DNA from: Acetobacteraceae bacterium
Lineage (GTDB): Bacteria; Pseudomonadota; Alphaproteobacteria; Acetobacterales; Acetobacteraceae
Direction: 5' to 3'
Assembly: GCA_965276715.1 (NCBI GenBank)
Contig: OZ255622.1
Location: 2,534,642-2,598,641 of the forward strand
Length of the DNA stretch: 64,000 nucleotides
Shown: piece by piece, positions 1 through 64,000 of the stretch
How the letters are laid out: each line of letters opens with the position of its first letter
How positions within the stretch are numbered: position 1 is the stretch's first letter
The notes under the pieces: generated by a model
The model's database searches: none
What the model saw: the letters and a program-made list of their open reading frames with translations, nothing else
Told to the model about the DNA's origin: nothing
Program-made: the position numbers and the translations under genes

Positions 1-1
1 C

Positions 2-487
2 GGCGATGCCGTCGTGGGGCACGCCGACGGCAACGTGACGCTGGTCGAGTTCTACGATCCGCGCTGCCCGTATTGCCGGCGCATGGTGCCGACGATCGAC
101 CAGGCGGCGGCAGCCGACCCGAAATTGCGCGTGGTGCTCAAGGTGATCCCGATCCTGGGGCCGCAGAGCGTCCTGGAGTCGCGCGCGATCGTCGCGGCCG
201 GCCGGCAAGGCGGCTATGTCGGGATGCAGGAGGCGCTGATGCGCGAGCAGTCGCCGGCGACGGCCGATACGATCGCGTCGATCGCGCGCGGCTTGCGGCT
301 CGACCCGGCGCGTCTCGCGCGCGACATGCAGGATCCGGCGGTTCTGGGCCACTTGAACGACAATGTGGCGCTCGCGAAGGCGCTCCATATCGACGGGACG
401 CCGGCGCTGGTGATCGGCGACCAGCTCATCTCAGGCGCGCTGGACATGGCGGACCTGCGCAGGGCCGTCTCGGACGCACGCGGATAG
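2..487 (+). CDS. DsbA-family thiol:disulfide oxidoreductase (5' end outside window)
   Basis: ORF is open to the window edge. It has a thioredoxin-fold CPYC active site (FYDPRCPYCRRMVP) and a DsbA-like HIDGTPALVIG segment. Confidence 0.7.
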   Translation, partial: GDAVVGHADGNVTLVEFYDPRCPYCRRMVPTIDQAAAADPKLRVVLKVIPILGPQSVLESRAIVAAGRQGGYVGMQEALMREQSPATADTIASIARGLRLDPARLARDMQDPAVLGHLNDNVALAKALHIDGTPALVIGDQLISGALDMADLRRAVSDARG

Positions 488-514
488 AGCCGGGTCGGTC
501 GGCTCCCCCGGCCG

Positions 515-2029
515 TCAGTTGAACGCGATCGGCTTGTCGGGAAGCGGGACGGCGTTGAAGGCGGCGCCGCAGGTTTGCGACTCGGCAAACTGGAGGTCGA
601 AGACGACCTTGTTGTTTGCCCCGATTCCTTGCAGTTCCGCGGTGGTTTCGTTGTTCGCGGTGGTGAAGTCGATCAGGTAACTGTTCCGGGATGCCTGGTA
701 GAAGCTGCCGCAGAACGGGGCGTAGATCGCGGGCCTCGGGGTGTAGTTGATGATTTCGGTCGCCGTCATCGCCTTGGTGTCGATCTTGTAGCTGCGCCCG
801 GCGCTGAACCCGCGATTGATGCCGGCGGGGACCTGGAAGGTGCTCGCCGTCCCGTCATCGAACAGCATGAGATTGCCCGACAGATCGATCGAGACGGCGT
901 GCTGGCCGATCGGCGGCAGCGTGTCGGGTCCGAGCTGGAGGGTGTATTTCGCGAGCGAGGGAAAGGAGTGCCATTTCTTGGTGGTGTCGCCGAGGATCCA
1001 GTGGATTTTCCTCACGCCAGCCGCCGGCGTGTCGTAGTCGACGGCGATGACGAAGTTCTCCCGGCTCGAGAAGATCTCGGTGTTGTCGGCGGGATTGTAG
1101 GTCGACGCGTTCATATGGAACCAGTCGACGCCGACCGGCTCGACGAAGTCGTTCGGATTGTCGCCGTCGGCGGCCATCGCCGAGCCGATGATGTGCCCAA
1201 GGTCCCAGGCTTGCAGGATCGCGCCGTTCGCCGGATTGAACTCCACCGCGACGCCTTCCGTCTCGGCGGTGGTGTTGACGTCGACGACGATGCCGTTACG
1301 CCCGGGATCCATGTTGTGGTGGTCGGTCGTGGTCACGCCGTTGGCGGCGTAGTCGACGAGTTTGGTCGTCTGTCCGGTCAGGTCGATGCGGTTGATGCCG
1401 GTCTTGCCGTCGCTCGCATAGATGGCGTTGTTGTAGAAGATGGAGGCGATCGAACCGGCGTCGGCGGTGCCGACCCAGCGCAGGTGGCCGTCGGTGTCGA
1501 CGATCGCGGGAGAGTTCGCACTGCAGGAATCCTTCATCAGGAAGTAGTCGAACCCGATCTCGGCGACCTTGGTCCTGTTCTGCCGCAGGGTCGGCGCATT
1601 GATCGGGGCGCACGGATCCATGTAGGCGGCGGTGGTCACCGGCTTGAAGGCGAAGGCGTTCGAACCGTCGGTGAACGAGTAGAGGAGTGCGACGATGTTG
1701 TTCGAGCCGGCATAGAGGCCCCAGACCGGGACCGTGACGTTGCTGCCCGCGACGTCGCCGTGCGACGACAGGTAGGCGGCCGAGTAGCTGGCGGCGAGCG
1801 GCGCGACGAAGGAATTCGGCTTGGACAGGATGGCGTAGGTGACGGAGGCGAGCGGCGCGCCGCTCAGCGTCGCGGTGATCTCGGAGATGAAGGGTGTGGG
1901 TCCGGGAGTGGCGGCGCCGACATCGGCGTGCCCGGCGGCGAGGGCCGCGGATGGCAAGAGCAACGCGCATCCGGATGCGACCCGACGAATGAACCCGGTC
2001 TGTCCCGCGAAGCGTCGGCCGAACACCAT
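515..2029 (-). CDS. secreted arylsulfotransferase (ASST)-family beta-propeller protein
   Basis: 504-aa ORF with an N-terminal signal peptide. The DHHNMDP and DWFHMNASTYN motifs resemble the ASST family as I recall it. No search was run. Confidence 0.5.
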   Translation of the reverse strand: MVFGRRFAGQTGFIRRVASGCALLLPSAALAAGHADVGAATPGPTPFISEITATLSGAPLASVTYAILSKPNSFVAPLAASYSAAYLSSHGDVAGSNVTVPVWGLYAGSNNIVALLYSFTDGSNAFAFKPVTTAAYMDPCAPINAPTLRQNRTKVAEIGFDYFLMKDSCSANSPAIVDTDGHLRWVGTADAGSIASIFYNNAIYASDGKTGINRIDLTGQTTKLVDYAANGVTTTDHHNMDPGRNGIVVDVNTTAETEGVAVEFNPANGAILQAWDLGHIIGSAMAADGDNPNDFVEPVGVDWFHMNASTYNPADNTEIFSSRENFVIAVDYDTPAAGVRKIHWILGDTTKKWHSFPSLAKYTLQLGPDTLPPIGQHAVSIDLSGNLMLFDDGTASTFQVPAGINRGFSAGRSYKIDTKAMTATEIINYTPRPAIYAPFCGSFYQASRNSYLIDFTTANNETTAELQGIGANNKVVFDLQFAESQTCGAAFNAVPLPDKPIAFN

Positions 2030-2077
2030 CTGACGGTCCCCCTTTTGATCATAATGACGATATCGTTGCTCGACCGT

Positions 2078-2383
2078 CTACCGGGAAAAGACCTGCCGAT
2101 CCTTGTTGTCGCGCATCAGCATCGAGAAGCTCGGGATGCGGTCGAAGCCGAGGCCGCGCGGTGTTCCCGTCTCCGGATCGGCCTCGATGCGGCCGTAGGT
2201 CTCGCCCGACACCTTCTCCCATTTGCCGGACGGCTTCTTGACCTCGATGTTGACGACGGTCGCCTTGAACACCATCCGGACGATCGCCTCCTTCGGCGCG
2301 GACGGCTTGGTCAGGCACGGGGCGCCCGCGACCATGGTCCAGCCGTTGGCGAGCGCCCACGCGGTGAGTTCGTTCTTATCCAT
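2078..2383 (-). CDS. hypothetical protein (101 aa)
   Basis: Start moved to the internal MDKNELT Met of the 128-aa ORF. Composition looks protein-like and no family was recognised. Confidence 0.4.
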   Translation of the reverse strand: MDKNELTAWALANGWTMVAGAPCLTKPSAPKEAIVRMVFKATVVNIEVKKPSGKWEKVSGETYGRIEADPETGTPRGLGFDRIPSFSMLMRDNKDRQVFSR

Positions 2384-2868
2384 GATGATGTCGTAACGGC
2401 GGCCGGCCGTTCGGTCCAGGGGCGAGCCGCCGCGACGATCAAGAGGCGGGACGCCAACGCGCACCGGGCGGGGACGCGCGCTCGGACCGGCAGCCGGCGT
2501 TGTCGCCGGACGCGATCATGCGGGCGGCAAGTCGCGTTCCGACCGGCCAGTCGACGAAGATGATGTCGTTGGCGGCACGCGCGCGGATCGTGGCGATATG
2601 GACGCAGGCCGCGCAGAGCGGGGCCGATGATGCGGAGGAGCCGGTGGCAACCCTTGCGCAGGAGCATCGTTCTATGATCGTCATGACATACGGTTGCGCC
2701 TATGATGACGGCAACGCAACAAGACTCCGATCACAAAGACGTTAGAAGATGTCAGCGCCGGGTCGCCGCATCACAAGGGATTCTTTTCGTTACAATGGGA
2801 AACTCTGACAAAATGCGTTAGACGTGGGATGGTTCCGCATGCGCAAGATGATGTCGAAACGAGACAGC

Positions 2869-3165
2869 ATGGTTCATCGGATCGTGGACGCGCGTTGGGT
2901 GGCGCCGCCCGGCGTCGAGGCCCACCGTCATCTCGCCCTGATCAGACATGCCGAGCGGCTGTTCTCGTTCTCGGATCTGCTGGCCTGCACGCCGCCGGAC
3001 GAGATCGATCCCGGCCTGGCCGCCGGCCACGTCAAGCCGCAGGAATGGTGGGACGATCTGGCCTCGCGCCGGCCGAAGGTCGCCGACCGCATTGCCGCGA
3101 GATGTCATCCACAGGATTTCGGCGTGCTCGATCTGTATGCCATGGACGTTAGCGGATCGGCCTAG
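2869..3165 (+). CDS. conserved hypothetical 98-aa protein, paralogue of 14058-14354
   Basis: From MVHRIVDARWVAPPG it aligns end to end (about 50% identity, same length) with the 14058-14354 product. Shared blocks are LALI.H..RLFS.SDL, PQEWWD, DF.VLDLYAM and a GSA C-terminus. Confidence 0.6.
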   Translation: MVHRIVDARWVAPPGVEAHRHLALIRHAERLFSFSDLLACTPPDEIDPGLAAGHVKPQEWWDDLASRRPKVADRIAARCHPQDFGVLDLYAMDVSGSA

Positions 3166-3234
3166 TGGTCCGATCCTGACGCTCGCTATCCGAGCGTCAG
3201 GTGTATCGGCCCACCAGAACAGAGGGTTGTGGGC

Positions 3235-3266
3235 AAATCTGACGGTTCCTTCCGTCAGATTTTGTC
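3235..3266 (+). terminator. intrinsic terminator-like hairpin
   Basis: 11-bp stem aaatctgacgg/ccgtcagattt with a 6-nt loop, running into TTTT. A second 11-bp hairpin lies at 3175-3201. Confidence 0.45.
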
Positions 3267-3370
3267 CACTAGGGCCGCGGCTGACGCCATCGAGCGGCGT
3301 GTGATACAGCAAGGCACGACTTCGCGCGGGTGATATAGCAGGGCGCGCCTCAGGCGCGGACGCCTGAAGG

Positions 3371-4294
3371 ATGAGACGCATGAAAGCCAACTCCGTCCTC
3401 GATACGATCGGCGGCACGCCACATATCCGCTTTGCGCGGATGTTTCCGGCAGCCGGCGTGTGGATCAAGTCGGAACGCGCCAATCCCGGCGGCTCGATCA
3501 AGGACCGGATCGCGCTGGCGATGATCGAGGCGGCCGAGGAGAGCGGCGCGCTCCAGCCGGGCGGGACGATCATCGAGCCGACGTCGGGCAACACCGGCAT
3601 CGGGCTTGCGATGGTGGCCGCCGTGAAGGGCTACAGGCTCGTCCTGGTGATGCCGGAGTCGATGTCGGTGGAACGGCGCCGGCTGATGCAGGCCTATGGC
3701 GCCACGTTCGACCTGACGCCGAAGGAGCGCGGCATGAAGGGAGCGATCGAACGCGCGGCCGAGCTCGCCTCGCAGACCCCGGGCTCCTGGATCCCGCAGC
3801 AGTTCGAGAACCCGGCCAACATCACAATCCATGCCCGGACGACCGCGCGCGAGATCGCCGACGATTTTCCGGACGGCGTCGACGCGATGATCACCGGGGT
3901 GGGCACCGGCGGACACATCACCGGGTGCGCCGAGATGCTCAAGCAGCGTTGGCCCGCGATGCGGGCGTTTGCGGTGGAGCCCGCGCAGTCGCCGGTGATT
4001 TCGGGCGGCAAGCCGTCGCCGCATCCGATCCAGGGCATCGGCGCCGGGTTCGTGCCGGCCAACCTGCACGTGGCGGTTCTCGACGGGGTGATCCAGGTCG
4101 AGGCCGAGGAGGCGCGCGAGTTCGCCCGTCGATCGGCCCGCGAAGAGGGCGTGCTGGTCGGGATCTCGTCGGGGGCGACGCTGGCGGCGATCGCCAAGAA
4201 GCTGCCTGAGCTCGAGGCCGGCGCCACGGTGTTGGGTTTCAATTACGACACCGGCGAGCGCTATCTGTCGGTGCCGGATTTCCTGCCGGCGTGA
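3371..4294 (+). CDS. cysK: cysteine synthase A (O-acetylserine sulfhydrylase)
   Basis: NPGGSIKDR and [13 protein letters not shown]-enzyme motifs, with full-length similarity to CysK. Confidence 0.9.
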
Positions 4295-4307
4295 TCGAAG
4301 GCGCGGC

Positions 4308-4358
4308 TGGTGCCGACAGTCGGAATCTAACCGAGGACCTACTGATTAAGAATTCGCT
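4308..4358 (-). repeat. degenerate copy of the 3' half of tRNA-Thr (att-like direct repeat)
   Basis: 43 of 51 nt match 5720-5770 in the same orientation. This includes a perfect 20-mer aaccgaggacctactgatta and an 11-mer tggtgccgaca. Confidence 0.7.
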
Positions 4359-4632
4359 GGATCGGCATATCTGGCGGTTTCGATGCGTTTCGGGGCAACT
4401 CCGGACATCTTCCGAATTCGCTGTTTGCAATCGAAAACGAGAAAACCGCAGACGCGATCACCTTCTCGAAGACGAATTGGAGAGAGGTTGGCGATCACGG
4501 CAGACCAAGCCGCACCCGAGCCTCGGCCCGGCCCCAGTTACCGCCCCCCGCTTCTGAACGCTCGATTTCAATCATGTGGCGCGACACGACGACGTTATGC
4601 AACGATCCGACGGTCAGAGACGTGAGGTTCGT

Positions 4633-5261
4633 ATGCTGCTGCAAACGGAGTGGGCCGCGAGGATCGGCCTTAACCCTAGCCTCATGACCGGTGATCCGGA
4701 TCAAGCCCGCGCAATCGGCGCCGTAGTCTCTTGGCGTTGGCTTCCCCCCGGCCTGCGGAATGCCTGGTGCATGCAGTTCATGTCCTCCGGCCGTGGCTAC
4801 CCCTCTCAGCCTCGACCGCGTTTTGGCGAGAGCTTGAGAATAAGCGCGCCGGGTTGTTCGGCAGCGGCACGTCTACCGCCGTAGATCCTCTGATCGCGTA
4901 CCGACACCCGTGGTGTCTCTCGAACAGGGAATTCGCGGAGGCACAGGCCCGCATCAACGATGGCAGTGCGCCAAACACGCTCGATGACGACAGGATGAGG
5001 ATCAGCACGCTCGCAAAATGGATCGCGCCGCTGTTCTCGATCGCCGGGCCTGCGGCTGCCGCAACCGGCGTTCTCGCTGCTCCAACGGCAGTTGCCGCCG
5101 GGCTCTTCGGGATGGCTGCAGGCGCCGATGCACTCGGCGAGATGCTCGGCGACTGGCTCGAATCTGAAGCGTTCAAGCGACAGATACCGAGCCTGCGGGG
5201 AATGTATGAGCGTGAAAGCAACTACAGAAGCGTCGAACTCCGCCAGCCGCTGGCTGCCTGA
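4633..5261 (+). pseudogene. frameshifted paralogue of the 57500-58132 HPWC-motif protein
   Basis: The N-terminal part (MLLQTEWAARIGLNPSL...) is in frame 1 and the C-terminal part (..AFWRELENKRAG..HPWCLSN..) is in frame 0. The frames switch at the C4 run 4800-4803, and one extra C would restore GYPLSASTAFW. Confidence 0.65.
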
Positions 5262-5496
5262 TCCGGCACGCTGGCTTCTCTTGGGTGGGATGTTCCTCGG
5301 CGGTGGCGTCGGAGGATTGGTTGAGCACATTTCACACGCGGGCGGCGGTGGTCTATCGATCGCGGGCGGTCTAGTCACGGGGGCGACGGTGTTTTATCCG
5401 GCGGCGACATCCGCTAAGTGGGTGGCGGGCGTAGCGGGCGTTGTCATGATCGCCATAGGCTGCGGATACTTGTTCTTGAGCGTTCACTCCATCTGA
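5206..5496 (+). CDS. small Gly-rich multi-TM membrane protein (partner of the preceding gene)
   Basis: 96 aa with about 3 hydrophobic segments. Its position and topology match 57268-57528. It overlaps the 3' end of the upstream gene. Confidence 0.5.
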   Translation: MSVKATTEASNSASRWLPDPARWLLLGGMFLGGGVGGLVEHISHAGGGGLSIAGGLVTGATVFYPAATSAKWVAGVAGVVMIAIGCGYLFLSVHSI

Positions 5497-5719
5497 AAGC
5501 CTGCGAATCATCGACCGCTCGCGCTGACGGCAAAGATGCCAGGGTGCGCACTCCGGTCAACCCCGGTGGGTCCTTGCAATGCTCGGCGCAGACGCCTGCG
5601 CGTGGCTTCGGTCCCGGCCTGCTGCCGCCGGTTGGTGTCCGACGGGTATCCAAGCGGCGCCCCGAATGCTGACACCCGGACACCAAGGGCGCTCAACCCA
5701 TTGGCCTGACTGAAGGAAT

Positions 5720-5794
<75 letters not shown>

Positions 5795-5983
5795 GCCTGA
5801 CCGGCGGCGGGCAGGTTCGGGCGCGTCTTACCCGGCCGCGCGAGGAACCGCAACCGAGACGCCCCGTTGACCGGCGCGGCGCCAGGCCGCATGTCCGAGC
5901 GTTGACGAGACTGGAGACGACGCATCCTTGCCAACACTCCGCGGCCCGCCGGCGCGGGCGGCGATCATCAGGCGACGCACCGC

Positions 5984-7288
5984 GTGGTCGAGGGGCTGCG
6001 GGAATGTCCCGACTGCGGCCTGTTCCAGGTGGTTCCGGACAGCGCGCCGGGCGAGACGATCCGCTGCGCGCGCTGCGCGAGCTGGCTCCGCCGGCACCGC
6101 GCGGACCCCACGAGCCTGGCGCTGTCGCTCAACGTGACCTCGCTGGTGCTGTATCTGGTCGTGCTGTCCCTGCCGCTGATGACGCTCGATCTGCTGGGCC
6201 GGCTGCACACGGTCAACGTGCTCACCGGCCCCATGGCGCTCTGGGCCGACCAGGGCGGCCTGGCGCTGGTGGGATCGCTGGTGCTGTTCGCGACCGTGCT
6301 GATGCCCGGCGTGGTGATCGGGCTCAATCTCGTGGTGCTGGCGGGCGCGCGTCGCCCGGTCAGTCCGCGCCATCTGCCGCGGCTGATGCGCATGCGGAAA
6401 TACCTGCGACCCTGGTCCATGGTCGAGGTCTACATGCTCGGCGTGTTCGTGGCCTACACCAAGCTCGTCGATCTGGCCCATGTCGATCTGGGGCCGTCCA
6501 TCTTCGCGCTGGCCGCGATCATGGTGCTGATGATCGGCGCCGACGGCGCCTTCGACACCGAAGCGATCTGGGACAAGATCCAGGCCGAGCGGCGGACGGG
6601 TCCGGGGTCGGCGACGTGCGCGGCGGACGAGGGCCTGGCCGACACGCGGCGGCTGATCGCATGCCACAGTTGCGAACTCGTGGTGCAGGCGGCGCGCGGT
6701 CCTGACCCGCATTCCTGTCCGCGCTGCGCCGCGGCGCTGCACCGGCGCGAGCCCAACAGCCTGCAGCGGACGATGGCCTTCCTGCTGGCGTCCGCGATCC
6801 TGTATGTGCCGGCGAACCTGCTGCCGGTGCTGACACTGACCCGGTTCGGCCGCGGCGAGCCGAGCACCATCCTCGCCGGCGTGGAGGAGCTCTACAAGAG
6901 CAACATGCTGCCGCTGGCGCTCCTGGTGTTCGTGGCCAGCATCTGCGTGCCGTGCCTGAAGGTGGTCGGGCTCACGGTGATGGTGGTGATGACGCGGCTT
7001 CGGGCCAGCGCCGGCCTGATCGACCGGACGCGCCTGTTCCGGGTGATCGACTTCATCGGACGCTGGTCGATGATCGATGTGTTCATGATCTCGATCCTGG
7101 TCGCGATCGTGCATTTCGGCTTCCTCGCCAACGTCACGGCCAATCCGGGGATCGTGGCGTTCGCTCTCGTGGTGGTGCTGACGATCTTCGCCGCCGAGGC
7201 GTTCGATCCGAGGCTGATGTGGGACGCGGCCGCGGGACGACAGCGTGAACGCCCGCGGATGGTCGCCGACGCGCGGGCCGCGGAGTGA
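5984..7288 (+). CDS. pqiA: paraquat-inducible protein A (two PqiA repeats)
   Basis: Two Cys-pair modules (CPDCG...CARC and CHSCE...CPRC), each followed by TM segments. GTG start. Confidence 0.85.
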   Translation: MVEGLRECPDCGLFQVVPDSAPGETIRCARCASWLRRHRADPTSLALSLNVTSLVLYLVVLSLPLMTLDLLGRLHTVNVLTGPMALWADQGGLALVGSLVLFATVLMPGVVIGLNLVVLAGARRPVSPRHLPRLMRMRKYLRPWSMVEVYMLGVFVAYTKLVDLAHVDLGPSIFALAAIMVLMIGADGAFDTEAIWDKIQAERRTGPGSATCAADEGLADTRRLIACHSCELVVQAARGPDPHSCPRCAAALHRREPNSLQRTMAFLLASAILYVPANLLPVLTLTRFGRGEPSTILAGVEELYKSNMLPLALLVFVASICVPCLKVVGLTVMVVMTRLRASAGLIDRTRLFRVIDFIGRWSMIDVFMISILVAIVHFGFLANVTANPGIVAFALVVVLTIFAAEAFDPRLMWDAAAGRQRERPRMVADARAAE

Positions 7289-8979
7289 GCGGCCGCTCGG
7301 ACGACGGCCAGGACGAAGCCCCGAGGCCGGTCGCTTCCGTCAGGCGCGCGCGGTTTTCCGCGATCTGGACCATCCCGATCATCGCGCTGATCATCGCGAT
7401 CTTCCTGGGCTACCGAACGATCACGTCGAGCGGCGCCCTGATCACGATCAGCTTCGAATCGGCCGAAGGCCTGACCGCTGGGCAGACGCAGGTCAAGCAC
7501 AAGAACGTGGCCCTCGGCACCGTCGAGGCGATCAGGCTGACGCATGACCTGCGCGAGGTGCTGGTCAACGTGCGGATGACGCGCGAGGCGAACCGGATCC
7601 TCAACGACAAGACCCGCTTCTGGGTGGTCCGGCCGCGGCTGTCGGGCTCGAACATCAGCGGGCTCGAGACGCTGGTGTCGGGCGCCTACATCGCCGTCGA
7701 CCCGGCGCCCGAGGGCAACCCGACGAAGGAGTTCGACGGGCTGGAATCGCCGCCCGGCGTCCGGTCCGACGAGCCGGGACGCACCTACACGCTGATGACG
7801 GGCAACGTGAACTCGATCGGCGAGGGCTCGCCGGTGTTCTTCCGCGGCATCACGGTGGGCGAGGTGCTGGGCTACAAGATCCCGCCGTCGGGGCGCGGGC
7901 CGATCCCGGTGCAGGTGTTCGTCCGCGAGCCGTACGATCATTTCGTCCGGGTCGACACGCGATTCTGGAACGATTCGGGTGTCGAGGTTAATCTCGGCGG
8001 CGGCGGCCTAAAGGTGCAGGTCGAGTCGCTGCAGGCGGTGCTGTCGGGCGGCGTCGGGTACGGGATCAGCGAGGAGCGTCGCGGCCTGGATGTGCCGGAG
8101 GCGCCGGACGAGGCGGTCTACAAGCTCTACGACACGCGGGCCGACGCCGACTCGGCTGGCTATCACCGGCGCATCCCGTTCGTGACCTACCTGCAGAACT
8201 CGGTCAAGGGCCTGGAGGTCGGCAGCGAGGTCGACCTCTATGGCATCCAGATCGGCAACGTGACGGACGTGAAGCTCCAGCTCGACCGGTCGGGAACGGC
8301 GCGGGTGCGGGTGGCGATGGAGGTGCAGCCCGAGCGCGTGTTCGCCGGCGACGAGCTGCACGGCGAGACGGCCTCCGGCTTCACGCGCAAGCTGGTCGCC
8401 AACGGCATGCGGGCGCAGTTGAGCTCGGCGAGCTTCATCACCGGCGCCTCGCTGATCAGCTTCGAGTTCGTGCCCAACGCCAAGCCCGCCGACATCAGCA
8501 TCGAGGGCGACGCGATCGTCCTGCCGAGCGAGAAGGGCGGCCTGTCGGGCATCACCGACAGCCTGAGCGATGTCGCGGCCAAGCTCGACAGCCTGCCGCT
8601 GACCGAGATCGCCTCGCATCTCGACGATGTGCTGGCGGGCGCGGGCCGGACGGTCAACGACCCCGACCTCAGGCAGGCGATCCACCAGCTCTCGGGCACG
8701 CTCGCCAGCATCCATGGCCTGGCCGACCACGCCAATCATGGCCTGACGCCGTTGCTGCGCGAGCTACCGGCGATGTCGGACCAGTTGCAGCAGACGTTGC
8801 GTCACGCCAACACGCTGCTCGCGAGCTACAACGGCGATTCGGATTTCGGCAGCAACCTGAACGCGCTGATGGGCCAGTTGTCGGACATGGCGCGCTCGCT
8901 GCGCCTGCTGTCGGATTACCTGCAGCGGCATCCGAACTCGCTGATCTTCGGGCGAAGCGCGCCGGGCCGGCACGAGTGA
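7285..8979 (+). CDS. pqiB: intermembrane transport protein PqiB (multi-MCE/MlaD)
   Basis: N-terminal TM followed by repeated MCE domains. The GTGA start/stop overlaps pqiA. Confidence 0.85.
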   Translation: MSGRSDDGQDEAPRPVASVRRARFSAIWTIPIIALIIAIFLGYRTITSSGALITISFESAEGLTAGQTQVKHKNVALGTVEAIRLTHDLREVLVNVRMTREANRILNDKTRFWVVRPRLSGSNISGLETLVSGAYIAVDPAPEGNPTKEFDGLESPPGVRSDEPGRTYTLMTGNVNSIGEGSPVFFRGITVGEVLGYKIPPSGRGPIPVQVFVREPYDHFVRVDTRFWNDSGVEVNLGGGGLKVQVESLQAVLSGGVGYGISEERRGLDVPEAPDEAVYKLYDTRADADSAGYHRRIPFVTYLQNSVKGLEVGSEVDLYGIQIGNVTDVKLQLDRSGTARVRVAMEVQPERVFAGDELHGETASGFTRKLVANGMRAQLSSASFITGASLISFEFVPNAKPADISIEGDAIVLPSEKGGLSGITDSLSDVAAKLDSLPLTEIASHLDDVLAGAGRTVNDPDLRQAIHQLSGTLASIHGLADHANHGLTPLLRELPAMSDQLQQTLRHANTLLASYNGDSDFGSNLNALMGQLSDMARSLRLLSDYLQRHPNSLIFGRSAPGRHE

Positions 8980-9608
8980 GCGAGGGGAGGGGACGATTGG
9001 GCGACGTGACACGGCGCGGCGTGCTGGGTCTGCCGCTGCTGGCACTCCCGGCGCTCGCGGGCTGCGGCAGCGGCGATCCGACCTATTTCACCCTCGAGAC
9101 GTCGCCCGGCGCGGTCCGGCGCGGCGGCCCGTCGCCGATCGAGGTGCGGACGCCGAGCGTCGCCGCGTTCCTCGACCGCGACTACATCGTGCAGAGCACG
9201 CAGGGCTACCGGCTCAAGCTCGCCGGCAACGACGCATGGGCGGAAGCGATCGCCGACATGATCGCGCGCGTGCTGACGTCCGACCTGTCGCAGAGGCTGC
9301 CGGACGCAACGGTGTTCCGGGCCGGCACCGCGATCGGCGGAACGCCGTCGGCGATCGTGGCGCTGGTGGTGGACCGGTTCGACGAGGACCAGTCCGGCAC
9401 CGCGGTCGTCCACGCGACGCTCGCCGTCCATCCGGTGGCCGGGGAGGCGGCGAGCGTGCCGGTCGCGTTGTCCGAGGCGCCGGCCGGTTCCGGCACCGCC
9501 TCGCTGGTCGCGGCACTCAGCCATCTGCTGGGGCTGGTGGCGGACCGGGCGGCCGACCGCCTGCTCGCCTTGCCGCCCTCGGGTGCGATGCCGCTCGCCT
9601 CCGGCTGA
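8976..9608 (+). CDS. pqiC: PqiC-like ABC-transport auxiliary lipoprotein (DUF330)
   Basis: Lipobox LAGCGS. The GTGA overlaps the pqiB stop. It occupies the third position of a pqi operon. Confidence 0.75.
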   Translation: MSEGRGRLGDVTRRGVLGLPLLALPALAGCGSGDPTYFTLETSPGAVRRGGPSPIEVRTPSVAAFLDRDYIVQSTQGYRLKLAGNDAWAEAIADMIARVLTSDLSQRLPDATVFRAGTAIGGTPSAIVALVVDRFDEDQSGTAVVHATLAVHPVAGEAASVPVALSEAPAGSGTASLVAALSHLLGLVADRAADRLLALPPSGAMPLASG

Positions 9609-10735
9609 TGCCGTCCGAGTGGTCGCTCGACCCGGCCTGGGTCACCGTCAACCACGGCTCGTTCGGCGCCTGTCCGCGATCCGTGCGCGACGCGCAGGCG
9701 CGCTGGCGGGACCGGTTCGAGCGGCAGCCGACCGCCTCGATCCATCGCGATCTGCCGGACCTGCTTCGATCGTCGGCGGCCAGGCTTGCCGGGTTCGTGG
9801 GCGCGCGGCCGGCCGACACGGTGTTCGTCGAGAACGCGACCGCGGGCTGCAACGCGGTGCTGCGGTCGCGGAACTTCGCCGCCGGCGACGAGATCATGCT
9901 GCTCGACCAGGCGTATGGAGCGGTGGCGAACACGGTCCGGTTCGTGGCCGAGCGGGCCGGCGCACGGATCGTGACGGTGGCGCTGCCGTTCCCGGACGCC
10001 CCGCCCGACACGGTCGTGCGGGGCGTCGAGGCCGCGATCACGGAGCGGACCGCACTCGCGGTGCTCGATCACGTCACGTCGCCCGGCGCGCTGGTGCTGC
10101 CGGTGGCGGCGATGGTGGCGGCCTGTCACGCGGCTCGTGTCGCCGTGCTGGTCGACGGGGCGCACGCGCCCGGACAGCTCCCGCTCGATCTGGCGTCGAT
10201 CGATGCCGACTGGTATGCGGGCAATCTGCACAAATGGCTGTTCGCACCGATCGGCAGTGGGTTCCTGCATGCGCGCGCGGACCGTCAGGACGGGCTGCAT
10301 CCGACCTCGATCTCGCACGGACTCGGGCACGGCTTCCTCGCCGAGTTCGACTGGACCGGAACGCGCGACTTCTCCGGCTGGCTCGCGGTGCCGGATGCGA
10401 TCGCGCTGTACGAGCGGATGGGCGGGACGGCGCTGATGGCGCGAAACGCGGCGCGGGCGGCCGAGGGGGCGGCGATCGTCGCCGCGGCACTCGGAACAGG
10501 GGTTGCCGGCGGGTGCCTGCCCGGTGCGTCGATGGCGCTGGCCCGGCTGCCGGCCGGGTTCGGCACCGTGGCCGCGGACGCGCTCGCCGTGCGCGCGCGG
10601 CTGATCGATCGCCGGATCGACGCACCGGTGCATGCGCTGGCGGGCGCGCTGTGGGTGCGGGTGTCGGCGCAGGCCTATAACGAGATGTCGGATTACGGCA
10701 GGCTGGCCGAGGCGCTGGTCGCGATGGGACGATGA
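9608..10735 (+). CDS. class V aminotransferase-fold PLP enzyme (isopenicillin-N epimerase / cysteine desulfurase-like)
   Basis: The ATG at 9608 shares one base with the pqiC stop. The GNLHKWLFAP segment carries the PLP-lysine motif. The long upstream part of the 499-aa ORF is Arg/Gly-rich and non-coding-like. Confidence 0.7.
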   Translation: MPSEWSLDPAWVTVNHGSFGACPRSVRDAQARWRDRFERQPTASIHRDLPDLLRSSAARLAGFVGARPADTVFVENATAGCNAVLRSRNFAAGDEIMLLDQAYGAVANTVRFVAERAGARIVTVALPFPDAPPDTVVRGVEAAITERTALAVLDHVTSPGALVLPVAAMVAACHAARVAVLVDGAHAPGQLPLDLASIDADWYAGNLHKWLFAPIGSGFLHARADRQDGLHPTSISHGLGHGFLAEFDWTGTRDFSGWLAVPDAIALYERMGGTALMARNAARAAEGAAIVAAALGTGVAGGCLPGASMALARLPAGFGTVAADALAVRARLIDRRIDAPVHALAGALWVRVSAQAYNEMSDYGRLAEALVAMGR

Positions 10736-11685
10736 TGCGAGCGGTCTGGTTTGGTCTTGTTCTGATGTCGCAGGGGGCGAGTGCCGCCTCGATTACTGAC
10801 GCGACCGGCCGGTCGGTGACGATCCCCGATCATGTCGGGCGCGTGCTGCCGGCGGGACCGCCGGCGGCGGTGCTGCTCGAGGCGCTGGCGCCGGATCTGA
10901 TGATCGGCTGGCCGCATGCGCTGTCGCCGGCCCAGCGCGCGATGCTGCCGGATACGGTCGCGTCCCTGCCGCCGGTGCCGATGCTCACCGGCAAGACCGA
11001 CCAAGCGAGCGCGGTGCCGGCGCTGCACCCGGACCTGGTGCTCGACTATGGCACCGTCAGCCCGCGCTACGTGGCGCTCGACGAGGGGATCCAGGCGCGG
11101 ACCGGCGTGCCCACGATCCTGCTGGACGGTTCCTTGTCGCGCGCGCCCGAGACGCTGGTGGCACTGGGCGCGGTGCTGCATCGCGAGGCGCGCGCGGCGC
11201 TGCTGGCGCGCGTCGCCCGGCAGGTCCTGGATGCGGTGCCGCGGACAGCGGGCAAGTCCACCACGGTCGTGGTCGCGCGCGGCGCCGACGGGCTCGATGT
11301 GGTGGCGCCGGGGACGGGGGCCACCGAGGTGTTCGCCGTGCTCGGCTGGACCGTGCTGGCGCCGCCGGGCGATGGGCCGGTCCGGCATGCGCCGGGGGTC
11401 GGCGCGATCGCCCTCCTCGATCCGGACGTGGTGATCTTCCAGGATCAGGGCATGCGCGGCGTTGTGGCTTCCAACCCGTCCTGGCGTGCGTTGCGCGCGG
11501 TGCGCGGCGGCCGGGCGTTCGTCGCACCCGCGCTGCCGTTCGGCTGGTTCGGCGAGCCGCCGTCGATCAATCGCCTGTTCGGGATCGCCGCGTTCGAGAA
11601 CGCGGCGATCGTCACGCCGTTGATCGCGACGGTGGTGGGCCGTGCGCCCGACGCGCCGGCACGGTTCCAGCCGATCAAGCCATAG
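10732..11685 (+). CDS. periplasmic substrate-binding protein (iron-siderophore/cobalamin type PBP)
   Basis: Signal peptide, then ITDATGRSVTIPDHVGRVLPAGPPAAVLLEALAPDLMIGW, which is typical of the Peripla_BP_2 family. ATGA overlaps the upstream stop. Confidence 0.65.
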   Translation: MMRAVWFGLVLMSQGASAASITDATGRSVTIPDHVGRVLPAGPPAAVLLEALAPDLMIGWPHALSPAQRAMLPDTVASLPPVPMLTGKTDQASAVPALHPDLVLDYGTVSPRYVALDEGIQARTGVPTILLDGSLSRAPETLVALGAVLHREARAALLARVARQVLDAVPRTAGKSTTVVVARGADGLDVVAPGTGATEVFAVLGWTVLAPPGDGPVRHAPGVGAIALLDPDVVIFQDQGMRGVVASNPSWRALRAVRGGRAFVAPALPFGWFGEPPSINRLFGIAAFENAAIVTPLIATVVGRAPDAPARFQPIKP

Positions 11686-11693
11686 GGAACCGC

Positions 11694-13289
11694 GTGATGC
11701 GCGACTTCAGCTTTCCCGGCCGAAGCCCGGTTCATGCCACGTCGGCGATGGCGGCGACGTCGATGCCGGCGGCGACGCTGACGGCGCTCGACGTGATGCG
11801 CGAGGGCGGCAATGCGCTCGATGCCGCGGTCGCCGCGGCGGCGGTGCTGGGGGTGATCGAGCCGCAATCGACGGGCATCGGCGGCGACTGCTTCTGCCTG
11901 TATGCGCCGGCGGGCGGAGGCGTGGTGGCGTTGAACGGCTCGGGCCGCGCGCCCGCCGCCTGCTCGATCGACCGGCTGGAGGCGGCCGGCGTGACGACGC
12001 TGCATCCGTGGTCGGCGCATGCGGTGACGGTGCCTGGCGCGCTGTCGGCTTGGGAGACGCTGCTGTCGGCGCACGGGACGCGGGGGCTCGACGTGCTGCT
12101 GCGCCCGGCGATCGGGTTCGCCGAGCAGGGCTGGCCGGTGCATGCGCGTGTGTCGCGCGACTGGGCCGAAGAGGTGGGCAAGCTGCAGGCGGGGGGCGCG
12201 CATGCCTTCCTGCCCGCAGGCAGGGTGCCCGGAGAGGGTGCCCTGTTCGCGCAGCCTGCATTGGCCGCGACATTGCGCGCGATCGCGAAGGATGGCGCGC
12301 GGGCGTTCTACGAGGGCGGGATCGCGGCCGGCATGGTCTCGACGCTGCGTGCGCGCGGCGGCCTGCACACGGAGGAGGATTTCGCGGACGGGCTGTCGGC
12401 GGCGATGTTCGTCGAGCCGATCCGTTCGGCCTGGCGCGGGCATGCGGTATGGCAATGCCCGCCGAACGGCTCCGGGGTCGCGGTGCTGATGCTGCTCGGG
12501 CTGCTGGAGCGGCTCGGAGTGTCGTCGGGCGGGGCGCTCGGGATCGAGCGGCTGCATCGCCATGTCGAGGCGGCACGCCTGGTCTACCGTGACCGTGACG
12601 CGTTCGTGGCCGACCCGTCGCAGGCGGCGGTTCCGGTCGGGGCGCTGCTGGATCCGGCCTATCTGGACGGCCTGGCGGCGCTGGTGCGCGACGATCGGGC
12701 GATCGGGACGATGCCGGCGCCGGGACGCGCGGAGCCCGCGCACACGGACACGGTGTATGTCGCGGTGGTGGACCGCGACGGCAACGCGTGCTCGTTGATC
12801 AATTCGCTCTTCCAGCCGTTCGGCAGCGGGATCCTGGCGCGCGAGGCCGGCGTGCTGCTGCACAACCGCGGATACGGCTTCCGGCTGGAGCGTGGCCATC
12901 CGAACTGCGTGGCACCGGGCAAGCGGCCGATGCACACCATCCTGCCCGGACTGGTGACGGCGGCCGGCCGCGCGGTGATGCCGTTCGGCGTGATGGGCGG
13001 CCATTTCCAGCCGATGGGCCAGACGCTGTTCCTGACCAGCTTTCTCGATTACGGCCTCGACATCCAGGAGTCGCTCGACCTGCCGCGGCTGTTCCCGTCC
13101 GGCGGACGGGTGGAGGTCGAGCGCAGCATGCCCGGCGACGTGGTCTCCGGCTTGCGGCGCCTGGGGCACGATCCGTTTGTCGTGCAACGATCGCATGGCG
13201 GCGGCCAGGCGATCTGGATCGACCATGCGCGCGGCGTGCTGGTCGGCGGTTCCGACCCCAGGAAGGACGGGATGGTGCTCGGCTTCTAG
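11694..13289 (+). CDS. ggt: gamma-glutamyltransferase family protein
   Basis: Has GGNALDAAVAAAAVLGV.EP.STGIGGD and the autoprocessing site HTDTVYVAVVD. Confidence 0.85.
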   Translation: MMRDFSFPGRSPVHATSAMAATSMPAATLTALDVMREGGNALDAAVAAAAVLGVIEPQSTGIGGDCFCLYAPAGGGVVALNGSGRAPAACSIDRLEAAGVTTLHPWSAHAVTVPGALSAWETLLSAHGTRGLDVLLRPAIGFAEQGWPVHARVSRDWAEEVGKLQAGGAHAFLPAGRVPGEGALFAQPALAATLRAIAKDGARAFYEGGIAAGMVSTLRARGGLHTEEDFADGLSAAMFVEPIRSAWRGHAVWQCPPNGSGVAVLMLLGLLERLGVSSGGALGIERLHRHVEAARLVYRDRDAFVADPSQAAVPVGALLDPAYLDGLAALVRDDRAIGTMPAPGRAEPAHTDTVYVAVVDRDGNACSLINSLFQPFGSGILAREAGVLLHNRGYGFRLERGHPNCVAPGKRPMHTILPGLVTAAGRAVMPFGVMGGHFQPMGQTLFLTSFLDYGLDIQESLDLPRLFPSGGRVEVERSMPGDVVSGLRRLGHDPFVVQRSHGGGQAIWIDHARGVLVGGSDPRKDGMVLGF

Positions 13290-13351
13290 CGCCTGGACGC
13301 ATGGATCACACGGTCGTGATGGACGGCCCGGAGCCGTCCGTGGTTAGTTAG

Positions 13352-14038
13352 ATGTTAGCTAACGTTCGGCGGACAGGTGTGATGGATGTGCCGGTCACGG
13401 ACGACGACGGACCGTATGTCTATCTGGTTCCGTCCGGGTCCGTTCCTCGCGCGGTCGACTTCATGGCGATGCCGCGCGGCGAGTATCGGCCGCTTTGCTT
13501 CACCTCCGGAACCCTGATCGAGACGCCGGGCGGCGAGACGCGCGTCGAGGATCTCCGGGTCGGCGGGCTGGTGACGCTCGCGACGGGCATCGAGGCGGAG
13601 ATCGGCTGGATCGGTCGGCGGCGGGTTCGCGATGGCGTCGATCGGCCGGTCCGGATCGGAGCCGGAGCGCTCGGTCGGGGCGTTCCGCGGCGCGACCTGT
13701 TCGTCTCGCCCGAGCACGCCGTGTTCCTCGAAGGCGCGCTGATACCGGCCGTTCTGCTGGTGAACGGTCGGTCGATCACGCGCGACGATAGCGGCGAGCG
13801 GACGACCTACCACCACATCGAACTCGAGGGTCACGGCGTGTTGCTCGCCGAGGGTGCTCCCACGGAGAGCTACCTCGACACCGGCGACCCTCGGCAAGTC
13901 CTGCTGCAACTTCCGGGTGGTGATCCGACGCATGATCCGGTCGACGCCGAGCATTTCGACCCGTGCGCCGAACTCGTCCGGGGCGGACCTCGGCTGGAGG
14001 CGATCCGGGAGCGGCTGCGGCTGGCTCTGCTGGTCTAG
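13352..14038 (+). CDS. Hint (Hedgehog/intein-like, BIL-type) domain protein
   Basis: Motifs present are CFTSGTLIETPGGETRVEDLRVGGLVTL, PVRIGAGALG and RDLFVSPEHAVFL. Only about 48 aa precede the Cys. The start is uncertain (13352 or 13382). Confidence 0.7.
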   Translation: MLANVRRTGVMDVPVTDDDGPYVYLVPSGSVPRAVDFMAMPRGEYRPLCFTSGTLIETPGGETRVEDLRVGGLVTLATGIEAEIGWIGRRRVRDGVDRPVRIGAGALGRGVPRRDLFVSPEHAVFLEGALIPAVLLVNGRSITRDDSGERTTYHHIELEGHGVLLAEGAPTESYLDTGDPRQVLLQLPGGDPTHDPVDAEHFDPCAELVRGGPRLEAIRERLRLALLV

Positions 14039-14057
14039 GACTGCCGAACGAACGAGG

Positions 14058-14354
14058 TCAGGCCGACCCGTGCGGCGTCATGGCGTAGAGGTCGAGGACC
14101 TCGAAATCGCGCGGCTGGCAAAGGGCGGCCGCCTGGTGCGCGACCGCCGGCGCGTGCGACAGCAGCGCATCCCACCATTCCTGCGGCGACCACGCGCTTC
14201 CGCCCGGAAGCGGCAGGATCTCGTCGGTGCGCGCGTGCGAGGCGAGGTCGGAGTACGAGAACAGCCTGTTGCCGTGCTTGATGAGCGCCAGGCGTGGGTG
14301 GACGTCGCCGCCCGGGGGCGCGATCCAGCGAGGTTCCGTGATGCCAATGGTCAT
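14058..14354 (-). CDS. conserved hypothetical 98-aa protein, paralogue of 2869-3165
   Basis: See 2869-3165. It is convergent with the Hint gene, 19 nt away. Confidence 0.6.
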   Translation of the reverse strand: MTIGITEPRWIAPPGGDVHPRLALIKHGNRLFSYSDLASHARTDEILPLPGGSAWSPQEWWDALLSHAPAVAHQAAALCQPRDFEVLDLYAMTPHGSA

Positions 14355-14472
14355 GAGGGAGCTCTCTCATTAACGAACCGATAGCTATTACGGAGTGAGT
14401 CCGAGACCGGATGAGTCGTCGGAGCGGAAAAAACCGTTATAACATCTACAAACATTCATTTCGGCGCATCCG

Positions 14473-14799
14473 TCACCGGGAGCTGGTGCCGAGCAGGCGT
14501 TGCCGCCATTCCGGCGGCAGCTTGGCGCGCACCATCTCGCTCGCGGCGATCATCTGCTCGAGCGCCGCGAGCAGGGCGGCGGCGAGCAGCGGCGTGACGT
14601 GCGGTCCGGTCCCGTAGGTCGACACCTGGAGCCGCCCGGGCGACTGCACGATGGCGACGCTGGCCCAGTGGTTCGCGTCGATGTCGGCCGCGACGATCGA
14701 CAGGTCCTCGAGCAGCCGCATCGTCCGGAGCGCGGTCTGGTCCTCGCCCTGCGAGGCGGTGTTGCCTCGGAAGGCGGGGCTGAGCTGGAACGGGTTCAT
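14473..14799 (-). CDS. hypothetical protein (108 aa)
   Basis: Internal Met (MNPFQLS) preceded by AAGGAG 8 nt upstream. Divergent from the AlbA_2 gene. Confidence 0.5.
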   Translation of the reverse strand: MNPFQLSPAFRGNTASQGEDQTALRTMRLLEDLSIVAADIDANHWASVAIVQSPGRLQVSTYGTGPHVTPLLAAALLAALEQMIAASEMVRAKLPPEWRQRLLGTSSR

Positions 14800-14991
14800 C
14801 GACAAACTCCTTTTGGAGGCTTGCCGACAATGACCTGTTTTCCTGACCAGCCGGTTAACCGGCAACCGACTGATGTCCATGCTCGCCCTCGCGGAGCCCC
14901 AGAGGACATGAAGCGGGCTCCACGGACGAAGAGACCGCGCCGCAGTGACCCTGACCCTCCTTTCGGGTTGATCCGGCTTTGTCCAAGTGAA

Positions 14992-15052
14992 GTTTGATCT
15001 TAGTTTGACAAAGGGCTACGTTTTGTAGGGCATCATCAAACTAGGATCAAAC
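14992..15052. promoter_or_regulatory. 17-bp inverted repeat (candidate operator) abutting the start codon of the next gene
   Basis: The arms gtttgatcttagtttga (14992-15008) and tcaaactaggatcaaac (15036-15052) match at 16 of 17 positions. The repeat lies in a 254-bp divergent intergenic region. Confidence 0.45.
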
Positions 15053-15053
15053 G

Positions 15054-16853
15054 TTGCCCCGGGATTTCGTAGACGAAGCCTTGAGGAAGATAGAAGGAGG
15101 CGCCCGACCAGCGTCCTGCGAAACGTCCTCGCTGGATTTCAAGGAGCAAACGGGCTCCAGGCCGGACCTCGAAAGCGCAATTGCCAAAGCCGCCGTGTGC
15201 TTTGCGAACACGGCGGGCGGAGCAATCGTGATCGGGGTGTCGGATAGGGGAATCGGCGCACATGCCCTGACGGGTACGGACATGGATGCCGACCATCTCA
15301 AGCAGCGACTCCTGGAACTCACGAGACCGTCGATCCTGGCGAATATCGAGGTCCGGAACTTCTTCGTGCGCCTCCTGATCGTCAATGTGAACGCCAGTTC
15401 CACGGTTCACGCCGATACACAGGGTCGATCGTGGCATCGCGTCAATACCAGCTGTCTCCCGCTCACGCCGGCCGATCAGGCCAGGATCTCCCAGGAGCGG
15501 AGCGGCTTCGATTGGTCCGCTCAGAACTCGCGGCTGCGCTTGGGTGATGTCTCGTCCGAGGCTCTTCTTGCGGCTCGGGCACTGCTTCGTCGTCTTCCCG
15601 ATGACCGCCGCCAACTGGCGGCATATTCGAATGAGGATCTTCTCGCGGCTTTGGGCGTGACATCGGATCGTGTTCACCTGACCGAAGCCGGGCGTCTTCT
15701 GTTCTGCGAAGACGCATCCGCATGGAATGTCATCGCCTATCAATACAAGGCGACGCCAGGTGGCGAGCCGAGAACCGTCCAGCGACTACCTCCGCCGATG
15801 CTCACGGCGTTTGGGCAGGTCATGCAAATCATTGCTGCGAGACAGAGCACAACGCCTGTTGCGATGCCCAACGGACAGCAGATCAGCATCGAGGACTTTC
15901 CGACCATTGCGGTCCGCGAAGCTCTATCAAACGCACTTTGTCATCGAGACTGGCAAGCAGCAGAGCCGATCGCCGTCGATCATTCCCCAGAAGTATTCTC
16001 GGTCACATCGCCTGGGCCGCTCGTCAGCGGCGTCACGCCCGAGAACATTCTGACAATGCCATCACGACCAAGAAACCGATGCTTGGCAACCGCTGCCCGC
16101 ACTTTGGGACTTGCCGAGGAGACAGGACGCGGCGTGGACCGCATGTTCCGCGAGACGATACGTTCGGGGAGACAGCCCCCGAACATAGAAGCCTTTCCAG
16201 ATCGAGCTAGGGTGTCGTTCGTTGGCGGAGCGCCGGACACGAACATCGCCCGCTTTGTCGCTCGGCTACCGGATGACGAGCGTGAAGACACGGATACGAT
16301 GTTGTTGCTCTATCACCTGTGCAGGCGACAAACCGTAAACTCTGAAAACTCGGCGGTTTTCTTGCAGAAGTCAGCCATCGAATCGGAGGCTGTCCTTCGA
16401 CGTCTCGCGGCTGAGCCTGCAAACCTGCTTGAGACCACAAGGCACTCCAGGAGTAGATCCCGTACGGTCTACAGATTGCGTGGCGACGTGGTGAAGGGTC
16501 TCGGGGCCGCCGTAGCCTATAATCGCCGGACGGTGGACGAGACGGATCGGAAGATCATCGAGCATGTTCGCGAATACGGGAAGATTACGAACAGGACTCT
16601 GCAGAACCTCTTTGACGTTCATGTGTATAGAGCGCGGGATTTGATCTCCAGTCTGCAGCAACGCGGCATCTTGGCCCGGACGTCGGAGCAAAGCCGTGGG
16701 CCGAGGGTCGAGTGGGGACCCGGACCGGGGTTCCCGAAGGGCCGACAGGGCCGGAAGGGCGCTGTCGAAACCCGACCCGCGGCCCTTCACGCCGATGGAG
16801 AGCAACCAGAACTTCCGCTGCGGAAGCCGGAGCATTCCACGCGCGCAAAATGA
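15054..16853 (+). CDS. AlbA_2 (Schlafen-like) plus HATPase_c_4 ATP-binding putative regulator (RecG-like annotation family)
   Basis: SSLDFKEQ and AVCFANTAGGAIVIGVSD (AlbA_2 part), REALSNALCHRDW (HATPase_c_4 part) and a C-terminal wHTH-like region. TTG start. Visibly lower GC than the flanks. Confidence 0.65.
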   Translation: MPRDFVDEALRKIEGGARPASCETSSLDFKEQTGSRPDLESAIAKAAVCFANTAGGAIVIGVSDRGIGAHALTGTDMDADHLKQRLLELTRPSILANIEVRNFFVRLLIVNVNASSTVHADTQGRSWHRVNTSCLPLTPADQARISQERSGFDWSAQNSRLRLGDVSSEALLAARALLRRLPDDRRQLAAYSNEDLLAALGVTSDRVHLTEAGRLLFCEDASAWNVIAYQYKATPGGEPRTVQRLPPPMLTAFGQVMQIIAARQSTTPVAMPNGQQISIEDFPTIAVREALSNALCHRDWQAAEPIAVDHSPEVFSVTSPGPLVSGVTPENILTMPSRPRNRCLATAARTLGLAEETGRGVDRMFRETIRSGRQPPNIEAFPDRARVSFVGGAPDTNIARFVARLPDDEREDTDTMLLLYHLCRRQTVNSENSAVFLQKSAIESEAVLRRLAAEPANLLETTRHSRSRSRTVYRLRGDVVKGLGAAVAYNRRTVDETDRKIIEHVREYGKITNRTLQNLFDVHVYRARDLISSLQQRGILARTSEQSRGPRVEWGPGPGFPKGRQGRKGAVETRPAALHADGEQPELPLRKPEHSTRAK

Positions 16854-16962
16854 GAATTCCAGACAAGCGCCGGCATTGGCGTCGCCACGAATGCCGCTCT
16901 CGACGTCTCGCCCCTAGACTAGATCGCCTCGAGATCGCCGTTCTCGATCAAAATCAACCGAC

Positions 16963-17276
16963 TGGTGTCCGCGGCGGGATTCGAACCCACGGCCCCAGGA
17001 TTCAATCCACTTCGGCTTTCGCCGCCGGACCCGCGTCGCACGCGGTGCCGTTCGTGGTCTGGACTGTCCCTTCACCGTGGACGCCGTCCGGCGTCGTTAG
17101 GTGCCGCCCTTCCAGTCTCTACACCTTCCCGCCTGACGGCGGGCTTGGCTCGGGATCGGCACCGTGCGAGCGCACGAAGCGTTCCCCGACTTTGAGCGGA
17201 TCCACGGTGCCGTTTCCGGACACCGCGCCCAATTCGATCAGGAATCCTGTGCTCTATCCTGCTGAGCTACGCGGAC
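16963..17276 (-). tRNA. tRNA-Arg(CCU) interrupted by a group I intron
   Basis: The exons at 17276-17240 and 17002-16963 join to a canonical 77-nt cloverleaf with anticodon loop TTCCTAA and an encoded CCA. Confidence 0.85.
17003..17239 (-). ncRNA. group I intron (IC3-like) in the anticodon loop
   Basis: Follows the U of CCU and ends in G. GGG lies 9 nt into the intron and can pair with exon CCU. The core strings CCGAGCCAAGC and GAAGGTGTAGAGACT match the Azoarcus tRNA-Ile ribozyme as I remember it. Confidence 0.8.
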
Positions 17277-17361
17277 CTCGTCGGTCTGACGGGCCGCACC
17301 ATAGCGCCGCCGCCGGGTGCTGCAAGAGCCGAGCGGCCTGCGGCAAGGCGCCGGTGGAGCG

Positions 17362-18378
17362 TCATCCGCGCGCCCTGGCCGCCGCCTGGCGGGCGACGGT
17401 CGCGAGCAGGTGGCGGCAGAGCGCGAAGTCGGGGGCGCCGGTCTGCTTGCAGGCGAGCTCGGTCCGGTTGGTCTCGCTCGCCGCCCGTTCAAGCTGATCG
17501 ACCGTCCACAGGCCGAGCGCGCGGGTGAAGGCGGGCTGGCGCTTGTAGAACACCGGCGGGCGCGCCGCCCGGGTGGCGTCCGACGGCGAGACGCCCTCGG
17601 TCTCGACGGCGATGCGGGCCGCCCGCAATTTGTGGAAATGATAGAGCAGGGAACGGGCGATCTGGACCGGTGCGGCGCCGTCGGCGATGGCGCGCTCGAT
17701 GGCGCGGTCGGCGGCCGGGATGTCGCCCACGGTGGCGGCGTGGAAGGCGTCGTCGAGGGAAAGCGCGGAGGCGTCGGCCACGCACGCCTCGACGGCACCG
17801 AGATCGATGTGGGCGGACTCGCCGACATAGAGCACCAGCTTCTCGACCTCGCCGCGAGCGGCCGCGCGATCGGCGCCCAGCTGGTCGGTGAGCGAGGCGA
17901 GCGCGTCGGCGTCGATCCGGCAGCCCTCCCGCTCGATCATCTGGCGCAGGGTCGCGGCGAGCTGGCGCCCTTCCTCGGGATAGCAGGAGATCACCGCGGT
18001 GGTCTTGCCCGCCTCGAGCGACGCGCGGAGCTTCGAGCGGGCCGGCAGGGACGACGCCTCGATCACGACCAGGCTGTCCGCGTTCGCCCGCAGCACCCGC
18101 TCGACCGGCGCCAGCAGCGACTCGACGGCGTCGCGGACGCGGATCACCCGCCGGCCGCCGATCAGGGACAGCGCGGTCGCCTCCTCCTCGAGACGGTCGT
18201 GGGTGTCGCGCTCGAGTGACGCCACGCGAAAGGCGTCGTCGAGGCTGCCGGCGACGGCGCGGGTCAGCCGGTTGGCGCGCTCGCGCACCAGGCCGGCATC
18301 ATCGCCATGCAGCAGGACGACCCGGCAGGCGCCGGGGTCGGACAGGAAGCGCTCGATGCCGCGCGCGTCGAGCTTCAA
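17362..18378 (-). CDS. holA: DNA polymerase III subunit delta
   Basis: The N-terminus reads ..VVLLHGDDAGLVRERA. Conserved leuS-lptE-holA order. Confidence 0.85.
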   Translation of the reverse strand: MKLDARGIERFLSDPGACRVVLLHGDDAGLVRERANRLTRAVAGSLDDAFRVASLERDTHDRLEEEATALSLIGGRRVIRVRDAVESLLAPVERVLRANADSLVVIEASSLPARSKLRASLEAGKTTAVISCYPEEGRQLAATLRQMIEREGCRIDADALASLTDQLGADRAAARGEVEKLVLYVGESAHIDLGAVEACVADASALSLDDAFHAATVGDIPAADRAIERAIADGAAPVQIARSLLYHFHKLRAARIAVETEGVSPSDATRAARPPVFYKRQPAFTRALGLWTVDQLERAASETNRTELACKQTGAPDFALCRHLLATVARQAAARARG

Positions 18379-18923
18379 GCGGGCGGTCGCGCCTGCGTTG
18401 CGTCAGGGCGCGCTTGTGCCCGGGCCTCGTCATGGCGCTTGAACCAGGCGGCGAGCTGCAGCGTGATCTCGTCGGCGAGGTTGGCGGCAAGCCGGGTCTG
18501 GGTGGTCTCGCCGGACATCGTGCTCTGGAAATATTGCTGATCGATGTTGTCGAAGCCGTCCACCGTGCGCGCGCTGCTGTTGGCGAGGATGACGGGCGCG
18601 ATGCCGACGGTGCGCAACGTCCAGTTCGCGGTGCCGACCTCGCGGGTGAAGGTCGTCGAGTTGTCGGGCTGCACGGCAATCCCCGATGCGCTGAGACTGG
18701 GCGCGACATCGAGCTGGTAGAGGGCCGACGTGCCCGAGGCGGGGTTCTGCAGGTCTTCCTGCAGCGCCTCGCGAAGCTGCTGGCCGTAACGGCCGCCGAT
18801 GTTGTTGACATAGATCGACGGCAGATCGGCCGGCCCGCCGGGCCCGCGCGCATAGAGGGGCTCGAAGCCGCAGCCGGCGAGCCACAGCAGCAGCAGGACC
18901 GCCGGGCGTGGACCGCCGGTCAT
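18375..18923 (-). CDS. lptE: LPS-assembly lipoprotein LptE
   Basis: Lipobox [11 protein letters not shown]. Overlapping start/stop with both neighbours. Confidence 0.8.
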
Positions 18924-21499
18924 GCCGGAGCCAGCACGAAATTGACGATCCGGCCGGGGATGTGGATGCGCTTGACGATGCGCCGTCCCTCCAGGAGGCG
19001 GGCGACGTTGGGTTCACGCTCCGCCGCCGACAGCACGTGGGCTTCGGGCGCGTCGACCGCCATCTCGACGGTGCCGCGCAGCTTGCCGCCGATCTGGATC
19101 GCCATCGTGATCCTGGTGCGGACCAGGAGCTCGGGGTCGGCCTCGGGATAGGCGCGCTCGGCCGCGAGGGGGCTGTCCGGTTCGAGTCGGGCGACGATGT
19201 CCTCGGCGAGATGCGGGATGATGGGTGCGGCGAGCAGGGCGGCGGACAGGGCGGCCTCGCGCCGGGCCCAGGCGAGGTCGGGGGTGTCGGGCGCGCGTTC
19301 CGCGTCGGCCATGGCGGAGGCGAGCTCGTGGAGCCTGGCCACCGCCACGTTGAAGCCGAAGCCCTCGATGGCCTCGGTGACGGCGGCGATGGTGCGGTGG
19401 GTGGTGTGCCGGAGCGTGTCGGCGGCCTCGCCGAACCGGCCGGGCTTGCCGAGGGCCGGCAGGCGGGCGGCGGCATCCGCCAGGCGGTGCAGCTTCTGGA
19501 TGAAGCGCCACGCGCCGGCGACACCGGCCTCGGTCCATTCGAGGTCGCGTTCGGGCGGGTTGTCGGAGACCATGAACCAGCGCGCGGTGTCCGCACCGTA
19601 GCGCTCCAGGATCGCGGACGGCTCGATCACGTTGCGCCGCGACTTGCTCATCTTCTCGACCCGGCCGACCGCGACAAGCGCGCCGGTGCCGGCGCGGGTG
19701 GCGCCGCCTTCGGTCCGCTCGATCTCCTCGGGATAGAGCCAGCCCTCGTCGTCGCGATAGGTCTCGTGGGTGACCATGCCCTGGGTGAAGAGGCCGGCGA
19801 AGGGTTCGTCGATGCCGAGATGGCCGGCCTGCTTCATCGCGCGGGTGAAGAAGCGGGCATAGAGCAGATGCAGGATCGCGTGCTCGACCCCGCCGACATA
19901 CTGGTCGACCGGCAGCCAGGCGTCGGCGGCGGCGCGGTCGACCGGGACGGTCGCGCGCGGCGAGCAGAAGCGGGCGAAATACCAGGCGCTGTCGACGAAG
20001 GTGTCGAGCGTGTCGGTCTCGCGCGTGGCCTGGGCGCCGCAGGACGGGCAGGCCACGTGCTTCCATGTCGGATGGTGGTCGAGCGGATTGCCCGGCACGT
20101 CGAAGCGCAGGTCGGACGGCAGGCGGACCGGAAGCTGCGCGCGCGGCACGGGGATGACGCCGCAGGCGGGACAGTGGATGACGGGGATCGGGCAGCCCCA
20201 GGGGCGCTGGCGCGAGACGCCCCAGTCGCGCAGGCGCCAGTTGACCACGCCCTCGCCGGCGCCGATCGCCTCGAGGCGCTCGATGGCGGCGCGCTTGGCG
20301 TCCGCGGTCGGGAGGCCGTCGAGGAAGCCCGACGCGATGATGTCGCCCGGGCCGGTGTAGGCGGCTTGCGTCACGTCGGCGGGCTCGCCGTCCGCTGTCG
20401 CGATGACGGAGCGGATCGGCAGCGCGTATTTCGTCGCGAACTCGTGGTCGCGTTCGTCATGGCCGGGACAGCCGAAGACGGCGCCGGTGCCGTAGCCGGC
20501 GAGCACGAAATTGGCGATCCAGACCGGGAATGCGGCGCCCTCGATGAAGGGGTGGGCGACGCGAAGGCCGGTGTCGTAGCCCTGCTTCTCGGCGGTCTCG
20601 ATGACGGCCTCGCTGGTGCCGAGACGGCGGCACTCGGCCACGAACGACGCGGCGGCGGGATCGCGTCCGGCGCAGGCCGCCGCGAGCTTGTGCTCGGCGG
20701 CGATGGCGATGAACGACATGCCGAACAGCGTGTCGGGCCGGGTGGTGTAGACCTCGACGGTTTCCGCCGATCCCACGATCGGAAAGCGGACGCGCGCGCC
20801 CTCGCTGCGGCCGATCCATTTCTCCTGCATCAGGCGCACGCGCTCGGGCCAGCGGTCGAGCGTCGCGAGGCCGTCGAGCAGTTCGCCCGCGAAGGCGGTG
20901 ATGCGGAAGAACCATTGCGACAGGCGGCGTGTCTCGATCCCGGCGCCCGACCGCCAGCCGCGGCCGTCGATCACCTGCTCGTTGGCGAGCACGGTCTGAT
21001 CGACCGGATCCCAATTGACCAGGCTCTCGCGCCGGTAGGCGAGATCGAGGCCCAGCAGGTCGAGGAACAGCGCCTGCTGCTGGCCGTAATATTCGGGATC
21101 GCAGGTCGCGAACTCCCGGTCCCAATCCACCGCGAGGCCGATCGGCGCCAGCGCCTCGCGCATCGCCGCGATGTTGGCGTAGGTCCAGTCGGCGGGGCTG
21201 ACGCCGCGATCGCGGGCCGCGTTCTCGGCCGGCAGGCCGAACGCGTCCCAGCCCATCGGGTGCAGCACGAGATGGCCGCGGGCCCGCTTGTAGCGGGCGA
21301 TGATGTCGCCGATCGCATAGTTGCGGACGTGGCCCATGTGGATGCGGCCCGACGGATACGGAAACATGTCGAGCGCGTAATAGGTGCGGGCGTCCGGGGG
21401 TGGGACGTCGGGGACGGCGAAGCAGCGCCGTTCGGCCCAGACCGACTGCCAGTGGCGCTCGACGGCGCGGGGCTCGTAGGGCCGGGTCTCGGCGTCCAT
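18920..21499 (-). CDS. leuS: leucine--tRNA ligase
   Basis: 859 aa with a HIGH-type motif ([11 protein letters not shown]) and KMSKS. Confidence 0.95.
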
Positions 21500-21509
21500 C
21501 CGGGACGGC

Positions 21510-21992
21510 TCAGCCGGACGCGCCGGCGCGCAGCTCGCGGGCGCGCACCAGCACCTTGTTGGTGATGTCGGGCGCGGTGTCGGGGGCGACGGACGCGTCC
21601 ACCCACTGGCCGTCCTGCATGACCTGCCGGAAGACGGCGACGCGCACGTCGTTGGCGGCCAGCGTGCGGCCGAGCACGTAGGCCTCGGCCTTGAAGCGCT
21701 CGCCGCTGACGGTGGGCGGGGTATACCATTCGGTGATGATGACGCCGCCGATCGGGTCGGCGGAGGCGAACGGCATGAAGCTCAGCACGTCGATCGCGCC
21801 GCGCCAGAGATAGGCGTTCACGCCGCCCTGGTCGGGCGTCGCCGCGGCGAGCTCGGACGAGCGGTCGGTGTTGCCGAGCAGGTGGCCCTTGTCGGGCACC
21901 GCGAGCGCGTTGTCGGTTCCGCCGCTCCCGCAGGCGGCGAGCAGCGCGCACGCGAGGAGTGCCGCGCAAGCTGTGACCCCGGTCGATCGCAT
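21510..21992 (-). CDS. DUF3576 lipoprotein
   Basis: Lipobox LLAACGS. Has [30 protein letters not shown], which is typical of the leuS-linked DUF3576 family. Confidence 0.75.
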
Positions 21993-22108
21993 CCTAGCCT
22001 CCGTCCGCGCCGCGCGCCCGCGGCCAAGAGCGGGTCTGTCTAGCCCGCGCGGCCCTGCTCGCCAAGCGAGCGGGCTGATAGCATGGGACGGGAACCTGGA
22101 GCGGAACC

Positions 22109-23548
22109 ATGGGTGACTTCGAGACGGTGATCAAAGGCGGGATCGTGGTGACGGCGCTCGAACAGTTCCGCGCCGATATCGGCATCACGGGCGGGCGGAT
22201 CGAAGCCGTCGGTCTCGACCTCGCGGGCGCGTCGGTGATCGAGGCCGACGGGCTGCTGGTGCTGCCGGGCGGCGTGGACAGCCATTGCCATATCGAGCAG
22301 TTGCGCGCCGACGGCACCGCGGACGAGGAGAGCTTCGAGACCGCGAGCCGGTCGGCGCTGGCGGGCGGGACGACGACCGCGATCACGTTCTCGACCCAGT
22401 TCAAGGGACGGCCGATCGGACCGTCGCTCGCGGAGTACCGGCGTCGCGCGCAGGCCGCGATCATCGACGTCGCGTTCCATCAGATCGTGACCGATCCGAC
22501 GGACGCGGTGATCGATGAGGAGATCCCGGCCCTGGTGGCGGGCGGCATACGCAGCCTGAAGGTGTTCCTCACCTACGATCCGCTGCATGTCGACGATCGC
22601 GGCCTGCTGCGCGTGCTGGCCGCGGCGCGGCGGGCGGGGGCGCTGGTGACGGTGCACTGCGAGAACCATGACGGGATCGGCTGGCGGACCGAGGCGCTGC
22701 TCGCGGACGGGAAGAGCGCGCCCGCCTACCACGCCTGGTCGCGGCCGGTGGTGCTGGAGCGCGAGGCGACGTTCCGGGCGATCGCGCTGGCCGAGTTCGT
22801 CGACCAGCCGATCCAGGTTTTCCACGTCTCGTGCGCGGAGGTGGCGGACGAGATCGCGCGGGCGCAGGCACGCGGCAATCGGGTCTGGGCGGAGACCTGC
22901 CCGCAGTATTTGACGCTGACCGCGTCCGACATGGACCGGCCCGGGTTCGAGGGGGCGAAGTTCATGTGCAGTCCGCCGCCGCGCGGGCCGCACGCGGCGG
23001 CGGGGCTGTGGTCGGCGATCCGGCGCGGCACGATCGACATCGTCTCGTCCGACCATAGCGGGTTCCGCATGGACGGGCCGAGGGGCAAGCGGATGAACGG
23101 GGATGCGCCGTTCCGGGACATCCCGAACGGCATCCCGGGCCTGGCCGCACGGCTGCCGCTGCTGTTCAGCGAGGGCGTGTCGGCCGGCCGGATCACGGCG
23201 AGCCAGTTCGTGGCGCTGACCGCGTTCAATCCGGCGCGGCTGTTCGGCTTGCGGACGAAAGGGCGGATCACGCCGGGGGCCGACGCCGATCTCGTGCTGT
23301 GGGATCCGCGCCGGGAGGTGGTTCTGACCAACGCGCTGATGCAGCACGCGATCGACTACACGCCCTACGAGGGGAGGACGGTGACGGGCTGGCCGGTGCT
23401 GACGGTGCGTCGCGGGGTCGAGGTCATGCGCGATGGCGTGGTGACGGCCGCGGCGGGCAGCGGGCGCTACTTGCCGTGCGGGCCGTACGACTTCATCAAG
23501 CCGACGGGCAGGTTGGCGGACGGCTTCGACGCATCGGCGTTCGCCTGA
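22109..23548 (+). CDS. dihydropyrimidinase / D-hydantoinase
   Basis: Cyclic amidohydrolase signature LPGGVDSHCHIEQ, with full-length similarity. Confidence 0.8.
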   Translation: MGDFETVIKGGIVVTALEQFRADIGITGGRIEAVGLDLAGASVIEADGLLVLPGGVDSHCHIEQLRADGTADEESFETASRSALAGGTTTAITFSTQFKGRPIGPSLAEYRRRAQAAIIDVAFHQIVTDPTDAVIDEEIPALVAGGIRSLKVFLTYDPLHVDDRGLLRVLAAARRAGALVTVHCENHDGIGWRTEALLADGKSAPAYHAWSRPVVLEREATFRAIALAEFVDQPIQVFHVSCAEVADEIARAQARGNRVWAETCPQYLTLTASDMDRPGFEGAKFMCSPPPRGPHAAAGLWSAIRRGTIDIVSSDHSGFRMDGPRGKRMNGDAPFRDIPNGIPGLAARLPLLFSEGVSAGRITASQFVALTAFNPARLFGLRTKGRITPGADADLVLWDPRREVVLTNALMQHAIDYTPYEGRTVTGWPVLTVRRGVEVMRDGVVTAAAGSGRYLPCGPYDFIKPTGRLADGFDASAFA

Positions 23549-23584
23549 GACGTCCAGGAAGGTGCCTGTTGGCTCCTCCGAAGG

Positions 23585-23827
23585 TCAATCCCGTAGTTCC
23601 AGTCGACGTTCGATACGATCGACCCTCTCGGCGAGCTCGTGGACGCGATCGGATGTCGAGGCGGCGCTCATGGCGTCGGCGACCGCTTCGCGCCTCATGC
23701 TGAGCTGGGTGTCCCGGACCGTCGAGGTGAGGTGGTGGAGCTCGTCGAGGCGTCGTTTCAGCGTGCCAATGTCGGCGCGCATCTCGCGCAGCATGGCGAG
23801 AACCAGGTTGTCGGGCGTGTCGCTCAT
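23585..23827 (-). CDS. hypothetical coiled-coil protein (80 aa)
   Basis: Very high third-position GC and a heptad-like charged sequence. No family recognised. Confidence 0.5.
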   Translation of the reverse strand: MSDTPDNLVLAMLREMRADIGTLKRRLDELHHLTSTVRDTQLSMRREAVADAMSAASTSDRVHELAERVDRIERRLELRD

Positions 23828-23918
23828 CGCAGGCTCCCTCCGATCGTGGTGCTCGGCATCGTTGTAGCGTCTCCCGTCCAGGTCGGAAACGGTGCCCTCG
23901 CGACCTCGGCTTCCCGGG

Positions 23919-25040
23919 CTAGCTGCCGGGTGCGACGAGCATGCAGGCCATGGCCTGGTCGCGGAGGGTGTTGCAGGCCGAGGCGGCGGTCGTGCGGTCG
24001 AGGCCGGCGAGGCGGGCGCGGTAGAGCGGGTGGCCGCCGAGGCCGCCGACGGTGGTGACCAGGCTGCGCGAGGCGCTCAGGCTCGGCGCCGCCCGTTGCG
24101 CCATCGTGGTCGCGAACCGGGCCTCCTCGGGGCGGCCGAAGGCGCCGACCTGGACCGACCAGGCGCCCGGCGAGAAATGTGGCGCGGGCTCGGCATAGGC
24201 GGTGCGGACGATCGGCCTTGGAGCCGGCGGTGGCGGCGTCATGCCCGACGGCGGCGGGAGCGCTTCGTAGCGGCCGATCGCAGTCGGGGCCGGCGCGTAG
24301 GAGGCGGGCACCACCGCGGGCTCGGTCGCCGGCTCGGGCAGCGCCTCGACGACCGGCGGCGAGACGCAGGGCGTCGACGGATCGTAGGCGGCGTTCGGAT
24401 CATGCCAACAGCGCGGATCGGCCGAGGCGGCCGGCGCCGGGGCTGGCTCGGCCTGGGACGGCAACGCGGGCTCGGGCTCGGCCTGGGCGACCTCGACCGG
24501 CGCGTCCGCGTCGCCGAGATGGGGCGCGATCGAGGCGACGTAGTTCTCCGTCTCGGCCGGGAGGCCGCCCTGGCCGGCGAGATAATCGTCGACGCGGGCG
24601 GGTCCGGCGTTATAGGCGGCGAGGAAGCCCGGCGAACCGTATTTGTCGTACATCTGCCGGATGTAGGCGGTGCCGGCCATGATGTTGTCGCGCGGGTCGT
24701 AGGGATCGCCGCCCAGGTCGTATTGCGCCTGCAGGTCGCCGTAGGTCGCCGGCATGAGCTGCATCAGCCCCATCGCGCCGGCGCTCGAGGTGATCGGCCG
24801 GCCGTCGAGATATTCCTGGCCGCCGGATTCCTGGTGCATCACGGCGCGGATCCAGGGCGCGGGAACGCCGAAGCGCCGGGAGGCCTCCTCGATATACGGC
24901 CCCCAGGGGTCGCCTTCGGGACCGGGCGCGGGATAGGACGATTGCGTCGGGGCGTAGCTCAGCCGTGCGCGCGGGCCGCCGCACGCGGCCACGGCGCACA
25001 GCAGCAGGAACAGACCGGCGCGGACGAACGGTCGGGCCAT
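23919..25040 (-). CDS. lytic transglycosylase with C-terminal SPOR domain
   Basis: SLT motifs (VMHQESGG and GLMQLMPATY), a Pro-rich linker, and a SPOR-like WSVQVGAFGRPEEA. Confidence 0.8.
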   Translation of the reverse strand: MARPFVRAGLFLLLCAVAACGGPRARLSYAPTQSSYPAPGPEGDPWGPYIEEASRRFGVPAPWIRAVMHQESGGQEYLDGRPITSSAGAMGLMQLMPATYGDLQAQYDLGGDPYDPRDNIMAGTAYIRQMYDKYGSPGFLAAYNAGPARVDDYLAGQGGLPAETENYVASIAPHLGDADAPVEVAQAEPEPALPSQAEPAPAPAASADPRCWHDPNAAYDPSTPCVSPPVVEALPEPATEPAVVPASYAPAPTAIGRYEALPPPSGMTPPPPAPRPIVRTAYAEPAPHFSPGAWSVQVGAFGRPEEARFATTMAQRAAPSLSASRSLVTTVGGLGGHPLYRARLAGLDRTTAASACNTLRDQAMACMLVAPGS

Positions 25041-25153
25041 CGTGGGCTTCGCACAGAACGCTTCATGTCCACCCGGTCGCGGTCGAACTTCAAGTCCGAT
25101 GTGAAGGAAGGGTCGGAACCGGGTTATTACGTGGCGTGCGCGCCACGATGGGC

Positions 25154-26578
25154 TCAGAGCAGGCTCTGGGCGTGTCTGAGGTCGGTGACGAAGGCCGCGT
25201 ATTCCCGGGCCTTCGACTCCACGTCCGGCAGGCGCAGCAGGTAGGACGGGTGCACGGTGACGAAGACCTGGCTGTTGCCGTCATGCGCGATCGGGCGGCC
25301 GCGCTCGCGCGAGATCGTCACCGCCCGGCCGAGCACCGCGCGCGCGGCGGTGGCGCCGAGCAGGACGGTGACCGCCGGTTTGATCGCGCGGCGTTCCGCC
25401 TCGAGCCAGCCGGCGCAGGCGACGATGTCGGTCGTGTCGGGCTTCTGGTGGATGCGCCGTTTGCCGCGTGGCTCGAATTTGAAGTGCTTGACCGCGTTGG
25501 TGACGTAGACGTCGCGGCGGTCGATGCCGGCTTCCTTGATCGCGCGGTCGAGGATCTGCCCGGCGGGCCCGACGAAGGGGCGGCCGACGAGGTCCTCCTG
25601 GTCGCCGGGCTGCTCGCCCACCATCATCATGCGCGCGGTCTCGGGTCCCTCGCCGAACACGGTCTGGGTCGCGGGCTCCCAGAGCGGGCAGCGCCGGCAG
25701 TCGGCGGCCTCCCGCGCGAGCGCCGCGATCGCGCCCGCTGGCTCTGCGCCTGGATCGACTGGCTCGGGGCGGCGCGTCTCGGCGCGCGTGCGCGGGGCTG
25801 CTTGCTGGTCGACCATGGTCGCGGTCCTTTCGGCGGCTGAGCGGATCAGGTCCGGAATCGCTGCCGCCTCGGGCAGGTTGCGCCAGTATTTCCTGGGCAT
25901 CTCGGAGCGCATCGCGGCGGTCTTCAGGCGGGCGGGATTGAAGATGCTGCTGAAATAGGCGCGCCAGTAGCGTTCGAGCGCGTCGTCGTCGGGCACGTCC
26001 GCGGGCGAGGCGCCGGGGCCGAACTCGGTGGCCTCGCCCGTCCAGTGCAGGGTCCGGTACGGGGTCAGGATCGAGAACCGCATGGTCGCGAAGCGACGGA
26101 CGAAGAAGCCGGCGTTCGCTTCGACGATGAAGTGGTCGGGCTCGAAGAAGGCGACGTGGCGCGCGCCGTCCGGCTCCTGGACCTCGCGGAAGCGGACGAA
26201 GGCGCGCATCTTGTGGGTGTCGCGCCGCACCGACTGGGCGAGACGGAACGCGCGATGCACCGCGGGATCGGTGACCTGCGCCGCCAGTTGCTTTTCGCCG
26301 CGATGGGCGCGCCAGATCAGCCCGTAGAGCAGCGAGAACCGCTCGGGCGCGCTCGCCTGGATGACGGTCTGGGCGAGGTCGACGAGCGGGCGCGGGACGG
26401 TGAAGGTCGATGGCGCCCGGGGCGCGGCCGAGGGCGCCGGCGCGCCCGCGAACAGGTCGTCGGGCTGGCCCACGGACCAGACCACGTCCTCCGGCGGCAC
26501 CTCGTCCAGCGCCAGGCCGCGAGCGGCCTCGCGCCAGCCGTCGAAATCGACCTCGTGGGCGAGGCTGACGGAGGGCAA
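25154..26578 (-). CDS. DUF4130 (TIGR03915-like) fused to a UdgX-type family-4 uracil-DNA glycosylase
   Basis: The C-terminal half carries GEQPGDQEDLVGRPFVGPAG, NAVKHFKFEPRGKRRIHQKP (the UdgX KRRIH loop) and VHPSYLLR. The TTG start directly follows the radical SAM stop. Confidence 0.8.
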   Translation of the reverse strand: MPSVSLAHEVDFDGWREAARGLALDEVPPEDVVWSVGQPDDLFAGAPAPSAAPRAPSTFTVPRPLVDLAQTVIQASAPERFSLLYGLIWRAHRGEKQLAAQVTDPAVHRAFRLAQSVRRDTHKMRAFVRFREVQEPDGARHVAFFEPDHFIVEANAGFFVRRFATMRFSILTPYRTLHWTGEATEFGPGASPADVPDDDALERYWRAYFSSIFNPARLKTAAMRSEMPRKYWRNLPEAAAIPDLIRSAAERTATMVDQQAAPRTRAETRRPEPVDPGAEPAGAIAALAREAADCRRCPLWEPATQTVFGEGPETARMMMVGEQPGDQEDLVGRPFVGPAGQILDRAIKEAGIDRRDVYVTNAVKHFKFEPRGKRRIHQKPDTTDIVACAGWLEAERRAIKPAVTVLLGATAARAVLGRAVTISRERGRPIAHDGNSQVFVTVHPSYLLRLPDVESKAREYAAFVTDLRHAQSLL

Positions 26579-27808
26579 CTAGAGCAGCATCATCTGGGCG
26601 CCCTTCGGCGCCAGCGTGCGGCGGAGTGCCGCGCTGTCGATATCGCGGCTCGGTCGATGGTCGGCGGCGAGGATGAAGGGGGCGAGCTTGGCGATCGACA
26701 GGCGCAGCCTGGCGAGGTCGTCGGTGCGCAGGCGACGATGCCGGCGCGCGGCGATGATCCGGTCGACCGACTTGACCCCCAGCCCGGGCACGCGCAGCAG
26801 CGCCTCGCGGTTTGCCGTGTTGACGTCGACCGGGAATCGGTCGCGGTGATCGAGCGCCCAGGCGAGCTTGGGGTCGATCGCGAGCGGCAGGTTGCCGTCA
26901 TCGCCGGTCGGCAGCTCGCCAAGCCCGAAGCCGTAGAATCGCAGCAGCCAGTCGGCCTGGTAGAGACGATGCTCGCGCAGCAGCGGTGCCGGCTTGGCGG
27001 GCAAGGTGGCACTCGCGTCCGGGATCGGGCTGAAGGCGGAATAATAGACGCGCTTGAGGCCGTAGCCGGCATAGAGGTTGGTGCTCATCCCGAGGATGGT
27101 GGCGTCGGTGCTGTCGTCGGCGCCGACGATCACCTGGGTGCTCTGGCCGGCCGGCGCGAAACGCTGTGGTGCGGCACCCTTGTGCCCCTTGCGGTCGCGC
27201 GAGGCGTCGATCGCCGCCCGCATGCGGCCCATCGAGCGGCGGATGCCGGGCAGGTCCTTCTCGGGGGCCAGCGCGTGCAGCGCGCCCTCGGTCGGCAGCT
27301 CGACATTGATCGACAGCCGGTCGGCCCAGCGTCCCGCCTCGGCCAGCAGGCCCGGGTCGGCGTCGGGGATCGTCTTGAGATGGATGTAGCCGCGAAACCC
27401 GTGGGTCAGCCGCAAGGTGCGGGCGACGTCGACCACGCGCTCCATCGTGTAGTCGGGATCGCGGATGATGCCCGACGACAGGAACAGGCCCTCGATGCAG
27501 TTGCGGCGGTAGAAGCCCAGCGTCAGCCGGACGATTTCGTCGACGGTGAAACGCGCGCGCTGGACGTTCGAGGAGCGTCGGTTGATGCAGTAGGCGCATT
27601 CATAGATGCAGGAATTGGTCAGCAGGATTTTCAGCAGCGAGATGCAGCGCCCGTCGGGGGCGTAGGCGTGGCAGATGCCCATCCCCTCGGTCGAGCCGAT
27701 CCCGTCGGTCTTGCCCTTGGAGTGGCGCTTGTCGGTGCCGCTCGAGGCGCAGGACGCGTCGTATTTCGCGGCGTCGGCGAGAATCTCGAGTTTTTCGAGC
27801 AGTTCCAT
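26579..27808 (-). CDS. putative DNA modification/repair radical SAM protein (TIGR03916-like)
   Basis: N-terminus MELLEKLEILADAAKYDASC and a CxxxCxxC cluster (CIYECAYC). Confidence 0.8.
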   Translation of the reverse strand: MELLEKLEILADAAKYDASCASSGTDKRHSKGKTDGIGSTEGMGICHAYAPDGRCISLLKILLTNSCIYECAYCINRRSSNVQRARFTVDEIVRLTLGFYRRNCIEGLFLSSGIIRDPDYTMERVVDVARTLRLTHGFRGYIHLKTIPDADPGLLAEAGRWADRLSINVELPTEGALHALAPEKDLPGIRRSMGRMRAAIDASRDRKGHKGAAPQRFAPAGQSTQVIVGADDSTDATILGMSTNLYAGYGLKRVYYSAFSPIPDASATLPAKPAPLLREHRLYQADWLLRFYGFGLGELPTGDDGNLPLAIDPKLAWALDHRDRFPVDVNTANREALLRVPGLGVKSVDRIIAARRHRRLRTDDLARLRLSIAKLAPFILAADHRPSRDIDSAALRRTLAPKGAQMMLL

Positions 27809-27818
27809 GACGGGAACA

Positions 27819-27833
27819 GTTCCCGGCTTGTTC
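27819..27833. promoter_or_regulatory. alphaproteobacterial LexA (SOS) box GTTC-N7-GTTC
   Basis: The sequence is gttcccggcttgttc, a perfect match to GTTC-N7-GTTC, located 11 nt upstream of the radical SAM ATG. It overlaps the palindrome gggaacagttccc. Confidence 0.6.
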
Positions 27834-27876
27834 TCCCCGCGTCAAGTGCGGGGCGGGCTCAAGTGCGAAGCGGGGC

Positions 27877-28488
27877 TCAGGTCGCGTTCGCGTCCGGGCT
27901 CGCGAGCATCCGCTGCGGCAGCCAGACATTGGTCACCTGCCAGCCACGGCCGCCGAAGACCATGCGCACCCGGACGGGCGGCTGGCGCGGATCGTCGCTG
28001 ACACGAAGCAGCGCCTGGAAGCTTTTCGGACCGGTGAAGAACGCCCAGGCCAGCATCCGCCGCGCCTGGCCGATGGTGGTGCTGGAATGGGATGGGCCGG
28101 TCCCGAACATGGCCTCGACATGCTCGGGATCGCAATCCTCGTCGACGACGTTGGAGACGGCGGTCTTGGCGAAGCTCGCGCCGAACTCGGGCAGCTCGTC
28201 GCTGCCGGCTCCGGTCGAGAGGCTGGCGGGCTTGACCGCCTGTGTCGTGGCGGCGGGTGCGCCGACCGCGCTCGACAATTCCTGCTTGAGGCCGTTGCGA
28301 ACGCCGGCCCAGTCGATGTCGGCGCGAAGGGACACGAGATCGTGCGCGCGGAAGGCGACGCTCATACGCCAGAGCGCCACGTAGGGGGAGACGGCGTAGA
28401 CGATGACGAAGGTGGCGATGACCAGGGCCACGGAGACGCCGTATCTGGCCGCTCGATCCCGTTGGCGCACCATTGCCCAGTCCCCCAC
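27877..28488 (-). CDS. DUF2939 membrane-anchored protein
   Basis: N-terminal TM followed by SPYVALWRMSVAFRAHDLVSLRADIDWAGVRNGLKQEL, which is typical of DUF2939. Confidence 0.65.
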   Translation of the reverse strand: MGDWAMVRQRDRAARYGVSVALVIATFVIVYAVSPYVALWRMSVAFRAHDLVSLRADIDWAGVRNGLKQELSSAVGAPAATTQAVKPASLSTGAGSDELPEFGASFAKTAVSNVVDEDCDPEHVEAMFGTGPSHSSTTIGQARRMLAWAFFTGPKSFQALLRVSDDPRQPPVRVRMVFGGRGWQVTNVWLPQRMLASPDANAT

Positions 28489-28545
28489 ACCCCAGCGCAG
28501 TTGAACATGAACCTGGGAGATGAACGCAAGTTGAATGCGCGGGTT

Positions 28546-29274
28546 CTACACGATTGTCTTGCCGGCGGCGGAATCCATCCAGGCGGCGTGGCCCTTGGCC
28601 CGCAGCGCGCAGGCCGGACAGGTGCCGCAGCCGCGACCCCAGTCGTGACGCGGTTGCCTCGCGCCGAGATAGCAGGTGTGGGTTTCCTCGCGGATCAGGT
28701 CGACGAGCGCAGGGCCGCCGAGACGGGCGGCGAGCGCCCAGGTCTCGGCCTTGTCGAGCCACATCAGCGGCGTCTCGATCACCACCCGGCGGTCGGTGCC
28801 GAGATTGAGCGCCACCTGCAGCGCCTTGAGCGTGTCGTCGCGGCAATCCGGATAGCCGGAGAAGTCGGTCTCGCACATGCCGCCGACCAGGCGGGTGATG
28901 CCGCGCCGATAGGCCAGCGCGGCGGCATAGGTGAGGAACAGCAGGTTGCGGCCGGGAACGAACGTGCTCGGCAGGCCCTCCGCGGTCGCGCGGATCTCGA
29001 TGTCGGCCGTCATCGCGGTGGCACCAAGGGCGCCCAGGCCGGCCTCGATGTCGAGCAGGTGATCGGCGCCGAGCTTGCCGGGATAGGCGCCGGCGAGGCG
29101 GTCGCGGATCACCGGCCGGCAGTCGAGCTCGACCCGGTGGCGCTGACCGTAGAAGAAGCCGAGCGTTTCGACGGTGCCGTAGCGATCGAGCGCCCAGGCG
29201 AGGCAGGTGGTGCTGTCCTGGCCGCCGGAGAACAGGACGAGGGCCTTGGCGGATCGTTCGAGCGCACCCCTCAT
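28546..29274 (-). CDS. queC: 7-cyano-7-deazaguanine synthase
   Basis: PP-loop motif [12 protein letters not shown] and C-terminal Zn cysteines (CGTCPAC). Confidence 0.9.
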
Positions 29275-29305
29275 GTCGTCTCCGGTCGCGTCTTATCTGC
29301 ATTCC

Positions 29306-30121
29306 ATGGATGAAGAGTTCACCGAAAGCGAGATCCAGCGCTACGCCCGGCACATCCTGCTGCCCGAACTGGGCGGCGAGGGTCAGGCGAAACTGAGGCG
29401 GGCGCGGGTGCTGGTGGTGGGGGCCGGCGGCCTGGGTTCGCCGCTGGCACTCTATCTGGCGGCCGCCGGCATCGGCACGATCGGACTGGTGGACGACGAC
29501 CGGCTGGAATTGTCGAACCTGCAGCGGCAGGTGCTGCACGATACCGCGTCGATCGGACGCAACAAGGCCGAGAGCGGCCGCGACCGGATCGCGCTGCTCA
29601 ATCCGGAGGTCAGGACGGAGGTGCATCCGGTCCGGCTCGACGCCGGCAACGCGGCCGATCTGGTCGGGCGCTACGATCTGGTGTGCGACGGGACCGACAA
29701 TTTCGCGACCCGGTTCCTGCTCGCCGACGCCTGCGCGCTGGGCGCGCGCACGCTGATCTCGGCGGCGGTGCTGCGGTTCGAGGGACAGCTCTCGACCTTC
29801 GCGCCGCATCGCGGCGGCCCATGCTATCGCTGTCTGCATCCGGAGCCGCCGCCGCCCGGCCTGGTCCCGTCCTGCGCGGAGGCCGGCATCCTGGGCGCGG
29901 TGACCGGCGTGATGGGCTGCCTGCAGGCGACGGAGGCGATCAAGGAGATCGCCGGGATCGGCGAGAGCCTGGCCGGCCGGCTGCTGCTGTGGGACGCGCT
30001 GGCGAGCCGCATGCGCACGATCGTCCTGCCGCGCGACCCGGATTGCGCGTTGTGCGGGCCGTCGCCGCGCATCCGCGATTTGTCGGCGCACGCAGCTTCG
30101 GTGGCGGCCCCGCGCGCTTGA
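29306..30121 (+). CDS. moeB: molybdopterin-synthase adenylyltransferase (MoeB/ThiF family)
   Basis: RYARHILLPELGGEGQ, VVGAGGLGSP and two CxxC pairs. Start moved to MDEEF. Confidence 0.75.
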   Translation: MDEEFTESEIQRYARHILLPELGGEGQAKLRRARVLVVGAGGLGSPLALYLAAAGIGTIGLVDDDRLELSNLQRQVLHDTASIGRNKAESGRDRIALLNPEVRTEVHPVRLDAGNAADLVGRYDLVCDGTDNFATRFLLADACALGARTLISAAVLRFEGQLSTFAPHRGGPCYRCLHPEPPPPGLVPSCAEAGILGAVTGVMGCLQATEAIKEIAGIGESLAGRLLLWDALASRMRTIVLPRDPDCALCGPSPRIRDLSAHAASVAAPRA

Positions 30122-30153
30122 CGGGCCTCGAACCGGGCGGCAGGCATCGGCGC

Positions 30154-30867
30154 ATGATCCGAACGCGCATGATCGCCGCCGTTGTCGCCCTCTCGTCGGG
30201 CGCCCAGGCCCAGACCCCGGCGCGGACCCAGACCCATGCGCCGGCCGTCGCGCACCATCATGCGCATCATCGCCATGCGGCGCATGCGCACCCGGCGCGT
30301 CACGCCGCGCACGCGCCGGTGCACCACGAGGCGGCCACGCCGCCGGTCGTGGCGCCGGTCAAGCCGGCGCCGCCTCCGCCGCCGCCGGTCGGATCGGTGA
30401 CCGGGCTCGCCTTGCCGCGGTTCGCGTCGTTCCGGTCCGAGGAGGTCAACATGCGAAGCGGGCCCGGCACGCGCTACCCGATCCAGTGGGTCTACAAGCG
30501 GCGCGACCTGCCGGTGGAGATCGAGCGCGAGTTCGATGTGTGGCGGCTCGTCGAGACCGACGACGGCACCAAGGGCTGGGTGCACCAGGCGACGCTGATC
30601 GGCAACCGCACCTTCATCGCGCTCGCCGCGACCGGCCCCGGCGAGACGGCGAGCGCGGGCGATCTCGCCAGCGCGCAGACGATCAGGACAGCCGCCTCGG
30701 CGGGTGCCGCGGCCGCGGCCTACCTCAAGCCGGGCGTGATCGGCCATGTCGTCGCGTGCGACGCCGGATCGGACTGGTGCCGGGTGGAGGTGCACGGAAC
30801 GACCGGCTTCCTGCAGCGGCGGGCGATGTGGGGGCTGCTGCCGGGCGAGGTCGTGGCCGCCCACTGA
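30154..30867 (+). CDS. SH3-like (DUF1058) periplasmic protein with His-rich tract
   Basis: Signal peptide, a His/Ala-rich segment, then LPRFASFRSEEVNMRSGPGTRYPIQWVY..WRLVETDDGTKGWVHQ. Confidence 0.7.
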   Translation: MIRTRMIAAVVALSSGAQAQTPARTQTHAPAVAHHHAHHRHAAHAHPARHAAHAPVHHEAATPPVVAPVKPAPPPPPPVGSVTGLALPRFASFRSEEVNMRSGPGTRYPIQWVYKRRDLPVEIEREFDVWRLVETDDGTKGWVHQATLIGNRTFIALAATGPGETASAGDLASAQTIRTAASAGAAAAAYLKPGVIGHVVACDAGSDWCRVEVHGTTGFLQRRAMWGLLPGEVVAAH

Positions 30868-30913
30868 CGCCATCGATCCGCGACACGCTGTCGGATGGCC
30901 GCGAGCGCCCAAT

Positions 30914-32671
30914 ATGACGGCGGCGGCCTACGGCAGACGCATCGGTCGAAGGATCACACGACACGTCATGCCTGCCCGCTCGCGGATGTTCCTGCTGGTG
31001 ATCCCGGCACTGCTGACGACGCTGCTGGCGACCACGGTCTCGACCGCGGTCCTGCACCCGCCTTCGCGTCCGGCCTCGGCGGTCGTGGCGTTGCTGCTCG
31101 CGATCGGGTTCGCCCGGATGGCCCTGACCGCGTGCGGCGTGCTGCTCGGGCTTCGTGCCGGGTGCGGTGACACGGCGCTGCCCGATACGGCACCGGGGCC
31201 GATCAGGACCGCGCTCGTCGTCCCGATCCACAACGAAGCGCCGGCGGGGATCGCGCTGGCGATCGACGTGATGGCGGACGCCCTCCGCCAGGCTGACGGG
31301 ATCGCGATCTTCATCCTGAGCGACACGCAGGATCCGCTTCTGGTCGCGGCCGAGGCGGACCGGTTCAAGCCGCATGGCACGACGCGGTCCGGCATCGCGG
31401 TGCACTACCGGCGACGGAAGTCCAATGCCGGACGCAAGGCGGGCAACATCGGCGAGTTCTGCCGTCACGCCGGCCTTGCCTACGACTTCGCGATCGTGCT
31501 GGACGCGGACAGCCTGATGACGGGCGACGCGATCCGCCGGCTGGTCGCGTCGATCAGCGCCGCGCCGCGCATGGCGCTGATCCAGTCCGTCACCTATCCG
31601 GCCGGTGGCCGCACCTTGTTCGGCCGGATGCAGCAGTTCGCGGCTCGGCTGAACACGCCGCTCGCGGTCGCGGGACAGCATGCCTGGCAGGGCCCGCACG
31701 GCACGTTCTGGGGTCACAACGCCATCCTCCGCCTGGCTCCGTTCACCGCGCACGCCGAACTCCCGGTGCTGCGGGGACGTCCGCCGATGGGCGGCGAGGT
31801 GCTGTGTCACGACACGATCGAGGCCGCACTCCTGTTGCGTGCCGGCTGGCAGGTCGGCATGGCGCCGGGGATCGCCGGCTCCTACGAGACCACGCCGAGC
31901 AACCTGGTCGACCATCTCGCGCGCGAACGACGCTGGTGCCAGGGCAATCTGCAGCATCTGCGGCTGATCGGGGCCGAACGGTTGGTGCCGGCATCGAGGC
32001 TGCACATCCTGATCGGCATTCTCCACTACCTGTCCGCGCCAGCCGCCTTGGCCCTCAGCGTCCTTCTGCTGTCCGGTGCCGGGATCGGAACGCACAAGCT
32101 GCCGGCGCATCTGGCCGCGGTTTCGGAATGGCTGACGCTGCTGCTCCTGTTCGGACCGAGGCTCGCGTCGCTGGCGCGCGGCCTGGTCGTGCCCGGCGCC
32201 GCCGAGGGGTTCGGCGGTCGCGCCCGCATGGTCGCGAGCGCGCTCGCCGAACAATGCGCCACCACCCTGACCGCCCCGATCTTCATGGTCTCGGTGAGCG
32301 GCTTCGTCCTCTCGACCTTCGCCGGACGTGTCGTCCGCTGGGACAGCCCCGCGCGTGGTGACCGGCCTCTGAGCTGGCGCGAGGCGTGGCGGCATTTCCG
32401 ATGGCACACCGCGATCGGGATCGGCGCTGTGCTCGCCGCCTGGTCGTCGCACCCCGCGTCGCTGCCGTATGTGGCGCCGCTGGTCGCGGGACTGGTGTTG
32501 TCGGTGCCGCTCGCGGTCTGTTCGGGGAGCGTGCGCCTCGGCGCGCTGGCCCGGCGGCTCGGATTGTTCCTGACGGAGGACGAGCGGACGCCGGCGGCCG
32601 AACTTGCCGCATTGCTGGCAGGGGAGCCCGCTCCGGCCGCGCGCGGCCAAGGTCTGGCGGCCGCGGAGTAG
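30914..32671 (+). CDS. opgH: glucans biosynthesis glucosyltransferase H
   Basis: GT2 motifs VVPIHNE, ILSDTQDP, GRKAGNIGEF, FWGHNAILR, HDTIEAALL and RRWCQGNLQH. The start is uncertain. Confidence 0.85.
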   Translation: MTAAAYGRRIGRRITRHVMPARSRMFLLVIPALLTTLLATTVSTAVLHPPSRPASAVVALLLAIGFARMALTACGVLLGLRAGCGDTALPDTAPGPIRTALVVPIHNEAPAGIALAIDVMADALRQADGIAIFILSDTQDPLLVAAEADRFKPHGTTRSGIAVHYRRRKSNAGRKAGNIGEFCRHAGLAYDFAIVLDADSLMTGDAIRRLVASISAAPRMALIQSVTYPAGGRTLFGRMQQFAARLNTPLAVAGQHAWQGPHGTFWGHNAILRLAPFTAHAELPVLRGRPPMGGEVLCHDTIEAALLLRAGWQVGMAPGIAGSYETTPSNLVDHLARERRWCQGNLQHLRLIGAERLVPASRLHILIGILHYLSAPAALALSVLLLSGAGIGTHKLPAHLAAVSEWLTLLLLFGPRLASLARGLVVPGAAEGFGGRARMVASALAEQCATTLTAPIFMVSVSGFVLSTFAGRVVRWDSPARGDRPLSWREAWRHFRWHTAIGIGAVLAAWSSHPASLPYVAPLVAGLVLSVPLAVCSGSVRLGALARRLGLFLTEDERTPAAELAALLAGEPAPAARGQGLAAAE

Positions 32672-32682
32672 CGCGATCCCGG

Positions 32683-33861
32683 TCAGGAATGGCGGCTCAC
32701 GATGTTCGTGTCCGGACCCGCGGCCGGCGCGCGCGTCGCCGGCTGGCGCGGCTTGGCGCTGCCGCCGAGCATGTGGCCCATCGGCGCGAGCCGGTCGACA
32801 TGGTCGCAGACGATCTTGAGCACGGCCAGCAGCGGCACGCTGAGGAACGCGCCGACGATGCCCCACATCCAGTCCCAGAACATCAGCGACGACATCACCA
32901 TCACCGGGTTCAGCGTGAACCGGCGGGCGAGCAGCATCGGCGTGATGGTCTCGCCCTCCAGCAGATGGATGCCGAGATAGATCGCGGGCGGGATCAGGGC
33001 GTGGACGAGCGAGTCGTAGGTGAAGAGGCCCACGAAGAAATAGATGCCGATGCCGGTGACCGGGCCGAGGATGGGCACATAGTTCAGCAGGAAGGCGGCG
33101 ACACCCCAGAGCAGCGGATTGGGCAGGCCGAGCAGCCAGACCTGGAGCATGTTCAGGCTGCCCACCAGGACGTTCATGATGGTGATGGTGGCGAGGTAGA
33201 GCGACACGTTCTGCTCGATCTCGGAGACGATCTGCACCGCGCGGCGCTTGTCGGCGAGCGTCGGCATGATCTCGACGAAGCGGCGCACGAGGCTGTCGCC
33301 CGAGGCGAGCAGGAAGAACAGGATCAGGACGAGGGTGAACACCTCGCCGAGGAAGAAGCGCGTGCCGCTCAGCCCGCTGGTGAGCACGCCGGTGAGCGAG
33401 CTGCCCTGGCCCACGGACATGTGCTGGCCGCTGGCCTGGCCGGGCGCCTGGCTGCCGCTCGACATGATCGACTGCAGGCGGGCGTAGCCCTGCTCGATGG
33501 CGTCGATCGGCTGGCGCAGGAAGGCGAGCTTGTGCTGCAGGGCGGCGAGACTGTCGGGCGCGCGCGCGATCCAGCCCGAGGCCGGCACCGAGACCGCGAG
33601 CACGATCATGGCGACGAACCCGAACAGCAGCAGGATCAGCAGCAGGGCGCTCAGCACCTTGGGCACGTGCAGCCGATGGTTGAGGAACCGCATCACCGGT
33701 GCCAGCAGCAGGTTGAGCACGATGGCGAGCACGAACGGCAGCACGATGCTGGCGGCGAAATAGAGCGTGTAGAAGACGGCCAGGACCGCCAGGATGGTCA
33801 GTGCGGTCGACTTGCCCGACGGGGGCAGGCCGACATGGATCACCGGGTCGGGTGTGGTCAT
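32683..33861 (-). CDS. AI-2E family transporter (PerM-like permease)
   Basis: About 8 TM segments with family-typical spacing. Start placed at MTTPDPV. Confidence 0.7.
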   Translation of the reverse strand: MTTPDPVIHVGLPPSGKSTALTILAVLAVFYTLYFAASIVLPFVLAIVLNLLLAPVMRFLNHRLHVPKVLSALLLILLLFGFVAMIVLAVSVPASGWIARAPDSLAALQHKLAFLRQPIDAIEQGYARLQSIMSSGSQAPGQASGQHMSVGQGSSLTGVLTSGLSGTRFFLGEVFTLVLILFFLLASGDSLVRRFVEIMPTLADKRRAVQIVSEIEQNVSLYLATITIMNVLVGSLNMLQVWLLGLPNPLLWGVAAFLLNYVPILGPVTGIGIYFFVGLFTYDSLVHALIPPAIYLGIHLLEGETITPMLLARRFTLNPVMVMSSLMFWDWMWGIVGAFLSVPLLAVLKIVCDHVDRLAPMGHMLGGSAKPRQPATRAPAAGPDTNIVSRHS

Positions 33862-33988
33862 CGGTGCCGCTCCGCTTCGTTCACGCCGAGGCATAGAAGC
33901 CACGGCGCCGCGAGGCGAGGCCGGCGATGAACCGGACGGCGTCCCGCCCCAACTGGTCACCTTGTCGCGTCCCCGCGGACGCCCGGAC

Positions 33989-35401
33989 ATGGAGACCATG
34001 ATGTCGGACCCTAGCCTCGATCCCGCGACGGCGGCGATCTCGCGCAACCCGGCGACGGGTGCGCTGATCGCGACCTATCCGTTCCAGACCAAAAACGAGA
34101 TCGAGCAGATGCTCGTGGCGAACAAGGCCGCCTTCGAGCGATGGCGCGCGATGCCGATGTCGGATCGGGCGGCGCTCTACGCGCGGCTGGCGGCCACGCT
34201 GCGCGACCGGTCCGAGCATTTCGCCATGCTCGCCACCAGCGAGATGGGCAAGACGATCGCCGCCACGCGCGCCGAGATCGAGAAATGCGCCGCCACCATC
34301 GCCTGGATCGGCGAGCATGGCCCCGCCATCCTCGCCGACGAACCCGTCGAGACCGAGACCAGGGATCGTGCCTATGTCTCGTTCCTGCCGATCGGGACGA
34401 TCCTGGCGGTGATGCCGTGGAATTTCCCGTTCTGGCAGGTGATCCGGGCCGCGGGTCCGATCATGCTGTCGGGCAACGGCTTGGTTCTCAAGCACGCGCC
34501 CAACGTCATGGGATGCGCCCATGCGCTGCGTGACGCCTTTGAGGCGAGCGGTTTCCCCGAGCATCTCTTCGCCATCCTCAACGCCGGCAACGATGCGATC
34601 GCGGCCGCGATCGAGGACCCGCGCATCGCCGCCGTCACGGTGACGGGCAGCATGCGGGCGGGTGCCGCGGTCGCGGCGACCGCGGGCCGCGCGATGAAGA
34701 AGAGCCTGCTCGAACTCGGCGGCGCCGACGCCTACGTCGTGCTGGCCGACGCCGACCTCGACCGCGCGGTCGAGGTCGGCATCGAGGCGCGATACCAGAA
34801 TGCGGGACAGGTCTGCCTCGCCGCCAAGCGCTTCATCCTGGAGCGGCCGATCGCCGACGCGTTCACGCGCCAGTATGTCGAGGCCGTCCGCAAGGTGAAG
34901 GCAGGCGATCCGCTCGATCCCGCGACCACGATCGGTCCGATCGCGCGCGACGACCTCCGGAGCGGCATCCACGATCAGGTCGAGCGGTCGATCGCGGCGG
35001 GTGCCAGGCTGCTCATCGGCGGCGAGCCGGTCGACGGTCCCGGCTTCTTCTACCAGCCCACGGTGCTGGCGGACGTGCGGCCGGGCATGGCGGCCTTCGA
35101 CGAGGAGATCTTCGGCCCCGTCGCGGCGCTGATCGTCGCCGAGGACGCCGACGACGCGATCAGGCTGGCCAATGCGAGCGAATACGGGCTCAGCAGCAAC
35201 ATCTGGACGAACGATCCCGGCCGCGCGCGCATGCTGGCACGGCGGATCGAAGCGGGCGGCGTCTTCGTCAACGGCTTCTCCGCCTCCAACCCGCGGATTC
35301 CGGTCGGCGGCGTCAAGAAGAGCGGCTACGGCCGCGAGCTGTCGCATTTCGGCCTGCGCGAGTTCACCAACGCGCAAGTGGTCTGGGAGACGGTCGGCTG
35401 A
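33989..35401 (+). CDS. NAD(P)-dependent aldehyde / succinate-semialdehyde dehydrogenase
   Basis: ALDH motifs ELGGAD and QNAGQVCLAAKR (catalytic Cys). Start at METMM. Confidence 0.8.
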   Translation: METMMSDPSLDPATAAISRNPATGALIATYPFQTKNEIEQMLVANKAAFERWRAMPMSDRAALYARLAATLRDRSEHFAMLATSEMGKTIAATRAEIEKCAATIAWIGEHGPAILADEPVETETRDRAYVSFLPIGTILAVMPWNFPFWQVIRAAGPIMLSGNGLVLKHAPNVMGCAHALRDAFEASGFPEHLFAILNAGNDAIAAAIEDPRIAAVTVTGSMRAGAAVAATAGRAMKKSLLELGGADAYVVLADADLDRAVEVGIEARYQNAGQVCLAAKRFILERPIADAFTRQYVEAVRKVKAGDPLDPATTIGPIARDDLRSGIHDQVERSIAAGARLLIGGEPVDGPGFFYQPTVLADVRPGMAAFDEEIFGPVAALIVAEDADDAIRLANASEYGLSSNIWTNDPGRARMLARRIEAGGVFVNGFSASNPRIPVGGVKKSGYGRELSHFGLREFTNAQVVWETVG

Positions 35402-35437
35402 CTGGCCGCCGGCGCCGATCCTGACTTGGGAGTTGCC

Positions 35438-36406
35438 ATGTCCCGGGCCGTCTCGCTCTTCGCCGGGGCGGCCGCCCTCCTGGTCGCGTCGGCGTCGTGC
35501 GCCGCCACGGTCGGGTTCGCCGAGGCGAGCATTCCTGACGGCGCGTCCGCTCCGCTGCAGGCGGGAATCTGGTATCCCGCCACCGGCAGCACACAGCCGA
35601 CGCCGGTGGGGCTGCTGACCCAGATGGTGGCGCCAGGCGCGCCGGTGTCGGCGGGCGCTCATCCGCTGGTGGTGATGTCGCACGGGCAGGGCGGCGACTT
35701 CGCCGGTCACGCCGACACCGCGTTCGCGCTCGCGCAGGCCGGCTTCGTGGTCGCGGCACCCACGCACACGGGCGACAACTGGCGCGACGCGAGCCGGGCG
35801 CTGGACGTGGGCGGACGGGCGCGTCAGCTCGGATCGGTCATCGATTGGATGATCGCCTGGCATCCGGGCGCGGTCGACCCGGCGCGGATCGGTGCGTTCG
35901 GCTTCTCCGCGGGCGGCCTGACGGTGCTGATCGAGGCGGGCGGGAGCCCCGATCTCGGCCTGGTCGGTCCGCATTGCGCGGCGCATCCGGACTTCTTCGA
36001 TTGCCACCTGATCGCGGCCCATGGCGGGTTGCCGGCGCGGACGCCGGAACCGCATGCGCATCGCCTGCGTGCGATCGTCGTGGCGGCGCCGGCGCTCGGC
36101 TTCACGTTCGACCGGGCGCGCCTGCGCGCCGTCACCATGCCGGTCCAGCTCTGGCGCGCGGCCGACGATGTCGTGCTTCCGGCGCCCTGGTATGCGGATG
36201 CGGTGCGCGCGGCCCTGCCGACGCCGCCGGACTTCCATGTCGTCGCCGGTGCCGGCCATTTCGATTTCCTGGCACCCTGCTCGACGGCGCTGGCGAAGGT
36301 GGCGCCGATGATCTGCGTCAGCGAACCGGGCTTCGACCGGGTGCGTTTCCACGACGCGTTCAACAAGGCGGTCGTGACGTTCTTCGAGACGTCCCTCGAA
36401 CGCTGA
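35438..36406 (+). CDS. secreted alpha/beta hydrolase (dienelactone hydrolase / PAF-acetylhydrolase-like)
   Basis: Signal peptide and the nucleophile elbow GFSAGG. Confidence 0.65.
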   Translation: MSRAVSLFAGAAALLVASASCAATVGFAEASIPDGASAPLQAGIWYPATGSTQPTPVGLLTQMVAPGAPVSAGAHPLVVMSHGQGGDFAGHADTAFALAQAGFVVAAPTHTGDNWRDASRALDVGGRARQLGSVIDWMIAWHPGAVDPARIGAFGFSAGGLTVLIEAGGSPDLGLVGPHCAAHPDFFDCHLIAAHGGLPARTPEPHAHRLRAIVVAAPALGFTFDRARLRAVTMPVQLWRAADDVVLPAPWYADAVRAALPTPPDFHVVAGAGHFDFLAPCSTALAKVAPMICVSEPGFDRVRFHDAFNKAVVTFFETSLER

Positions 36407-36576
36407 CGGGACGCGCTTCTCAATCGGCCTCTGATCTCTCAGCCATCGTAATCGTCCCGCACACATTCCGACTTGGAAGTTTCGTTGCGCTGACGGGCGG
36501 CGTTTGCAACGCTCAACCCTGCTCGACCTGTCCACCAATCTTCGAAGTTCGTTCGCTGATCGAGGGGCAGGCCCTC

Positions 36577-36834
36577 TCAGTTTGATAGATCAGCGACAGA
36601 AACAACCACATGCTGGAACTGCAGTACCGAGCTACTGACTGGTTGCCCGTGACGAGCGGTCTCGGAAGCAGCCCTGTCCACCTCGGGCGGAATTACTGCA
36701 GTCCATCCCGGGCCCAACCAGCGAGCGGTTCCGATACCTGGGTCCAAAGGCCTGATCCCGAAAAACAGGCAACCGAGGGCTGCAAGGACCACCAGGGCAC
36801 TGACGCTCGCGTAAAACGCACGACGTGACGACAT
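36577..36834 (-). CDS. hypothetical single-pass membrane protein (85 aa)
   Basis: Internal Met followed by a TM segment (ASVSALVVLAALGCLFF). Lies in a lower-GC patch. Weak call. Confidence 0.25.
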   Translation of the reverse strand: MSSRRAFYASVSALVVLAALGCLFFGIRPLDPGIGTARWLGPGWTAVIPPEVDRAASETARHGQPVSSSVLQFQHVVVSVADLSN

Positions 36835-36954
36835 GGCTTCCGACCTGCGATGAGATGGCGTGCCTCTGCGGGCACCTGGACGACAGAAATTGACGTGTTC
36901 CATAGGCCAATCCCACGTTGTCACGCCGGTGGGCAACGGCCGAACGAGACGCTA

Positions 36955-37280
36955 CGCTCCGGATTTTGCATGGCAGCAGCTCGCAGACATGCCCGACTGA
37001 CCGTTCCGCGATCCGGGATCAGGCTCGTTCAGCTTCGCCGTCGCAATGAGAGATGCGACCGCAGCGGCTTACAAGTCGCGCGTCAGCGCCATCCAACGCC
37101 AAGCGCGTAGCGGATCGCGCTCGCCAGATCGATGCGTTTGGATGTGCCCTCGCCCTGCGATCCGGCTTGGGTCTGACGCGCCGGGCGCGAGCATGCTGGG
37201 AGGGGGATAGACGCGACGCAGGTGTCGAACCTGGGACAGTGGGCTGCGGAAGAGAGCCGTCAGGCCTCGACGATTTCGAA
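36955..37280 (-). pseudogene. decayed C-terminal remnant of an IS66-family transposase
   Basis: Minus-strand fragments in shifting frames read ..DLASAIRYAL.., RWMALTRDL, AAAVASLIATAKLNEPDP and CELLP. They resemble the IS66 TnpC blocks AIRYAL.RW..LTR.L, AA..YSLI.TAKLNG.DP and ELLPWN. They are interrupted by stops, frameshifts and an internal deletion. Confidence 0.45.
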
Positions 37281-37377
37281 ACGAGGGCGAGGTCAGTGGT
37301 CTTGCCACATCAATTCATGTCGCGGTTCGGTTCCGGCAAAGACGAGCCTTTGAGTCAAACGCTTCGAGAAGCGGGGT

Positions 37378-37430
37378 CTGGGGCCGACCGGCCCCAGCGG
37401 GTCAAGGGCAGCGCCCTTGCCTGTCTTGTT
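37378..37430 (+). repeat. REP-like double hairpin (copy 1)
   Basis: ctggggccg/cggccccag followed by caagggc-agc-gcccttg. It shares its architecture and the 11-mer gggcagcgccc with 58258-58310. Confidence 0.5.
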
Positions 37431-37443
37431 CCGCAGCCCGTGC

Positions 37444-37500
37444 GCTAGAGCGTGATCGGTTTAGGTTGACATGAAATGCGAGAGCCGATCACGCTCTAGC
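37444..37500. repeat. perfect 16-bp inverted repeat hairpin downstream of chvG
   Basis: gctagagcgtgatcgg, a 25-nt loop, then ccgatcacgctctagc. A second imperfect hairpin lies at 37513-37558 and overlaps the chvG stop. Confidence 0.6.
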
Positions 37501-37557
37501 CTTTGTTTCGACGAGCAATTTTATCGCTGTGCTGACGCAACTTGAAGCGATATTGCT

Positions 37558-39159
37558 CTAGACGCGCGGCAGCACCACGAGGAAGCGCGCGCCCCTGACG
37601 GTGCCGTTGCCGTCGACGACGTTCTCGGCCGCGATGCGTCCCTTCAGCGCCTCGACGATCTGGCGGCTGATCGAGAGGCCGAGGCCGGAATGCTGGCCGA
37701 AACGCTCGCCGGCCGGGCGCTCGGAGTAGAATCGATCGAAGATATGTTCGAGCTTGGCCTGCGGGATCCCCGGCCCCTGGTCGGTGACCGAGAGCAGGGC
37801 CTGGTCGCCCGAGGCGCGCGCCGCAAGCACGATCCGGCCTTGCGCGGGGGAGAAGCTGATCGCGTTGCCGGTCAGGTTGCGCAGCACCTGGACGAGGCGG
37901 TCCTCGACGGCAAGCACGGTCAGCGTCTCGTCGGGATCGCCCTCGATGACCAGCCGCGGCGCGTCCTCGGCGCGCGTCGCCTCGTGGATGTCGACGAGGG
38001 CGCGCAGCAGCGGGAACACCGGGATGGGAACGGTCGTCGCGCGCGAGAGCTCGGCGTCCACGCGGCTCGCATTCGCGATGTCCGAGATCAGTCGGTCGAG
38101 GCGCGAGACGTCCTCGCCGATGATGCCGAGCAGGCGCTTCTGCTGCTCGCGGTTGTCGATGCGCCTGAGCGTCTCGATGGCGCTCGCGATCGACGAGAGC
38201 GGGTTCTTGATCTCGTGGCTGACGTCGGCAGCGAAGCGCTCGGTCGCATCCATCCGGGCCCACAGCGCCCTGACGCTCTGGTCGAGCGCCTGTCCGAGCT
38301 CGCCGATCTCGTCGGAGCGGCGTCGCAGGGCGGCCGGCACCGCCCCGGTGCGCCCCTCGCCCTCGCGCATCGAGAGGGCCGCGCGCGCGAGCGAGAGGAT
38401 CGGCCGCGTGATCGTGCGCGACAGGTACCATGACAGCAGGACGGTGATGCCGAGTGCGAGCAGGAACAGATCGAGGATCGAGCGGCGCACCGCCTCGAGC
38501 GAGCGGTCGACCTCGCCGGCCGCGCGCGTGAGCAGGATGATGCCCACGGTGTGGCCGTCGTGCGCCACCGGTTCGGCGACGGTCACCAGCAGCCGGTCGT
38601 CGTGGGTGCGCCTGATGTAGGGCGGCATCTCGGGGCTGTCGCTGACGCCGCCGAGATGGAGCTGCTCGCGCACGTCTGGCGACCATTGCAGGCCCTGGCT
38701 CTCGCCGTTCTTGCGTTCGACGACGAGGTCGTCGCTGCCGGCGGGCAGCAGCGACAGCAGCTCGTCGTAGAAACGGCCGAGGGCCGGGATGACCTGGCCC
38801 ATGATCGTGGCGGGCACATTGACCGGCATCGGCGGCCGTGGCGGCGTGCCGTCGGGCCGGTCGGGATTGCTGTCGGCGATGATGCGCCCGTCCGGGCCGT
38901 AGAGGCGGGCGACCGAGAACGGGGTCGGTTCGGTCAGCCGCCGCAGCAGCGGCCGGGCGAGGTCCGGGACCAGGGCGGGATCGGCGTGGTGACGGCCCTC
39001 GGGCAGGCGGGTGGCGCTCTGTCCGAGCGCGCCGGCATAGATGCGCGCCTGCTCGCGCAACGCGTTGACCTCGCCCACCAGGAGCCCGTTCTGGTACTGG
39101 TCGAGATAGAGCAGGGTGGCGACGAGGAGGGCGAGCGGCAGCGCGTTGACCAGCAGCAC
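37558..39159 (-). CDS. chvG: sensor histidine kinase ChvG/ExoS
   Basis: N-terminal TM, periplasmic domain, HAMP, HisKA (FAADVSHEIKNPL) and HATPase. The start is uncertain: GTG at 39159, GTG at 39303, or an ATG up to 39363 that would overlap chvI. Confidence 0.8.
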   Translation of the reverse strand: MLLVNALPLALLVATLLYLDQYQNGLLVGEVNALREQARIYAGALGQSATRLPEGRHHADPALVPDLARPLLRRLTEPTPFSVARLYGPDGRIIADSNPDRPDGTPPRPPMPVNVPATIMGQVIPALGRFYDELLSLLPAGSDDLVVERKNGESQGLQWSPDVREQLHLGGVSDSPEMPPYIRRTHDDRLLVTVAEPVAHDGHTVGIILLTRAAGEVDRSLEAVRRSILDLFLLALGITVLLSWYLSRTITRPILSLARAALSMREGEGRTGAVPAALRRRSDEIGELGQALDQSVRALWARMDATERFAADVSHEIKNPLSSIASAIETLRRIDNREQQKRLLGIIGEDVSRLDRLISDIANASRVDAELSRATTVPIPVFPLLRALVDIHEATRAEDAPRLVIEGDPDETLTVLAVEDRLVQVLRNLTGNAISFSPAQGRIVLAARASGDQALLSVTDQGPGIPQAKLEHIFDRFYSERPAGERFGQHSGLGLSISRQIVEALKGRIAAENVVDGNGTVRGARFLVVLPRV

Positions 39160-39214
39160 GCGCCGCAGGAGCGGCGAGACGAGACGGGTGCGGAACGGTG
39201 CCCGCGCCTGGGCG

Positions 39215-39916
39215 TCAGGCCTCCTTGTAGCGGTAGCCGATGCCGTAGAGGGTTTCGATGTGGTTGAACGTGTCGTCCACCGCTCGGAACTTCTTGCGGA
39301 CACGCTTGATGTGACTGTCGATGGTTCGGTCGTCGACATAGATGTTCTCGCCATAGGCGGCATCGATCAACTGGTCGCGGGATTTGACCATGCCGGGCCG
39401 CATCGCCAGCGTCTTGACCAGCAGGAATTCGGTGACCGTGAGCTGGATGTCGTGGTCGTGCCACAGACATTGGTGGCGGGTCTCGTCGAGCGTGAGCTCC
39501 CCGCGGGTCAGGCGCGCGGCGGGACTGGCGCCGGAGGCCTCCAGCCGGCTCGCCTCGTTGCGGCGGAGCAGCGCGCGGATGCGCTCGATCAGCAGCCGCT
39601 GGCTGAACGGCTTGGTGATGTAGTCGTCCGCGCCGAGCCTGAGCCCCATGAGCTGGTCGACCTCCTCGTCCTTGCTGGTCAGGAAGATCACCGGCAACTG
39701 CGAGCGCGCGCGCAGCCGCTGCAGCAGCTCCATCCCGTCCATGCGCGGCATCTTGATGTCGAGCACCGCGAGGTCGACCGGCTTGGCGGTCAGGGCCTGC
39801 AGCGCGCTCTCGCCGTCGGTATAGGTCCGGACATGATAGCCCTCGGCCTCGAGCGTCATCGACACGGAGGCGAGTATGTTGCGGTCGTCGTCGACCAGCG
39901 CGATCGTCTGTGTCAT
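39215..39916 (-). CDS. chvI: OmpR-family response regulator ChvI
   Basis: N-terminus [27 protein letters not shown]. Receiver domain plus winged-helix domain. Confidence 0.9.
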
Positions 39917-40008
39917 CCGTCCCTTCCCGTCCGGCTCCTGGACGAAGCAGGCACCTTGCCCAATTCGCGGGTCGGGCGATAGCGGCACGGGCCGCGTGGG
40001 AGAGCGGC

Positions 40009-40662
40009 ATGAGCGACGGGTTCGAGGCGCGCCTGCTGTTGCGCGAGGCGCGGTCCGGCGTGCTGGCGACGGCGGCGGGCGGCGAGCCGCAGGTCGGGCT
40101 GGTCACGCCGGCGACCGACGCGGGGCTCGACATCCTGCTGCTGCTGTCGGGCCTGTCGGCGCACACCAGGGCGCTGGAAGCGGAGGCCGCCTGCGCGGTG
40201 CTGGTGAGCGGGCGAGCGGCCGGCGCCAACCCGCAGACGACGCCGCGGATCTCGGTCAACGGCACGGCCGAGAAGCTGAGGCGCGGCACGGAGGAATACG
40301 CGGCCGGGCGTGCGCGCTACCTGGCGGTGCATCCGTACGCCGCGCTCTATGTCGACTTCGATGATTTCAGCGTCTGGCGCGTACGGCCCGAGGCGGCGCT
40401 CCACGTCGCGGGGTTCGGCCGGGCCCGCAAGCTCGGGGGTGCGGCGTTGCGGCCCCCGCCCGAGGCGGTCGCCGCGATCGAGGCCGCCCGCTCGTCGCTG
40501 GAGGCCGAGGCCGTACGGCTGCTCGGCCACGTGGTCGGCCTGGATCCGGACGGGGTGGATCTGGCGGATGGCGAGGCGACCATCCGGCGGAGTTTCGCGC
40601 GCGCGGCGGCCGATGCCGGATCGTGGCGCGAGGCGCTCACCAGAATTGCCACCAGGGCCTGA
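40009..40662 (+). CDS. pyridoxamine-5'-phosphate-oxidase-like / HugZ-family (DUF2470) protein
   Basis: [15 protein letters not shown] and [12 protein letters not shown] resemble the FMN-binding split barrel. The C-terminal part looks DUF2470-like. Confidence 0.5.
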
Positions 40663-41341
40663 ACCCGATCCGGCGCTGTCGATCGGGCGCGCTTCCGGTC
40701 AGCGCGGTCACGACCAGCCGCGAGCCGACGAAACGGCCCTCGACCCAGAGCGTGGCGGTGCCGTCGCGTGCCGCGCGAGTGATCGACGGCGCGAACCGGA
40801 CCTGGCCCAGATCGACCCGGGCACGGACGGTCCGGCCGCCGTCCTCGCGCGCGATCCGCCAGAGTGCGCCGTCGCGATGAACGATGTAGTGGCCGATCGG
40901 TCCGCGCCGGACCGCGTCGGCTCGCCTGGCCCGGGCGGGAGACGGTGGCGTGGCCGGCGCGGGCGGCCTGGGCGGTGACGGGGTGGGCGCGGGCGGCGCC
41001 TGGGTCGGCGCGGGTGGAGACGCGGCGGGCATGGGCGGCAGCGGCGCGGGCGCGGGCGGCGCCGGCTCGGGTGGCGGTGCCGGCGCCGGTGCTGGTGCTG
41101 GTGCTGGTGCTGGTGCTGGTGTTGGTGTTGGTGCCGGCGCCGGAGGGGGCGCGGGGACGGATGGCAACGGCGGCAGCCTGGTCTGACCGGTCTCCGCGGG
41201 CTGGCTCGGGTCCGGCACGATGGAGATCGCGCTGTCGGGAGCGCCGACCGGCGGCGCCGAGGGCGGCGACGCGAGCGCGCTCGGGAGAGCGGCCATCGCC
41301 AGGATCCCGAGCAGCGTCCGCCTCATGAAATGTCCCGTCAT
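40637..41341 (-). CDS. secreted Pro/Ala-rich repeat protein
   Basis: Signal peptide, about 100 aa of PA/PAP repeats including (AP)n, then a roughly 90-aa C-terminal globular domain. Confidence 0.6.
   Translation of the reverse strand: MTGHFMRRTLLGILAMAALPSALASPPSAPPVGAPDSAISIVPDPSQPAETGQTRLPPLPSVPAPPPAPAPTPTPAPAPAPAPAPAPAPPPEPAPPAPAPLPPMPAASPPAPTQAPPAPTPSPPRPPAPATPPSPARARRADAVRRGPIGHYIVHRDGALWRIAREDGGRTVRARVDLGQVRFAPSITRAARDGTATLWVEGRFVGSRLVVTALTGSAPDRQRRIGFRPWWQFW
41079..41144. repeat. hexanucleotide tandem repeat G(C/T)(C/T)GG(T/C), encoding (PA)n on the minus strand
   Basis: gctggt x5 at 41091-41120, flanked by gccggc/gccggt and gttggt x2 units. Confidence 0.8.
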
Positions 41342-41404
41342 CGCAAGGAAGCGGCACTATAGCCGGTCTTGCCCGGGCGTCCGCCGTCGACTACCTGAGC
41401 GGCC

Positions 41405-41995
41405 ATGACGGACGAACACGAGCACGACGGATTGCAGGCGGACATCGTCGACGAGGCCGACGCCGTTCGGCCCGGCCCGGAGCAGACGATGCAGGCGGCG
41501 GCGGACCGGATCGGCGAGCTGGAGGCGTCGCTCGAGGAGATGCGCGAGCGCTGGGTGCGCGCGGAGGCGGAGGCGCAGAACATCAGGTCGCGTGCGCGGC
41601 GCGACGTCGACGATGCGCGCCAGTACGCGGTGCAGAAATTCGCGCGCGACGTCGTCGAGGCCGCCGAGAATCTCAGGCGCGGCCTGGCCAGCCTGCCGGA
41701 GGCGTCCAGCGACGACGCGATGCTGGGCAAGCTGCGGGAGGGTTTCGAGGGCGTCGAGCGGAGTTTCATCGGCATCCTCGAGCGCAACGGGATCATCGCC
41801 ACCGATCCGACGGGCGAGAAGTTCGACGCCAACCTGCATCAGGCGATGGCCGAGCAGCCGTCCGAACAGTATCCGCCCGGGACGGTGGTCGCGGCCTGGA
41901 CCAAGGCCTGGACCCTGAACGGCCGGCTTCTCAAGCCGGCGATGGTGGTGGTCTCGAAGGGCGGCGAGCCGTCCGGCCTCGATACGTCCGCGTAA
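41405..41995 (+). CDS. grpE: nucleotide exchange factor GrpE
   Basis: RAEAEAQNIRSRARRD..YAVQKFARD and GEKFDANLHQAM. Confidence 0.9.
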   Translation: MTDEHEHDGLQADIVDEADAVRPGPEQTMQAAADRIGELEASLEEMRERWVRAEAEAQNIRSRARRDVDDARQYAVQKFARDVVEAAENLRRGLASLPEASSDDAMLGKLREGFEGVERSFIGILERNGIIATDPTGEKFDANLHQAMAEQPSEQYPPGTVVAAWTKAWTLNGRLLKPAMVVVSKGGEPSGLDTSA

Positions 41996-42061
41996 GGCAC
42001 CCGCTCGCGGCAGCGGCCGGGATGTTCGGGTTCGATGCATAATTCGTAGGCACATTTGGGC

Positions 42062-42090
42062 CTTGCCGGGCCGTGCGGCCTTCCATACAT
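42062..42090 (+). promoter_or_regulatory. candidate RpoH (sigma-32) heat-shock promoter of dnaKJ
   Basis: CTTG-N17-CCATACAT, located 120 nt upstream of the dnaK ATG. It resembles the alphaproteobacterial CTTG-N17-CC.AT.T consensus. Confidence 0.35.
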
Positions 42091-42209
42091 GCGAGCCTGT
42101 CATCCGGTCTCGTGAACGGTTGTCCAGAACCAGCCGGTCTGTTCCATGTCCATAGGGTCGCTTCCGGTGCTTCGGGCCGGTCGCCACCGCTGAAAGGAGT
42201 TTTTGCGCG

Positions 42210-44114
<1,905 letters not shown>

Positions 44115-44138
44115 GCCCGGTCGTTCAACGAGTGGTGG

Positions 44139-44162
44139 CGGGTCCGGTCGTGTCCGGACCCG
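44139..44162 (+). other. dnaK-dnaJ intercistronic stem-loop
   Basis: 9-bp stem cgggtccgg/ccggacccg with a 6-nt loop and no U tract. Confidence 0.35.
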
Positions 44163-44219
44163 TCACGCTGTCGCGATGAAAACGGATTGGTGCGGCCGCG
44201 AAACATGGGCAGCAACTGA

Positions 44220-45347
44220 ATGGCCAAGCAGGATTACTACGCCACGCTCGGCGTAGGCCGTGAGGCAAGTGCCGACGACCTCAAGAAGGCCTACCGCAAG
44301 CTCGCGATGCAGTTCCATCCGGACCGCAATCCCGGCGACACGCAGGCCGAGGCGCGCTTCAAGGAGGCCGGCGAGGCCTACGAGGTGCTCAAGGACGACA
44401 GCAAGCGCGCCGCCTATGACCGCTATGGCCATGCGGCCTTCGAGAGCGGCGGCGGTGCCGGAGGGTTCGAGTTCCAGGCCGGTGGCCTCGGCGACATCTT
44501 CGAGCAGATGTTCGGCGAGGCGCTCGGCGGCAGGCGGGGCGGCAAGGCGCGTTCGGGCCAGGACATCCGCACCCAGGTCGAGATCGAGCTGCCCGAGGCG
44601 TTCACCGGCATCAAGCTGCCGGTCAACGTTCCGACGCGGGTCGGTTGCGATCATTGCGCGGGGACCGGTTCGGAGACGAAGGATCGCGCCGGCGACAAGT
44701 GCCCGACCTGCGGCGGCGCCGGCAAGGTGCGAGCCCAGCAGGGCTTCTTTCTCGTCGAGCGCGCCTGTCCGACCTGCGGCGGCGCGGGCCGGGTCATCCG
44801 CAATCCCTGCACGGTCTGCCAGGGGGCCGGGACGGTCGCCAGGCAGCGCGAGCTGTCGGTCCAGATTCCGGCCGGCGTCGAGGACGGAACGCGGATCAGG
44901 CTCGCCGGCGAGGGCGAGGCGGGACCTCAGGGAGCGCCGCAAGGCGACCTCTATGTCCACGTCGCGATCCGGCCGCACGAACTGTTCCAGCGCGAGGGGG
45001 CCAACATCTTCTGCCGCGTGCCGATCAGGCTGACCCAGGCCGCGATCGGCGGGGAGGTCGAGGTTCCGGTGATCGACGGCTCCAGGACACGGGTGAAGGT
45101 GCCGTCCGGCACCCAGACCGGCGAGCAGTTCCGCCTGCGCGGCAAGGGGTTCTCGATCCTGCGGAGTGCGGCCCGCGGCGACATGTACATCCAGGTCGCG
45201 GTCGAGACGCCCCGGCACCTGACCAAGCGCCAGCGCGAGCTGCTCGAGGAGTTCGAGCGCGAGGCGTCGTCGCATCCGACCGGCAGTCCCGAGGCGGAAG
45301 GTTTCTTCGCGCGCATGCGGACCTTCTTCGACAGCAGGGCCGGGTAA
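44220..45347 (+). CDS. dnaJ: molecular chaperone DnaJ
   Basis: J domain (HPDRNPG), G/F region and four CxxCxGxG repeats. Confidence 0.95.
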
Positions 45348-45431
45348 AATCGGCGTGTGCGACGATGTTCTGTTGACTGTTGCGTTGAAACCACGCCCGG
45401 GTTGATCCATTATCGATTGGTCTCAGGCGCT

Positions 45432-45440
45432 CCCCCCCCC
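45432..45440. repeat. poly-C tract (C9), intergenic
   Basis: The sequence reads tccccccccc, between dnaJ and dapB. Confidence 0.9.
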
Positions 45441-45463
45441 AATGGCGTCTGGGATGACATGCA

Positions 45464-45500
45464 GGCGGCGCGATCCCCCAGGTCGCGCCGCCTTTACTTT
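45464..45500 (+). terminator. rho-independent terminator (dnaKJ operon)
   Basis: 10-bp GC stem ggcggcgcga/tcgcgccgcc followed by tttacttt. Confidence 0.55.
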
Positions 45501-45518
45501 GACGGTGGGTGAGGCGCT

Positions 45519-46259
45519 GTGAGGATCGGGATCGCCGGCATCACCGGCCGCGTCGGCCGGCTTCTGGCGGACCTGGTCGTCGAACGTGGCCACGCGCTGG
45601 CCGGCGGCACGGGCGGTTCGGCCGGCACGATCGAGGACCTCGCGCTTTCGTCCGACATCGTCATCGACTTCTCGCGCGCGAGTGCCGCCGTCCGGCATGC
45701 GTCCGCGCTCTCGGCCGCGGGGATCCCGTGGGTGCTCGGCACGACCGGGCTGGACGCGGAGGCCGCCTCCGCGGTCGATCGCGCCGCGCGCCGGATCGGC
45801 GTGATCCAGGCCGCGAACTTCTCTCCGGGCGTCGCCATCGTGACCGCGCTCGCCCGCCGGCTCGGCGCAGCGCTGACCGAAGCCGATTACGACGCCGAGA
45901 TCCTGGAGATGCACCACCGGGGCAAGCGTGACGCGCCGTCCGGCACGGCGCTCGCGATCGGCCGCGCGGTCGCCGATGGTCGCGGACGGACATTCGACGA
46001 TGTCGCGCGATTCTCGCGCGCCGGCCAGACCGTGCGGCCGTCCGGCGAGATCGGGTTCGCCGTCCAGCGGGGCGGCGGCATCGTGGGCGAGCACACGCTG
46101 TCGTTCACCGCCGCGAGCGAGCGGATCACGCTGCGCCACGAGGCCTTCGACCGCCGCGCGTTCGCCGATGGCGCCCTGCGCGCCGCCTGCTGGCTGGCCG
46201 GCAAGCCGCCTGGACGCTACGGGTTCGAGGAGGTTCTGGGCCTGGCCACGCAGCCTTGA
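45519..46259 (+). CDS. dapB: 4-hydroxy-tetrahydrodipicolinate reductase
   Basis: [13 protein letters not shown] (GTG start) and [15 protein letters not shown]. Confidence 0.9.
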
Positions 46260-46341
46260 CCCTGACGGCGGTTTCCGCCAAGCAACTGCCCCCCGACGGC
46301 CGTGCCCGTGGACTGGGGTTCAGGCCACCGAGGATCGATCA

Positions 46342-47520
46342 ATGCGCGAGAAGGGCAGCTACCTGTTCACGTCCGAGTCGGTCTCGGACGGGCATCCCGA
46401 CAAGGTGGCGGACCGGCTCAGCGACACGGTGCTCGACGCCTATCTCGCCGCCGATCCGGAAGCCCGCGTCGCCTGCGAAACGATGGTCACCACCAACCGG
46501 ATCATCCTGGCGGGCGAGGTGCGCGGGCCGGCGCACGTGATCGACAGCCTCGAGACGCTGGTGCGCGGGGCGATCCGCGACATCGGCTACGACCAGGACG
46601 GCTTCACCTGGCGGGATGCCACCAGCTTCGAGTGCCACCTGCACGCCCAGTCCCCCGACATCGCGATCGGCGTCGACGCGTCCGGCAACAAGGACGAGGG
46701 CGCGGGCGACCAGGGCATCATGTTCGGCCACGCCACCAACGAGACCGCGAGCCTGATGCCGGCGCCGATCCATTACGCGCACCGGATCCTGCAGGAGCTG
46801 CGCACGCTTCGCCTCGATGGCGGATCGCAACTGCAGCCGGATGCGAAGAGCCAGGTCACGCTGGCCTACGAGGATGGCCATCCGGTCCGCGCGAGCAGCG
46901 TTGTGGTCTCGACCCAGCATGACGAGGGCGCGCGGCAATCCGACATCCGCGCGGCCGTGGGCCGCGTCGTCCGCTCGGTCCTGCCGGAGGGCTGGATGTG
47001 CGGCGAGGAGGATTTCTACGTCAATCCGACCGGGGTGTTCGTCGTGGGCGGCCCCGACGGGGATTGCGGCCTGACCGGGCGCAAGATCATCGTCGACACC
47101 TACGGGGGGGCGGCCCCGCACGGCGGCGGGGCGTTCAGCGGCAAGGATCCGACCAAGGTGGACCGCTCGGCCGCCTATGCCTGCCGGTATCTGGCCAAGA
47201 ACGTGGTTGCCGCCGGTCTGGCGGACCGCTGCACGCTGCAGATCAGCTACGCGATCGGCGTCGCCCACCCGCTGTCGGTCTATGTGGATTTGCACGGGAC
47301 CGGTCATGACGTCGATGAGGCGAGGCTCGAGCATACAATGCGCGAGGTGCTCGATCTGTCGCCGCGGGGCATTCGCCGGCATCTGCGGCTGAACCGGCCG
47401 ATCTACGCGCCGTCGTCGGCCTACGGGCATTTCGGGCGGTCGCCCGACGACGGGCGCGACGATTTCACCTGGGAGCGGACCGATCTGGCCGAGACGCTCC
47501 GTGGCGCGTTTGGCAGGTAG
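46342..47520 (+). CDS. metK: S-adenosylmethionine synthase
   Basis: [22 protein letters not shown] and GGGAFSGKD. Confidence 0.95.
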
Positions 47521-48235
47521 GCAAGGCCAGGGGGCCGAGGCCGGCCCCCTGGACCCCCGGCTTTACGGGCGCCAGCGCGGGCATCGGTTGCGGGCCCGGC
47601 AACAGATGCTGCTCGATCGGACGCTGCCGCTGCTGCGGTTTGCGCTCGCGATGGCGCAATCGCCCCGGCAGGCGTTCGCGCGGCCGGTCGAGCGGTTGCG
47701 GTTCGAGGTCGGGTTCGGCGGCGGCGAGCACGCGGAGGCGATCGCGCGTGCGTGTCCGGACGACGGATTGATCGCGGCCGAGGTGTTCATCAACGGGATC
47801 TGCTCGCTGCTGTCGCGGCTCGCCCCGGAGGGTGCGGCACCGGAGGCCGGGTTGCCGGGCAATCTGCTTCTCTGGGACGGCGATGCGCGCACGCTGCTCC
47901 AGGCGCTGCCGGACCAGTGTCTCGACACGGTGTTCCTGATGTTTCCCGACCCCTGGCCGAAATCGCGCCATGCCAAGCGACGCTTCGTGGGACTTGCCAA
48001 CATCGACCTCGTCGCGCGCGTGCTCCGGCCCGGCGGGGAATGGCGGATCGCGAGCGATGACCCGACCTATCAGGAGTGGGTCCGGTCGGTGATGGCCGCA
48101 CAGGACAGGTTCACCCTCCTCGAGGAGGCGGCCGAGCGGCCGGCGGGCTGGCCGCCGACGCGCTACGAGGCCAAGGCGCGCCGAGCCGGCCGGACGCCGG
48201 TCTATTGGCGCTGCGAGAGGCGCGCCGCGGCCTAA
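47501..48235 (+). CDS. trmB: tRNA (guanine46-N7)-methyltransferase
   Basis: [20 protein letters not shown] and [15 protein letters not shown]. The GTG start overlaps the metK end. Confidence 0.85.
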
Positions 48236-48285
48236 AGCGAGGCCGGCTCTTGTCCGGGTCGGAAGCGGCGACGACTTCGTCGAGC

Positions 48286-49770
48286 ATGTCAGCTTCCCAG
48301 GCCGTGATCCCCCGCCTCCGGATCGACTTCGACAACCGGTATGCCCGGCTGCCGGACCGGTTCTTCGCGCGGGTCGCCCCGACGCCGGTCGCTTCACCGC
48401 GGCTGGTCAAGCTCAACCGCGCGCTCGCCGAGACGTTGTGCCTCGATCCGGAGGCGATGGCCGGGCCGGACGGTGTCGCGATGCTGGGCGGCAACGCCGT
48501 GCCGGACGGCGCGGAGCCGCTGGCGCTCGCCTATGCCGGCCACCAGTTCGGCAATTTCGTGCCGCAACTGGGCGACGGCCGCGCGATCCTGCTTGGCGAG
48601 GTGGTGGGCCGAGACGGGAAGCGCCGCGACATCCAGCTCAAGGGTTCGGGGCCGACGCCGTTCTCGCGGCACGCCGACGGGCGCGCGGCACTCGGGCCGG
48701 TGCTGCGCGAATACCTGGTCAGCGAGGCGATGGCGGCGCTCGGCGTGCCGACGACGAGGGCGCTGGCGGCGGTGACGACCGGCGAGGCCGTCAGGCGCGA
48801 GACGATGCTGCCGGGCGCGGTGCTGACGCGCGTCGCCGCGAGCCATCTCCGCATCGGCACGTTCCAGTTCTTCGCGGCCCGCGGCGATCTCGAGGCGGTC
48901 CGCGCGCTGGTGGACCACGCGATCGCCCGCCACTATCCCGACGCCGCGGACGCCCCGATTCCGGCGCTCGCGTTCCTGGGCGCGGTGATCGGGCGCCAGG
49001 CGGCGCTGGTCGCTCGATGGATGCTGCTTGGCTTCATCCACGGCGTGATGAACACCGACAATATTTCGATCTCGGGCGAGACCATCGACTACGGTCCGTG
49101 CGCGTTCATGGATTCCTATGATCCGGCGACCGTGTTCAGCTTCATCGACGAGGCCGGGCGCTACGCCTACGGCAACCAGCCGCGGGTGATGATGTGGAAC
49201 CTGGCACGGCTGGCGGAGACGTTGCTGCCGCTGCTCGACGGCGACGAGGAGCGGTCGGTGGAACTGGCGCAGGAGGCGCTCGCGGCTTTCCCGCGCCAGT
49301 ACGAGGCGGCCTATCTGAGCGGGATGCGTCGCAAGCTCGGCCTCGCCACCGAGGAGGACGGCGACGCGGCGCTGGCGGCCGACCTGCTGGACTGCATGCG
49401 GGCGAATAGCGCCGACTTCACGCTGACGTTTCGGAGGCTCGGCGGGCCGATTGGGGAGGCGAGATCGCTCTTCGACGCGCCGGCCAGGTTCGACGAATGG
49501 CTTGTGCGCTGGCGGCGTCGTCTCGACTCCGAACAGGCATCGCCCGAGGCGCGCCGTGAGGCGATGCGGGCCGTCAATCCCGCGATCATCCCCCGCAACC
49601 ATCTCGTCGAGGCAGCCCTGGCGGCGGCAGTCGAGAGTGAGGATTTCGGTCGGTTCGAGGCGCTGCTCGATGCCGTGTCGCGTCCCTACGAGGAGAGGGA
49701 AGAAGGGGATGCGCATGCCAATCCCCCTAGACCGGAGGACCGTGTCCGCAACACCTTCTGCGGGACCTGA
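48286..49770 (+). CDS. selO: protein adenylyltransferase SelO (YdiU)
   Basis: [31 protein letters not shown] and [10 protein letters not shown]. Confidence 0.9.
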
Positions 49771-49910
49771 GAGGCCGCACGCAAATTCGCGGGCTCGACC
49801 GCTCACGATTTGTTAGGGTCCGCGCGACGAAGGCGGAGGAAATCGTTCCGGGATGAGCACCACACCGGTCTGGGCCCCGTTTCACGGCCCGTTCGACGCC
49901 AGATCGCGTC

Positions 49911-50639
49911 TTGAGGCGTTCGTCTTGGCGACGCTTGGCCCGGACGTTGGCGTCGCGTGGCTGGCGGCGGGGCGATCTGTATCCGTTCCGCAAGCCGCGG
50001 TTCGACGGCGACGGGTTTGGTCAGTTGATTGTCGTCGAATGGCACCAGACGCCCACCGTTCCGAAGGTTCCCCGGGGGCTTGGAGAGCGGATCGAGCACT
50101 GGGTCGTTCGGGCTTTGAGCGATCAGGGGCGACAGCAGGTCGCAATCGGCGAAGGGATCATGGCGACGGGCAATGCCCTGCAACCGGTGTTACACAGGGC
50201 GTTCGGGACGGGGCGTGTGGGTGACACGGTCAGCGTCGGTCTCGATGTGGTCGCTGTTGGACTTTCCTTGAGTTTCACGAGCGGCGTGCTCGCACAGGCC
50301 GCATTCATCGGCGGCATGGTTTTGTTGATGACGGACGGCAGTGCTTGGGCCGCGGAGATGGCCGGCAACAACCGAATGGCCGAACGGATCAGAACAGTCA
50401 CCAGTATCCCGCGCTGGTTTGCCATCGCTACCTGCCTACCCGATGCGGGATGGGGCACGATCAAGGCGCTCCGCGAGCTTCCTGAGGTCATGCGTGCCAG
50501 CGCTCAAAGTTCCAGGACGGCGACACGGGGAATGGCGGACGCCGCGCGCGCGGCGCGGGCTGCCAGGAAGCGAGCCGGACGGGAATGCAAGCGGCTTACG
50601 CCAAGAAATACGCCGCGATCGCCGACCGCGCCCGGCTGA
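49911..50639 (+). CDS. hypothetical membrane protein X1 (start uncertain)
   Basis: The frame looks coding from about 49980. It has a Gly/Ala-rich TM region (VGLDVVAVGLSLSF..AAFIGGMVLLM). The only candidate starts are TTG at 49911 and ATG at 50160. The 3' end overlaps X2. Confidence 0.35.
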   Translation: MRRSSWRRLARTLASRGWRRGDLYPFRKPRFDGDGFGQLIVVEWHQTPTVPKVPRGLGERIEHWVVRALSDQGRQQVAIGEGIMATGNALQPVLHRAFGTGRVGDTVSVGLDVVAVGLSLSFTSGVLAQAAFIGGMVLLMTDGSAWAAEMAGNNRMAERIRTVTSIPRWFAIATCLPDAGWGTIKALRELPEVMRASAQSSRTATRGMADAARAARAARKRAGRECKRLTPRNTPRSPTAPG

Positions 50640-50818
50640 AGGTCGTCAAGGCAAGTGAAAAATTGCGCAGCATCTGGCTGCACGAGATCGCGCCGCGCGC
50701 CACGGTGCCGGCGAGCCTCGCCCTACTGCTCGACGATGAGCTTGACCCGCAGAACCATGCGATCGTCGCTCGGTTCCTACAGCAATACCGATTTCACATG
50801 ACCGTGGTGAATCGATGA
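50585..50818 (+). CDS. hypothetical protein X2 (77 aa; possibly the frameshifted C-terminus of X1)
   Basis: Coding-like codon usage. Overlaps the X1 end by 55 nt in another frame. ATGA overlaps the X3 start. Confidence 0.4.
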   Translation: MQAAYAKKYAAIADRARLKVVKASEKLRSIWLHEIAPRATVPASLALLLDDELDPQNHAIVARFLQQYRFHMTVVNR

Positions 50819-51297
50819 GCGCAGCTGAGAAGACGGGCGCGCCCAGCATGACGCTAAGCTTGTCCGAACGACGGGTTTTTCTTGTCGGAAGCGCTCTCCC
50901 ATCCGCCATGAACGCCTACGGGATCGTTGTTCCTGTCTTCCTGGCTGCTCGCTTGAACCTGGATTACTCCATTACTGGTGTGGCGGTCGTCGCGCTCACC
51001 ATGGGGTTGCTGATGGAATACGTGCGCCGCTACGGCGTGTGGACCAAGCGGCTCGAGCGTCGGCGCAACGCCTTTCGCATTGTGCGTGGATTGCTCTGGT
51101 CGCTGTTGCCGCTCACGGCCTCGTCGGTTGTGGCGTCCATCGCGGCGGTGACGAGCGGGTGTTTCGGGCAACGGTGCAGGTTGGGCGATTTCCCGAATGC
51201 GCTCGCGCTGATGGCTGTCGTCGGCGCGGTGGTCGCGGTGCTGTCGATGCCCGTCACCATCAAGGCGGCCGTGGCGCCGTGGCTGCGTAACGAATAG
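50815..51297 (+). CDS. hypothetical 4-TM membrane protein X3 (160 aa)
   Basis: Four hydrophobic segments. Its TAG stop is followed immediately by the ATG of the R-M gene. Confidence 0.55.
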   Translation: MSAAEKTGAPSMTLSLSERRVFLVGSALPSAMNAYGIVVPVFLAARLNLDYSITGVAVVALTMGLLMEYVRRYGVWTKRLERRRNAFRIVRGLLWSLLPLTASSVVASIAAVTSGCFGQRCRLGDFPNALALMAVVGAVVAVLSMPVTIKAAVAPWLRNE

Positions 51298-54200
51298 ATG
51301 ATCCAGGGCGGTCTGTTCACGCGTGACTTCCTCCTGGAGGGCGTCACGACCGAACCCGCTTGGCGGGCGCTGACCGACCTTCACGTGGCTGCCGCACGCG
51401 CTCGGCTCATTGCGTTGTCGACGCCGTTCGCGAGCCAGCGTGAGCCCAACGAGGCCGAGACCGAGGCGCAACTGATCTTTCCCGCACTCGAGGATGTGCT
51501 GGATTGGCCTGACTGGCTGCCGCAACAGAACCAGTCCGCCTCCGGCCGGTCGGACGTGCCCGATGCGCTGCTGTTCGCCGATGCGGAGACACTGTCTCGC
51601 GCGCGGGCCGAGCCGGCATGGCAGCGATTTCAGCGAGGCTTGTGCCTCGTCGAGTCGAAGCGCTGGAACCGGCCGCTCGACCGTCCGGCGGACGCGCGCG
51701 GCAAACGGGGGGCCGAAGACGACTTTCCCTCGGCGCAAATCCTCCATTACCTGCGGCGCGCCGACGCGATCACCAGGGGCACGCTGCGCTGGGGCATCCT
51801 GACCAACGGCAGGCTCTGGCGGCTTTATTGGCAAGGCGCGGTTTCGGTCTCGGAGGACTTTCTCGAGATCGATCTCGGCAAGATGCTCGGGCTTCCCGGA
51901 TGCGAACCGGACCTGCTCGATGCGCGCGGTGTCGCGCCCGACCACGCGATGCGCCTGTTCCTGCTGCTGTTCGGCCGCGCGGCGTTCCTTCCCTACGAGC
52001 AGGGCCGCACCTTTCACGCCATCGCGCTCGAGCAGGGCAAGCGGTGGGAAGAGAAGGTCGCGCGCGATCTCTCGCGGGTGGTGTTCGACCAGGTGTTCCC
52101 CGTCCTGGCGCGCGCGCTGGGACGCCATGATCGGGCGCGTCCGACCGAACCGTCGGCGGCTTGGCTGGAGCTGGTCCGGACGAGCACGCTGATCCTGCTC
52201 TATCGGCTTCTGTTCGTCCTTTACGCCGAGGACCGGGACCTGCTGCCCGACGAAAGCGGGCCGTACGCGGACTACTCGCTGACGCGCATCCGGCGCGAGG
52301 TCGCCCAAGCGCGGGCCGCCGGCAAGGCCGCGTCGCCACGCGCCGCGATCTACTGGGCGCGACTGCGCGGCATCTTTGCCGCTGTGGCGCACGGCGACGA
52401 CGGGCTCGGCATTCCGCCCTACAATGGAGGCCTGTTCGAGCCCGACGCGGCGCCGTTGCTCGACCGCGTCGAGCTGCCGGACGCGGTGGTGGCCGAGATC
52501 GTGTTCGCGCTGTCCCACATCGAGAGCGAGCGCGGTCCCAAATACGTCAACTACCGCGATCTCTCGGTCCAGCAACTCGGCTCGGTATATGAGCGCATCC
52601 TGGAGTTCGGCCTGCGGCTCGGCGAGGACGGCGAGATCGCGGTGGATCGTGATGACGACGAGCGCCACGACACCGGCAGCTACTACACGCCGGAGGCACT
52701 GGTCTCGTTGATTATCGAACGCGTAGTGGGGCCGGCGGTGGCGGGGCGTTCAAAGGCGTTCGAAGCTGCGGCCGCCCGGCTGGCCACTGATCGGCGGCCG
52801 GTTGCGACCCGGTTGGCGGAGCTTGCCAAGTATGATCCCGCGTCGAAGCTGCTCGAATTGAGGGTCTGCGATCCGGCGATGGGTTCGGGGCACTTCCTGG
52901 TCAGTCTTGTCGACTGGCTTGCCACCCGCGTGTTGGCGGCGATTGCCGAGGCATCGGCGCAGGTGGGTTGGGGGGTTTATGGCTCGCCGCTACTGGGGCG
53001 CGTGGCCAGCGTGCGCGAGCGCATCCTGTCGGAAGCGAAAATCCACGGCTGGCCGGTGCTGCCCGAGCAGCTCGACGACCGGCATGTCGTCCGGCGGATG
53101 ATCCTCAAGCGCGTGGTGCATGGGGTCGACAAGAACCCGATGGCGGTCGAGCTCGCCAAGGTGTCGCTGTGGCTGCACACGTTCACGGTCGGCGCGCCGC
53201 TGTCGTTCCTCGACCACCATCTGCGCTGCGGCGACAGCATCGTGGGCGCATGGGTCGCGTCTACCCTGGATGCGGTGGCGCAAGGCGGCGGGCTGCTGGC
53301 CCGCGGCGAGATCGCGCGGGTCGAGCACATCGCCGGCGAGATGACCAAGATCGAGGAGATCACCGATAACGATGTCGCCGAGGTGAAGGCGTCCATGCAC
53401 GCGTTCGGCGCAATCGCGGACACGACGCGCGAGCTCGATGCGTTCTTTTCGCTGATGACAGCCCGGCCGGCGCTCGGCATCGACCTCGACCCGAAACTCA
53501 AGCCGCCCCGGGCGAGCCCGCGCCAGTTGCGCGCCGCCGGCGCCGATGCGGGCAGGATCGCGACCGCCGCCAAACAGCAGCTTGCCTATGATCGGGCGGC
53601 CGCCTTCAAGGCGGTGCTCGGCGGACAATACGGCGACCCGCTGACGCTCGCTTCGGGCGCGCTGGTCATCGACACGCCGGATGAGGATTCCGACCAGTCG
53701 CTGCTCGTCGAGGTCGGCGAGGCGATGGACCGGCGCCGTCGCGCGGCGTCGCTCCTGTCGGATGCGCGGTCGCTGACCGCGCGCGAGCGGTTCCTGCACT
53801 GGCAGATCGCTTTCCCCAATATCTGGCGGCATCTGACTTACGCCGCGCCGGACGGCGGCTTCGACGCGGTGATCGGCAACCCGCCGTATGTGCGTCAGGA
53901 GCGGTTGGCCGGCGGTCAAGCCGGCGCTGCAAGCGGGATACGGCACGTTCGCGGGCACCGCCGATCTATATGTCTATTTCTTCGAGCAGGGTCTGCGCCT
54001 GGTCAAGCCGGGCGGCCGGGTCGCCTACGTCGTGACGAACAAGTGGCTGAAAGCGGGCTATGCCGAAGGTCTGCGGGCGATGCTGGTCGACCCCGCGCGC
54101 GCCGAGACGGAGGCGGTGATCGATTTCGGGCATGCGCGCGCGTTCTTTCCGGACGCGGACGTGTTCCCGAACGTCGTGGTCGTTCGTCGGCCGGGCGAGG

Positions 54201-55417
54201 AGGCCGCGCCCGATACCCTTACGGTCGCGGTTCCGCCGCGCGACACGCTGCCTGACGATCGCCTGGGTGCGGCGGTGGCGGCGGCGAGCTTCTCGATCGC
54301 GCGCTCGTCGTTCAGCCGCGACGGCTGGACGCTGGAGCCCAAGCCGGTGATGGATCTGCTCGCCAAGATCAAGCGCGCGGGCGTGCCGCTGGTGGAATAC
54401 GCCGGGGTAAAGCCGTACCGAGGAGTGCTGACTGGCTACAACGAGGCGTTTCTGATCGACACATCCACCCGCGATCGTTTGGTCGCCGACGACCCCGCCA
54501 GCGCGGAGATCGTCAGGCCTTATCTTCGCGGTCAGGACATTCAGCGATGGGGTGCCGATTGGGCAGGGCTCTGGATGATTTTCACTCGGCGAGGAGTAGA
54601 TATCGAGCGCTTTCCGTCGGTGCTCGGGCACCTTGAAAGGTTCAGAGTTGGGCTTGAGCCAAAATCGGATTCTTGGAGACCGAAGAACTCGAAGGACGAA
54701 TGGCCCGGACGCAAGTCGGGAAACTATGCCTGGTATGAGATTCAGGATTCGGTCGAGTACTGGAAGGAGTTTCAGAAACCGAAGATCATTTATCAAGAGA
54801 TCCAGTTTTATCCCAGCTATGCCTTTGACACTTCGGGCAGGTTTGGAAACAACAAGACCTTCATCCTGCCAACGGATGATCTTTCATTACTCGCAACACT
54901 CAACTCGCCACTGATGTGGTGGCGCAATTGGCGCGCTCTTCCTCATCTAAAGGACGAGGCGCTTTCGCCGATGGGTTATTTGGTCGAAAACTTCCCGATC
55001 GCTGTGTCGAAGGACAGCGCCGCGCATGTCGAACGGCTGATCACGTCGACCACGTCGATCCGAGCCGCGGCGTTGGCCATTCACGATTGGCTTCGCATGG
55101 AGTTCGGCCTTGAACGGCCCGGGCGTGCGCTGGAAGCGCCCGAGCGTCTGGACGCGGACGGGTTCGCGGCCGCGGTCCGCGCCGCGCTGCCGCGCAAGCG
55201 TCAGCTTTCCGCTGCCGAGATCGCGCGGCTCAAGCGCGAGCATCGCGAAACGATCCAGCCGGCCCGCGACGCCAGCGCGGAAGTGCTGCGGCTGGAGCGC
55301 CGGATTTCCGATCTCGTGAACGCGGCCTACGGGCTGACGCCCGAGGACGTCGCCTTGATGTGGTCGACCGCGCCGCCGCGTACGCCGCTCGCGCCGTCGG
55401 CTCCCCATGAGCCGTGA
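51298..55417 (+). pseudogene. type IIG restriction-modification enzyme (PD-ExK nuclease, gamma-class N6-adenine MTase and TaqI_C-like TRD), disrupted by a 1-nt frameshift
   Basis: The N-terminal part has PDALLF...VESKRW and LTNGRLWRLY. Motif I is RVCDPAMGSGHFLV and motif IV is VIGNPPYVRQE. The frame changes near 53908-53917 and the sequence continues as KPALQAGYGTFAGTADLYVYFFEQGLRLVKPGGRVAYVVTNKWL in the 53888-55417 ORF. Confidence 0.8.
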
Positions 55418-55470
55418 AACTACCAAGCTGTCAGCCGCGAAGGCGAGATGGCTGCTCCCCGCGAGCGTCG

Positions 55471-56040
55471 TTACTTGCGGTCGTCGCGATCACAGCTTGG
55501 CCTCCCGTCCGATCGGCAGGTTTCGGCGGCATCCTGGATCAGGGCATGAACCTCGCTGGTGCGCGGCAACGCCGCCAGAACCGCCGGCGTGCAGTGCCCG
55601 CCGGCATCGTCGATGCGGTTAGCCAGTTCGATCGAGGTGTGGCCGATGAAGTATTCGGAGTAATGCCCGGCCAGCTTGGTCAGGATCGCGCAGTAGGCGC
55701 GGTGGCGCGGCCTGTGCGCCAGCAGGTCGCCCTGGAGCGCCTCGTCTGCCGCACGGGCCGGATCGGCGGTCTGAGGCACATGCGCCATGGTGCCAGGGAC
55801 GTCGCGGCGAAAGATGATCATGAAAGCGCGGGCGACGTCGCGCACTGCGGCGCACTTCTCGGTGCCGCACCCGCCGGCAGTGCGGTTCGCGTCACCCACC
55901 TCATCCCAGGTCGCGGGGCCGTTCAGAATACCAGCGTAAGGATCGGGGGCCGCAGCGGCGGGTGCCATGACCGCGAGGGCCGCGGCCAGAACGGATGCGC
56001 TCCTAGTGTCCCGATTGGCAATTGCTGACCAGGAAGTCAT
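55471..56040 (-). CDS. secreted Cys-rich hypothetical protein; 5' end rebuilt by the IS630 insertion
   Basis: Signal peptide ..RSASVLAAALAVMAPAAAA. The first 12 codons (56040-56006) are IS-derived. The original ATG and 3 codons lie at 57194-57185, across the IS. Confidence 0.55.
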   Translation of the reverse strand: MTSWSAIANRDTRSASVLAAALAVMAPAAAAPDPYAGILNGPATWDEVGDANRTAGGCGTEKCAAVRDVARAFMIIFRRDVPGTMAHVPQTADPARAADEALQGDLLAHRPRHRAYCAILTKLAGHYSEYFIGHTSIELANRIDDAGGHCTPAVLAALPRTSEVHALIQDAAETCRSDGRPSCDRDDRK

Positions 56041-57184
56041 GCAGCCGTGGTTTCGGTAAGCGCGACGCGTGCTCGTTTGATTTTTGCGAGGATTTCGGCG
56101 CCCGTGGCTTTCCAGACGTATGGCTTTGGATCGGCATTGCGCACGGCGAGATAGGCTTTGATGTCACGGACCAGTTCGTTGACCGACGTGAAGCTGCCGA
56201 CACGGATCACGTCGCCGGTTAGGTCGGCGAAGAAGCGCTCGACCAGATTGAGCCACGAGGACGAGGTCGGCGTGAAGTGCATGTGGAAACGAGGGTGTCT
56301 GCCCAGCCACGCCCGCACATTGGGATGTTTATGGGTGGCGTAGTTGTCCGCGATCAGATGCAGATCGACGTCGGACGGCGTCTCGCGATCAATCTGCTTG
56401 AGGAAACGCAGCCATTCGACATGCGTGTGGCTCGCCTCGGTGCGGCTGATCAGCTTTCCGGTCAACTGGCTGAGGGCTGCGAACAGTGTGATCGTGCCAT
56501 GCCTGACGTAGTCGTGCGTCATCGTGGGCGGGCGCTTCGGCGCCAGCGGGAGGCCCAGTTGCGTGCGTTCGAGCGCCTGGCATTGGCTTTTCTCGTCGCA
56601 GCACAGCACCAGCGCCTTCGCGGGCGGATTGAGATACAGCCCGATGACGTCCCAGAACTTCTCCTCGAATTTCGGATCGTTCGACAGCTTGAAGGTCCTC
56701 AGACGATGTGGCTTGAGGTCGTTCCTCGACCACAGGCGCTGGACCGAACTCGCGGAGACCCCGGCGTGACGGCTCATCGACCGCAGGCTCCAGCGGCGTC
56801 TACCCTTCGGCGGACGGGTCGCTTCGGTCAGCACGCGTGCCACTTTCACCTCCGGGATCGAAGCCTTGCGGCCACGACCCGGTCGATCATCCAGCCCCGC
56901 AAGACCGAACCTCTCGAACCGCCTCGACCACGTCGAGACGCGCTTGGGCGTCGTATTCAGCCGCTCGGCGACGGCTTCAACCCCGACGCCGTCGAGCCGA
57001 AGCAGGATGATGTCGGCACGCTCGCGCTCCCGCACGTCGACGATGGCCGACCGCGACCGGCGTCGAAGCTCCGTGACAGCGCCAGGTTCAGCACGCAGTC
57101 GCTTGATCGGTCGTCCCATCAAGGCATTTCTCCCGAAACTCTCACGATCAGGAGATATTAGTCGGCAATTGCGGAGCAGGACAC
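56006..57184 (-). mobile_element. IS630-family insertion sequence (1179 bp) with TA target duplication at a CTAG site
   Basis: Terminal inverted repeats are gtgtcccgattggcaattgc (56006-) and gtgtcctgctccgcaattgc (reverse complement of -57184). TA lies at 56004-56005 and at 57185-57186. The element carries a single transposase ORF. Confidence 0.85.
56037..57119 (-). CDS. IS630-family (DDE_3) transposase
   Basis: HTH region, LVLCCDEKSQCQALERTQ, HLIADNYATHKH and FTPTSSSWLNLVERFF. Start at MGRPIKR, inside the IS boundary. Confidence 0.85.
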   Translation of the reverse strand: MGRPIKRLRAEPGAVTELRRRSRSAIVDVRERERADIILLRLDGVGVEAVAERLNTTPKRVSTWSRRFERFGLAGLDDRPGRGRKASIPEVKVARVLTEATRPPKGRRRWSLRSMSRHAGVSASSVQRLWSRNDLKPHRLRTFKLSNDPKFEEKFWDVIGLYLNPPAKALVLCCDEKSQCQALERTQLGLPLAPKRPPTMTHDYVRHGTITLFAALSQLTGKLISRTEASHTHVEWLRFLKQIDRETPSDVDLHLIADNYATHKHPNVRAWLGRHPRFHMHFTPTSSSWLNLVERFFADLTGDVIRVGSFTSVNELVRDIKAYLAVRNADPKPYVWKATGAEILAKIKRARVALTETTAA

Positions 57185-57267
57185 TAGTGGACATGGCCAA
57201 CCGGCACTTGCCTGACTTGCAAAAAGAGAAAGATGGAGAAATCCAGCCGCGACCGTTCTGAAAAAGT

Positions 57268-57528
57268 TCAGTTGATTTTCTCGAAAGCCCAGATCGCTAC
57301 GCCGCCCATGATGATAATGAGCACTCCGAGCGCAGCCATGCCAACCCGCACCGGCGTAGCCTGCGAGGGGATCGCGGCAGACGCCACGATCGGCCCGGAA
57401 ATCAGAAGGGTGATCCCGCATCCGAGCATAGATCTGTTCAAGATGATTATGCCGACGAAGAAAACGAGGAAGCCGCCAGCGAAGATGTATCGCGACGCTT
57501 TAGACGGCGAGGGGCTGCTGTAGCTCAC
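57268..57528 (-). CDS. small multi-TM membrane protein (partner B of the module)
   Basis: 86 aa with about 3 TM segments. Overlaps the 3' end of 57500-58132. Counterpart of 5206-5496. Confidence 0.55.
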   Translation of the reverse strand: MSYSSPSPSKASRYIFAGGFLVFFVGIIILNRSMLGCGITLLISGPIVASAAIPSQATPVRVGMAALGVLIIIMGGVAIWAFEKIN

Positions 57529-58132
57529 GTGATCTCATTCCTGCTTCGCGCTCATAGACCGATTTCAGTGCCGGAAGCTTCGCCTTGAAGGAGGCGTTCT
57601 CGAGCACGTTTTCGACTTTCTCGCTAAGGGTATCGGCACCGCTCACGGCGGCAAAGATTACCCCAGCGCCAGCAAGCGGCGGTGCAACCAACTTCGACAC
57701 CAGACCGGCAAGCGAGGTCACCCCGAGCAACGGCGCAATCCATTCGCAGAGGGTTGAAAGCCGAATGCGATCATCAGCAAGCGTGGCCGGCTTGCGACCG
57801 GTATCGATCGCCGCTTTCGCTTCAATGAATTCCGAGTTCGACAGGCACCATGGGTGCTCATACGCCCGGATCGGGTCCACGGCAGTTCCGCTGCCGGTCC
57901 CATACATCCCTGCCCTCTTGCTCTCAAGCTCACGCCAGAAAGCGGCGTCCGAGCCGAAGGGATAGCTCTTTCCGGCTTTATCGAAAATCAGCTTGCCCCA
58001 GCTGTTGCGGACGGACACTGGCAGGAAGCGCCAAGTTACGAGAACCCCGATGCCCTGAGCCCGCGTTCTGTCGGCACCCACAAGGCTCGGATTGATGCCG
58101 ACCCGCTCCGCCCATTCCGTCGTCAAAAGCAT
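57500..58132 (-). CDS. hypothetical HPWC-motif protein with central Gly/Ala-rich hydrophobic segment (partner A of the module)
   Basis: 210 aa starting at MLLTTEW, with GAGGGG 8 nt upstream. About 55% identical to the restored 4633-5261 product. No family recognised. Confidence 0.6.
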   Translation of the reverse strand: MLLTTEWAERVGINPSLVGADRTRAQGIGVLVTWRFLPVSVRNSWGKLIFDKAGKSYPFGSDAAFWRELESKRAGMYGTGSGTAVDPIRAYEHPWCLSNSEFIEAKAAIDTGRKPATLADDRIRLSTLCEWIAPLLGVTSLAGLVSKLVAPPLAGAGVIFAAVSGADTLSEKVENVLENASFKAKLPALKSVYEREAGMRSRELQQPLAV

Positions 58133-58257
58133 ATGCCGTCCCCCTCGCATAAACGTCTGTATCATCGCTCGGGCCGATTTCAGATCGCCTCACGCGAGAG
58201 GACGAGGGACTTTATGTCGGTGTCGGACTCCAATGAGCATTGGGTTACGGCGGGTTT

Positions 58258-58310
58258 GGGGGCGCCTGCCCCCAACGGGGTGCGGGGCAGCGCCCCGCTG
58301 CTTCGACTTT
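58258..58310 (+). repeat. REP-like double hairpin (copy 2)
   Basis: gggggc-gcct-gccccc followed by gcggggc-agc-gccccgc. See 37378-37430. Confidence 0.5.
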
Positions 58311-58315
58311 CGCGC

Positions 58316-59284
58316 TCAGTGCACTACCACCGGCAGTGCGGTGTCGGCGTCGCGGATGGCGATCGGCGTCATGCCGGCCGGGTCGCCGTCGGCCTGGGCC
58401 GGCTGGGTGCCGCCGAGGATCTCGATCCGCGCGGCGCGCACGAGTTCCAGGCTGTGCGCGCGCCCGAGGCGGTCGAGCACCAGGGCGGCACCGTAGCCGA
58501 GGGCGGCTCGGGCACCGCTGTGGCGGAACAGGGCCACCGAGAAGCCGGGCTCCGAGCAGCGCGCCTGTGGGGCCAGCGTGTAGGCGCCGCCGTAGAAGCG
58601 GCCCTTGCTGACGACGACGCTGGCCGCCTCGGTGGCGATTCCGTCCAGGGTGACGCGGATCGGCAGGTAGTCGTAGCGGCCGATCTCGCGCAGCGTCTGC
58701 AGCGTGTAGGCCTGACGCCCGATGGCGCGCTTGAGCCGGTGGCTGACCCGATGGACGACCTGCGCGTCGAGGCCGACGCCGAGCATCTGGACGAATACGC
58801 GGTCACCGTTGGTGCCCTCGGCGACGCCTGGCCAGAGTGTGCGGGTGCGGCCGAAGGCGAGTGCCGCCGCGATCGCCTTCGCGTGATGCGGCAGGCCCAG
58901 CTCGTGGGAGAGCACGTTCGCGGTGCCGAGCGGAATGATGCCGAGCGAGGATGTGCTGCCGAGGAGACCCGCCGCGACCTCGGCGATGGTGCCGTCGCCG
59001 CCCGCGGCCACGACGATGCGCTCGTTGGTGCCGGCGGCCTCGCGTGCGAGCAGGGTCGCATGGCCGGCCGATTGCGTCTCGGCGATTCGCGGCTGCAGGC
59101 CGTTGGCGATCAGCACGTCGACGACCCGCCAGAGGGCCGCGATCCGACGTCGTCCGGCGATCGGATTGTAGATGATGACCACGTGCGGTGACGGCTCGAT
59201 CCATGACTGGGGCCGAACGGCTCGGCGCCGCATCGGGCATTGGAGCCGACTGTAGGAAGGTCGGCCGACGGCGGCTTGTGACAT
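58316..59284 (-). CDS. diacylglycerol-kinase-family lipid kinase (YegS/BmrU-like)
   Basis: VVIIYNPIAGRRR and AAGGDGTI. The start is uncertain (59284 or 59233). Confidence 0.75.
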   Translation of the reverse strand: MSQAAVGRPSYSRLQCPMRRRAVRPQSWIEPSPHVVIIYNPIAGRRRIAALWRVVDVLIANGLQPRIAETQSAGHATLLAREAAGTNERIVVAAGGDGTIAEVAAGLLGSTSSLGIIPLGTANVLSHELGLPHHAKAIAAALAFGRTRTLWPGVAEGTNGDRVFVQMLGVGLDAQVVHRVSHRLKRAIGRQAYTLQTLREIGRYDYLPIRVTLDGIATEAASVVVSKGRFYGGAYTLAPQARCSEPGFSVALFRHSGARAALGYGAALVLDRLGRAHSLELVRAARIEILGGTQPAQADGDPAGMTPIAIRDADTALPVVVH

Positions 59285-59402
59285 CTCCGAGACAGAAAAG
59301 TAACGGAAGATCTAACGCCGCGGTACAGACGTCATGTAAGATTCACATGGACATGTTACGGAATTGTCTATCAGGGCCGCGCCAAAGGAATGAGCGTGCC
59401 GC

Positions 59403-60260
59403 ATGAACGCGAGTCTCTCATTGCCGCTGCCGCTCGCTTCGGCCGCGTCCCGCGCCGTCTCGCCACAGGCCTTGCGTTTCCGGAGCGTGTTCATCTCGGA
59501 CGTCCATCTGGGCTCGCGCGGCGCGCGCTGCGACTTCCTCGCCGATTTCCTGCGCCGGATGTCGTGCGAGAACCTGTTCCTCGTGGGCGACATCATCGAT
59601 GGCTGGAAGCTGAGGAAGTCCTGGCACTGGGACGCGGCGCATGACGAGGTGTTGCGCCTGATCCTCAGCCACGCCCGGCGTGGGGCCGAGGTCACCTACA
59701 TTCCCGGCAACCACGACGAGATGTTCCGAAGCTGGCTCGGACTCGGGCTCGAGGTCGGCGGGATCAAGTTGCGGTCGCAGGCGGAGCATCTCACCGCCGA
59801 CGGCAAGCGGATCCTGGTCATGCATGGCGACGAATTCGACAGCGTCGTGCGCTACGCCAAGTTCCTCGCCTATCTCGGCGACTGGGCGTACGGCGTGGCG
59901 CTGGAGGCGAACCGCGTGTTCAACGCGCTGCGCCGCCGGCTCGGCTATTCCTACTGGTCGCTGTCGGCCTGGCTGAAGCGGCAGGTCAAGGAGGCCGTCA
60001 AGGCGATCGACCGCTTCGAGACCGCGCTCGCCGACGAAGCCAGGCAGCGTGGTTTCGACGGGGTGGTGTGCGGTCATATCCATCACGCCGAGATGCGGGA
60101 GGTGCACGGTGTGCGCTACATGAACGACGGCGACTGGGTGGAGAGCTGCACGGCGTTGGTGGAGCACCATGACGGCCGCTTCGAGCTGCTGGAATGGGCG
60201 GCGCTCAACGAATTCTCGTTCGCGGCACCGCGTGGCGCGATGGTGGCCGAACCTGTCTGA
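59403..60260 (+). CDS. UDP-2,3-diacylglucosamine diphosphatase-like metallophosphoesterase (LpxH family)
   Basis: FISDVHLGSRG, LVGDIIDGWKL, IPGNHDE and CGHIHH. Confidence 0.75.
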   Translation: MNASLSLPLPLASAASRAVSPQALRFRSVFISDVHLGSRGARCDFLADFLRRMSCENLFLVGDIIDGWKLRKSWHWDAAHDEVLRLILSHARRGAEVTYIPGNHDEMFRSWLGLGLEVGGIKLRSQAEHLTADGKRILVMHGDEFDSVVRYAKFLAYLGDWAYGVALEANRVFNALRRRLGYSYWSLSAWLKRQVKEAVKAIDRFETALADEARQRGFDGVVCGHIHHAEMREVHGVRYMNDGDWVESCTALVEHHDGRFELLEWAALNEFSFAAPRGAMVAEPV

Positions 60261-61374
60261 CCTGCCCGGCGACCACGCTCTCGGCCGTAGCGGATACCGA
60301 AGCCTCCGCGTTCTCGTCATCTCGGATGCCTGGCATCCGCAGGTGAACGGTGTGGTGCGCACGCTGGGCACCGTCACGCGGCTGCTCAACGAAGCCGGTC
60401 ACACGGCGACCGTGATCGGGCCCGACCAGTTCCGCACCGTGCCGTGCCCGACCTATCCCGATATCCGCCTCGCGGTCCTGCCGGGACGCAAGCTCAGGCG
60501 GCTGATCGACGGGTTTCGTCCGGACGCGCTGCATATCGCGACCGAGGGTCCGCTCGGCATGGCGGCACGCGGGCTCGCGATCAAGCGCGGCTGGCGCTTC
60601 AGCACCGCGTTCCACACGCGGTTTCCGGAATATGTGCAGGCGCGGATCCGGCTTCCCGCCGCGCTCAGCTACGCCTGGCTGCGCCGGTTCCACAACGCGG
60701 GCGAAGGCATCATGGTGGCGACCGCGAGCCTGAGCGAGGAACTCGCCCGGCGCGGCTACCGCAACATCAGGCCCTGGTCGCGCGGCGTGGATGTCGGACT
60801 GTTCAAGCCGGTGCCCGCCGATCCGTTCGAGGGGCTCGCGCGGCCGGTGTTCGTGTGCATCGGCCGGGTCGCGGTCGAGAAGAACATCCGCGCCTTCCTG
60901 TCGCTCGATCTGCCCGGCTCGAAGGTCGTGGTGGGTGACGGGCCGCAGCGCGCGACGCTGGAGCGCGAGTTCCCGGACGTGCGCTTCACCGGTGCCCGCT
61001 ACGGCGAGGAACTCTCCGCCTCGTACGCGGGAGCCGACGTGTTCGTCTTTCCGTCGGTGACCGACACGTTCGGGCTGGTGATGCTGGAGAGCCTGGCCTG
61101 CGGCACGCCGGTCGCGGCGTTTCCGGTCACGGGACCGGCCGACCTGCTCGCCGAGGCGCCGGTCGGGCGTGTCGACACCGACTTGCGACGCGCGGCGCTC
61201 GGCGCGCTCGAGGTCGACCGGGCGCTGTGCCGGCCGTTCGCCGAGATGCATTCCTGGCAGGCCTGCGCGCAGCTGTTCCTGAGCCACCTGGTTCCGGTGG
61301 CGGGTGCGCGGCGTTTCCAGCCGATGCCGATGCCGATCCTGGAGCGGGACGTGCTCGCCGAGGCGGCGGATTAG
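60232..61374 (+). CDS. glycosyltransferase family 4 (GT-B) protein
   Basis: LRVLVISDAWHPQVNGVVRTL and VFPSVTDTFGLVMLESLACGTPV. The GTG start at 60232 is inferred and there is no in-frame ATG nearby. Confidence 0.7.
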   Translation: MARWWPNLSDLPGDHALGRSGYRSLRVLVISDAWHPQVNGVVRTLGTVTRLLNEAGHTATVIGPDQFRTVPCPTYPDIRLAVLPGRKLRRLIDGFRPDALHIATEGPLGMAARGLAIKRGWRFSTAFHTRFPEYVQARIRLPAALSYAWLRRFHNAGEGIMVATASLSEELARRGYRNIRPWSRGVDVGLFKPVPADPFEGLARPVFVCIGRVAVEKNIRAFLSLDLPGSKVVVGDGPQRATLEREFPDVRFTGARYGEELSASYAGADVFVFPSVTDTFGLVMLESLACGTPVAAFPVTGPADLLAEAPVGRVDTDLRRAALGALEVDRALCRPFAEMHSWQACAQLFLSHLVPVAGARRFQPMPMPILERDVLAEAAD

Positions 61375-61431
61375 GTCGGGGCGCTCCCGAGCCTTGCCTT
61401 CGCTGCTGTCCGAAGGCAAAGCCGCTGGCTG

Positions 61432-61986
61432 ATGTTCATCGTCCTCGCCTACCTGATCGGATCGATCCCGTTCGGATTGCTGCTGACCCGGGCCGCCGGG
61501 CTGGGCGATATCCGCAAGGTGGGCTCGGGCAATATCGGCGCGACCAACGTGCTGCGGACCGGGCACAAGGGGCTGGCCGCGGCGACGCTGCTGCTCGACG
61601 GCCTGAAAGGCTTCGCCGCCGTCGCGATCGCGACCGAAGCGGGATGGGCCGCGATCGCGGTGGTGGTCGGGCATTGTTTTCCGGTCTGGCTGCGGTTTCG
61701 CGGCGGCAAGGGGGTCGCGACCGGCCTGGGGGCGCTCTACGGGCTCGACTGGCGGGTGGGCGCCCTCGCGTGCGCGGTCTGGCTGGCGCTCGCGGTGCTG
61801 ACCCGGCGTTCGTCGGCGGGTGCGCTCGGGGCGTTCCTCGCGTCCCCGGCGATCGCTGTCCTGCTCCATTCGCACGCGCCGGTCTGGGCGCCGGCCGCGA
61901 TCGCGGTGCTGGTGTGGGTCCGCCACCGCGCCAATATCGGCAGGCTGCTCGCCGGCACCGAGCCCGCGATCGGCGGGCGCGGGTGA
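61432..61986 (+). CDS. plsY: glycerol-3-phosphate acyltransferase PlsY
   Basis: YLIGSIPFGLLL and GSGNIGATNVLRTG. Confidence 0.9.
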   Translation: MFIVLAYLIGSIPFGLLLTRAAGLGDIRKVGSGNIGATNVLRTGHKGLAAATLLLDGLKGFAAVAIATEAGWAAIAVVVGHCFPVWLRFRGGKGVATGLGALYGLDWRVGALACAVWLALAVLTRRSSAGALGAFLASPAIAVLLHSHAPVWAPAAIAVLVWVRHRANIGRLLAGTEPAIGGRG

Positions 61987-63080
61987 GCGACCGGCTCGAT
62001 CTGGTCCGGCTCGCGCGTGCCGAGGGGGTGGGGCCGGTGACCTACCGCCGCCTGCTGGCGCGCTTCGGGGACGCGGCCGAGGCGCTCGCGTCGCTGCCCG
62101 CCGTCGCGCGGCGCGGCGGAGCGGGCGCGCCGCCGCGGGTCCCATCGGCAAGTGCCATCGCGCGGGAGGCGGGCGATCTCGCGCGGCTGGGCGGGCGTTT
62201 CCTGCTGCTCGACGAGCCGGACTATCCGGCCGCTCTCGCGGCACTCGACGACGCGCCACCGGTGCTTTCCGTGCTCGGCCGGGTCGAGTTGCTGCGGGCG
62301 CGGTCGGTCGCGATCGTGGGCGCGCGCAACGCGTCGGCCAACGGGCGGCGGTTCGCGGAAGCACTGGCGGCCGAACTGGCGCTGGCCGGCATCGTGGTGG
62401 TGTCGGGGTTGGCACGCGGCATCGACACGGCGGCGCATCGCGGGGCGCTGTCGCGCGGGGCGACGATCGCCGCGATCGCCGGCGGCCTCGACCGGCCCTA
62501 CCCGCCGGAGAACGCGACGCTGCAGCAGGAGATCGTGGACGTGGGCGGGACGGTGGTGGCCGAGCAGCCGCTCGGCACCGTGCCCACCAACCGGCATTTC
62601 CCGAGGCGCAACCGGATCATCGCCGGACTGTCGCTCGGATGCGTCGTGGTCGAGGCGGCGCCGCATTCCGGCAGCCTGATCACGGCGAACATCGCGCGCG
62701 ACAATGGCCGCGAATTGTTCGCCGTTCCCGGCTCGCCGCTCGACCCGCGTTCGCGCGGTTCGAACGCGCTGCTGCGCGAGGGCGCGCATGTCTGCGAGAG
62801 CGCCGCCGACGTGCTGGCCGACCTGCCGGCGGCCCCCGGCATGGTTGCGATGTTCCGGCCCGCACGGCCCAGGGCACCGAGAGCGGAACCGGTGCTCGTG
62901 CCCGATCCGGTGTCGGTGGCCGATGTGGTCCTGGGCCTGCTCGGGCCGGCGCCGACCAGCATCGACGACCTCGTCAGGAGCTGCCAGTTCTCGGCGGCCC
63001 TGGTGACAGGCGCGCTCGCGGAGCTGGAGATGATGGCCAGGATCGAGATGCTGCCCGGGGGGAAGGTCGCGCTGAGGTAG
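61983..63080 (+). CDS. dprA: DNA-processing protein DprA
   Basis: VSGLARGIDTAAHRGAL and SGSLITA. The GTGA overlaps the plsY stop. Confidence 0.85.
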   Translation: MSDRLDLVRLARAEGVGPVTYRRLLARFGDAAEALASLPAVARRGGAGAPPRVPSASAIAREAGDLARLGGRFLLLDEPDYPAALAALDDAPPVLSVLGRVELLRARSVAIVGARNASANGRRFAEALAAELALAGIVVVSGLARGIDTAAHRGALSRGATIAAIAGGLDRPYPPENATLQQEIVDVGGTVVAEQPLGTVPTNRHFPRRNRIIAGLSLGCVVVEAAPHSGSLITANIARDNGRELFAVPGSPLDPRSRGSNALLREGAHVCESAADVLADLPAAPGMVAMFRPARPRAPRAEPVLVPDPVSVADVVLGLLGPAPTSIDDLVRSCQFSAALVTGALAELEMMARIEMLPGGKVALR

Positions 63081-63195
63081 CGTTCCTCGGGTTGGTCCAT
63101 GTCGGCCGCGCCATTGACGCGCGACCCGGCCACTGCCAGTTCTCCGCGTCCCTCGTGGCAATGCGGGGATCACCAAAAAAGGTCGGTGTCAACGT

Positions 63196-64000
63196 ATGTC
63201 GGACGTCGTCGTCGTCGAAAGCCCCGCCAAGGCGAAGACCATCAACAAGTATCTCGGTGGCGGCTTCACCGTTCTCGCGAGCTTCGGCCATGTCCGCGAC
63301 CTGCGCGAGAAGGACGGGTCGGTTCGGCCCGACGACGGGTTCGCGATGGACTGGGAAGCCGACGAACGCGGCCAGCGCCAGGTCACCGCGATCGCCAAGG
63401 CGCTGAAGGGTGCGAAGATCCTCTATCTGGCGACCGATCCCGACCGCGAGGGCGAGGCGATCTCGTGGCACGTGCGCGCGATGCTCGACGAGAAGCGCGC
63501 GCTGCGCGGGATCGACGTGCGGCGGATCACCTTCAACGAGATCACCAGGAGCGCGGTGCAGCGGGCGATGGCGAGCCCCCGTGCGCTCGACCAGCCGCTG
63601 ATCGAGGCCTATCTCGCGCGACGGGCGCTCGACTACCTGGTGGGCTTCACGCTGTCGCCGGTGCTGTGGCGCAAGCTGCCGGGCTCGCGCTCGGCGGGCC
63701 GGGTGCAGTCGGTGGCATTGCGGCTGGTGTGCGAGCGCGAGGCCGAGATCGAGGTCTTCAAGCCGCGTGAATACTGGACCGTCGAGGCCGCGATGGCGAC
63801 GCCGGCGGGCGCCCCGTTCACGGCGCGGCTGACGCATCTGGACGGCAGGAAGCTCGACCAGTTCGACCTGAACGATGCGGCCAAGGCGGCGCGCGCGAAA
63901 GCCGCCGTCGAGGCCGGGCAGTTCGCGGTGGGGTCGGTCGAGCGCCGCCGGGTCAAGCGCAATCCGCCGGCGCCGTTCACCACGTCGACGCTGCAGCAGG
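63196..64000 (+). CDS. topA: DNA topoisomerase I (3' end outside window)
   Basis: MSDVVVVESPAKAKTINKYLG, the TOPRIM motif DPDREGEAISWH, and an ORF open to the window end. Confidence 0.9.
   Translation, partial: MSDVVVVESPAKAKTINKYLGGGFTVLASFGHVRDLREKDGSVRPDDGFAMDWEADERGQRQVTAIAKALKGAKILYLATDPDREGEAISWHVRAMLDEKRALRGIDVRRITFNEITRSAVQRAMASPRALDQPLIEAYLARRALDYLVGFTLSPVLWRKLPGSRSAGRVQSVALRLVCEREAEIEVFKPREYWTVEAAMATPAGAPFTARLTHLDGRKLDQFDLNDAAKAARAKAAVEAGQFAVGSVERRRVKRNPPAPFTTSTLQQ

Follow-up and report, generated by a model that had tools for sequence, protein, structure and literature searches.

The 64-kb window, by which we mean the whole 64,000-nt stretch of DNA that we analyzed, has a GC content of ~70 to 74% and carries on its minus strand, downstream of leuS, lptE, and holA, a tRNA-Arg(CCU) gene that is split by an intron. 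The nearest named relatives of its HolA protein come from Acetobacteraceae, at 55 to 57% identity, and MAG proteins reach up to 96%. The locus comprises the following features:

18920-21499, minus strand: leuS, upstream of the split tRNA gene
18375-18923, minus strand: lptE, upstream of the split tRNA gene
17362-18378, minus strand: holA, upstream of the split tRNA gene; stop codon at 17364-17362
17298-17326, minus strand: promoter-like element downstream of the holA stop, CTTGCA (17326-17321), 16 nt, and CTATGGT (17304-17298); it ends 21 nt before the tRNA +1
16963-17276, minus strand: whole split tRNA-Arg(CCU) gene, 314 nt (37-nt exon 1, 237-nt intron, 40-nt exon 2), delimited by ARAGORN -i and by end-to-end alignment with 14 Arg(CCU) intron genes of other genomes
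17240-17276, minus strand: 5' exon, 37 nt, with the acceptor 5' strand, D arm, anticodon stem 5' strand, and loop nucleotides UUCCU
17242-17240, minus strand: exon CCU, the 5' strand of P1; the U at 17240 is U-1
17003-17239, minus strand: IC3 group I intron, 237 nt, that encodes no protein (covariance model R1, 201 bits; Rfam Intron_gpI, partial match, 26.3 bits)
16963-17002, minus strand: 3' exon, 40 nt, with the anticodon-loop AA, anticodon stem 3' strand, variable loop, T arm, acceptor 3' strand, discriminator A, and encoded CCA

Both exon strings were matched exactly by script on the minus strand, and the gap between them is 237 nt (17239-17003), beginning directly after the U of CCU and ending in G, just as the earlier note had described the insert. 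Joined, the exons form the 77-nt cloverleaf that the note had described, which ARAGORN calls as tRNA-Arg(cct), with stems of 7, 4, 5, and 5 bp that include the 7-bp acceptor stem and the anticodon stem CAGGA/TCCTG, a TTCCTAA loop, and an encoded CCA. The intron-aware search that the note had proposed as a check gave tRNA-Arg(cct) i(38,237) on the genomic sequence. The insertion point lies between anticodon nucleotide 36 and nucleotide 37, the predicted exon junction reads …GGAUUCCU|AAUCCUGG…, and the mature anticodon loop is UUCCU|AA; the D-loop has one extra nucleotide. A20, C35, and the discriminator A73 were read off the spliced sequence. A20 and C35 are Arg identity elements for Escherichia coli ArgRS.

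Standard searches pass over this gene. With default settings, ARAGORN finds only a tRNA-Thr(CGU) in the 64-kb window (5720-5794), and Rfam at its gathering thresholds reports nothing at the split gene, only the tRNA-Thr; at the split gene, both results are false negatives. A permissive search of 551 nt with the Rfam model RF00028 (Intron_gpI) gave 26.3 bits against a gathering threshold of 50 (E = 1.1e-4; model positions 50 to 157 of 253), a partial match that spans P3, P4, P5, P6, J6/7, the P7 5' strand, and the P3 3' strand. Williams (2020) attributes such low scores to the Rfam seeds, which hold no bacterial introns, and for this reason ran a survey of tRNA introns at 18 to 20 bits. We built a covariance model, R1, from the Arg(CCU) introns of 14 other genomes, leaving the window sequence out. 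R1 scores the window intron at 201 bits (E = 1.3e-55) over model positions 1 to 236 of 236, and this is its sole match in 64 kb; such an E value (~1e-55), together with a single match in the window, excludes chance. The covariance-model check that the earlier note had suggested was thus passed weakly by the generic Rfam model, at 26.3 rather than 50 bits and over part of its length, and decisively by the family model. Neither the default nor the intron-aware mode of ARAGORN found a second tRNA-Arg(CCU) within the 64-kb window, and the window holds no repeat of the tRNA 3' end, the mark of an integrated island. Two other intron-containing tRNA calls by ARAGORN, at 5720-6427 and 8345-9509, were discarded as artifacts; neither has an R1 or Rfam intron match, and the former is just an extension of the genuine tRNA-Thr.

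The fold of the intron can be assigned element by element. In the list below, gene positions are numbered on the minus strand, starting at the first base of the 5' exon, so that the window coordinate equals 17277 minus the gene position.

Gene positions 35-37 with 47-49, minus strand: P1, 3 bp, with U37.G47 at the splice site
17228-17233, minus strand: internal guide sequence; AUU (17233-17231) with the 3' exon AAU makes P10, and GGG (17230-17228) with the exon CCU makes P1
Gene positions 44-46 with 275-277, minus strand: P10, AUU/AAU, 3 bp, 84% paired across 15 sequences
17203-17227, minus strand: P2 hairpin, gene positions 50-60 with 65-74, 10 bp and one bulged U; compensatory changes at 10/10 pairs
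17216-17213, minus strand: GAAA tetraloop L2, which caps P2; GAAA is invariant
17194-17199, minus strand: P3 5' strand CCGCUC, gene positions 78-83 with 168-173; partner GGGCGG at 17109-17104
17193-17191, minus strand: J3/4, AAA, directly after the P3 5' strand
17150-17189, minus strand: P4-P5 region within the Rfam alignment; P4, 17189-17184 with 17155-17150 (gene positions 88-93 with 122-127); J4/5, AA; P5 hairpin, 17180-17159 (gene positions 97-118); J5/4
17123-17149, minus strand: P6 and P6a, gene positions 128-154; closing pairs G.U and C-G, CAAG/AAG internal loop, P6a CCCGCC-GUCA-GGCGGG
17114-17122, minus strand: J6/7 and P7 5' strand, GAGACU with the A at 17118 (A159) bulged; partner AGUCC at 17065-17061 (gene positions 158 and 160-163 with 212-216)
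17104-17109, minus strand: P3 3' strand GGGCGG, which closes the P3/P7 pseudoknot
17073-17103, minus strand: P8 hairpin, gene positions 174-204, with a tetraloop-receptor-like motif CCUAAC...CACGG
17061-17072, minus strand: J8/7 AAGGGAC and P7 3' strand AGUCC, nearly invariant across the family
17004-17060, minus strand: P9.0 and the P9 three-way junction; P9.0 is G 17059 with U 17004 (gene positions 218 with 273), and P9 is CCAC/GUGG (gene positions 220-223 with 267-270)
Gene positions 227-251, minus strand: P9a, a variable hairpin whose length differs among close relatives
Gene positions 253-264, minus strand: P9b, capped by a GAAA tetraloop (17020-17017)
17003, minus strand: omega-G, gene position 274, the last intron nucleotide, abutting the 3' exon; G in 15/15 and 7/7 aligned sequences

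The guide GGG occupies intron nucleotides 10 to 12, nine nucleotides into the insert where the earlier note had placed it, and its C-G, C-G, and U.G pairs with the exon CCU, the last at the splice site, are unchanged in all 15 homologues (100% paired). Both GAAA loops (L2 and L9b), the U-1.G pair, and omega-G are invariant. The two motifs that the note had singled out, CCGAGCCAAGC and GAAGGTGTAGAGACT, are present in the insert. IC3 introns are compact, without a P5abc or P2.1 extension and without an ORF, and their L2 and L9 loops are GNRA tetraloops. At 237 nt, the window intron has a simple P5 hairpin of 22 nt and no ORF, and it carries GAAA at L2 and L9b. The structural claims of the note, a group I (IC3-like) intron with a 3-bp P1, U-1.G, and omega-G, thus hold.

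To examine these helices comparatively, we wrote an explicit P1-P10 model from a MAFFT alignment (A1) of 15 Arg(CCU) introns. Across 50 testable pairs, 96.5% were paired, versus 30 to 41% when the 3' partners were slid by 1 to 3 columns, and none of 500 shuffles matched the observed values. Changes on both sides occurred at 15 pairs, namely, all those of P2, three in P3, one in P8 (A-U to G-C), and one in P9b. Since the Arg family shows no variation in P4, P6, P7, and P9, we extended the test to 102 IC3 introns of many tRNA hosts, aligned with R1; here 96.2% were paired, versus 30 to 46% after sliding, and 34 of 44 pairs were compensatory, including pairs in P3, P5, P8, P9, and P9b. An alignment fitted to R1 is biased toward the pairs of that model; the bias does not affect P7, which was deliberately left out of the alignment model, or the MAFFT-based A1 test. 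P7 was paired in 100% of the 15 sequences and 99.1% of the 102; by homology, it is the guanosine-binding helix. P3, with compensatory changes at 3/6 pairs in the Arg set, showed them at 6/6 in the larger set, where 99.4% of cells were paired; P4 pairing was 100% in the former and 99.5% in the latter, where 2 of its pairs were compensatory. All four P8 pairs were compensatory among the 102 introns, and P9 and P9b covary. The minimum-free-energy fold of the single sequence recovered P6a, did not reproduce the group I core, and lends no support (z = -2.25), a failure to be expected for a ribozyme that is pseudoknotted and GC-rich.

Two long ORFs are called over the gene:

16712-17497, plus strand: 261-aa ORF (ORF list)
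17238-17828, minus strand: 196-aa ORF (ORF list)

That the region encodes a protein and that its resemblance to a tRNA and an intron is incidental is exceedingly improbable. Both ORFs exist mechanically, but long spurious ORFs are expected at ~70% GC, a Pfam search gave no match for either one, and indels that are not multiples of 3 fall within the ORF among close relatives. An R1 E value of ~1e-55, the covariation, and a perfect tRNA cannot be incidental. The earlier note had rightly set the 261-aa ORF aside as spurious.

To place the intron among its relatives, we scanned species-representative genomes with a pattern derived from the P6 and J6/7-P7 strings (slightly shorter and partly degenerate), which matched at least 120 loci. 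Among the matches listed, intron-aware ARAGORN assigned the host genes to Leu(UAA), Met/Ile(CAU), Arg(CCU), Phe, Thr, Ser, and others; motifs of the CCGAGCCAAGC/GAAGGTGTAGAGACT type also occur in the introns of ARAGORN-called tRNA(CAU) genes, and the pattern set includes betaproteobacterial genomes. Fifteen loci among the matches listed are tRNA-Arg(CCU) genes with an intron at the same site, one of them (L097) cut by the end of the locus; five Arg(CCU) homologues that ARAGORN had miscalled as His(atg) were reassigned through full-length alignment with the window gene. The set comes from Bartonella (three loci), Rhodobacter, Neorhizobium, Phyllobacterium, Mesorhizobium, Methylorubrum, Xanthobacter, Skermanella, and MAGs of Acetobacteraceae or other proteobacteria, and its members are 72 to 82% identical to the window gene in end-to-end blastn alignments. 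An Arg(CCU) call in Nostoc (L088) proved to be a different tRNA and was excluded. A survey of ~80,000 genomes mapped 5,292 tRNA group I introns and recognized "Arg.5Ug" as one of four classical intron-interrupted bacterial tRNA types, all IC3 (Williams 2020). With such numbers, and with the at least 120 loci of our own scan, the earlier note's description of bacterial tRNA group I introns as "rare" was overstated. Judged by its sequence, the window intron is an IC3 member of the alphaproteobacterial tRNA-Arg(CCU) family ("Arg.5Ug").

One named counterpart is BbgpI of Bartonella bacilliformis, a group I intron with direct splicing evidence, whose host tRNA-Arg(CCU) gene had not been annotated (Wachter et al. 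2020, PMC7717549). The window intron shares with it the host tRNA, the insertion after CCU, the P1-P9 plan, and the failure of standard tRNA annotation to detect the gene. The three Bartonella loci of our set (L004, L091, and L095), which belong to the R1 training set, match the window gene along its entire length at 72 to 73% identity. Their introns are shorter, 226 to 228 nt versus 237 nt, and richer in AT than the window intron (~66% GC), which has a longer P9a hairpin and different distal P5, P6a, and P8 sequences; splicing of BbgpI has been demonstrated directly, and that of the window intron is predicted. According to citations in PMC7717549, the first tRNA-Arg(CCU) intron of this family to be found was that of Agrobacterium tumefaciens (Reinhold-Hurek and Shub 1992), and those of further alphaproteobacteria followed (Paquin et al. 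1999), so that the precedent named by the earlier note is confirmed. Set beside the Agrobacterium intron by its description there, the window intron shares the IC3 class, U-1/omega-G, and position 5 of the anticodon loop with this alphaproteobacterial family. Rhizobiales members (Neorhizobium, Phyllobacterium, and Mesorhizobium) are 76 to 77% identical to the window gene over its full length. The host lineage differs: here it is Acetobacteraceae-like and the intron is apparently fixed and syntenic, whereas the occurrence described for the alphaproteobacterial family is sporadic.

The Azoarcus tRNA-Ile intron, whose self-splicing has been shown, is 205 nt long and folds into P2-P9 plus P9.0 (PMC13168695), and Azoarcus-type "Ile2.5Ug" introns occupy the same anticodon-loop position as "Arg.5Ug" (Williams 2020). 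The likeness to Azoarcus that the earlier note had pointed out is therefore sound: the loop position, the 3-bp P1, and the P2-P9 plus P9.0 architecture are common to both. The window intron sits in another tRNA and is 32 nt longer, mainly because its P9 is a three-way junction (P9/P9a/P9b) and not a single hairpin. The Azoarcus intron also has a 3-bp P10, GAAA on L2 and L9, and conserved P6/J6-7/P7 strings. Its P5 carries the canonical 11-nt receptor; P5 of the Arg(CCU) family reads GCUUCG.../...CGGUGC. A literature search with the Azoarcus motif strings gave no paper.

Related cores also occur on plasmids. A blastn search of a plasmid collection found the intron core, at ~77% identity, on ~1,270 enterobacterial plasmids; in pCTX-M3, the match is an intron-containing tRNA-Leu(UAA) gene in an aac(3)-IId resistance module. 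This plasmid intron aligns with the full Rfam model at 36.8 bits, also below the gathering threshold, and scores 193 bits with R1. It has an IC3 core, 77% identical over intron nucleotides 35 to 194, and a P9 three-way junction like that of the window intron. As in cyanobacteria and plastids, however, the insertion into tRNA-Leu(UAA) lies two nucleotides earlier (after U34), in another tRNA and with another guide sequence.

Near-identical cores in Leu, Ile/Met, Phe, Ser, and Thr tRNA hosts and on resistance plasmids are what one would expect if the window intron were a recent mobile insertion, brought in by homing or reverse splicing, and not an ancient resident. We consider this very unlikely in light of the distribution of the gene. 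Nine syntenic loci were fetched via HolA homologues, with HolA identity ranging from 96% down to ~55%, and in 9/9 of them, all with the leuS-lptE-holA order, a split tRNA-Arg(CCU) gene follows holA with the intron at the same site. They span several Acetobacteraceae genera and include Gluconacetobacter azotocaptans, Acetobacter cibinongensis, Ameyamaea chiangmaiensis, and Rhizosaccharibacter radicis; in three of the loci (L124, L125, and L127), a TENA/THI-4 gene stands between holA and the split tRNA. Among six relatives (L123 to L128), which we aligned with the window gene, identity to the latter falls from 97% to 82% as HolA identity falls from 96% to 57%. Nor does the intron carry a homing endonuclease gene, for which its 237 nt would leave no room.

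In this alignment of seven genes, none of the 77 exon nucleotides varies, nor does any part of the catalytic core. What does differ is P2, with compensatory exchanges of U-A for C-G, and the length of the distal hairpins P6a, P8, and P9a. Exon identity, an invariant core, and compensatory changes together argue that purifying selection has kept both the ribozyme and the tRNA working and that inheritance has long been vertical. Thus, from the sequences compared, this Acetobacteraceae-like lineage appears to have carried the intron for a long time and to have passed it on vertically.

The P8 receptor of the window copy departs from the canonical form. Several relatives (for example, L028) carry the canonical 11-nt motif CCUAAG...UAUGG, and the window copy has a C.C opposition where relatives have G.U, so that the contact between L2 and P8 could be weaker here. 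Reviews point out that in vivo many group I introns rely on proteins to splice (PMC7717549, PMC3984707). One could accordingly picture a real intron that splices itself poorly, either as a decaying pseudogene or as one that depends on a host chaperone or cofactor in vivo. We regard this as improbable: all core elements are intact, helices change only by compensatory substitutions, the exons have stayed identical in the seven aligned genes even where HolA has diverged to 57% identity, and the split gene is in place in every syntenic relative. A pseudogene would not keep its core, exons, and synteny preserved.

A box similar to the promoter-like element downstream of the holA stop precedes the gene in 6/7 syntenic relatives, which suggests that the split tRNA may be transcribed independently; a generic scan for sigma-70 promoters and terminators returned nothing at the locus.

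Given the structure, boundaries, covariation, homology, synteny, and conservation observed for the split gene, we consider it highly probable (roughly 0.93) that the locus is a functional tRNA-Arg(CCU) gene, split between nucleotides 36 and 37 by a 237-nt, ORF-less IC3 intron. We infer that the intron is catalytic and is spliced in vivo, and the route can be sketched as follows. A precursor would be transcribed, probably from its own promoter just 3' of holA, and the intron would fold into its P3-P9 and P4-P6 core, with the L2 and L9 GAAA tetraloops acting as braces. P1 would form between the exon CCU and the guide GGG, placing U-1.G at the splice site, and exogenous guanosine bound in P7 would attack after U-1. 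Omega-G (17003) would then occupy the G site, P10 (AUU/AAU) would align the 3' exon, and the exons would be ligated. The predicted product is a 77-nt tRNA with the anticodon loop UUCCUAA, and its 5' leader would be trimmed by RNase P.

Why the intron is kept is a matter for conjecture. Across Acetobacteraceae, it might be more than a neutral passenger, either because splicing controls how much of a rare-codon tRNA becomes available or because the excised intron persists as an abundant small RNA with a second role; neither seems at all likely. The regulatory version is suggested by codon usage: AGG is near-absent in native genes, accounting for 2/80 Arg codons in leuS and 1/39 in holA, and is frequent (10/67) in an adjacent low-GC, probably acquired AlbA_2/Schlafen gene. 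If it were true, GTP- or Mg-dependent splicing could tune how strongly foreign or accessory genes are expressed. The earlier note had proposed that AGG decoding would depend on splicing if this were the only tRNA-Arg(CCU) gene of the genome; this is a hypothesis, and a tRNA-Arg(UCU) whose U34 is modified is likewise able to read AGG. A second role as a small RNA is hinted at by the high levels of BbgpI in Bartonella (PMC7717549).

The gain in biological novelty is small, because the tRNA-Arg(CCU) IC3 family has been known since 1992 and one member has been shown to self-splice. For annotation, the consequence is more immediate: default ARAGORN and curated Rfam both miss the gene, so that the genome seems to be without tRNA-Arg(CCU) and spurious ORFs are called over it; in one relative (L124), a called ORF overlaps the tRNA. 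In several Acetobacteraceae genera, the intron appears fixed and is syntenic (leuS-lptE-holA-tRNA), in contrast to the "sporadic" picture of the 1999 survey, and it would offer a clean example of an ORF-less group I intron retained vertically over a long time.

The IC3 subfamily to which the window intron belongs also has a member on an enterobacterial plasmid, where it interrupts a tRNA-Leu(UAA) gene that may be transcribed and spliced in these hosts:

L001:3937-4243 (pCTX-M3; NC_004464.2, approximately 61827-62133): intron-containing tRNA-Leu(UAA) gene, same IC3 subfamily as the window intron

This intron scored 193 bits against R1, a 236-position covariance model built from 14 Arg(CCU) introns of other genomes with the window sequence excluded, and the gene adjoins an AAA-ATPase/aac(3)-IId/IS26 resistance module. 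Approximately 1,270 PLSDB plasmids match the core of the window intron at ∼77% identity. Among complete genomes of E. coli, 636 of 5,426 carry the pCTX-M3 copy at ≥99% identity, in 588 plasmid and 82 chromosomal places. Among the matches listed, RefSeq annotates no feature beneath the pCTX-M3-type copy, and our literature search found no paper that ties a group I intron to tmrB or ISCfr1.

Within the family, the P8 helix varies. The window intron (P8 at 17073-17103) and its closest relatives carry CCUAAC...CACGG instead of the canonical 11-nt tetraloop receptor found in other members, CCUAAG...UAUGG, so that a C.C opposition replaces a G.U pair, a change that may affect docking between L2 and P8. 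Two IC3 introns can also occur side by side: a single proteobacterial MAG contig (L025) holds a pair on opposite strands, ∼300 nt apart, one of them hosted by tRNA-Leu(UAA) and the other given no host by ARAGORN:

L025:5550-5775, plus strand: IC3 intron 1
L025:6075-6259, minus strand: IC3 intron 2

A further set of loci matches only P4-P6 and J6/7 of R1 (model positions ∼54 to 140), with scores of 36 to 44 bits:

L080:1639-1709: partial match
L064:4092-4154 and 4385-4468: partial matches
L021, L040, L051, L061, L066, L076, L111, and L114: further partial matches

Their sources include MAGs of Patescibacteria/CPR (candidate phyla radiation), a Lachnospiraceae MAG that holds two, and a contig assigned by binning to a Methanosarcinaceae archaeon. 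Such loci may represent group I introns that have diverged further and differ in their peripheries. Misbinning may explain the archaeal assignment; it was suspected for comparable cases (Williams 2020).

Among 15 Arg(CCU) intron genes, drawn from at least 120 core-pattern loci in species-representative genomes, intron-aware ARAGORN misplaced the splice site in five (L081, L057, L119, L010, and L065) and reported them as tRNA-His(atg). Exon-only calling of splice sites, with no check of U-1, omega-G, and P1, is unreliable. The two intron-containing tRNA calls that ARAGORN made at 5720-6427 and 8345-9509 of the window are spurious, one of them prolonging a genuine tRNA-Thr.

Protein-coding annotation appears to be affected as well. 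In L124, a syntenic relative of the window locus, the public call of a DUF347 gene reaches upstream across most of the split tRNA:

L124:5709-6013: split tRNA-Arg gene
L124:5752-6858: called ORF, DUF347 protein

The orthologue in L125, another syntenic relative, starts past the tRNA. The upstream extension looks like an annotation artefact, apparently made because the tRNA and its intron went undetected.

Directly downstream of the 3′ end of the window tRNA-Arg(CCU) gene, the GC content falls to ∼59 to 63%, versus ∼72% around:

14500-16900: low-GC stretch
15054-16853, plus strand: ORF of 599 aa, Schlafen/AlbA_2 and HATPase_c_4, within the low-GC stretch

AGA and AGG codons are abundant in this ORF. 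A HATPase_c_4 gene lies at the equivalent place in L123, the relative whose HolA is 96% identical to that of the window, and is absent there from the syntenic relatives L124 to L128. We saw no integrase among the ORFs scanned and no second copy of the tRNA 3′ end within the 64-kb window. The low-GC stretch next to tRNA-Arg(CCU) is probably an acquired islet, possibly one related to defence.

What the first reader, a model, noticed from the sequence alone, without database searches (positions are those of the whole stretch)
25154..27833. Perfect SOS box in front of a radical-SAM plus DUF4130-UdgX (KRRIH) gene pair
The sequence gttcccggcttgttc (27819-27833) is an exact GTTC-N7-GTTC alphaproteobacterial LexA motif. 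It lies 11 nt upstream of the ATG of the TIGR03916-type radical SAM gene. The stop of that gene abuts the start of a DUF4130 protein. The C-terminal half of the DUF4130 protein is a family-4 UDG with GEQPG, HPS and the GKRRIH loop. In Mycobacterium smegmatis UdgX that loop forms a covalent bond with uracil-containing DNA. The radical-SAM/TIGR03915 pairing is a known but functionally unsolved putative DNA repair or modification cassette. This locus adds direct sequence evidence for SOS control, and it shows that the partner is the cross-linking UdgX type rather than an ordinary UDG.
Basis: partly seen in the sequence, partly recalled or inferred. Interest (0 to 1): 0.65.

Follow-up and report, generated by a model that had tools for sequence, protein, structure and literature searches.

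The report
SOS-controlled radical-SAM and UdgX repair operon
A DNA-damage (LexA/SOS) operator really does sit in front of a two-gene operon for a radical-SAM enzyme and a DUF4130-UdgX fusion protein, but this operon, its SOS control and the UdgX identity of its glycosylase domain are already on record, so the locus is a sound but ordinary example of a cassette whose chemistry is still unsolved.

Summary
GTTCCCGGCTTGTTC lies at 27819-27833, which reads GAACAAGCCGGGAAC on the gene strand, 10 nt before the ATG. The first gene is a TIGR03916 radical-SAM gene (26579-27808, minus strand). Its TAG stop is followed directly, in frame, by the TTG start of a DUF4130 (TIGR03915) + UdgX (TIGR03914) fusion (25154-26578).

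The bare motif is not enriched in the window: 3 matches against 1.37 expected. Its position and conservation are decisive instead. In 65 alphaproteobacterial orthologous loci, 53 carry GAAC-N7-GAAC just upstream in the sense orientation, 7 more carry it antisense, and control regions carry none. Betaproteobacterial orthologues carry CTGT-N8-ACAG-type boxes there. In the window's own clade, CTTGAC-N7-GAAC-N7-GAAC is invariant while the flanking bases drift.

The UDG domain is far closer to M. smegmatis UdgX (E 1e-57) than to ordinary family-4 UDGs (E 1e-32). The loop histidine is invariant in 64 of 64 orthologues.

SOS control of this operon (COG1573-COG4277) is published for Alphaproteobacteria, Verrucomicrobia and Bacteroidetes. 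NCBIfam already names the domain "UdgX family". Function remains unknown.

Side observations:
- The model actinobacterial UdgX is stand-alone, with no radical-SAM partner nearby.
- The radical-SAM protein has three extra invariant cysteines.

Interest is low to moderate.

The parts
27841..27846 (-). CTTGAC, a -35-like hexamer 7 nt upstream of the operator
   Evidence: Conserved as CTTGAC (CTTGCC in L086) at a fixed 7-nt distance from the first GAAC in the window, L090, L081, L082, L085 and L086, while neighbouring bases vary. Its promoter role is inferred. The sigma-70 consensus scan found no full promoter.
27819..27833 (-). Putative LexA operator GAACAAGCCGGGAAC (GTTC-N7-GTTC on the + strand)
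   Evidence: Exact match. Both GAAC cores are invariant in six close relatives while the flanks drift. GAAC-N7-GAAC lies upstream of 53 of 65 alphaproteobacterial orthologues in the sense orientation and 7 more antisense. Among spacings of 0-15 nt only N7 is enriched, and control regions have no N7 match. GTTCN7GTTC is the published Caulobacter SOS box (PMC9578287).
26579..27808 (-). [quoted passage not shown]
   Evidence: 548.6 bits against a cut-off of 343.5. PF04055 and HHH_3 match weakly. There is no sequence relative in the PDB.
27587..27610 (-). CIYECAYC: the CX3CX2C radical-SAM [4Fe-4S] motif (C67, C71, C74)
   Evidence: Translation. Invariant in 81 of 81 sequences. C20, C46 and C55 are also invariant in 81 of 81.
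26741..26830 (-). Helix-hairpin-helix (HHH_3) DNA-binding module, residues 327-356
   Evidence: Pfam PF12836, E 3.7e-5, 24.2 bits, below the gathering score of 27. Weak PDB hits to ComEA HhH proteins. This is the highest-confidence part of the AF2 model.
26576..26581 (-). TAG|TTG junction: the stop of cistron 1 is followed directly, in frame, by the start of cistron 2
   Evidence: The same stop+TTG junction occurs in L081, L082, L084 and L085. L083 and L086 have ATG at the homologous codon. Termination-reinitiation coupling is inferred.
25154..26578 (-). DUF4130-UdgX fusion protein, 474 aa
   Evidence: The same fusion architecture is found in 64 of 73 determinable orthologous loci.
25865..26554 (-). 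DUF4130 / TIGR03915 domain (residues 9-238)
   Evidence: TIGR03915, 199 bits against a cut-off of 112; PF13566, 128 bits. AF2 pLDDT is about 85-90 for residues 1-200.
25169..25732 (-). UdgX-type family-4 UDG domain (residues 283-470)
   Evidence: phmmer E 7e-57 to M. smegmatis UdgX structures, against 1e-32 to the Thermus family-4 UDG. Foldseek TM-score (normalised to the target) 0.86-0.91 at 52% identity to UdgX.
25604..25618 (-). Motif A, GEQPG (E322 and Q323 correspond to UdgX E52 and Q53)
   Evidence: Invariant in the 53-sequence alignment. The roles of E52 and Q53 come from PMC10359453.
25448..25462 (-). R-loop KRRIH (H377 corresponds to the cross-linking H109 of UdgX)
   Evidence: Aligned to MsmUdgX KRRIH. 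His in 64 of 64, third Arg in 64 of 64, consensus K-R-R-[IL]-H in orthologues.
25232..25252 (-). Motif B, HPSYLLR
   Evidence: The published UdgX motif B is HPS(S/A)(L/V)(L/V)R (PMC10359453). This locus has Y at the fourth position.

Best explanation
This is a LexA-repressed (SOS) two-gene operon of the known radical-SAM / DUF4130-UdgX 'putative DNA modification/repair' cassette.

Regulation:
- In undamaged cells a LexA dimer binds the direct repeat GAAC-N7-GAAC. The repeat lies 7 bp downstream of a conserved CTTGAC -35 element and ends 10 nt before the ATG. It therefore covers the -10 and start-site region and blocks RNA polymerase. This step is inferred from position and conservation.
- DNA damage activates RecA and LexA cleaves itself. 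This is the established SOS mechanism. It was not tested here.
- The operon is then transcribed as an mRNA with little or no leader. No Shine-Dalgarno sequence is present.
- The second cistron is translated by termination-reinitiation at TAG|TTG, which would give roughly equimolar products (inferred).

Products:
- The first protein has a CX3CX2C [4Fe-4S]/SAM site, three further invariant cysteines that may hold a second cluster, and a C-terminal helix-hairpin-helix DNA-binding module.
- In the second protein, DUF4130 is predicted by others (an AlphaFold 3 model in a 2026 preprint) to dock on the radical-SAM protein as a non-catalytic nucleic-acid-binding subunit.
- The UdgX domain should flip out uracil, cut the glycosidic bond and attach H377 to C1' of the sugar. 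That would make a covalent protein-DNA link, as shown for M. smegmatis UdgX.

Most likely role (about 40% for this last step):
- The UdgX domain is an accessory lesion-capture module.
- It shields the abasic site made at uracil in damage-exposed single-stranded DNA.
- It also tethers the radical-SAM/DUF4130 core at that site.
- The core carries out a still unidentified radical reaction on DNA.
For: - Family assignments all score well above the curated cut-offs.
- Operator conservation: 53 of 65 alphaproteobacterial orthologous promoters carry sense GAAC-N7-GAAC and 7 more carry it antisense. No other spacing is enriched, and controls have no N7 match.
- Within the window's clade the CTTGAC and both GAAC cores are invariant while the flanks change. 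This includes L090, which is 94% identical over 6 kb.
- Six of six betaproteobacterial orthologues carry CTGT-N8-ACAG or CTGT-N8-CCAG boxes at the same place. LexA control therefore follows the operon across classes.
- Published SOS regulation of this operon: PMC8565304.
- Published SOS box GTTCN7GTTC: PMC9578287 and bioRxiv 10.1101/2025.01.26.634973.
- The stop+TTG junction is conserved.
- UdgX identity: E 1e-57 to MsmUdgX; GEQPG, KRRIH and HPSYLLR present; His invariant in 64 of 64; structural match with TM-score 0.86-0.91.
- MsmUdgX is itself a TIGR03914 member, at 241.5 bits.
- UdgX covalent chemistry: PMC4787834 and PMC10359453. Activity of the Bradyrhizobium homologue: PMC5449639.
- DUF4130-radical-SAM complex prediction: bioRxiv 10.64898/2026.08.19.745780.
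- UdgX is accessory to the core. Eight loci have DUF4130 without UDG, and five of those eight still carry an exact class-specific SOS box. One locus fuses DUF4130 to DUF72 instead.
Against: - No binding or expression data exist for this locus.
- The operator spacer is atypically G+C-rich. It scores at the bottom of the orthologous-site distribution. That matrix is confounded, however, because in many orthologues the spacer doubles as a TATAAG-like -10 element.
- Some near relatives (L001, L083, L084) lack the box, so control is not universal.
- No sigma-70 -10 element is recognisable.
- The R-loop is two residues shorter than in MsmUdgX, and motif B has Y where UdgX has S or A. Cross-linking by a DUF4130 fusion in the presence of its radical-SAM partner is untested.
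- The radical-SAM substrate is unknown. The AF2 model is weak (pLDDT 67) and Foldseek gives only generic radical-SAM barrels.
- Stand-alone UdgX in Actinobacteria works without any radical-SAM partner.
Confidence: 0.72

Rival explanations
1. The GTTC-N7-GTTC match is a chance or decayed sequence, and the operon in this organism is not under LexA control.
For: - The bare motif is not enriched in the window: 3 matches against 1.37 expected.
- The spacer is G+C-rich and the weight-matrix score of 9.9 bits is below every training site.
- Related lineages L001, L083 and L084 have no exact box.
- No lexA or recA control could be run.
Against: - The chance of an exact match inside the 68-nt promoter region is about 0.001.
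- The cores and the fixed CTTGAC-N7 spacing are invariant in six clade members while surrounding bases change.
- The same box type lies upstream of 60 of 65 alphaproteobacterial orthologues.
Confidence: 0.08
2. The operon is SOS-controlled, but within this system the UdgX domain does not end as a suicide cross-link. The radical-SAM/DUF4130 partner either resolves the His-C1' link or acts on the captured site, so that the fusion turns over. The pair would then be a complete lesion-processing machine rather than a shield.
For: - The UdgX domain is physically fused to the predicted docking subunit of the radical-SAM enzyme.
- The two cistrons are translationally coupled.
- H109 substitutions convert UdgX into a turnover glycosylase, so the chemistry is finely balanced (PMC10359453).
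- A single-use protein would be costly during SOS (my reasoning).
Against: - Stand-alone UdgX has no radical-SAM partner nearby in three actinobacterial loci.
- The radical-SAM/DUF4130 core exists without any UDG domain in 8 loci, so its primary substrate cannot be the UdgX adduct.
- There are no biochemical data.
Confidence: 0.12
3. The cassette is primarily a DNA (or RNA) modification system, for example a base modification linked to damage tolerance or mutagenesis, rather than a repair system. The UDG domain would serve only for targeting.
For: - NCBIfam leaves 'modification/repair' open.
- Aravind et al. [quoted passage not shown] - Three extra invariant cysteines and weak Foldseek similarity to LipA and MiaB fit two-cluster insertion chemistry.
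Against: - Conserved SOS control in at least four phyla or classes argues for a response to damage.
- The partner modules are base-excision-type domains (UdgX). DUF72 is a second partner module of unknown function.
- The Foldseek matches are low (TM-score 0.3-0.45) and come from a weak model.
Confidence: 0.08

Closest known systems
SOS-regulated UDG/radical-SAM operon (COG1573-COG4277) of Caulobacter crescentus, Verrucomicrobia and Bacteroidetes (da Rocha 2008 and Erill 2016, as cited in Sanchez-Osuna 2021, PMC8565304)
   Same: The same two protein families in one operon, preceded by the LexA box type of the host's class. Here that is the alphaproteobacterial GTTC-N7-GTTC box.
   Different: The host is a different family, close to Lichenicoccus and Lichenicola in the Acetobacteraceae. 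The operator has a G+C-rich spacer conserved within its clade. The two primary papers are not in the held library, so I could not read their gene tables.
Mycobacterium smegmatis UdgX (PDB 6AIL, 6AJO, 6IOD)
   Same: About 52% identical UDG domain. Shares GEQPG with Q, the KRRIH histidine loop, an HPSxLLR motif B and three conserved cysteines. Both are members of TIGR03914.
   Different: MsmUdgX-type proteins are stand-alone, 208-214 aa in the three loci looked up. In those three actinobacterial loci there is no radical-SAM or DUF4130 gene within 5 kb and no GAAC-N4-GTTC box upstream. In the window the domain is the C-terminal third of a 474-aa DUF4130 fusion. Its loop is two residues shorter, and motif B has Y in place of S or A.
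Bradyrhizobium diazoefficiens Bll3023 (PMC5449639)
   Same: An alphaproteobacterial UdgX homologue reported to show UdgX-class activity. The Bradyrhizobium loci in my set are DUF4130-UDG fusions next to the radical-SAM gene, with a GTTC-N7-GTTC box.
   Different: The loop reads K-I-R-L-H there. That paper does not mention the N-terminal domain, the radical-SAM neighbour or SOS control. That Bll3023 is such a fusion is my inference.
SRAP / HMCES / YedK abasic-site cross-linking proteins
   Same: A functional analogy only. These proteins are linked to the SOS network and form a covalent link to abasic sites in single-stranded DNA to prevent strand breakage (PMC3765255; PMC10505908 abstract).
   Different: The fold and chemistry are unrelated (Cys2 thiazolidine, from my own knowledge). 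SRAP does not excise the base itself. No homology was tested or claimed.
Spore photoproduct lyase SplB (COG1533), the radical-SAM DNA repair enzyme
   Same: A radical-SAM enzyme acting on DNA that is SOS-regulated in several species (PMC8565304).
   Different: It belongs to a different COG. No SplB structure appears among the 50 listed Foldseek hits or in the sequence search. The window enzyme has three extra invariant N-terminal cysteines and a C-terminal HhH module.

Membership tests
Alphaproteobacterial LexA operator (GTTC-N7-GTTC / GAAC-N7-GAAC) | Two identical GTTC/GAAC tetranucleotides as a direct repeat with exactly 7 nt between them | tested here: met
   GAACAAGCCGGGAAC at 27819-27833.
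Alphaproteobacterial LexA operator (GTTC-N7-GTTC / GAAC-N7-GAAC) | Located in the promoter region of the regulated gene | tested here: met
   It lies in the 68-nt intergenic region, 7 nt after a conserved CTTGAC and 10 nt before the ATG. The transcription start site is unknown.
Alphaproteobacterial LexA operator (GTTC-N7-GTTC / GAAC-N7-GAAC) | Conserved in orthologous promoters (phylogenetic footprint) | tested here: met
   60 of 65 alphaproteobacterial loci carry the box and controls carry none. The cores are invariant in six clade members.
Alphaproteobacterial LexA operator (GTTC-N7-GTTC / GAAC-N7-GAAC) | Similarity to the extended consensus, including the A/T-rich spacer | tested here: inconclusive
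   9.9 bits against a training range of 10.4-35.4. The matrix comes only from this operon's promoters, where the spacer often doubles as a -10 element.
Alphaproteobacterial LexA operator (GTTC-N7-GTTC / GAAC-N7-GAAC) | Bound by LexA; the gene is induced by DNA damage in a RecA/LexA-dependent way | not testable with these tools
   Needs gel shift or ChIP and RT-qPCR. No lexA or recA was found among the 24 of 43 gene calls scanned against family models, so no in-genome control was possible.
TIGR03916 radical SAM (rSAM_link_UDG) | HMM score above the curated cut-off | tested here: met
   548.6 bits against 343.5.
TIGR03916 radical SAM (rSAM_link_UDG) | CX3CX2C cluster-binding motif | tested here: met
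   C67, C71 and C74 in CIYECAYC, invariant in 81 of 81 sequences.
TIGR03916 radical SAM (rSAM_link_UDG) | Adjacent to a TIGR03915 (DUF4130) gene, usually with a UDG domain | tested here: met
   The genes abut in the window. A DUF4130 gene follows the radical-SAM gene in 76 of 80 loci; in the other 4 the held sequence ends too soon after it. 64 of the 73 loci where the architecture can be determined are DUF4130-UDG fusions.
TIGR03916 radical SAM (rSAM_link_UDG) | SAM cleavage and radical chemistry on a nucleic-acid substrate | not testable with these tools
   No solved relative exists. The AF2 model has pLDDT 67 and Foldseek returns only generic radical-SAM barrels.
TIGR03915 / Pfam DUF4130 | HMM score above the cut-off | tested here: met
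   TIGR03915, 199 bits against 112; PF13566, 128 bits against 27.
UdgX (TIGR03914) | HMM score above the cut-off, and closer to UdgX than to ordinary family-4 UDGs | tested here: met
   328 bits against 190. E 7e-57 to UdgX against 1e-32 to Thermus UDG. Foldseek E 1e-20 against 1e-15.
UdgX (TIGR03914) | Motif A GEQPG, with E52 and Q53 | tested here: met
   GEQPG at residues 321-325. Invariant in the alignment.
UdgX (TIGR03914) | R-loop KRRIH with the nucleophilic histidine (H109) | tested here: met
   KRRIH at 373-377, aligned to the MsmUdgX loop. His in 64 of 64 orthologues. The loop is two residues shorter before the motif.
UdgX (TIGR03914) | Motif B HPS(S/A)(L/V)(L/V)R | tested here: inconclusive
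   HPSYLLR has Y at position 4. H, P, S, L, L and R are invariant in relatives.
UdgX (TIGR03914) | Forms an SDS- and heat-stable covalent complex with uracil-DNA | not testable with these tools
   Shown for MsmUdgX (PMC4787834). UdgX-class activity is reported for the Bradyrhizobium homologue (PMC5449639). Not shown for this protein.

The most novel reading that the evidence does not exclude
The SOS-induced radical-SAM/DUF4130-UdgX pair is a single machine. The UdgX domain excises uracil and tethers itself covalently at single-stranded gaps. This positions a two-cluster radical-SAM enzyme to perform a new radical reaction on DNA, either repairing an adjacent lesion or reversing the His-C1' protein-DNA cross-link. 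That would give UdgX its long-missing physiological role and define a new class of DNA repair chemistry.
Probability: 0.15. Interest if true: 0.75.

Novelty: already known. Interest (0 to 1): 0.28.

Why it matters
The locus itself adds little. The operon family, its link to the SOS response in Alphaproteobacteria and the UdgX nature of its glycosylase domain are already in the literature and in NCBI's family names.

Its value is as a clean, well-conserved example of an unsolved system. UdgX researchers still write that the protein's physiological role is largely unknown (PMC10359453). In the library searched, no paper mentions UdgX together with radical SAM.

The comparison made here points experiments at the complex rather than the isolated domain:
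- In these mostly proteobacterial relatives, UdgX is usually (64 of 73 loci) the C-terminal domain of a DUF4130 protein.
- That protein is translationally coupled to a radical-SAM enzyme.
- The operon is placed under LexA.
- The actinobacterial model protein, by contrast, is a stand-alone gene.

Tried and rejected
- Positive controls (recA, lexA) in the same genome. The window has none among the genes annotated. The window's own protein is 'not on record' for contig look-up.
- Reading the primary reports (da Rocha 2008, Erill 2016, Erill 2004). None is held, so prior SOS regulation rests on the statement in PMC8565304.
- Sequence search of the radical-SAM protein against the PDB. It returned only insignificant HhH and BioB-like hits.
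- AF2 model of the radical-SAM protein from 54 close homologues. The result was weak (pLDDT 66.9, N-terminal 14-83 below 50). Foldseek gave only generic radical-SAM barrels (LipA, TokK, viperin, MiaB; TM-score 0.3-0.45). I therefore rejected any specific 'works like SPL' or 'works like MiaB' claim.
- AF2 and Foldseek of the fusion protein. These recovered UdgX only. No DUF4130 match appeared in the top 50, so the preprint's DHH-like proposal was not independently checked.
- The palindrome CGGGAACAGTTCCCG (27811-27825) as a third half-site or a 5' hairpin. I rejected it as functional because it is lost in L090 (94% identical) and in L081, L082 and L085.
- The low weight-matrix score as evidence of operator decay. 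I rejected this because the G+C-rich spacer variant is itself conserved in the clade, and the matrix is confounded by embedded -10 elements.
- Literature searches for fitness or cisplatin phenotypes of this cassette. Nothing relevant was found.

Full report
**What is in the sequence.**
- On the minus strand the region reads ...cacTTGACgcggggaGAACAAGCCGGGAACtgttcccgtcATG. The + strand match GTTCCCGGCTTGTTC at 27819-27833 is exact.
- The ATG at 27808 opens a 409-aa ORF (26579-27808). [quoted passage not shown]
- This protein has a CIYECAYC cluster motif and a weak C-terminal helix-hairpin-helix match.
- Its TAG stop is followed directly, in the same frame, by TTG, which opens a 474-aa ORF (25154-26578).
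- Close relatives have the same stop+TTG junction. More distant ones have ATG at the homologous codon, so TTG is the real start and the two cistrons are probably translationally coupled.
- The second protein matches TIGR03915 / Pfam DUF4130 over residues 9-238 and TIGR03914 over residues 240-469. NCBIfam's own name for TIGR03914 is 'UdgX family uracil-DNA binding protein'.
- Neighbouring genes are housekeeping genes: DUF2939, queC and moeB upstream; an SLT/SPOR transglycosylase, a dihydropyrimidinase and leuS downstream. The unit is therefore two genes.

**Is the box more than chance?**
- By count in the window it is not. There are 3 matches against 1.37 expected, and 14 of 100 shuffles do as well. 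The other two matches lie inside a coding region and upstream of an IS630 transposase.
- By position and conservation it is. I fetched 80 loci encoding relatives of the radical-SAM protein from reference genomes.
- In the 65 alphaproteobacterial loci, the 135 nt around the start contain GAAC-N7-GAAC in the sense orientation in 53, and GTTC-N7-GTTC in 7 more.
- Every other spacing from 0 to 15 occurs in 0-2 loci. Two same-length control regions have no N7 match.
- All six betaproteobacterial orthologues carry an E. coli-type CTGT-N8-ACAG or CTGT-N8-CCAG box at the same place.
- An operator that changes type with the host's LexA while staying at the same promoter is the classical signature of conserved SOS control.

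**The window's own clade.**
- I recovered closer relatives from metagenome assemblies. One of them, L090, is 94% identical in DNA over 6 kb.
- In the window, L090, L081, L082, L085 and L086 the architecture CTTGAC-N7-GAAC-N7-GAAC-(8-10 nt)-start is kept.
- The -35-like hexamer and both GAAC cores are invariant. The 7 nt before the box and the 10 nt after it differ freely.
- The spacer is G+C-rich in this clade ([AG]AGCC[AG][ACG]). That is why the site scores only 9.9 bits on a matrix built from 58 orthologous sites (minimum 10.4, median 29).
- I do not read this as decay. The variant is itself conserved. In many orthologues the A/T-rich spacer (GAACATATAAGGAAC) looks like an embedded TATAAG -10 element, which inflates the matrix.
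- 'Perfect' is therefore true only for the cores.
- Three related lineages lack the box. L001 and L083 have a GACATTGTC palindrome instead, and L084 has nothing recognisable.
- The small palindrome overlapping the box in the window (27811-27825) is not conserved even in L090, so it is probably accidental.
- No Shine-Dalgarno sequence is present in any clade member. That fits a very short or absent leader (inference).

**The UdgX domain.**
- Against PDB sequences, residues 283-470 hit M. smegmatis UdgX at E about 7e-57. Ordinary family-4 UDGs score 1e-32 or worse. The KRRIH loops align.
- An AF2 model of the fusion has a confident DUF4130 domain, a disordered linker (residues 200-280) and a confident UDG domain.
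- The UDG domain superposes on UdgX structures with TM-score 0.86-0.91 at 52% identity.
- Motif A is GEQPG, with the Q that distinguishes UdgX. The loop is KRRIH. Motif B is HPSYLLR, where the published motif allows S or A and this locus has Y.
- Across 64 UDG domains encoded in the fetched loci the loop consensus is K-R-R-[IL]-H. The third Arg and the His are each present in 64 of 64.
- M. smegmatis UdgX is itself a member of TIGR03914, at 241.5 bits.

**What is already known.**
- Sanchez-Osuna et al. [quoted passage not shown] - GTTCN7GTTC is the published Caulobacter SOS box.
- Aravind et al. 2013 already placed DUF4130, radical-SAM enzymes and UDGs in the SOS gene-neighbourhood network.
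- A 2026 preprint predicts a confident DUF4130-radical-SAM complex. It proposes that DUF4130 is a non-catalytic nucleic-acid-binding partner.
- UdgX-class activity was reported for the Bradyrhizobium diazoefficiens homologue Bll3023. The Bradyrhizobium loci in my set are DUF4130-UDG fusions behind a LexA box.
- Close relatives of the window protein are named 'UdgX family uracil-DNA binding protein' in NCBI.

**What the comparison adds.**
- (i) The fusion is the rule. 64 of 73 determinable loci encode DUF4130-UdgX as one ORF, and 8 have DUF4130 alone. Five of those eight (L005, L041, L060, L075, L069) still carry an exact class-specific SOS box. In one of the eight (L054) DUF4130 is fused to DUF72 instead. 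SOS control thus belongs to the radical-SAM/DUF4130 core, and UdgX is an exchangeable accessory module.
- (ii) The biochemical model protein is atypical. In three actinobacterial loci udgX is a stand-alone gene of about 210 aa. No radical-SAM or DUF4130 gene lies within 5 kb, and there is no actinobacterial-type GAAC-N4-GTTC box.
- (iii) In the searched library no paper contains both 'UdgX' and 'radical SAM'. The 2023 UdgX paper still says its physiological role is largely unknown.
- (iv) The radical-SAM protein has three further cysteines, C20, C46 and C55, invariant in 81 of 81 sequences. They are candidates for an auxiliary cluster.
- (v) The protein has no sequence relative in the PDB. My AF2 model is weak (pLDDT 67) and Foldseek finds only generic radical-SAM barrels, led by LipA, TokK, viperin and MiaB at TM-score 0.3-0.45. 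Nothing supports a specific spore-photoproduct-lyase-like mechanism.

**Mechanism.**
- Shown by sequence and comparison: the operator, its promoter position, the family memberships, the coupled cistrons, and the UdgX catalytic motifs.
- From established knowledge: LexA repression and RecA-stimulated self-cleavage, and UdgX excision of uracil with covalent attachment of the loop histidine to C1'.
- Inferred: that LexA of this organism binds this G+C-rich-spacer site, that the transcript is leaderless, and that DUF4130 docks on the radical-SAM enzyme.
- Also inferred: that the UdgX domain captures uracil or abasic sites in damage-exposed single-stranded DNA and tethers the radical-SAM core there.
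- The radical reaction itself is unknown.
- I put about 0.9 on LexA control of the orthologous operon in general and about 0.75-0.8 for this locus. I put about 0.85 on UdgX-type chemistry of the domain and about 0.4 on the tether-and-shield role.

**Verdict.** This is a correct and careful observation of a real regulatory element and a real operon. It is an orthologue of an already described SOS-regulated cassette with already assigned family names. Novelty: already known. Interest: low to moderate, because the cassette's chemistry and the biological role of UdgX remain open and this context gives a direct experimental handle.

Noticed in passing
L004, L035, L036, L039, L042, L049, L064 (about -38 from the radical-SAM start): All seven Xanthomonadales or unclassified gammaproteobacterial orthologous promoters carry a palindrome TCTC[AG]-N5-[TC]GAGA at a fixed distance from the start. 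There is no alpha-type box, no E. coli-type box, and no match to a TTAG...TACTA-type pattern that I recalled from memory as the Xanthomonas LexA box. This looks like an operator for an unidentified regulator of the same operon.
   Followed up: partly
L054:1974-3809: In a Gemmatimonadales genome the DUF4130 protein is fused to DUF72 (PF01904, 182 bits) instead of a UdgX domain. This suggests that DUF4130 is an adaptor carrying alternative DNA-processing modules.
   Followed up: partly
window 27644-27751 (radical-SAM residues C20, C46, C55): Three cysteines outside the CX3CX2C motif are invariant in 81 of 81 homologues. They may bind an auxiliary Fe-S cluster. This region is poorly modelled by AF2.
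   Followed up: partly
L087, L088, L089: Stand-alone actinobacterial udgX genes have no radical-SAM or DUF4130 neighbour and no GAAC-N4-GTTC box. Their upstream regions share a GTGGGTA[TC]CC-like element shortly before the start codon.
   Followed up: partly
L001 (2977-2997) and L083 (about 1700-1723): Two lineages close to the window have replaced the LexA box with a short palindrome, GACATTGTC, just before the ATG. L084 has neither element.
   Followed up: no
window 27811-27825: The palindrome CGGGAACAGTTCCCG overlaps the proximal GAAC and was flagged as terminator-like on the + strand. It is not conserved in L090 or other clade members, so it is probably fortuitous.
   Followed up: yes
window 57255-57269 and 56037-57200: A second intergenic GTTC-N7-GTTC (GTTCTGAAAAAGTTC) lies 55 nt upstream of an IS630-family transposase, in the lowest-GC stretch of the 48-60 kb region profiled (0.585 at 57-58 kb, against 0.60-0.74 in the other 1-kb bins there). 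It could be chance or LexA control of a transposase.
   Followed up: partly
window 51298-54255: A 985-aa ORF with only weak similarity to BREX PglX-type adenine methyltransferases lies a few kb from the IS630 element. It may be part of a defence or mobile island.
   Followed up: no
window 25130-25147: An inverted repeat CGTGGCG-CGCA-CGCCACG lies 6 nt after the operon's TGA stop and is not followed by a T-run. It may be a terminator or an mRNA-stabilising hairpin. The terminator scan did not call it.
   Followed up: no

Follow-up and report, generated by a model that had tools for sequence, protein, structure and literature searches.

The DNA between selO and orf189 is, in our judgement, probably a horizontally acquired island that carries a solitary, decaying type IIG restriction–modification (R–M) gene behind an idiosyncratic leader of two orphan ORFs, X2 and X3. 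It lies in a 64,000-nucleotide stretch of an Acetobacteraceae genome (the window), from whose first nucleotide all coordinates are counted. The initial annotation had proposed a composite defence locus here, with X1, X2 and X3 as a new accessory layer of the R–M gene. That proposal is not supported, given the orphan status of X2 and X3, the missing linkage in other genomes, the doubtful X1 and the frameshift in the R–M gene. Its fallback, a chance juxtaposition, fares better, as an idiosyncratic arrangement fits the data better than a composite locus does. The features of the region are as follows.

49778..55458, no strand: strain-specific insertion of 5681 bp, containing exactly X1, X2, X3 and the R–M gene
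49911..50639, plus strand: X1, a mechanical ORF of 242 aa from a TTG, first ATG at 50160
50585..50818, plus strand: X2, a 77-aa orphan ORF, predicted to be all-helical and soluble
50815..51297, plus strand: X3, a 160-aa orphan ORF with 3–4 hydrophobic helices
51298..53910, plus strand: N-terminal part of the R–M gene, which holds the nuclease motif PD-(D/E)XK, a helical spacer and, for the methylase, DPAMGSGHF (motif I) and NPPY (motif IV)
53908..53912 (approximate), plus strand: +1 frameshift in the context GCCGGCGG, with no simple repeat, about 5 codons past NPPY
53912..55417, plus strand: R–M gene, C-terminal part (remaining methylase domain and TaqI_C target-recognition domain)
55471..56040, minus strand: orf189, a core-genome flank gene outside the insertion, convergent with the R–M gene
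56003..57187, minus strand: IS630-family insertion sequence (NCBIfam transpos_IS630, 245.8 bits)

The insertion between selO and orf189

The empty site was read from a single comparison genome (n = 1), whose syntenic contig L081 was compared with the window by blastn. Window positions 41862–49777 and 55459–56008 align to this contig at 92.4–92.8% nucleotide identity, and the distance from selO to the orf189 homologue is 62 bp there versus 5681 bp here. X1–X3 and the R–M gene therefore belong to one strain-specific insertion, and we read them as physically one acquired unit. The right edge carries an uncertainty of about 20 nt. The edges of the 49778–55458 insertion yielded neither a target-site duplication nor a terminal inverted repeat, and the insertion site yielded no integrase, no tRNA target, no flanking repeats and no long duplication of the target.

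The block also stands out in composition. The GC content is 0.65 in X1, 0.61 in X2, 0.63 in X3 and 0.68 in the N-terminal part of the R–M gene, compared with 0.70 in selO and 0.72 in the lipid kinase gene, and GC3 across the insertion likewise falls below that of the flanking genes. The low-GC block that the initial annotation had placed downstream of selO is thus confirmed, lying just past the selO stop (49770) and under both flanks in GC. This composition favours a horizontal gain of the 5.7-kb block, as does the patchy distribution of relatives of the R–M gene across taxa; the acquired DNA would have entered the selO/orf189 intergenic spacer. Loss of the block by deletion in the lineage of L081 is a formal alternative, disfavoured by these same two observations.

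Such an arrangement has precedents. R–M genes, type IIG included, often occur as indels together with hypothetical genes between related genomes, and frameshifted R–M copies are common in such indels (Furuta, Abe and Kobayashi 2010, PMC2853133). The present locus shares with them an R–M gene and hypothetical ORFs that are present or absent at one site with conserved flanks. It differs in the absence, noted above, of a long target duplication, of flanking repeats, and of an integrase or tRNA target at its site.

Identity and state of the R–M gene

The R–M gene is the only recognisable gene within the insertion. The Pfam family Eco57I (PF07669) matches both of its halves with 52.4 and 46.4 bits (cut-off 25.3), at E-values of 8.6e-14 in the N-terminal part and 6.1e-12 in the C-terminal part (positions 95–171), and TaqI_C (PF12950) matches the C-terminal part (1.8e-6, 28.7 bits, cut-off 26.5). 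Both DPAMGSGHF and GNPPYV, motifs of gamma-class N6-adenine methylases, are found in the protein. For the nuclease, P88-D89 and E119-S-K121 do not vary when the protein is aligned with 9–10 relatives of 45–74% identity. PADLOC profiles agree, as REase_MTase_IIG PDLC03613 covers residues 51–702 and REase_MTase_IIG PDLC03596 scores 170 bits on the C-terminal part, and relatives on plasmids are annotated ‘Eco57I restriction-modification methylase domain-containing protein’ or ‘restriction endonuclease’. The nearest relatives of solved structure are TaqI-like adenine methylases, a weak match limited to the methylase core, and we know of no solved type IIG structure that matches the protein in sequence. 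Together, the Pfam and PADLOC matches and the PD...ExK motif bear out the earlier description as a fused nuclease–methylase–TRD gene and support a solitary type IIG single-chain enzyme of the Eco57I/TaqI_C type. With that type (PF07669 and PF12950; REase_MTase_IIG) the gene shares the nuclease, methylase and TaqI_C modules, a length of about 1370 aa and the setting of a solitary gene in a variable island; it differs in its +1 frameshift, the lack of a Shine–Dalgarno sequence and the orphan ORF that directly abuts it upstream.

Two multi-gene systems with adenine methylases were considered and rejected. The best PADLOC profile for the N-terminal two-thirds is DrmMI (PDLC02643, 276 bits, 1.6e-82), the adenine methylase of class 1 DISARM, which resembles the protein in size and methylase core. 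DISARM genes are drmA (helicase), drmB (DUF1998), drmC (PLD) and drmD (SNF2); no DrmA, DrmB, DrmC or DrmD-like gene occurs in the insertion or its flanks, and a Pfam scan of ten neighbours of close R–M relatives found no helicase domain. The conserved PD...ExK motif points to a nuclease–methylase fusion. Among the plasmid relatives, the one in L084 has a PLD gene as a neighbour, and the one in L082 a gene for a helicase C-terminal domain. As to BREX, the best match to PglX is BREX_6_MTaseX with 61.5 bits against an NCBIfam cut-off of 900, and PADLOC, Pfam and NCBIfam found no PglZ, BrxC or other component in or beside the insertion. PADLOC matched none of the other ORFs of the island.

As sequenced, the R–M gene is split into two ORFs, 51298–54255 (985 aa) and 53888–55417 (509 aa). 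At the frameshift, frame 1 reads NPPYVRQERLAGGQAG... and runs on to a stop at 54255, and frame 2 reads ...WPAVKPALQAGYGTFAGTADLYVYFFEQG and resumes the Eco57I profile at position 95 of 171. Deletion of one base yields a protein of 1372 aa. The ‘1373-codon’ gene of the initial annotation therefore does not exist as a single ORF, and it stands as a fused gene after repair. Gene callers recorded the 985-aa fragment. With the R–M gene frameshifted, the locus as sequenced is no working R–M system, and we regard the gene in this form as decaying or inactive. The frameshift is seen in one assembly. It may reflect an error of sequencing, and the gene would then be intact.

The leader ORFs and their link to the R–M gene

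X1 shares 55 nt with X2 and is probably no gene. Its codon-usage log-likelihood (−0.14 to −0.03) is level with that of an antisense frame, and hydropathy predicts one TM segment. In a collection of 15 billion proteins X1 is present in no form, not even as a self-match, so no gene caller had called it; X2, X3 and the 985-aa R–M fragment are all there. Searches of Pfam, PADLOC, NCBIfam and PHROGs returned nothing for X1, the other frames of this stretch have no Pfam match, and the stretch has no Rfam match. The ‘TM-rich’ gene described previously thus reduces to one predicted TM segment, a coding signal no better than chance and an ORF that was never called, and about 0.8 kb ahead of X2 lacks a convincing coding signal.

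X2 and X3 look coding. X2 has the highest score of the three ORFs at 0.415 bits per codon (GC1/2/3 of 0.68/0.39/0.77), and X3 scores 0.187 (0.61/0.51/0.79). Of the six frames, each ORF scores clearly best in its own, and GC3 > GC1 > GC2 gives a coding-like three-base periodicity. Spurious ORFs in the window have a 95th percentile of 0.205 and a maximum of 0.368; X2 lies above this maximum and X3 below the 95th percentile, so X3 is a probable gene, not a proven one. Both are present as called genes in the protein collection, X2 as a singleton cluster. The 160 aa previously given for X3 hold; its four TM segments are better described as three clear ones by hydropathy (52–70, 94–112 and 129–147) and one weaker. 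AlphaFold gave a pLDDT of 62 for a single-sequence model of X2 and 52 for X3.

Neither ORF has a detectable relative. X2 found only itself among 5.8 billion clusters, as did X3, for which an exhaustive phmmer scan of 1.84 billion representatives also returned only itself. Pfam, NCBIfam, PHROGs and PADLOC searches were empty for both, so that the PADLOC and HMM searches proposed for X1–X3 ended without a match, and no homologues of X2 or X3 were found in metagenome, viral and plasmid collections. We take X2 and X3 to be lineage-restricted orphan genes that arrived with the R–M gene; their missing homologues cannot prove missing function.

These data bear on whether the whole leader X1–X3 might be non-functional, i.e. 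chance or decayed ORFs in GC-rich DNA with coincidental overlaps. Long ORFs are indeed abundant (16 kb contain 136 of 40 aa or longer, which sets the chance background), X1 has no coding signal, the score of X3 falls inside the spurious range, all three ORFs are orphans and the adjoining R–M gene is itself decaying. Some ORF also ends at most 12 nt from the R–M start in 6 of 58 relatives. Against this, X2 exceeds every spurious ORF, X2 and X3 each score best in their own frame and were called by independent gene callers, and 160 open codons ending at the R–M start would arise at an estimated rate of about 1% per frame (about 2.8% stops, 63% GC). We consider a wholly non-functional leader unlikely.

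X2 and X3 could instead form a toxin/immunity-like or addiction cassette that hitch-hikes and is functionally unrelated to restriction. The pairing of a small soluble product with a small multi-TM one encoded after it, across an ATGA overlap and in an island, has the look of such a cassette, and orf221/orf86 is another soluble and small-TM pair nearby. Yet X2 and X3 match no toxin, antitoxin, immunity, holin or Abi family and show no similarity to orf221/orf86, and they have no homologues for a co-occurrence test, making this origin scarcely probable. X2 was also considered as a controller (C) protein. Controller proteins come from small genes that precede restriction genes and are coupled to them, and X2 is similar in size and lies upstream in tight packing. 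No Xre-type HTH was detected in Pfam or NCBIfam at E up to 0.1, X2 has no homologues, and X3 intervenes, so this candidate was rejected.

The junctions reported in the initial annotation are both confirmed in the sequence. The X2 stop and X3 start overlap in ATGA (50815–50818), and the TAG of X3 (51295–51297) abuts, with zero spacer, the R–M ATG at 51298, with X3 in frame with the R–M gene. The start MIQGGLFTRD is kept at the starts of relatives. No Shine–Dalgarno sequence precedes this ATG (taacgaaTAGATG); most relatives have GGAG-like sites. The operon-like packing holds for X2, X3 and the R–M gene, and from this spacing the three probably share one transcript. Given the missing Shine–Dalgarno sequence as well as the spacing, R–M translation may be coupled to X3, in which case the enzyme would be made mainly by ribosomes that end at the X3 TAG and then reinitiate. 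The tie between X3 and the R–M gene would then be a relation of expression rather than a demonstrated partnership in function, with X2 and X3 as idiosyncratic cargo or leader genes of one island.

Linkage was sampled in 80 loci that encode relatives of the R–M protein at 38–74% identity. Searching X1–X3 against these loci by tblastn gave only noise (E of at least 0.2), and the upstream neighbours of the relatives differ from locus to locus. In 6 of 58 loci, an ORF of 77 aa or more on the same strand ends within 12 nt of the R–M start; none of these is homologous to an X ORF, and those passing a GC3 filter have no predicted TM segments. X-like genes are absent from all 80 loci, and so are analogous small membrane ORFs placed tightly upstream. 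Conserved linkage of X1–X3 with R–M genes, whose lack the initial annotation had named in advance as refuting its proposal, is thus absent from this sample, and the refuting outcome takes its strongest form, as X1–X3 have no homologues in any collection searched. With X2 and X3 as singletons, X1 unmatched and no co-occurrence across genomes, the comparisons provide no evidence of a recurrent multi-gene defence system.

A composite operon, a new kind of system in which X2 and X3 act as accessory proteins (for example a membrane sensor, effector or regulator) translationally coupled to the type IIG enzyme, would account for the ATGA overlap and TAG–ATG junction, the coding-like composition of X2 and X3, their place inside the same strain-specific insertion and the R–M gene's lack of its own Shine–Dalgarno sequence. 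However, X2 and X3 have no homologues in any collection searched, none of the 80 loci carries the X genes or an analogous coupled membrane ORF, and the relatives appear to function in many contexts with their own ribosome-binding sites and no X2 or X3. The R–M gene is moreover frameshifted, PADLOC matches none of the X ORFs, and from a one-off arrangement comparison yields no sign that linkage was selected for. We regard a composite operon as very unlikely, and assign a slightly smaller probability still to a reading in which X2 and X3 are recent, lineage-specific genes taken on to serve the type IIG enzyme as a leader for its expression or as an accessory module at the membrane, with R–M synthesis obligatorily coupled to a small membrane protein by termination–reinitiation at TAG–ATG. 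If true, coupling to X3 could, for example, hold back or curb synthesis of the nuclease once the island has reached a new host, and leader coupling would be a previously undescribed control of a single-chain R–M enzyme.

Flanking genes and a second strain-specific block

The flanks of the insertion hold selO, orf189, the IS630 element, orf86, orf221 and the lipid kinase gene. Family searches gave no match for orf189, whose homologue P0005 (180 aa; same 90%-identity cluster) adjoins selO in L081. Here the 5' end of orf189 extends into the IS630 element, which has imperfect 27-nt terminal inverted repeats at 56003–56029 and 57161–57187. This element is not present in L081 and bounds a second strain-specific block, 56009–58249. 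The soluble and small-TM pair orf221/orf86 belongs to this neighbouring block, and a paralogous copy of the pair is located at 4576–5496.

An insertion next to selO

Downstream of selO, the initial annotation had described three small ORFs, X1-X3, packed in front of a type IIG restriction-modification (R-M) gene as a candidate composite defence locus. The features concerned are listed below, X1-X3 and the two R-M ORFs coming from a mechanical ORF list.

selO: stop at 49770, + strand; X ORFs lie downstream
X1: 49911-50639, + strand; 242 aa, TTG start
X2: 50585-50818, + strand; 77 aa
X3: 50815-51297, + strand; 160 aa
R-M gene, first ORF: 51298-54255, + strand; 985 aa
R-M gene, second ORF: 53888-55417, + strand; 509 aa, overlaps the 985-aa ORF
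Second strain-specific block: 56009-58249; IS630 element, orf86 and orf221

The tight spacing that had been described is present in the sequence: the X2 stop and the X3 start overlap head to tail at a common ATGA, and the ATG of the R-M gene at 51298 directly follows the X3 TAG, with X3 and the R-M gene in the same reading frame. For orf189, the ORF convergent with the R-M gene, a close homologue lies on a metagenome contig of 44 kb (L081). This contig and the window are syntenic (dnaK-dnaJ-dapB-metK-trmB-selO ... lipid kinase-metallophosphatase-glycosyltransferase-plsY-dprA). The two are 92.4-92.8% identical in the aligned window segments 41862-49777, 55459-56008 and 58250-64000. Between the first two segments lie 5681 bp in the window versus 62 bp in L081, which places the start of an insertion 8 nt past the selO stop and its end about 40 nt past the R-M stop. 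X1-X3 and the R-M gene are all that the insertion contains. Its ends show neither a target duplication nor a terminal repeat, and no integrase or tRNA was found there; the sole inverted match is 10 nt long and about 100 nt inside the left end. The lower GC and atypical codon usage are consistent with horizontal acquisition, and R-M genes, type IIG included, are documented, together with hypothetical genes, as indels that distinguish related genomes (PMC2853133).

The second strain-specific block takes the place of a SleB-like Hydrolase_2 gene of L081. Its IS630-family element (56003-57187) has 27-nt imperfect inverted repeats and a 387-aa transposase, and one IS end now meets the 5' end of orf189. 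orf221 (57500-58165, - strand) has a paralogue at 4576-5261 (+ strand) that is 52% identical and apparently frameshifted; behind it comes a small TM-rich ORF (5092-5496, + strand) like orf86 (57268-57528, - strand, 3 TM). This first copy adjoins a tRNA-Thr (5720-5794). orf221 and orf86 thus look like a repeated two-gene cassette of a soluble protein of about 220 aa and a small membrane protein, and neither matched any family library.

Identity and integrity of the R-M gene

The R-M gene had been described as one ORF of 1373 codons, but it is split into two. Frame 1 reads ...GNPPYVRQERLAGGQAG... and then runs out of frame up to 54255, while frame 2 reads ...WPAVKPALQAGYGTFAGTADLYVYFFEQG..., carrying on the Eco57I profile. 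A protein of 1372 aa results when one base near 53911 is removed, and the frameshift context, GCCGGCGG, is no simple-sequence tract. As read from this sequence, the gene is probably inactive. The frame is also in pieces in four relatives from metagenome-assembled genomes (MAGs; L009, L010, L014 and L051), where the breaks could be either real decay or assembly indel errors.

The fused nuclease-methylase-TRD organization of the initial annotation stands. Pfam finds Eco57I in both halves, plus TaqI_C, and several REase_MTase_IIG models of PADLOC match. Aligned over residues 1-250, the product and nine relatives share invariant P88-D89 and E119-x-K121, a PD-(D/E)XK nuclease signature. By sequence, the gene is a single-chain type IIG gene. 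Solved relatives detectable by sequence are only TaqI-like adenine methylases, matching the methylase core. The top PADLOC match is the DISARM methylase DrmMI (276 bits), yet the R-M gene differs from DISARM in having the conserved nuclease motif and no partner genes, and this assignment was rejected. BREX PglX was likewise rejected, as NCBIfam PglX models score far under their cut-offs; neither DISARM nor BREX partners occur at the locus. The family spans Alpha-, Beta- and Gammaproteobacteria, Planctomycetes and others, and its plasmid members are annotated as 'Eco57I restriction-modification methylase domain-containing protein' or 'restriction endonuclease'.

The start of the gene is fixed at 51298 because its N-terminus, M-I-Q-GGLFTRD, is the conserved start in close relatives, every one of which, where the start is resolved, opens with M/V/L-(I/L)-x-GGLFTRD. 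Given these conserved starts, we rejected the alternative that X3 and the R-M gene form one ORF whose TAG is a recent nonsense mutation or a readthrough codon.

Coding status and homologues of X1-X3

At the window's GC content of about 70%, long ORFs arise by chance throughout, and 16 kb contain 136 of 40 aa or longer. A codon model was therefore trained on 27 confident window genes, and each ORF was scored in six frames.

Codon scores, in bits per codon
X2: 0.415; exceeds all spurious ORFs (maximum 0.368)
X3: 0.187; own frame clearly best, slightly below the spurious 95th percentile (0.205)
X1: -0.14 to -0.03; equal to an antisense frame
R-M gene, N part: 0.48
IS630 transposase: 0.23

GC by codon position is coding-like in X2 (0.68/0.39/0.77) and X3 (0.61/0.51/0.79) and not in X1. 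X2, X3 and the 985-aa R-M fragment are called genes in a collection of 15 billion proteins, where X1 is present in no form; a homology search with X1 returned nothing, not even itself. X2 and X3 are thus probably real genes, now or recently, and X1 is probably no gene. That the whole leader is non-functional, X2 and X3 included, is an unlikely reading. As a minor possibility, X1 and X2 could be a single gene broken by a frameshift; frame-2 GC3 climbs ahead of the X2 ATG, and X1 has an Arg/Ala-rich tail. The description of the small ORFs as mostly membrane proteins holds for X3, with three clear hydrophobic segments and one weaker; it fails for the supposedly TM-rich X1, which has one, and X2 has none. 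An antisense ORF of 604 aa (50854-52668, - strand) spans X3 together with the first third of the R-M gene; by its composition (GC1 0.83, GC3 0.71) it merely shadows the GC-rich coding strand and is no gene.

None of X1-X3 had been recognised in the initial annotation, and PADLOC, Pfam, NCBIfam, PHROGs and cluster searches gave the same answer. Against these four libraries, at E up to 0.1, X2 and X3 yielded sub-threshold noise only. X3 found only itself among 5.8 billion clusters and in an exhaustive phmmer search of 1.84 billion sequences representing about 15 billion proteins, and X2 likewise found only itself. A search for contigs encoding X3 returned none, pattern scans for X2 and X3 in metagenome and viral contigs gave no match, and neither did blastn of the upstream 1.5 kb against 72,556 plasmids. 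X1-X3 have no similarity to the island orphans orf189, orf86 and orf221. Derivation of the X region from a known gene in another frame or strand was rejected, with Pfam empty on 12 alternative-frame ORFs and Rfam empty, and so was X2 as a C-protein, since it has no HTH domain. X2 and X3 are true orphans, so no alignment could be built for them; their single-sequence AlphaFold models (pLDDT 62 and pTM 0.40 for X2, pLDDT 52 and pTM 0.28 for X3) are too poor for fold matching, and any matches would be meaningless.

Linkage in relatives and reading of the locus

Scanning one genome per species (GTDB) gave 80 loci with R-M relatives at 38-74% identity, mostly with several kilobases of flank. Searching these with X1, X2 and X3 by tblastn gave noise only (E at least 0.2), and blastn of the upstream region gave no match. 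In the closest relative (L001, 74%), the upstream 1.3 kb is unrelated DNA with a Peptidase_U49 fragment on the other strand. At only 6 of 58 loci does an ORF of 77 aa or longer on the same strand stop no more than 12 nt from the R-M start; none of the six is an X3 homologue, and no candidate passing the GC3 filter has a predicted TM segment. X3-like genes thus do not recur upstream of these Eco57I/TaqI_C-type methylases in any of the 80 loci, and conserved linkage with R-M genes, on which the initial annotation made its idea depend, fails in the strongest way, because X2 and X3 have no homologues anywhere. The spacing and the one insertion with all four ORFs are shown; any defence role for X2 or X3 is unsupported. 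A genuine composite system is very unlikely, and we give very little credence to a hitch-hiking toxin/immunity-like pair.

The likely reading is that of a solitary type IIG gene, now decaying, which came in together with an idiosyncratic leader of orphan genes. X2, X3 and the R-M gene would share one transcript. A sigma-70 promoter scan returned no sites, a scan that is uninformative in so GC-rich an organism, and terminator-like matches inside X3 are weak. In most relatives a GGAG-like site precedes the start, and in the window none does; since the R-M gene lacks a Shine-Dalgarno sequence, its translation may rely on ribosomes that reinitiate after terminating at X3. Gating of enzyme translation by the orphan leader genes is highly improbable, with nothing comparative behind it; if true, it would be of moderate interest and add something modestly new to R-M regulation. 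As it stands the locus matters little, being one more solitary type IIG gene, probably inactive, on a small island that is strain-specific and of a type in which such orphan ORFs are common. The negative outcome is useful in that the tight spacing is a one-off and not a conserved architecture, so the locus does not belong on a list of candidate new defence systems.

Neighbours on both sides vary by locus and include TIR-domain proteins, a PolB-exonuclease-like protein, AidB, Fic, an ATPase, a PLD protein and another methylase. A downstream gene of about 310 aa matching the PADLOC candidate PDC-S14 (212 bits) is common to L001, a Rhodospirillales MAG, and L003, a Hydrogenophaga MAG whose R-M relative is 51% identical, and is missing from the window. 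The two copies (5454-6389 and 5855-6778, respectively) lie on the same strand as the R-M gene and are 60% identical to each other; part of the family may have this gene as a recurring neighbour. Two plasmid relatives at about 45% identity sit in operon-like arrays. On Pannonibacter plasmid p.BB_2 (L084), a 7-cyano-7-deazaguanine synthase, an HTH protein and a hypothetical protein lie upstream and a PLD protein with a weak DrmC-like match downstream; on Celeribacter plasmid pP73C (L083), a Fic protein lies upstream and the gene of a 667-aa ATP-binding protein overlaps the stop. Some branches of the family may thus work in multi-gene systems.

Follow-up and report, generated by a model that had tools for sequence, protein, structure and literature searches.

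A two-gene module present in two copies

The window, that is, the whole 64,000-nucleotide stretch of DNA that was analysed, carries two copies of a pair of genes, A and B, whose coordinates are collected with those of the surrounding features in Table 1. In copy 1, both open reading frames (ORFs) are intact and B1 overlaps the 3' end of A1 by 29 nt, in agreement with the initial annotation. We placed the start of A1 at the Met of 58132, although the mechanical ORF extends to 58165, because the homologues start exactly at that Met. The GTG start of B1 is preceded by AGGAA, and promoter and terminator scans returned nothing exceeding the shuffled expectation.

Table 1 Features of the two A/B copies and of their surroundings in the window
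Feature	Position	Strand	Basis or remark
Gene A copy 1 (A1), intact, 210 aa	57500..58132	-	ORF; start from family alignment
Shine-Dalgarno-like GAGGGGGA, 6 nt 5' of the A1 ATG	58139..58146	-	read from sequence
Gene B copy 1 (B1), 86 aa, GTG start	57268..57528	-	ORF; B-like ORFs at related loci
Gene A copy 2 (A2), pseudogene or sequencing error	4633..5261	+	1-nt deletion at ~4802-4806 switches frame
Gene B copy 2 (B2), 96 aa if the ATG of 5206 is used, open, three hydrophobic helices	5206..5496	+	
Degenerate copy (89%) of the 3'-terminal 46 nt of tRNA-Thr, distal att-like boundary	4308..4353	+	
tRNA-Thr(CGT); its 3' 46 nt (5720-5765) form the proximal att-like repeat	5720..5794	-	
IS630-family element, 1179 bp, DDE_3/HTH transposase ORF 56037-57200	56006..57184	-	neighbour, outside the module

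The N-terminal part of A1 (residues ~1-115) is an all-helical domain in the AF2 model (pLDDT 80.6, pTM 0.74). It is followed by a hydrophobic segment (residues 128-166) that a Kyte-Doolittle scan (not TMHMM) divides into two ~18-residue helices forming a hairpin, a region modelled at low confidence, and by a long amphipathic helix (residues 168-205). Neither a signal peptide nor any recognisable secretion marker was found in A, and no secretion system was seen in the window. For B, about three transmembrane helices had been proposed. The Kyte-Doolittle scan of B1 gives two long hydrophobic blocks (residues 11-55 and 57-85); read by eye, these blocks correspond to three helices of ~17-21 residues, and most homologues resolve three separate segments. 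All four motif blocks described for A (TEWAERVGINPSL, AFWRELE.KRAG, GTAVDP and HPWCLSN) are found in A1, and three of them recur slightly altered in A2. Searched as a pattern of ~45 bits, the motif has no match in the window beyond A1 and A2, and none in 100 shuffles.

The pair does recur as first described, with an A2 that is frameshifted and an identity to A1 somewhat lower than the ~55% estimated then: A1 and the frameshift-corrected A2 are 51% identical over 210 aa (E 1e-75). Adding one base to A2 gives back GYPLSASTAFW, the same as in the intact orthologue of a sister genome (MAG L016), and the frameshift may reflect either a pseudogene or a sequencing error. B2 overlaps the 3' end of A2 by 56 nt. 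B1 and B2 are 30% identical in a local alignment over 69 aa (E 7e-4, no composition correction) and 21% identical globally; therefore, the likeness of the two B copies is mainly architectural.

A rare family centred on a conserved soluble domain

No family had been recognised for either protein, and this held in all the libraries we searched. A1 and B1 have no significant match in Pfam-A, NCBIfam or PHROGs (in PHROG, none for A and only a chance-level one for B, E 0.29), and none of 28 family members scanned singly against Pfam and NCBIfam reaches a gathering score. PADLOC-DB v2 (5027 models) gave 0 families at E ≤ 1 for A and B, PDB sequence and profile searches, including those with the N-domain alone, gave chance-level matches only, and nothing fell below E = 1 in three Foldseek runs. 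Homology to a known toxin, immunity or defence protein was thus not found in these libraries. Judging from its model, A is a confidently folded orphan domain.

The family is also very small. A profile search recovered ~21 true A relatives among 1.84 billion representative proteins, the A locus was found once in 185,579 species genomes, and the named sources of the relatives are Acetobacteraceae. When 5.8e9 proteins were searched with A1 through a word index, A1 itself was the sole match. No match came from a related-locus search with A1 in genome contigs, from scans of metagenome contigs with a DNA motif and with a close-clade alignment, or from tblastn of A1, P0023 and P0030 against 72,556 PLSDB plasmids. 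A+B is a genuine mobile cassette of acetic-acid-type bacteria, though one found very rarely. One further candidate relative, P0021 (538 aa, with repeats), was discarded as a spurious low-complexity match.

Across the family, His93-Pro94, Phe102, Pro115 and Arg122 are invariant and Trp95 is near-invariant. The 'HPWC' motif emphasised at the outset has to be redrawn accordingly: its Cys varies (S/T/A/V in most relatives), and the core consists of H93-P94-W95, F102, P115 and R122. A catalytic role of this Cys is ruled out because it is not conserved. Conservation in A is highest in the soluble N-domain and not in the hydrophobic hairpin. Many high-GC members have a glycine zipper, which A1 and the low-GC members lack, and it was rejected as a universal motif.

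A is consistently paired with a small membrane protein

The neighbourhood check confirmed that A is normally followed by a B-like gene. At 13 of 13 distinct loci, A is accompanied by an ORF of 55-97 aa with 2-3 hydrophobic helices, which at 12 of them is co-directional and immediately downstream, usually with an ATGA overlap; at the remaining one, L003 unit 1, the small membrane ORF is convergent to A. B-like ORFs follow A at loci of 30-37% GC as well, and since open frames of ~85 codons are improbable at such GC, these ORFs are unlikely to be chance occurrences. No third conserved gene was found across the 13 loci.

A broken A next to an open B is seen in copy 2 of the window, in L011-L015 (the same frameshift in five samples) and in L003 unit 1. 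This pattern resembles that of orphan immunity genes, and we take it as circumstantial. Two unusual arrangements among the relatives were set aside. P0004 (295 aa) looks like a natural A-B fusion, but faulty assembly of a homopolymer in its 3x long-read contig is the most likely cause: dropping one G of a G-run gives '...KREAP*' plus the usual ATGA overlap, and the protein therefore provides no evidence either way. In its AF2 model, the B part is of low confidence. An apparent tandem duplication of A in L013/L014 was rejected, the second ORF (186 aa) being unrelated.

Two small membrane-associated proteins could also form a phage-type lysis cassette of the holin/antiholin-like kind, a reading that the initial annotation had entertained. 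Gly/Ala-rich, weakly hydrophobic helices, such as those of A, recall SAR/pinholin segments. However, tblastn of A1 against 50,697 phage genomes and a motif scan of IMG/VR gave no match, and no endolysin or phage genes adjoin the 13 loci, for which reasons we regard a lysis cassette as highly improbable.

Copy 2 occupies an islet exchanged at a tRNA gene

The att-like scar at a tRNA gene that had been noted around copy 2 was confirmed, and it delimits a discrete islet. The direct repeat of 46 nt, for which the chance expectation is none, is 89% identical between its two ends (4308-4353 and 5720-5765), and the distal end lies 13 nt past the stop of a cysteine-synthase-like gene. The 1.4 kb between the repeats contain A2 and B2 only, with no integrase gene within the islet. 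When the window is compared with MAG L016, divergence rises sharply, starting and ending at the att-like repeats. The cysK and tRNA-Thr flanks are near identical (dS 0.035 and 0.14), whereas the islet alleles have a dS of 1.5 for A and B is 48% identical. The dN/dS of A between these alleles is 0.10, and purifying selection acts on A. A deeply divergent allele between near-identical flanks is typical of strain-variable conflict loci, a resemblance that we consider circumstantial. Elsewhere, the distant locus L012 has a fragment of an integrase close to a tRNA-Thr(TGT).

A+B shares a plasmid slot with other compact cargo

The GC content of A+B is below that of its flanks at 8 of 11 loci (in the window, 59% against 69%; at other loci, 36 vs 53%, 37 vs 59%, 30 vs 45% and 52 vs 66%), and the deficit is absent at the other three. 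On small Acetobacteraceae MOBQ plasmids with the rep_cluster_1934 backbone (L003 unit 3 and L004-6), A+B fills the slot flanked by mobQ and the HTH/rep genes, A following mobQ immediately and in the same orientation. The same slot is filled by a Tlde1-domain toxin (E 2.6e-34) with a 92-aa membrane ORF in L003 unit 2, by a RelE/ParE toxin-antitoxin (TA) pair in pGXY060 and by a restriction-modification (R-M) system in pSJF2-f. Judging from these contexts, A+B behaves as mobile cargo. Slot equivalence and low GC are evidence of mobility and accessory status, not of toxicity.

The position behind mobQ would suit an accessory membrane complex with no part in conflict. A would then be an enzyme or adaptor anchored in the membrane, whose substrate is a lipid or part of the envelope, and B would be the membrane protein that partners A or helps to assemble it; such a complex could serve plasmids as a mobilisation or exclusion accessory. 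The N-domain, the most conserved part, has an invariant H, P, F, P and R as an active or binding site would, and the tight translational coupling of the two genes suggests stoichiometric co-assembly. Most chromosomal copies, however, have no mob or conjugation genes nearby, and the family is extremely rare and patchy, of foreign GC in most loci and often pseudogenised. Moreover, a divergent allele replaces the pair between near-identical genomes, and TA, R-M or toxin cargo can stand in its place on plasmids. A useful function of a housekeeping-like kind would predict none of these features. We therefore consider an accessory complex of this kind improbable.

Surroundings of copy 1

Copy 1 had been placed in a mobile context on account of a nearby IS630 element. 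The proximity is real, the end of the element lying 83 nt from the stop of B1, but the element interrupts a neighbouring gene and is not shown to move A/B. It has 27-nt inverted repeats and a TA target duplication (56004-5 and 57185-6), and its insertion point corresponds to codons 3-4 of the next gene 3' of B1; precise excision restores a 180-aa signal-peptide protein. Since it is inserted in a neighbouring gene, the element marks a plastic region. No near match to the IS630 DNA was found in plasmids.

The surroundings of copy 1 are variable over ~8 kb and include, next to the pair, a type IIG R-M/DrmMI-like gene that itself carries an apparent frameshift. Together with the R-M system in the equivalent plasmid slot, this would agree with an anti-phage defence or abortive-infection pair, in which the N-domain of A senses infection and either the hairpin and B collapse the membrane or B restrains A until a trigger arrives, so that the two proteins would be partners and not antagonists. 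Strain-variable alleles, a GC below that of the flanks at most loci, and a soluble domain joined to a membrane segment with a small membrane partner are likewise in the style of defence islands. Nevertheless, no PADLOC model matched, defence genes adjoin only one chromosomal locus, the neighbours of most chromosomal copies being housekeeping genes, and a decayed A next to an open B fits a toxin and its immunity protein better than a cooperative pair. A defence role thus seems unlikely, if less so than the accessory complex.

A candidate membrane-active toxin and its antidote

We propose that A+B is a horizontally moving cassette of a membrane-active toxin and its cognate membrane antidote, a reading to which we assign a probability of roughly 45% and which makes the toxin/immunity function suggested initially a good candidate. 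Its circumstantial support comprises the constant pairing of A with a small membrane ORF, the plasmid slot shared with TA, R-M and Tlde1 modules, the GC deficit at most loci, the allele replaced at the att site of copy 2, the decayed A genes beside open B genes, the type IIG R-M/DrmMI-like neighbour of copy 1, and the RTX and Ssp6/Sip6 likenesses described below. A would be made without a signal peptide, and its all-helical, conserved globular domain of 115 aa would be enzymatic or target-binding. The predicted hairpin, two ~18-residue hydrophobic and often Gly/Ala-rich helices with a Pro-containing turn, followed by an amphipathic helix of 38 residues, would insert in the cytoplasmic membrane, and A would damage that membrane or a target close to it, depolarisation being the simplest mode. 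B, with about three membrane helices and translationally coupled from its overlapping start, would neutralise A in the same membrane. If A is toxic and B neutralising, the pair would stabilise or advantage its carrier DNA, through addiction of the producer or, if A is exported, as an effector and immunity pair directed at neighbouring cells. One feature argues against the simplest form of this mechanism: a simple pore-former would not need a conserved soluble N-domain with invariant polar residues.

In its most far-reaching form, which we think possible but rather doubtful, A would be the founding member of a new fold and family of membrane-acting toxins and B that of a new family of polytopic immunity proteins. 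The pair would then be among the smallest self-contained mobile conflict units known, travelling both on MOBQ plasmids of 3.5-5 kb, as their cargo, and as a 1.4-kb islet without an integrase of its own, one allele being swapped for another at a tRNA-Thr att site with the integrase supplied in trans.

Should A prove to be a toxin, the bacterial membrane-targeting toxins would gain a family without detectable relatives in sequence or fold, its H-P-W/F/P/R constellation would become a candidate site of activity, and a compact A/B pair would be available for selection or plasmid stabilisation in the industrially important acetic-acid bacteria. Should A not be toxic, the strict association with a small membrane protein would need another explanation. 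In the copy-2 islet, nature provides a clear case of a very small element, lacking an integrase, that is traded between near-identical genomes at a tRNA att site, which bears on how orphan toxin/immunity genes spread.

Comparison with known systems

The Gly/Ala-rich helices of five family members align at ~77-143 of the N-terminal pore-forming domain of RTX toxins (PF02382), at a sub-threshold level (best E 0.0017, 18.6 bits against a gathering score of 26.8, for P0003); A1 itself has no such match. A differs from RTX toxins in having no RTX repeats, acylation partner or T1SS, and the likeness may be compositional only.

The closest parallels in genomic setting are the cargo modules of the rep_cluster_1934/MOBQ plasmids, which sit in the same slot of homologous backbones and, like A+B, are compact and self-contained units of 2-3 genes. 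Their proteins are unrelated to A and B, and their known mechanisms are those of an mRNA interferase, of DNA restriction and of a peptidoglycan L,D-transpeptidase-like toxin, the last being of the Tlde1 type described previously (PMC9638812).

In architecture, A+B can be compared with the pore-forming colicins. These are all-helical, with a buried or insertable hydrophobic hairpin near the C-terminus, and they are accompanied by a small polytopic membrane protector and borne on small mobilisable plasmids. A+B shares with them a helical hairpin, followed in A by an amphipathic helix, the small membrane partner and the small mobilisable plasmids, and the convergent small membrane ORF of L003 unit 1 is arranged in a colicin-like way, whereas B is co-directional and translationally coupled elsewhere (12 of 13 loci). 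Colicin immunity proteins are located in the inner membrane (PMC6889166), where B would also act. A, with 210 aa, lacks the domains for receptor binding and translocation, and a lysis gene is absent from the 13 loci. We found no Pfam Colicin match and no PDB sequence match to a colicin pore domain, and Foldseek of two confident models against the PDB gave no colicin match at E<0.001; as the hairpin was modelled at low confidence, a distant fold relation of this part to colicins could nonetheless exist.

[quoted passage not shown] No T6SS genes were seen adjoining any A+B locus, and the likeness is one of layout: the profile search of 1.84e9 proteins with A gave only ~21 Acetobacteraceae-type relatives, a result that argues, indirectly, against detectable homology between A and Ssp6. 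Sip6 has two TM helices whereas B has about three predicted ones, and A has in addition its conserved polar N-domain. The Sip6 ORF (204 bp) overlaps the Ssp6 gene by 4 nt, and a second, silent pair of this type lies elsewhere in the genome (PMC6889166). Ssp6 is a small effector without a predictable fold that acts at the membrane, and A+B shares with it the gene layout, the style of overlap, the duplication and the decayed copy.

The gene pair and its two copies

The two-gene module noticed in the initial annotation, as well as its second copy, was confirmed in the sequence (Table). Because all homologues in the family alignment begin at the same Met (MLLTTEW..., codon at 58132) and GAGGGGGA lies 6 nt 5' of the A1 ATG, the first reading of A as a 210-aa protein is correct; the GTG of B1 is preceded by AGGAA 9 nt upstream. 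A2 contains a single frame change, and adding one base at ~4802-4806 gives GYPLSASTAFW, the same as in the intact orthologue of L016. With the frame corrected, A2 and A1 share 51% identity along their full length (E 1e-75), so the similarity between the copies holds and the earlier figure of ~55% was slightly high. B1 and B2 share just 21-30% identity, with equal length and a common pattern of about three hydrophobic helices.

Coordinates of the features in the window
Feature	Position	Strand	Remarks
tRNA-Thr(CGT) 3' end duplicate	from 4308		46 nt, 89% identical; 13 bases past the cysteine-synthase-like stop
A2	4633-5261	+	second copy of A
B2	5206-5496	+	second copy of B
Type IIG R-M/DrmMI-like methyltransferase gene	51298-55417	+	Eco57I and TaqI_C domains; in the variable region
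IS630-family element	56006-57184		TA duplication
B1	57528 (GTG start) to 57268	-	overlaps the A 3' end by 29 nt
A1 ORF	open from 58165 to 57500	-	ORF read-out

A rare family with a conserved helical domain

For both A and B, searches of Pfam-A, NCBIfam, PHROGs and PADLOC gave no significant match, bearing out the first impression that they belong to no recognised family, and sequence searches of the PDB gave chance-level matches at best. In a word-indexed search of 5.8 billion proteins, the sole match to A1 was A1 itself. When 1.84 billion representatives were searched exhaustively with a HMMER profile, 22 proteins came up, 14 of them below 1e-10; one of the 22 is spurious. A few others emerged from another profile search, and the ten clusters checked have 1-4 members apiece, every one from metagenome assemblies. 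A degenerate DNA pattern for K..G[LIM][FY]..P..HPW.[LM]...[ED]F (~45 bits) matched the two copies in the window and none of 100 shuffles. Across 185,579 species genomes it found one locus, L016, in an Acetobacteraceae MAG, and it found none in the metagenome or IMG/VR collections. The named sources of the family are Acetobacter thailandicus and this MAG. The genome of the window likewise belongs to the Acetobacteraceae, and its cysteine-synthase-like gene shows 98.8% DNA identity to that of the MAG. A tblastn search of 72,556 plasmids and 50,697 phages had no match, and A+B has no phage context, which makes a phage lysis cassette a very improbable explanation.

In a 28-sequence alignment (A1 numbering), H93, P94, F102, P115 and R122 are invariant and W95 is almost so; P87, E101 and D120 are also >90% conserved in a 20-sequence alignment. 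The Cys of the 'HPWC' block, initially listed as conserved, is replaced by S, T, A or V in the majority of relatives and is not a family feature. The AlphaFold2 model built on the family alignment (pLDDT 80.6, pTM 0.74) has an N-domain made up entirely of helices (residues 1-115, mostly >90), followed by a hydrophobic stretch of poor definition and, at the C-terminus, a helix of 38 residues modelled with confidence (168-205). By Kyte-Doolittle analysis, the hydrophobic stretch consists of two ~18-residue helices (128-146 and 149-166) with a Pro-containing turn between them; a signal peptide is absent. Foldseek searches of the PDB and BFVD with this model and a second one gave nothing below E = 1. 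The protein family is new, and so, probably, is its fold. In five relatives the hydrophobic region matches the pore-forming N-terminal domain of RTX toxins below threshold (best E 0.0017, 18.6 vs 26.8 bits) and A1 itself has no such match; the similarity may be compositional.

A is accompanied by B, and some copies of A appear broken

We compared 13 distinct loci: window copies 1 and 2, L016, L001, two plasmid units of L003 (plus L004-6), L007/8, L010, L011-15, L017, L018, L019 and L020. The expectation that A homologues normally have a B-like neighbour held in all 13. In 12 it lies on the same strand, encodes 55-97 aa with 2-3 hydrophobic helices and begins a few bases or less from the end of A, most commonly by an ATGA overlap, and in L003 unit 1 a small membrane ORF is convergent with A. 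The B ORF of L010 had been overlooked by the gene caller. The B proteins have a common architecture and almost no sequence in common. One apparent A-B fusion, P0004 (295 aa; L020, site at 8620-8645), from a 3x-coverage long-read contig in a public collection, was rejected: dropping one G from a G-run restores the stop and the ATGA overlap, so the fusion is most likely an artefact of one extra G and the true layout A (stop) overlapping B.

A is broken beside an open B at three places: window copy 2, L011-15 and L003 unit 1. The frameshifts in window copy 2 and L003 unit 1 could be sequencing errors; in L011-15, from a distant clade, the same A frameshift after ...HDMMQA occurs in five independent JGI samples. 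It is typical for toxin/immunity loci to lose the toxin and keep the protector. The L011-15 cassette has on one side a 197-aa fragment of an RND membrane-fusion protein gene and on the other a complete copy of that gene.

Genomic contexts

The GC content of A+B is below that of the surroundings in 8 of 11 loci (59 vs 69% in the window, 36 vs 53% in L001, 37 vs 59% in L007, 30 vs 45% in L003 and 52 vs 66% in L019) and indistinguishable in three.

Copy 2 occupies the whole of a 1.4-kb islet, one end of which is the repeat of the tRNA-Thr(CGT) 3' end and the other the tRNA itself, in agreement with the att-like scar initially noted. L016 has a matching arrangement with A and B both intact. Between the window and L016 the flanks differ by dS 0.035 (PALP gene) and 0.14 (pqiA); between the repeats, dS of A is ~1.5 (dN/dS 0.10), the identity of B is 48% and indels abound in the non-coding parts. 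This high divergence between near-identical flanks indicates that the islet was not inherited vertically with them, and either independent integration of related elements or allele exchange at the att site might account for it. No integrase gene lies inside the 1.4-kb islet, so integration must have come in trans. In the distant L012, an integrase fragment lies with a tRNA-Thr(TGT) ~3 kb from the cassette, and L014 has a tRNA-Thr(TGT). The islets (window 4308-5765; L016 about 1590-3379) measure 1.4-1.7 kb, without integrase. The left att-like repeat is not the same in the two, which suggests independent integrations. Directly past tRNA-Thr lies an operon for PqiA, PqiB (three MlaD domains) and a PqiC-like lipoprotein (5984-9608, +), kept in L016.

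Another candidate, a membrane enzyme complex or transfer accessory with no part in conflict, would suit the conserved polar N-domain of A, but it fits poorly with the rarity, foreign GC, allele swapping and decay, and we consider it rather improbable.

Copy 1 borders a ~8-kb variable region downstream of dnaK-dnaJ, metK and selO. The type IIG gene there is split by a frameshift near 53.9 kb into overlapping ORFs (51298-54255 and 53888-55417). Together with that of A2, the window has two single-base frameshifts, and an assembly error is possible; a low-GC patch (50-56%) lies at 54.4-55.0 kb within the second ORF. This R-M neighbour supports a cooperative anti-phage or abortive-infection pair, a reading that we regard as unlikely and that found no match in PADLOC. 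The IS630 element had been taken to place copy 1 in a mobile context; it is indeed adjacent, but it interrupted codons 3-4 of the next gene, for a 180-aa signal-peptide protein without a Pfam match (region 55471-57195, -), and is not attached to A/B, since precise excision in silico restores this ORF (MSTRSASVLAAALAVMAPAAAAP...) with its ATG 72 nt past the B1 stop. The 189-aa mechanical ORF opens with codons that belong to the IS end. Antisense to dnaK (42210-44114; HSP70, E 2.9e-277), a 640-aa ORF (41931-43853, -) matches Pfam PF10712 'NAD-specific glutamate dehydrogenase' (E 1e-188), which we take to be an antisense-of-Hsp70 artefact and no real gene.

L003-L006 are small Acetobacteraceae MOBQ plasmids with the order mobQ, cargo, HTH protein, replication protein and mobilisation protein; the relaxase of A-carrying plasmids is ~70% identical to those of Gluconobacter, Komagataeibacter and Acetobacter plasmids. 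The slot separating mobQ from the HTH gene is filled differently from one plasmid to the next. L003 unit 3 and L004-6 carry A+B there, and L003 unit 2 a Tlde1-domain protein (E 2.6e-34) alongside a membrane ORF of 92 aa; K. medellinensis pGXY060 has a RelE/ParE toxin-antitoxin pair, and G. sphaericus pSJF2-f a methyltransferase, controller and hypothetical gene forming an R-M system. Tlde1 is a T6SS effector targeting peptidoglycan (PMC9638812). All identified occupants of this slot are compact selfish or conflict modules. L018 provides a further plasmid context, with RepA_C, ParA and Tn3. L003 (1-11390, JGI 3300007293) itself carries three related MOBQ units head-to-tail with differing cargo (an A homologue broken by a frameshift and facing a convergent membrane ORF of 77 aa, the Tlde1 toxin with the 92-aa ORF, and intact A+B). 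This array may represent a co-integrate, or plasmid variants that co-exist and were collapsed in assembly.

A candidate conflict cassette

A toxin/antidote-type conflict cassette fits the evidence best, with a probability of roughly 45%. A would be a membrane-inserting effector whose conserved soluble domain gives activity or target recognition, acting either inside its producer by addiction or on neighbouring cells after delivery, and B a membrane-embedded protector made by translational coupling. Our analysis strengthens, as a hypothesis, the toxin/immunity reading of the initial annotation. A+B is a well-defined candidate, tractable by experiment, and belongs to a known general kind, with no conceptual surprise. 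The nearest described analogue is Ssp6/Sip6 of Serratia marcescens, in which a small T6SS pore-forming effector is followed by a 4-nt-overlapping immunity ORF with two TM helices and a silent second pair exists (PMC6889166), a likeness in layout.
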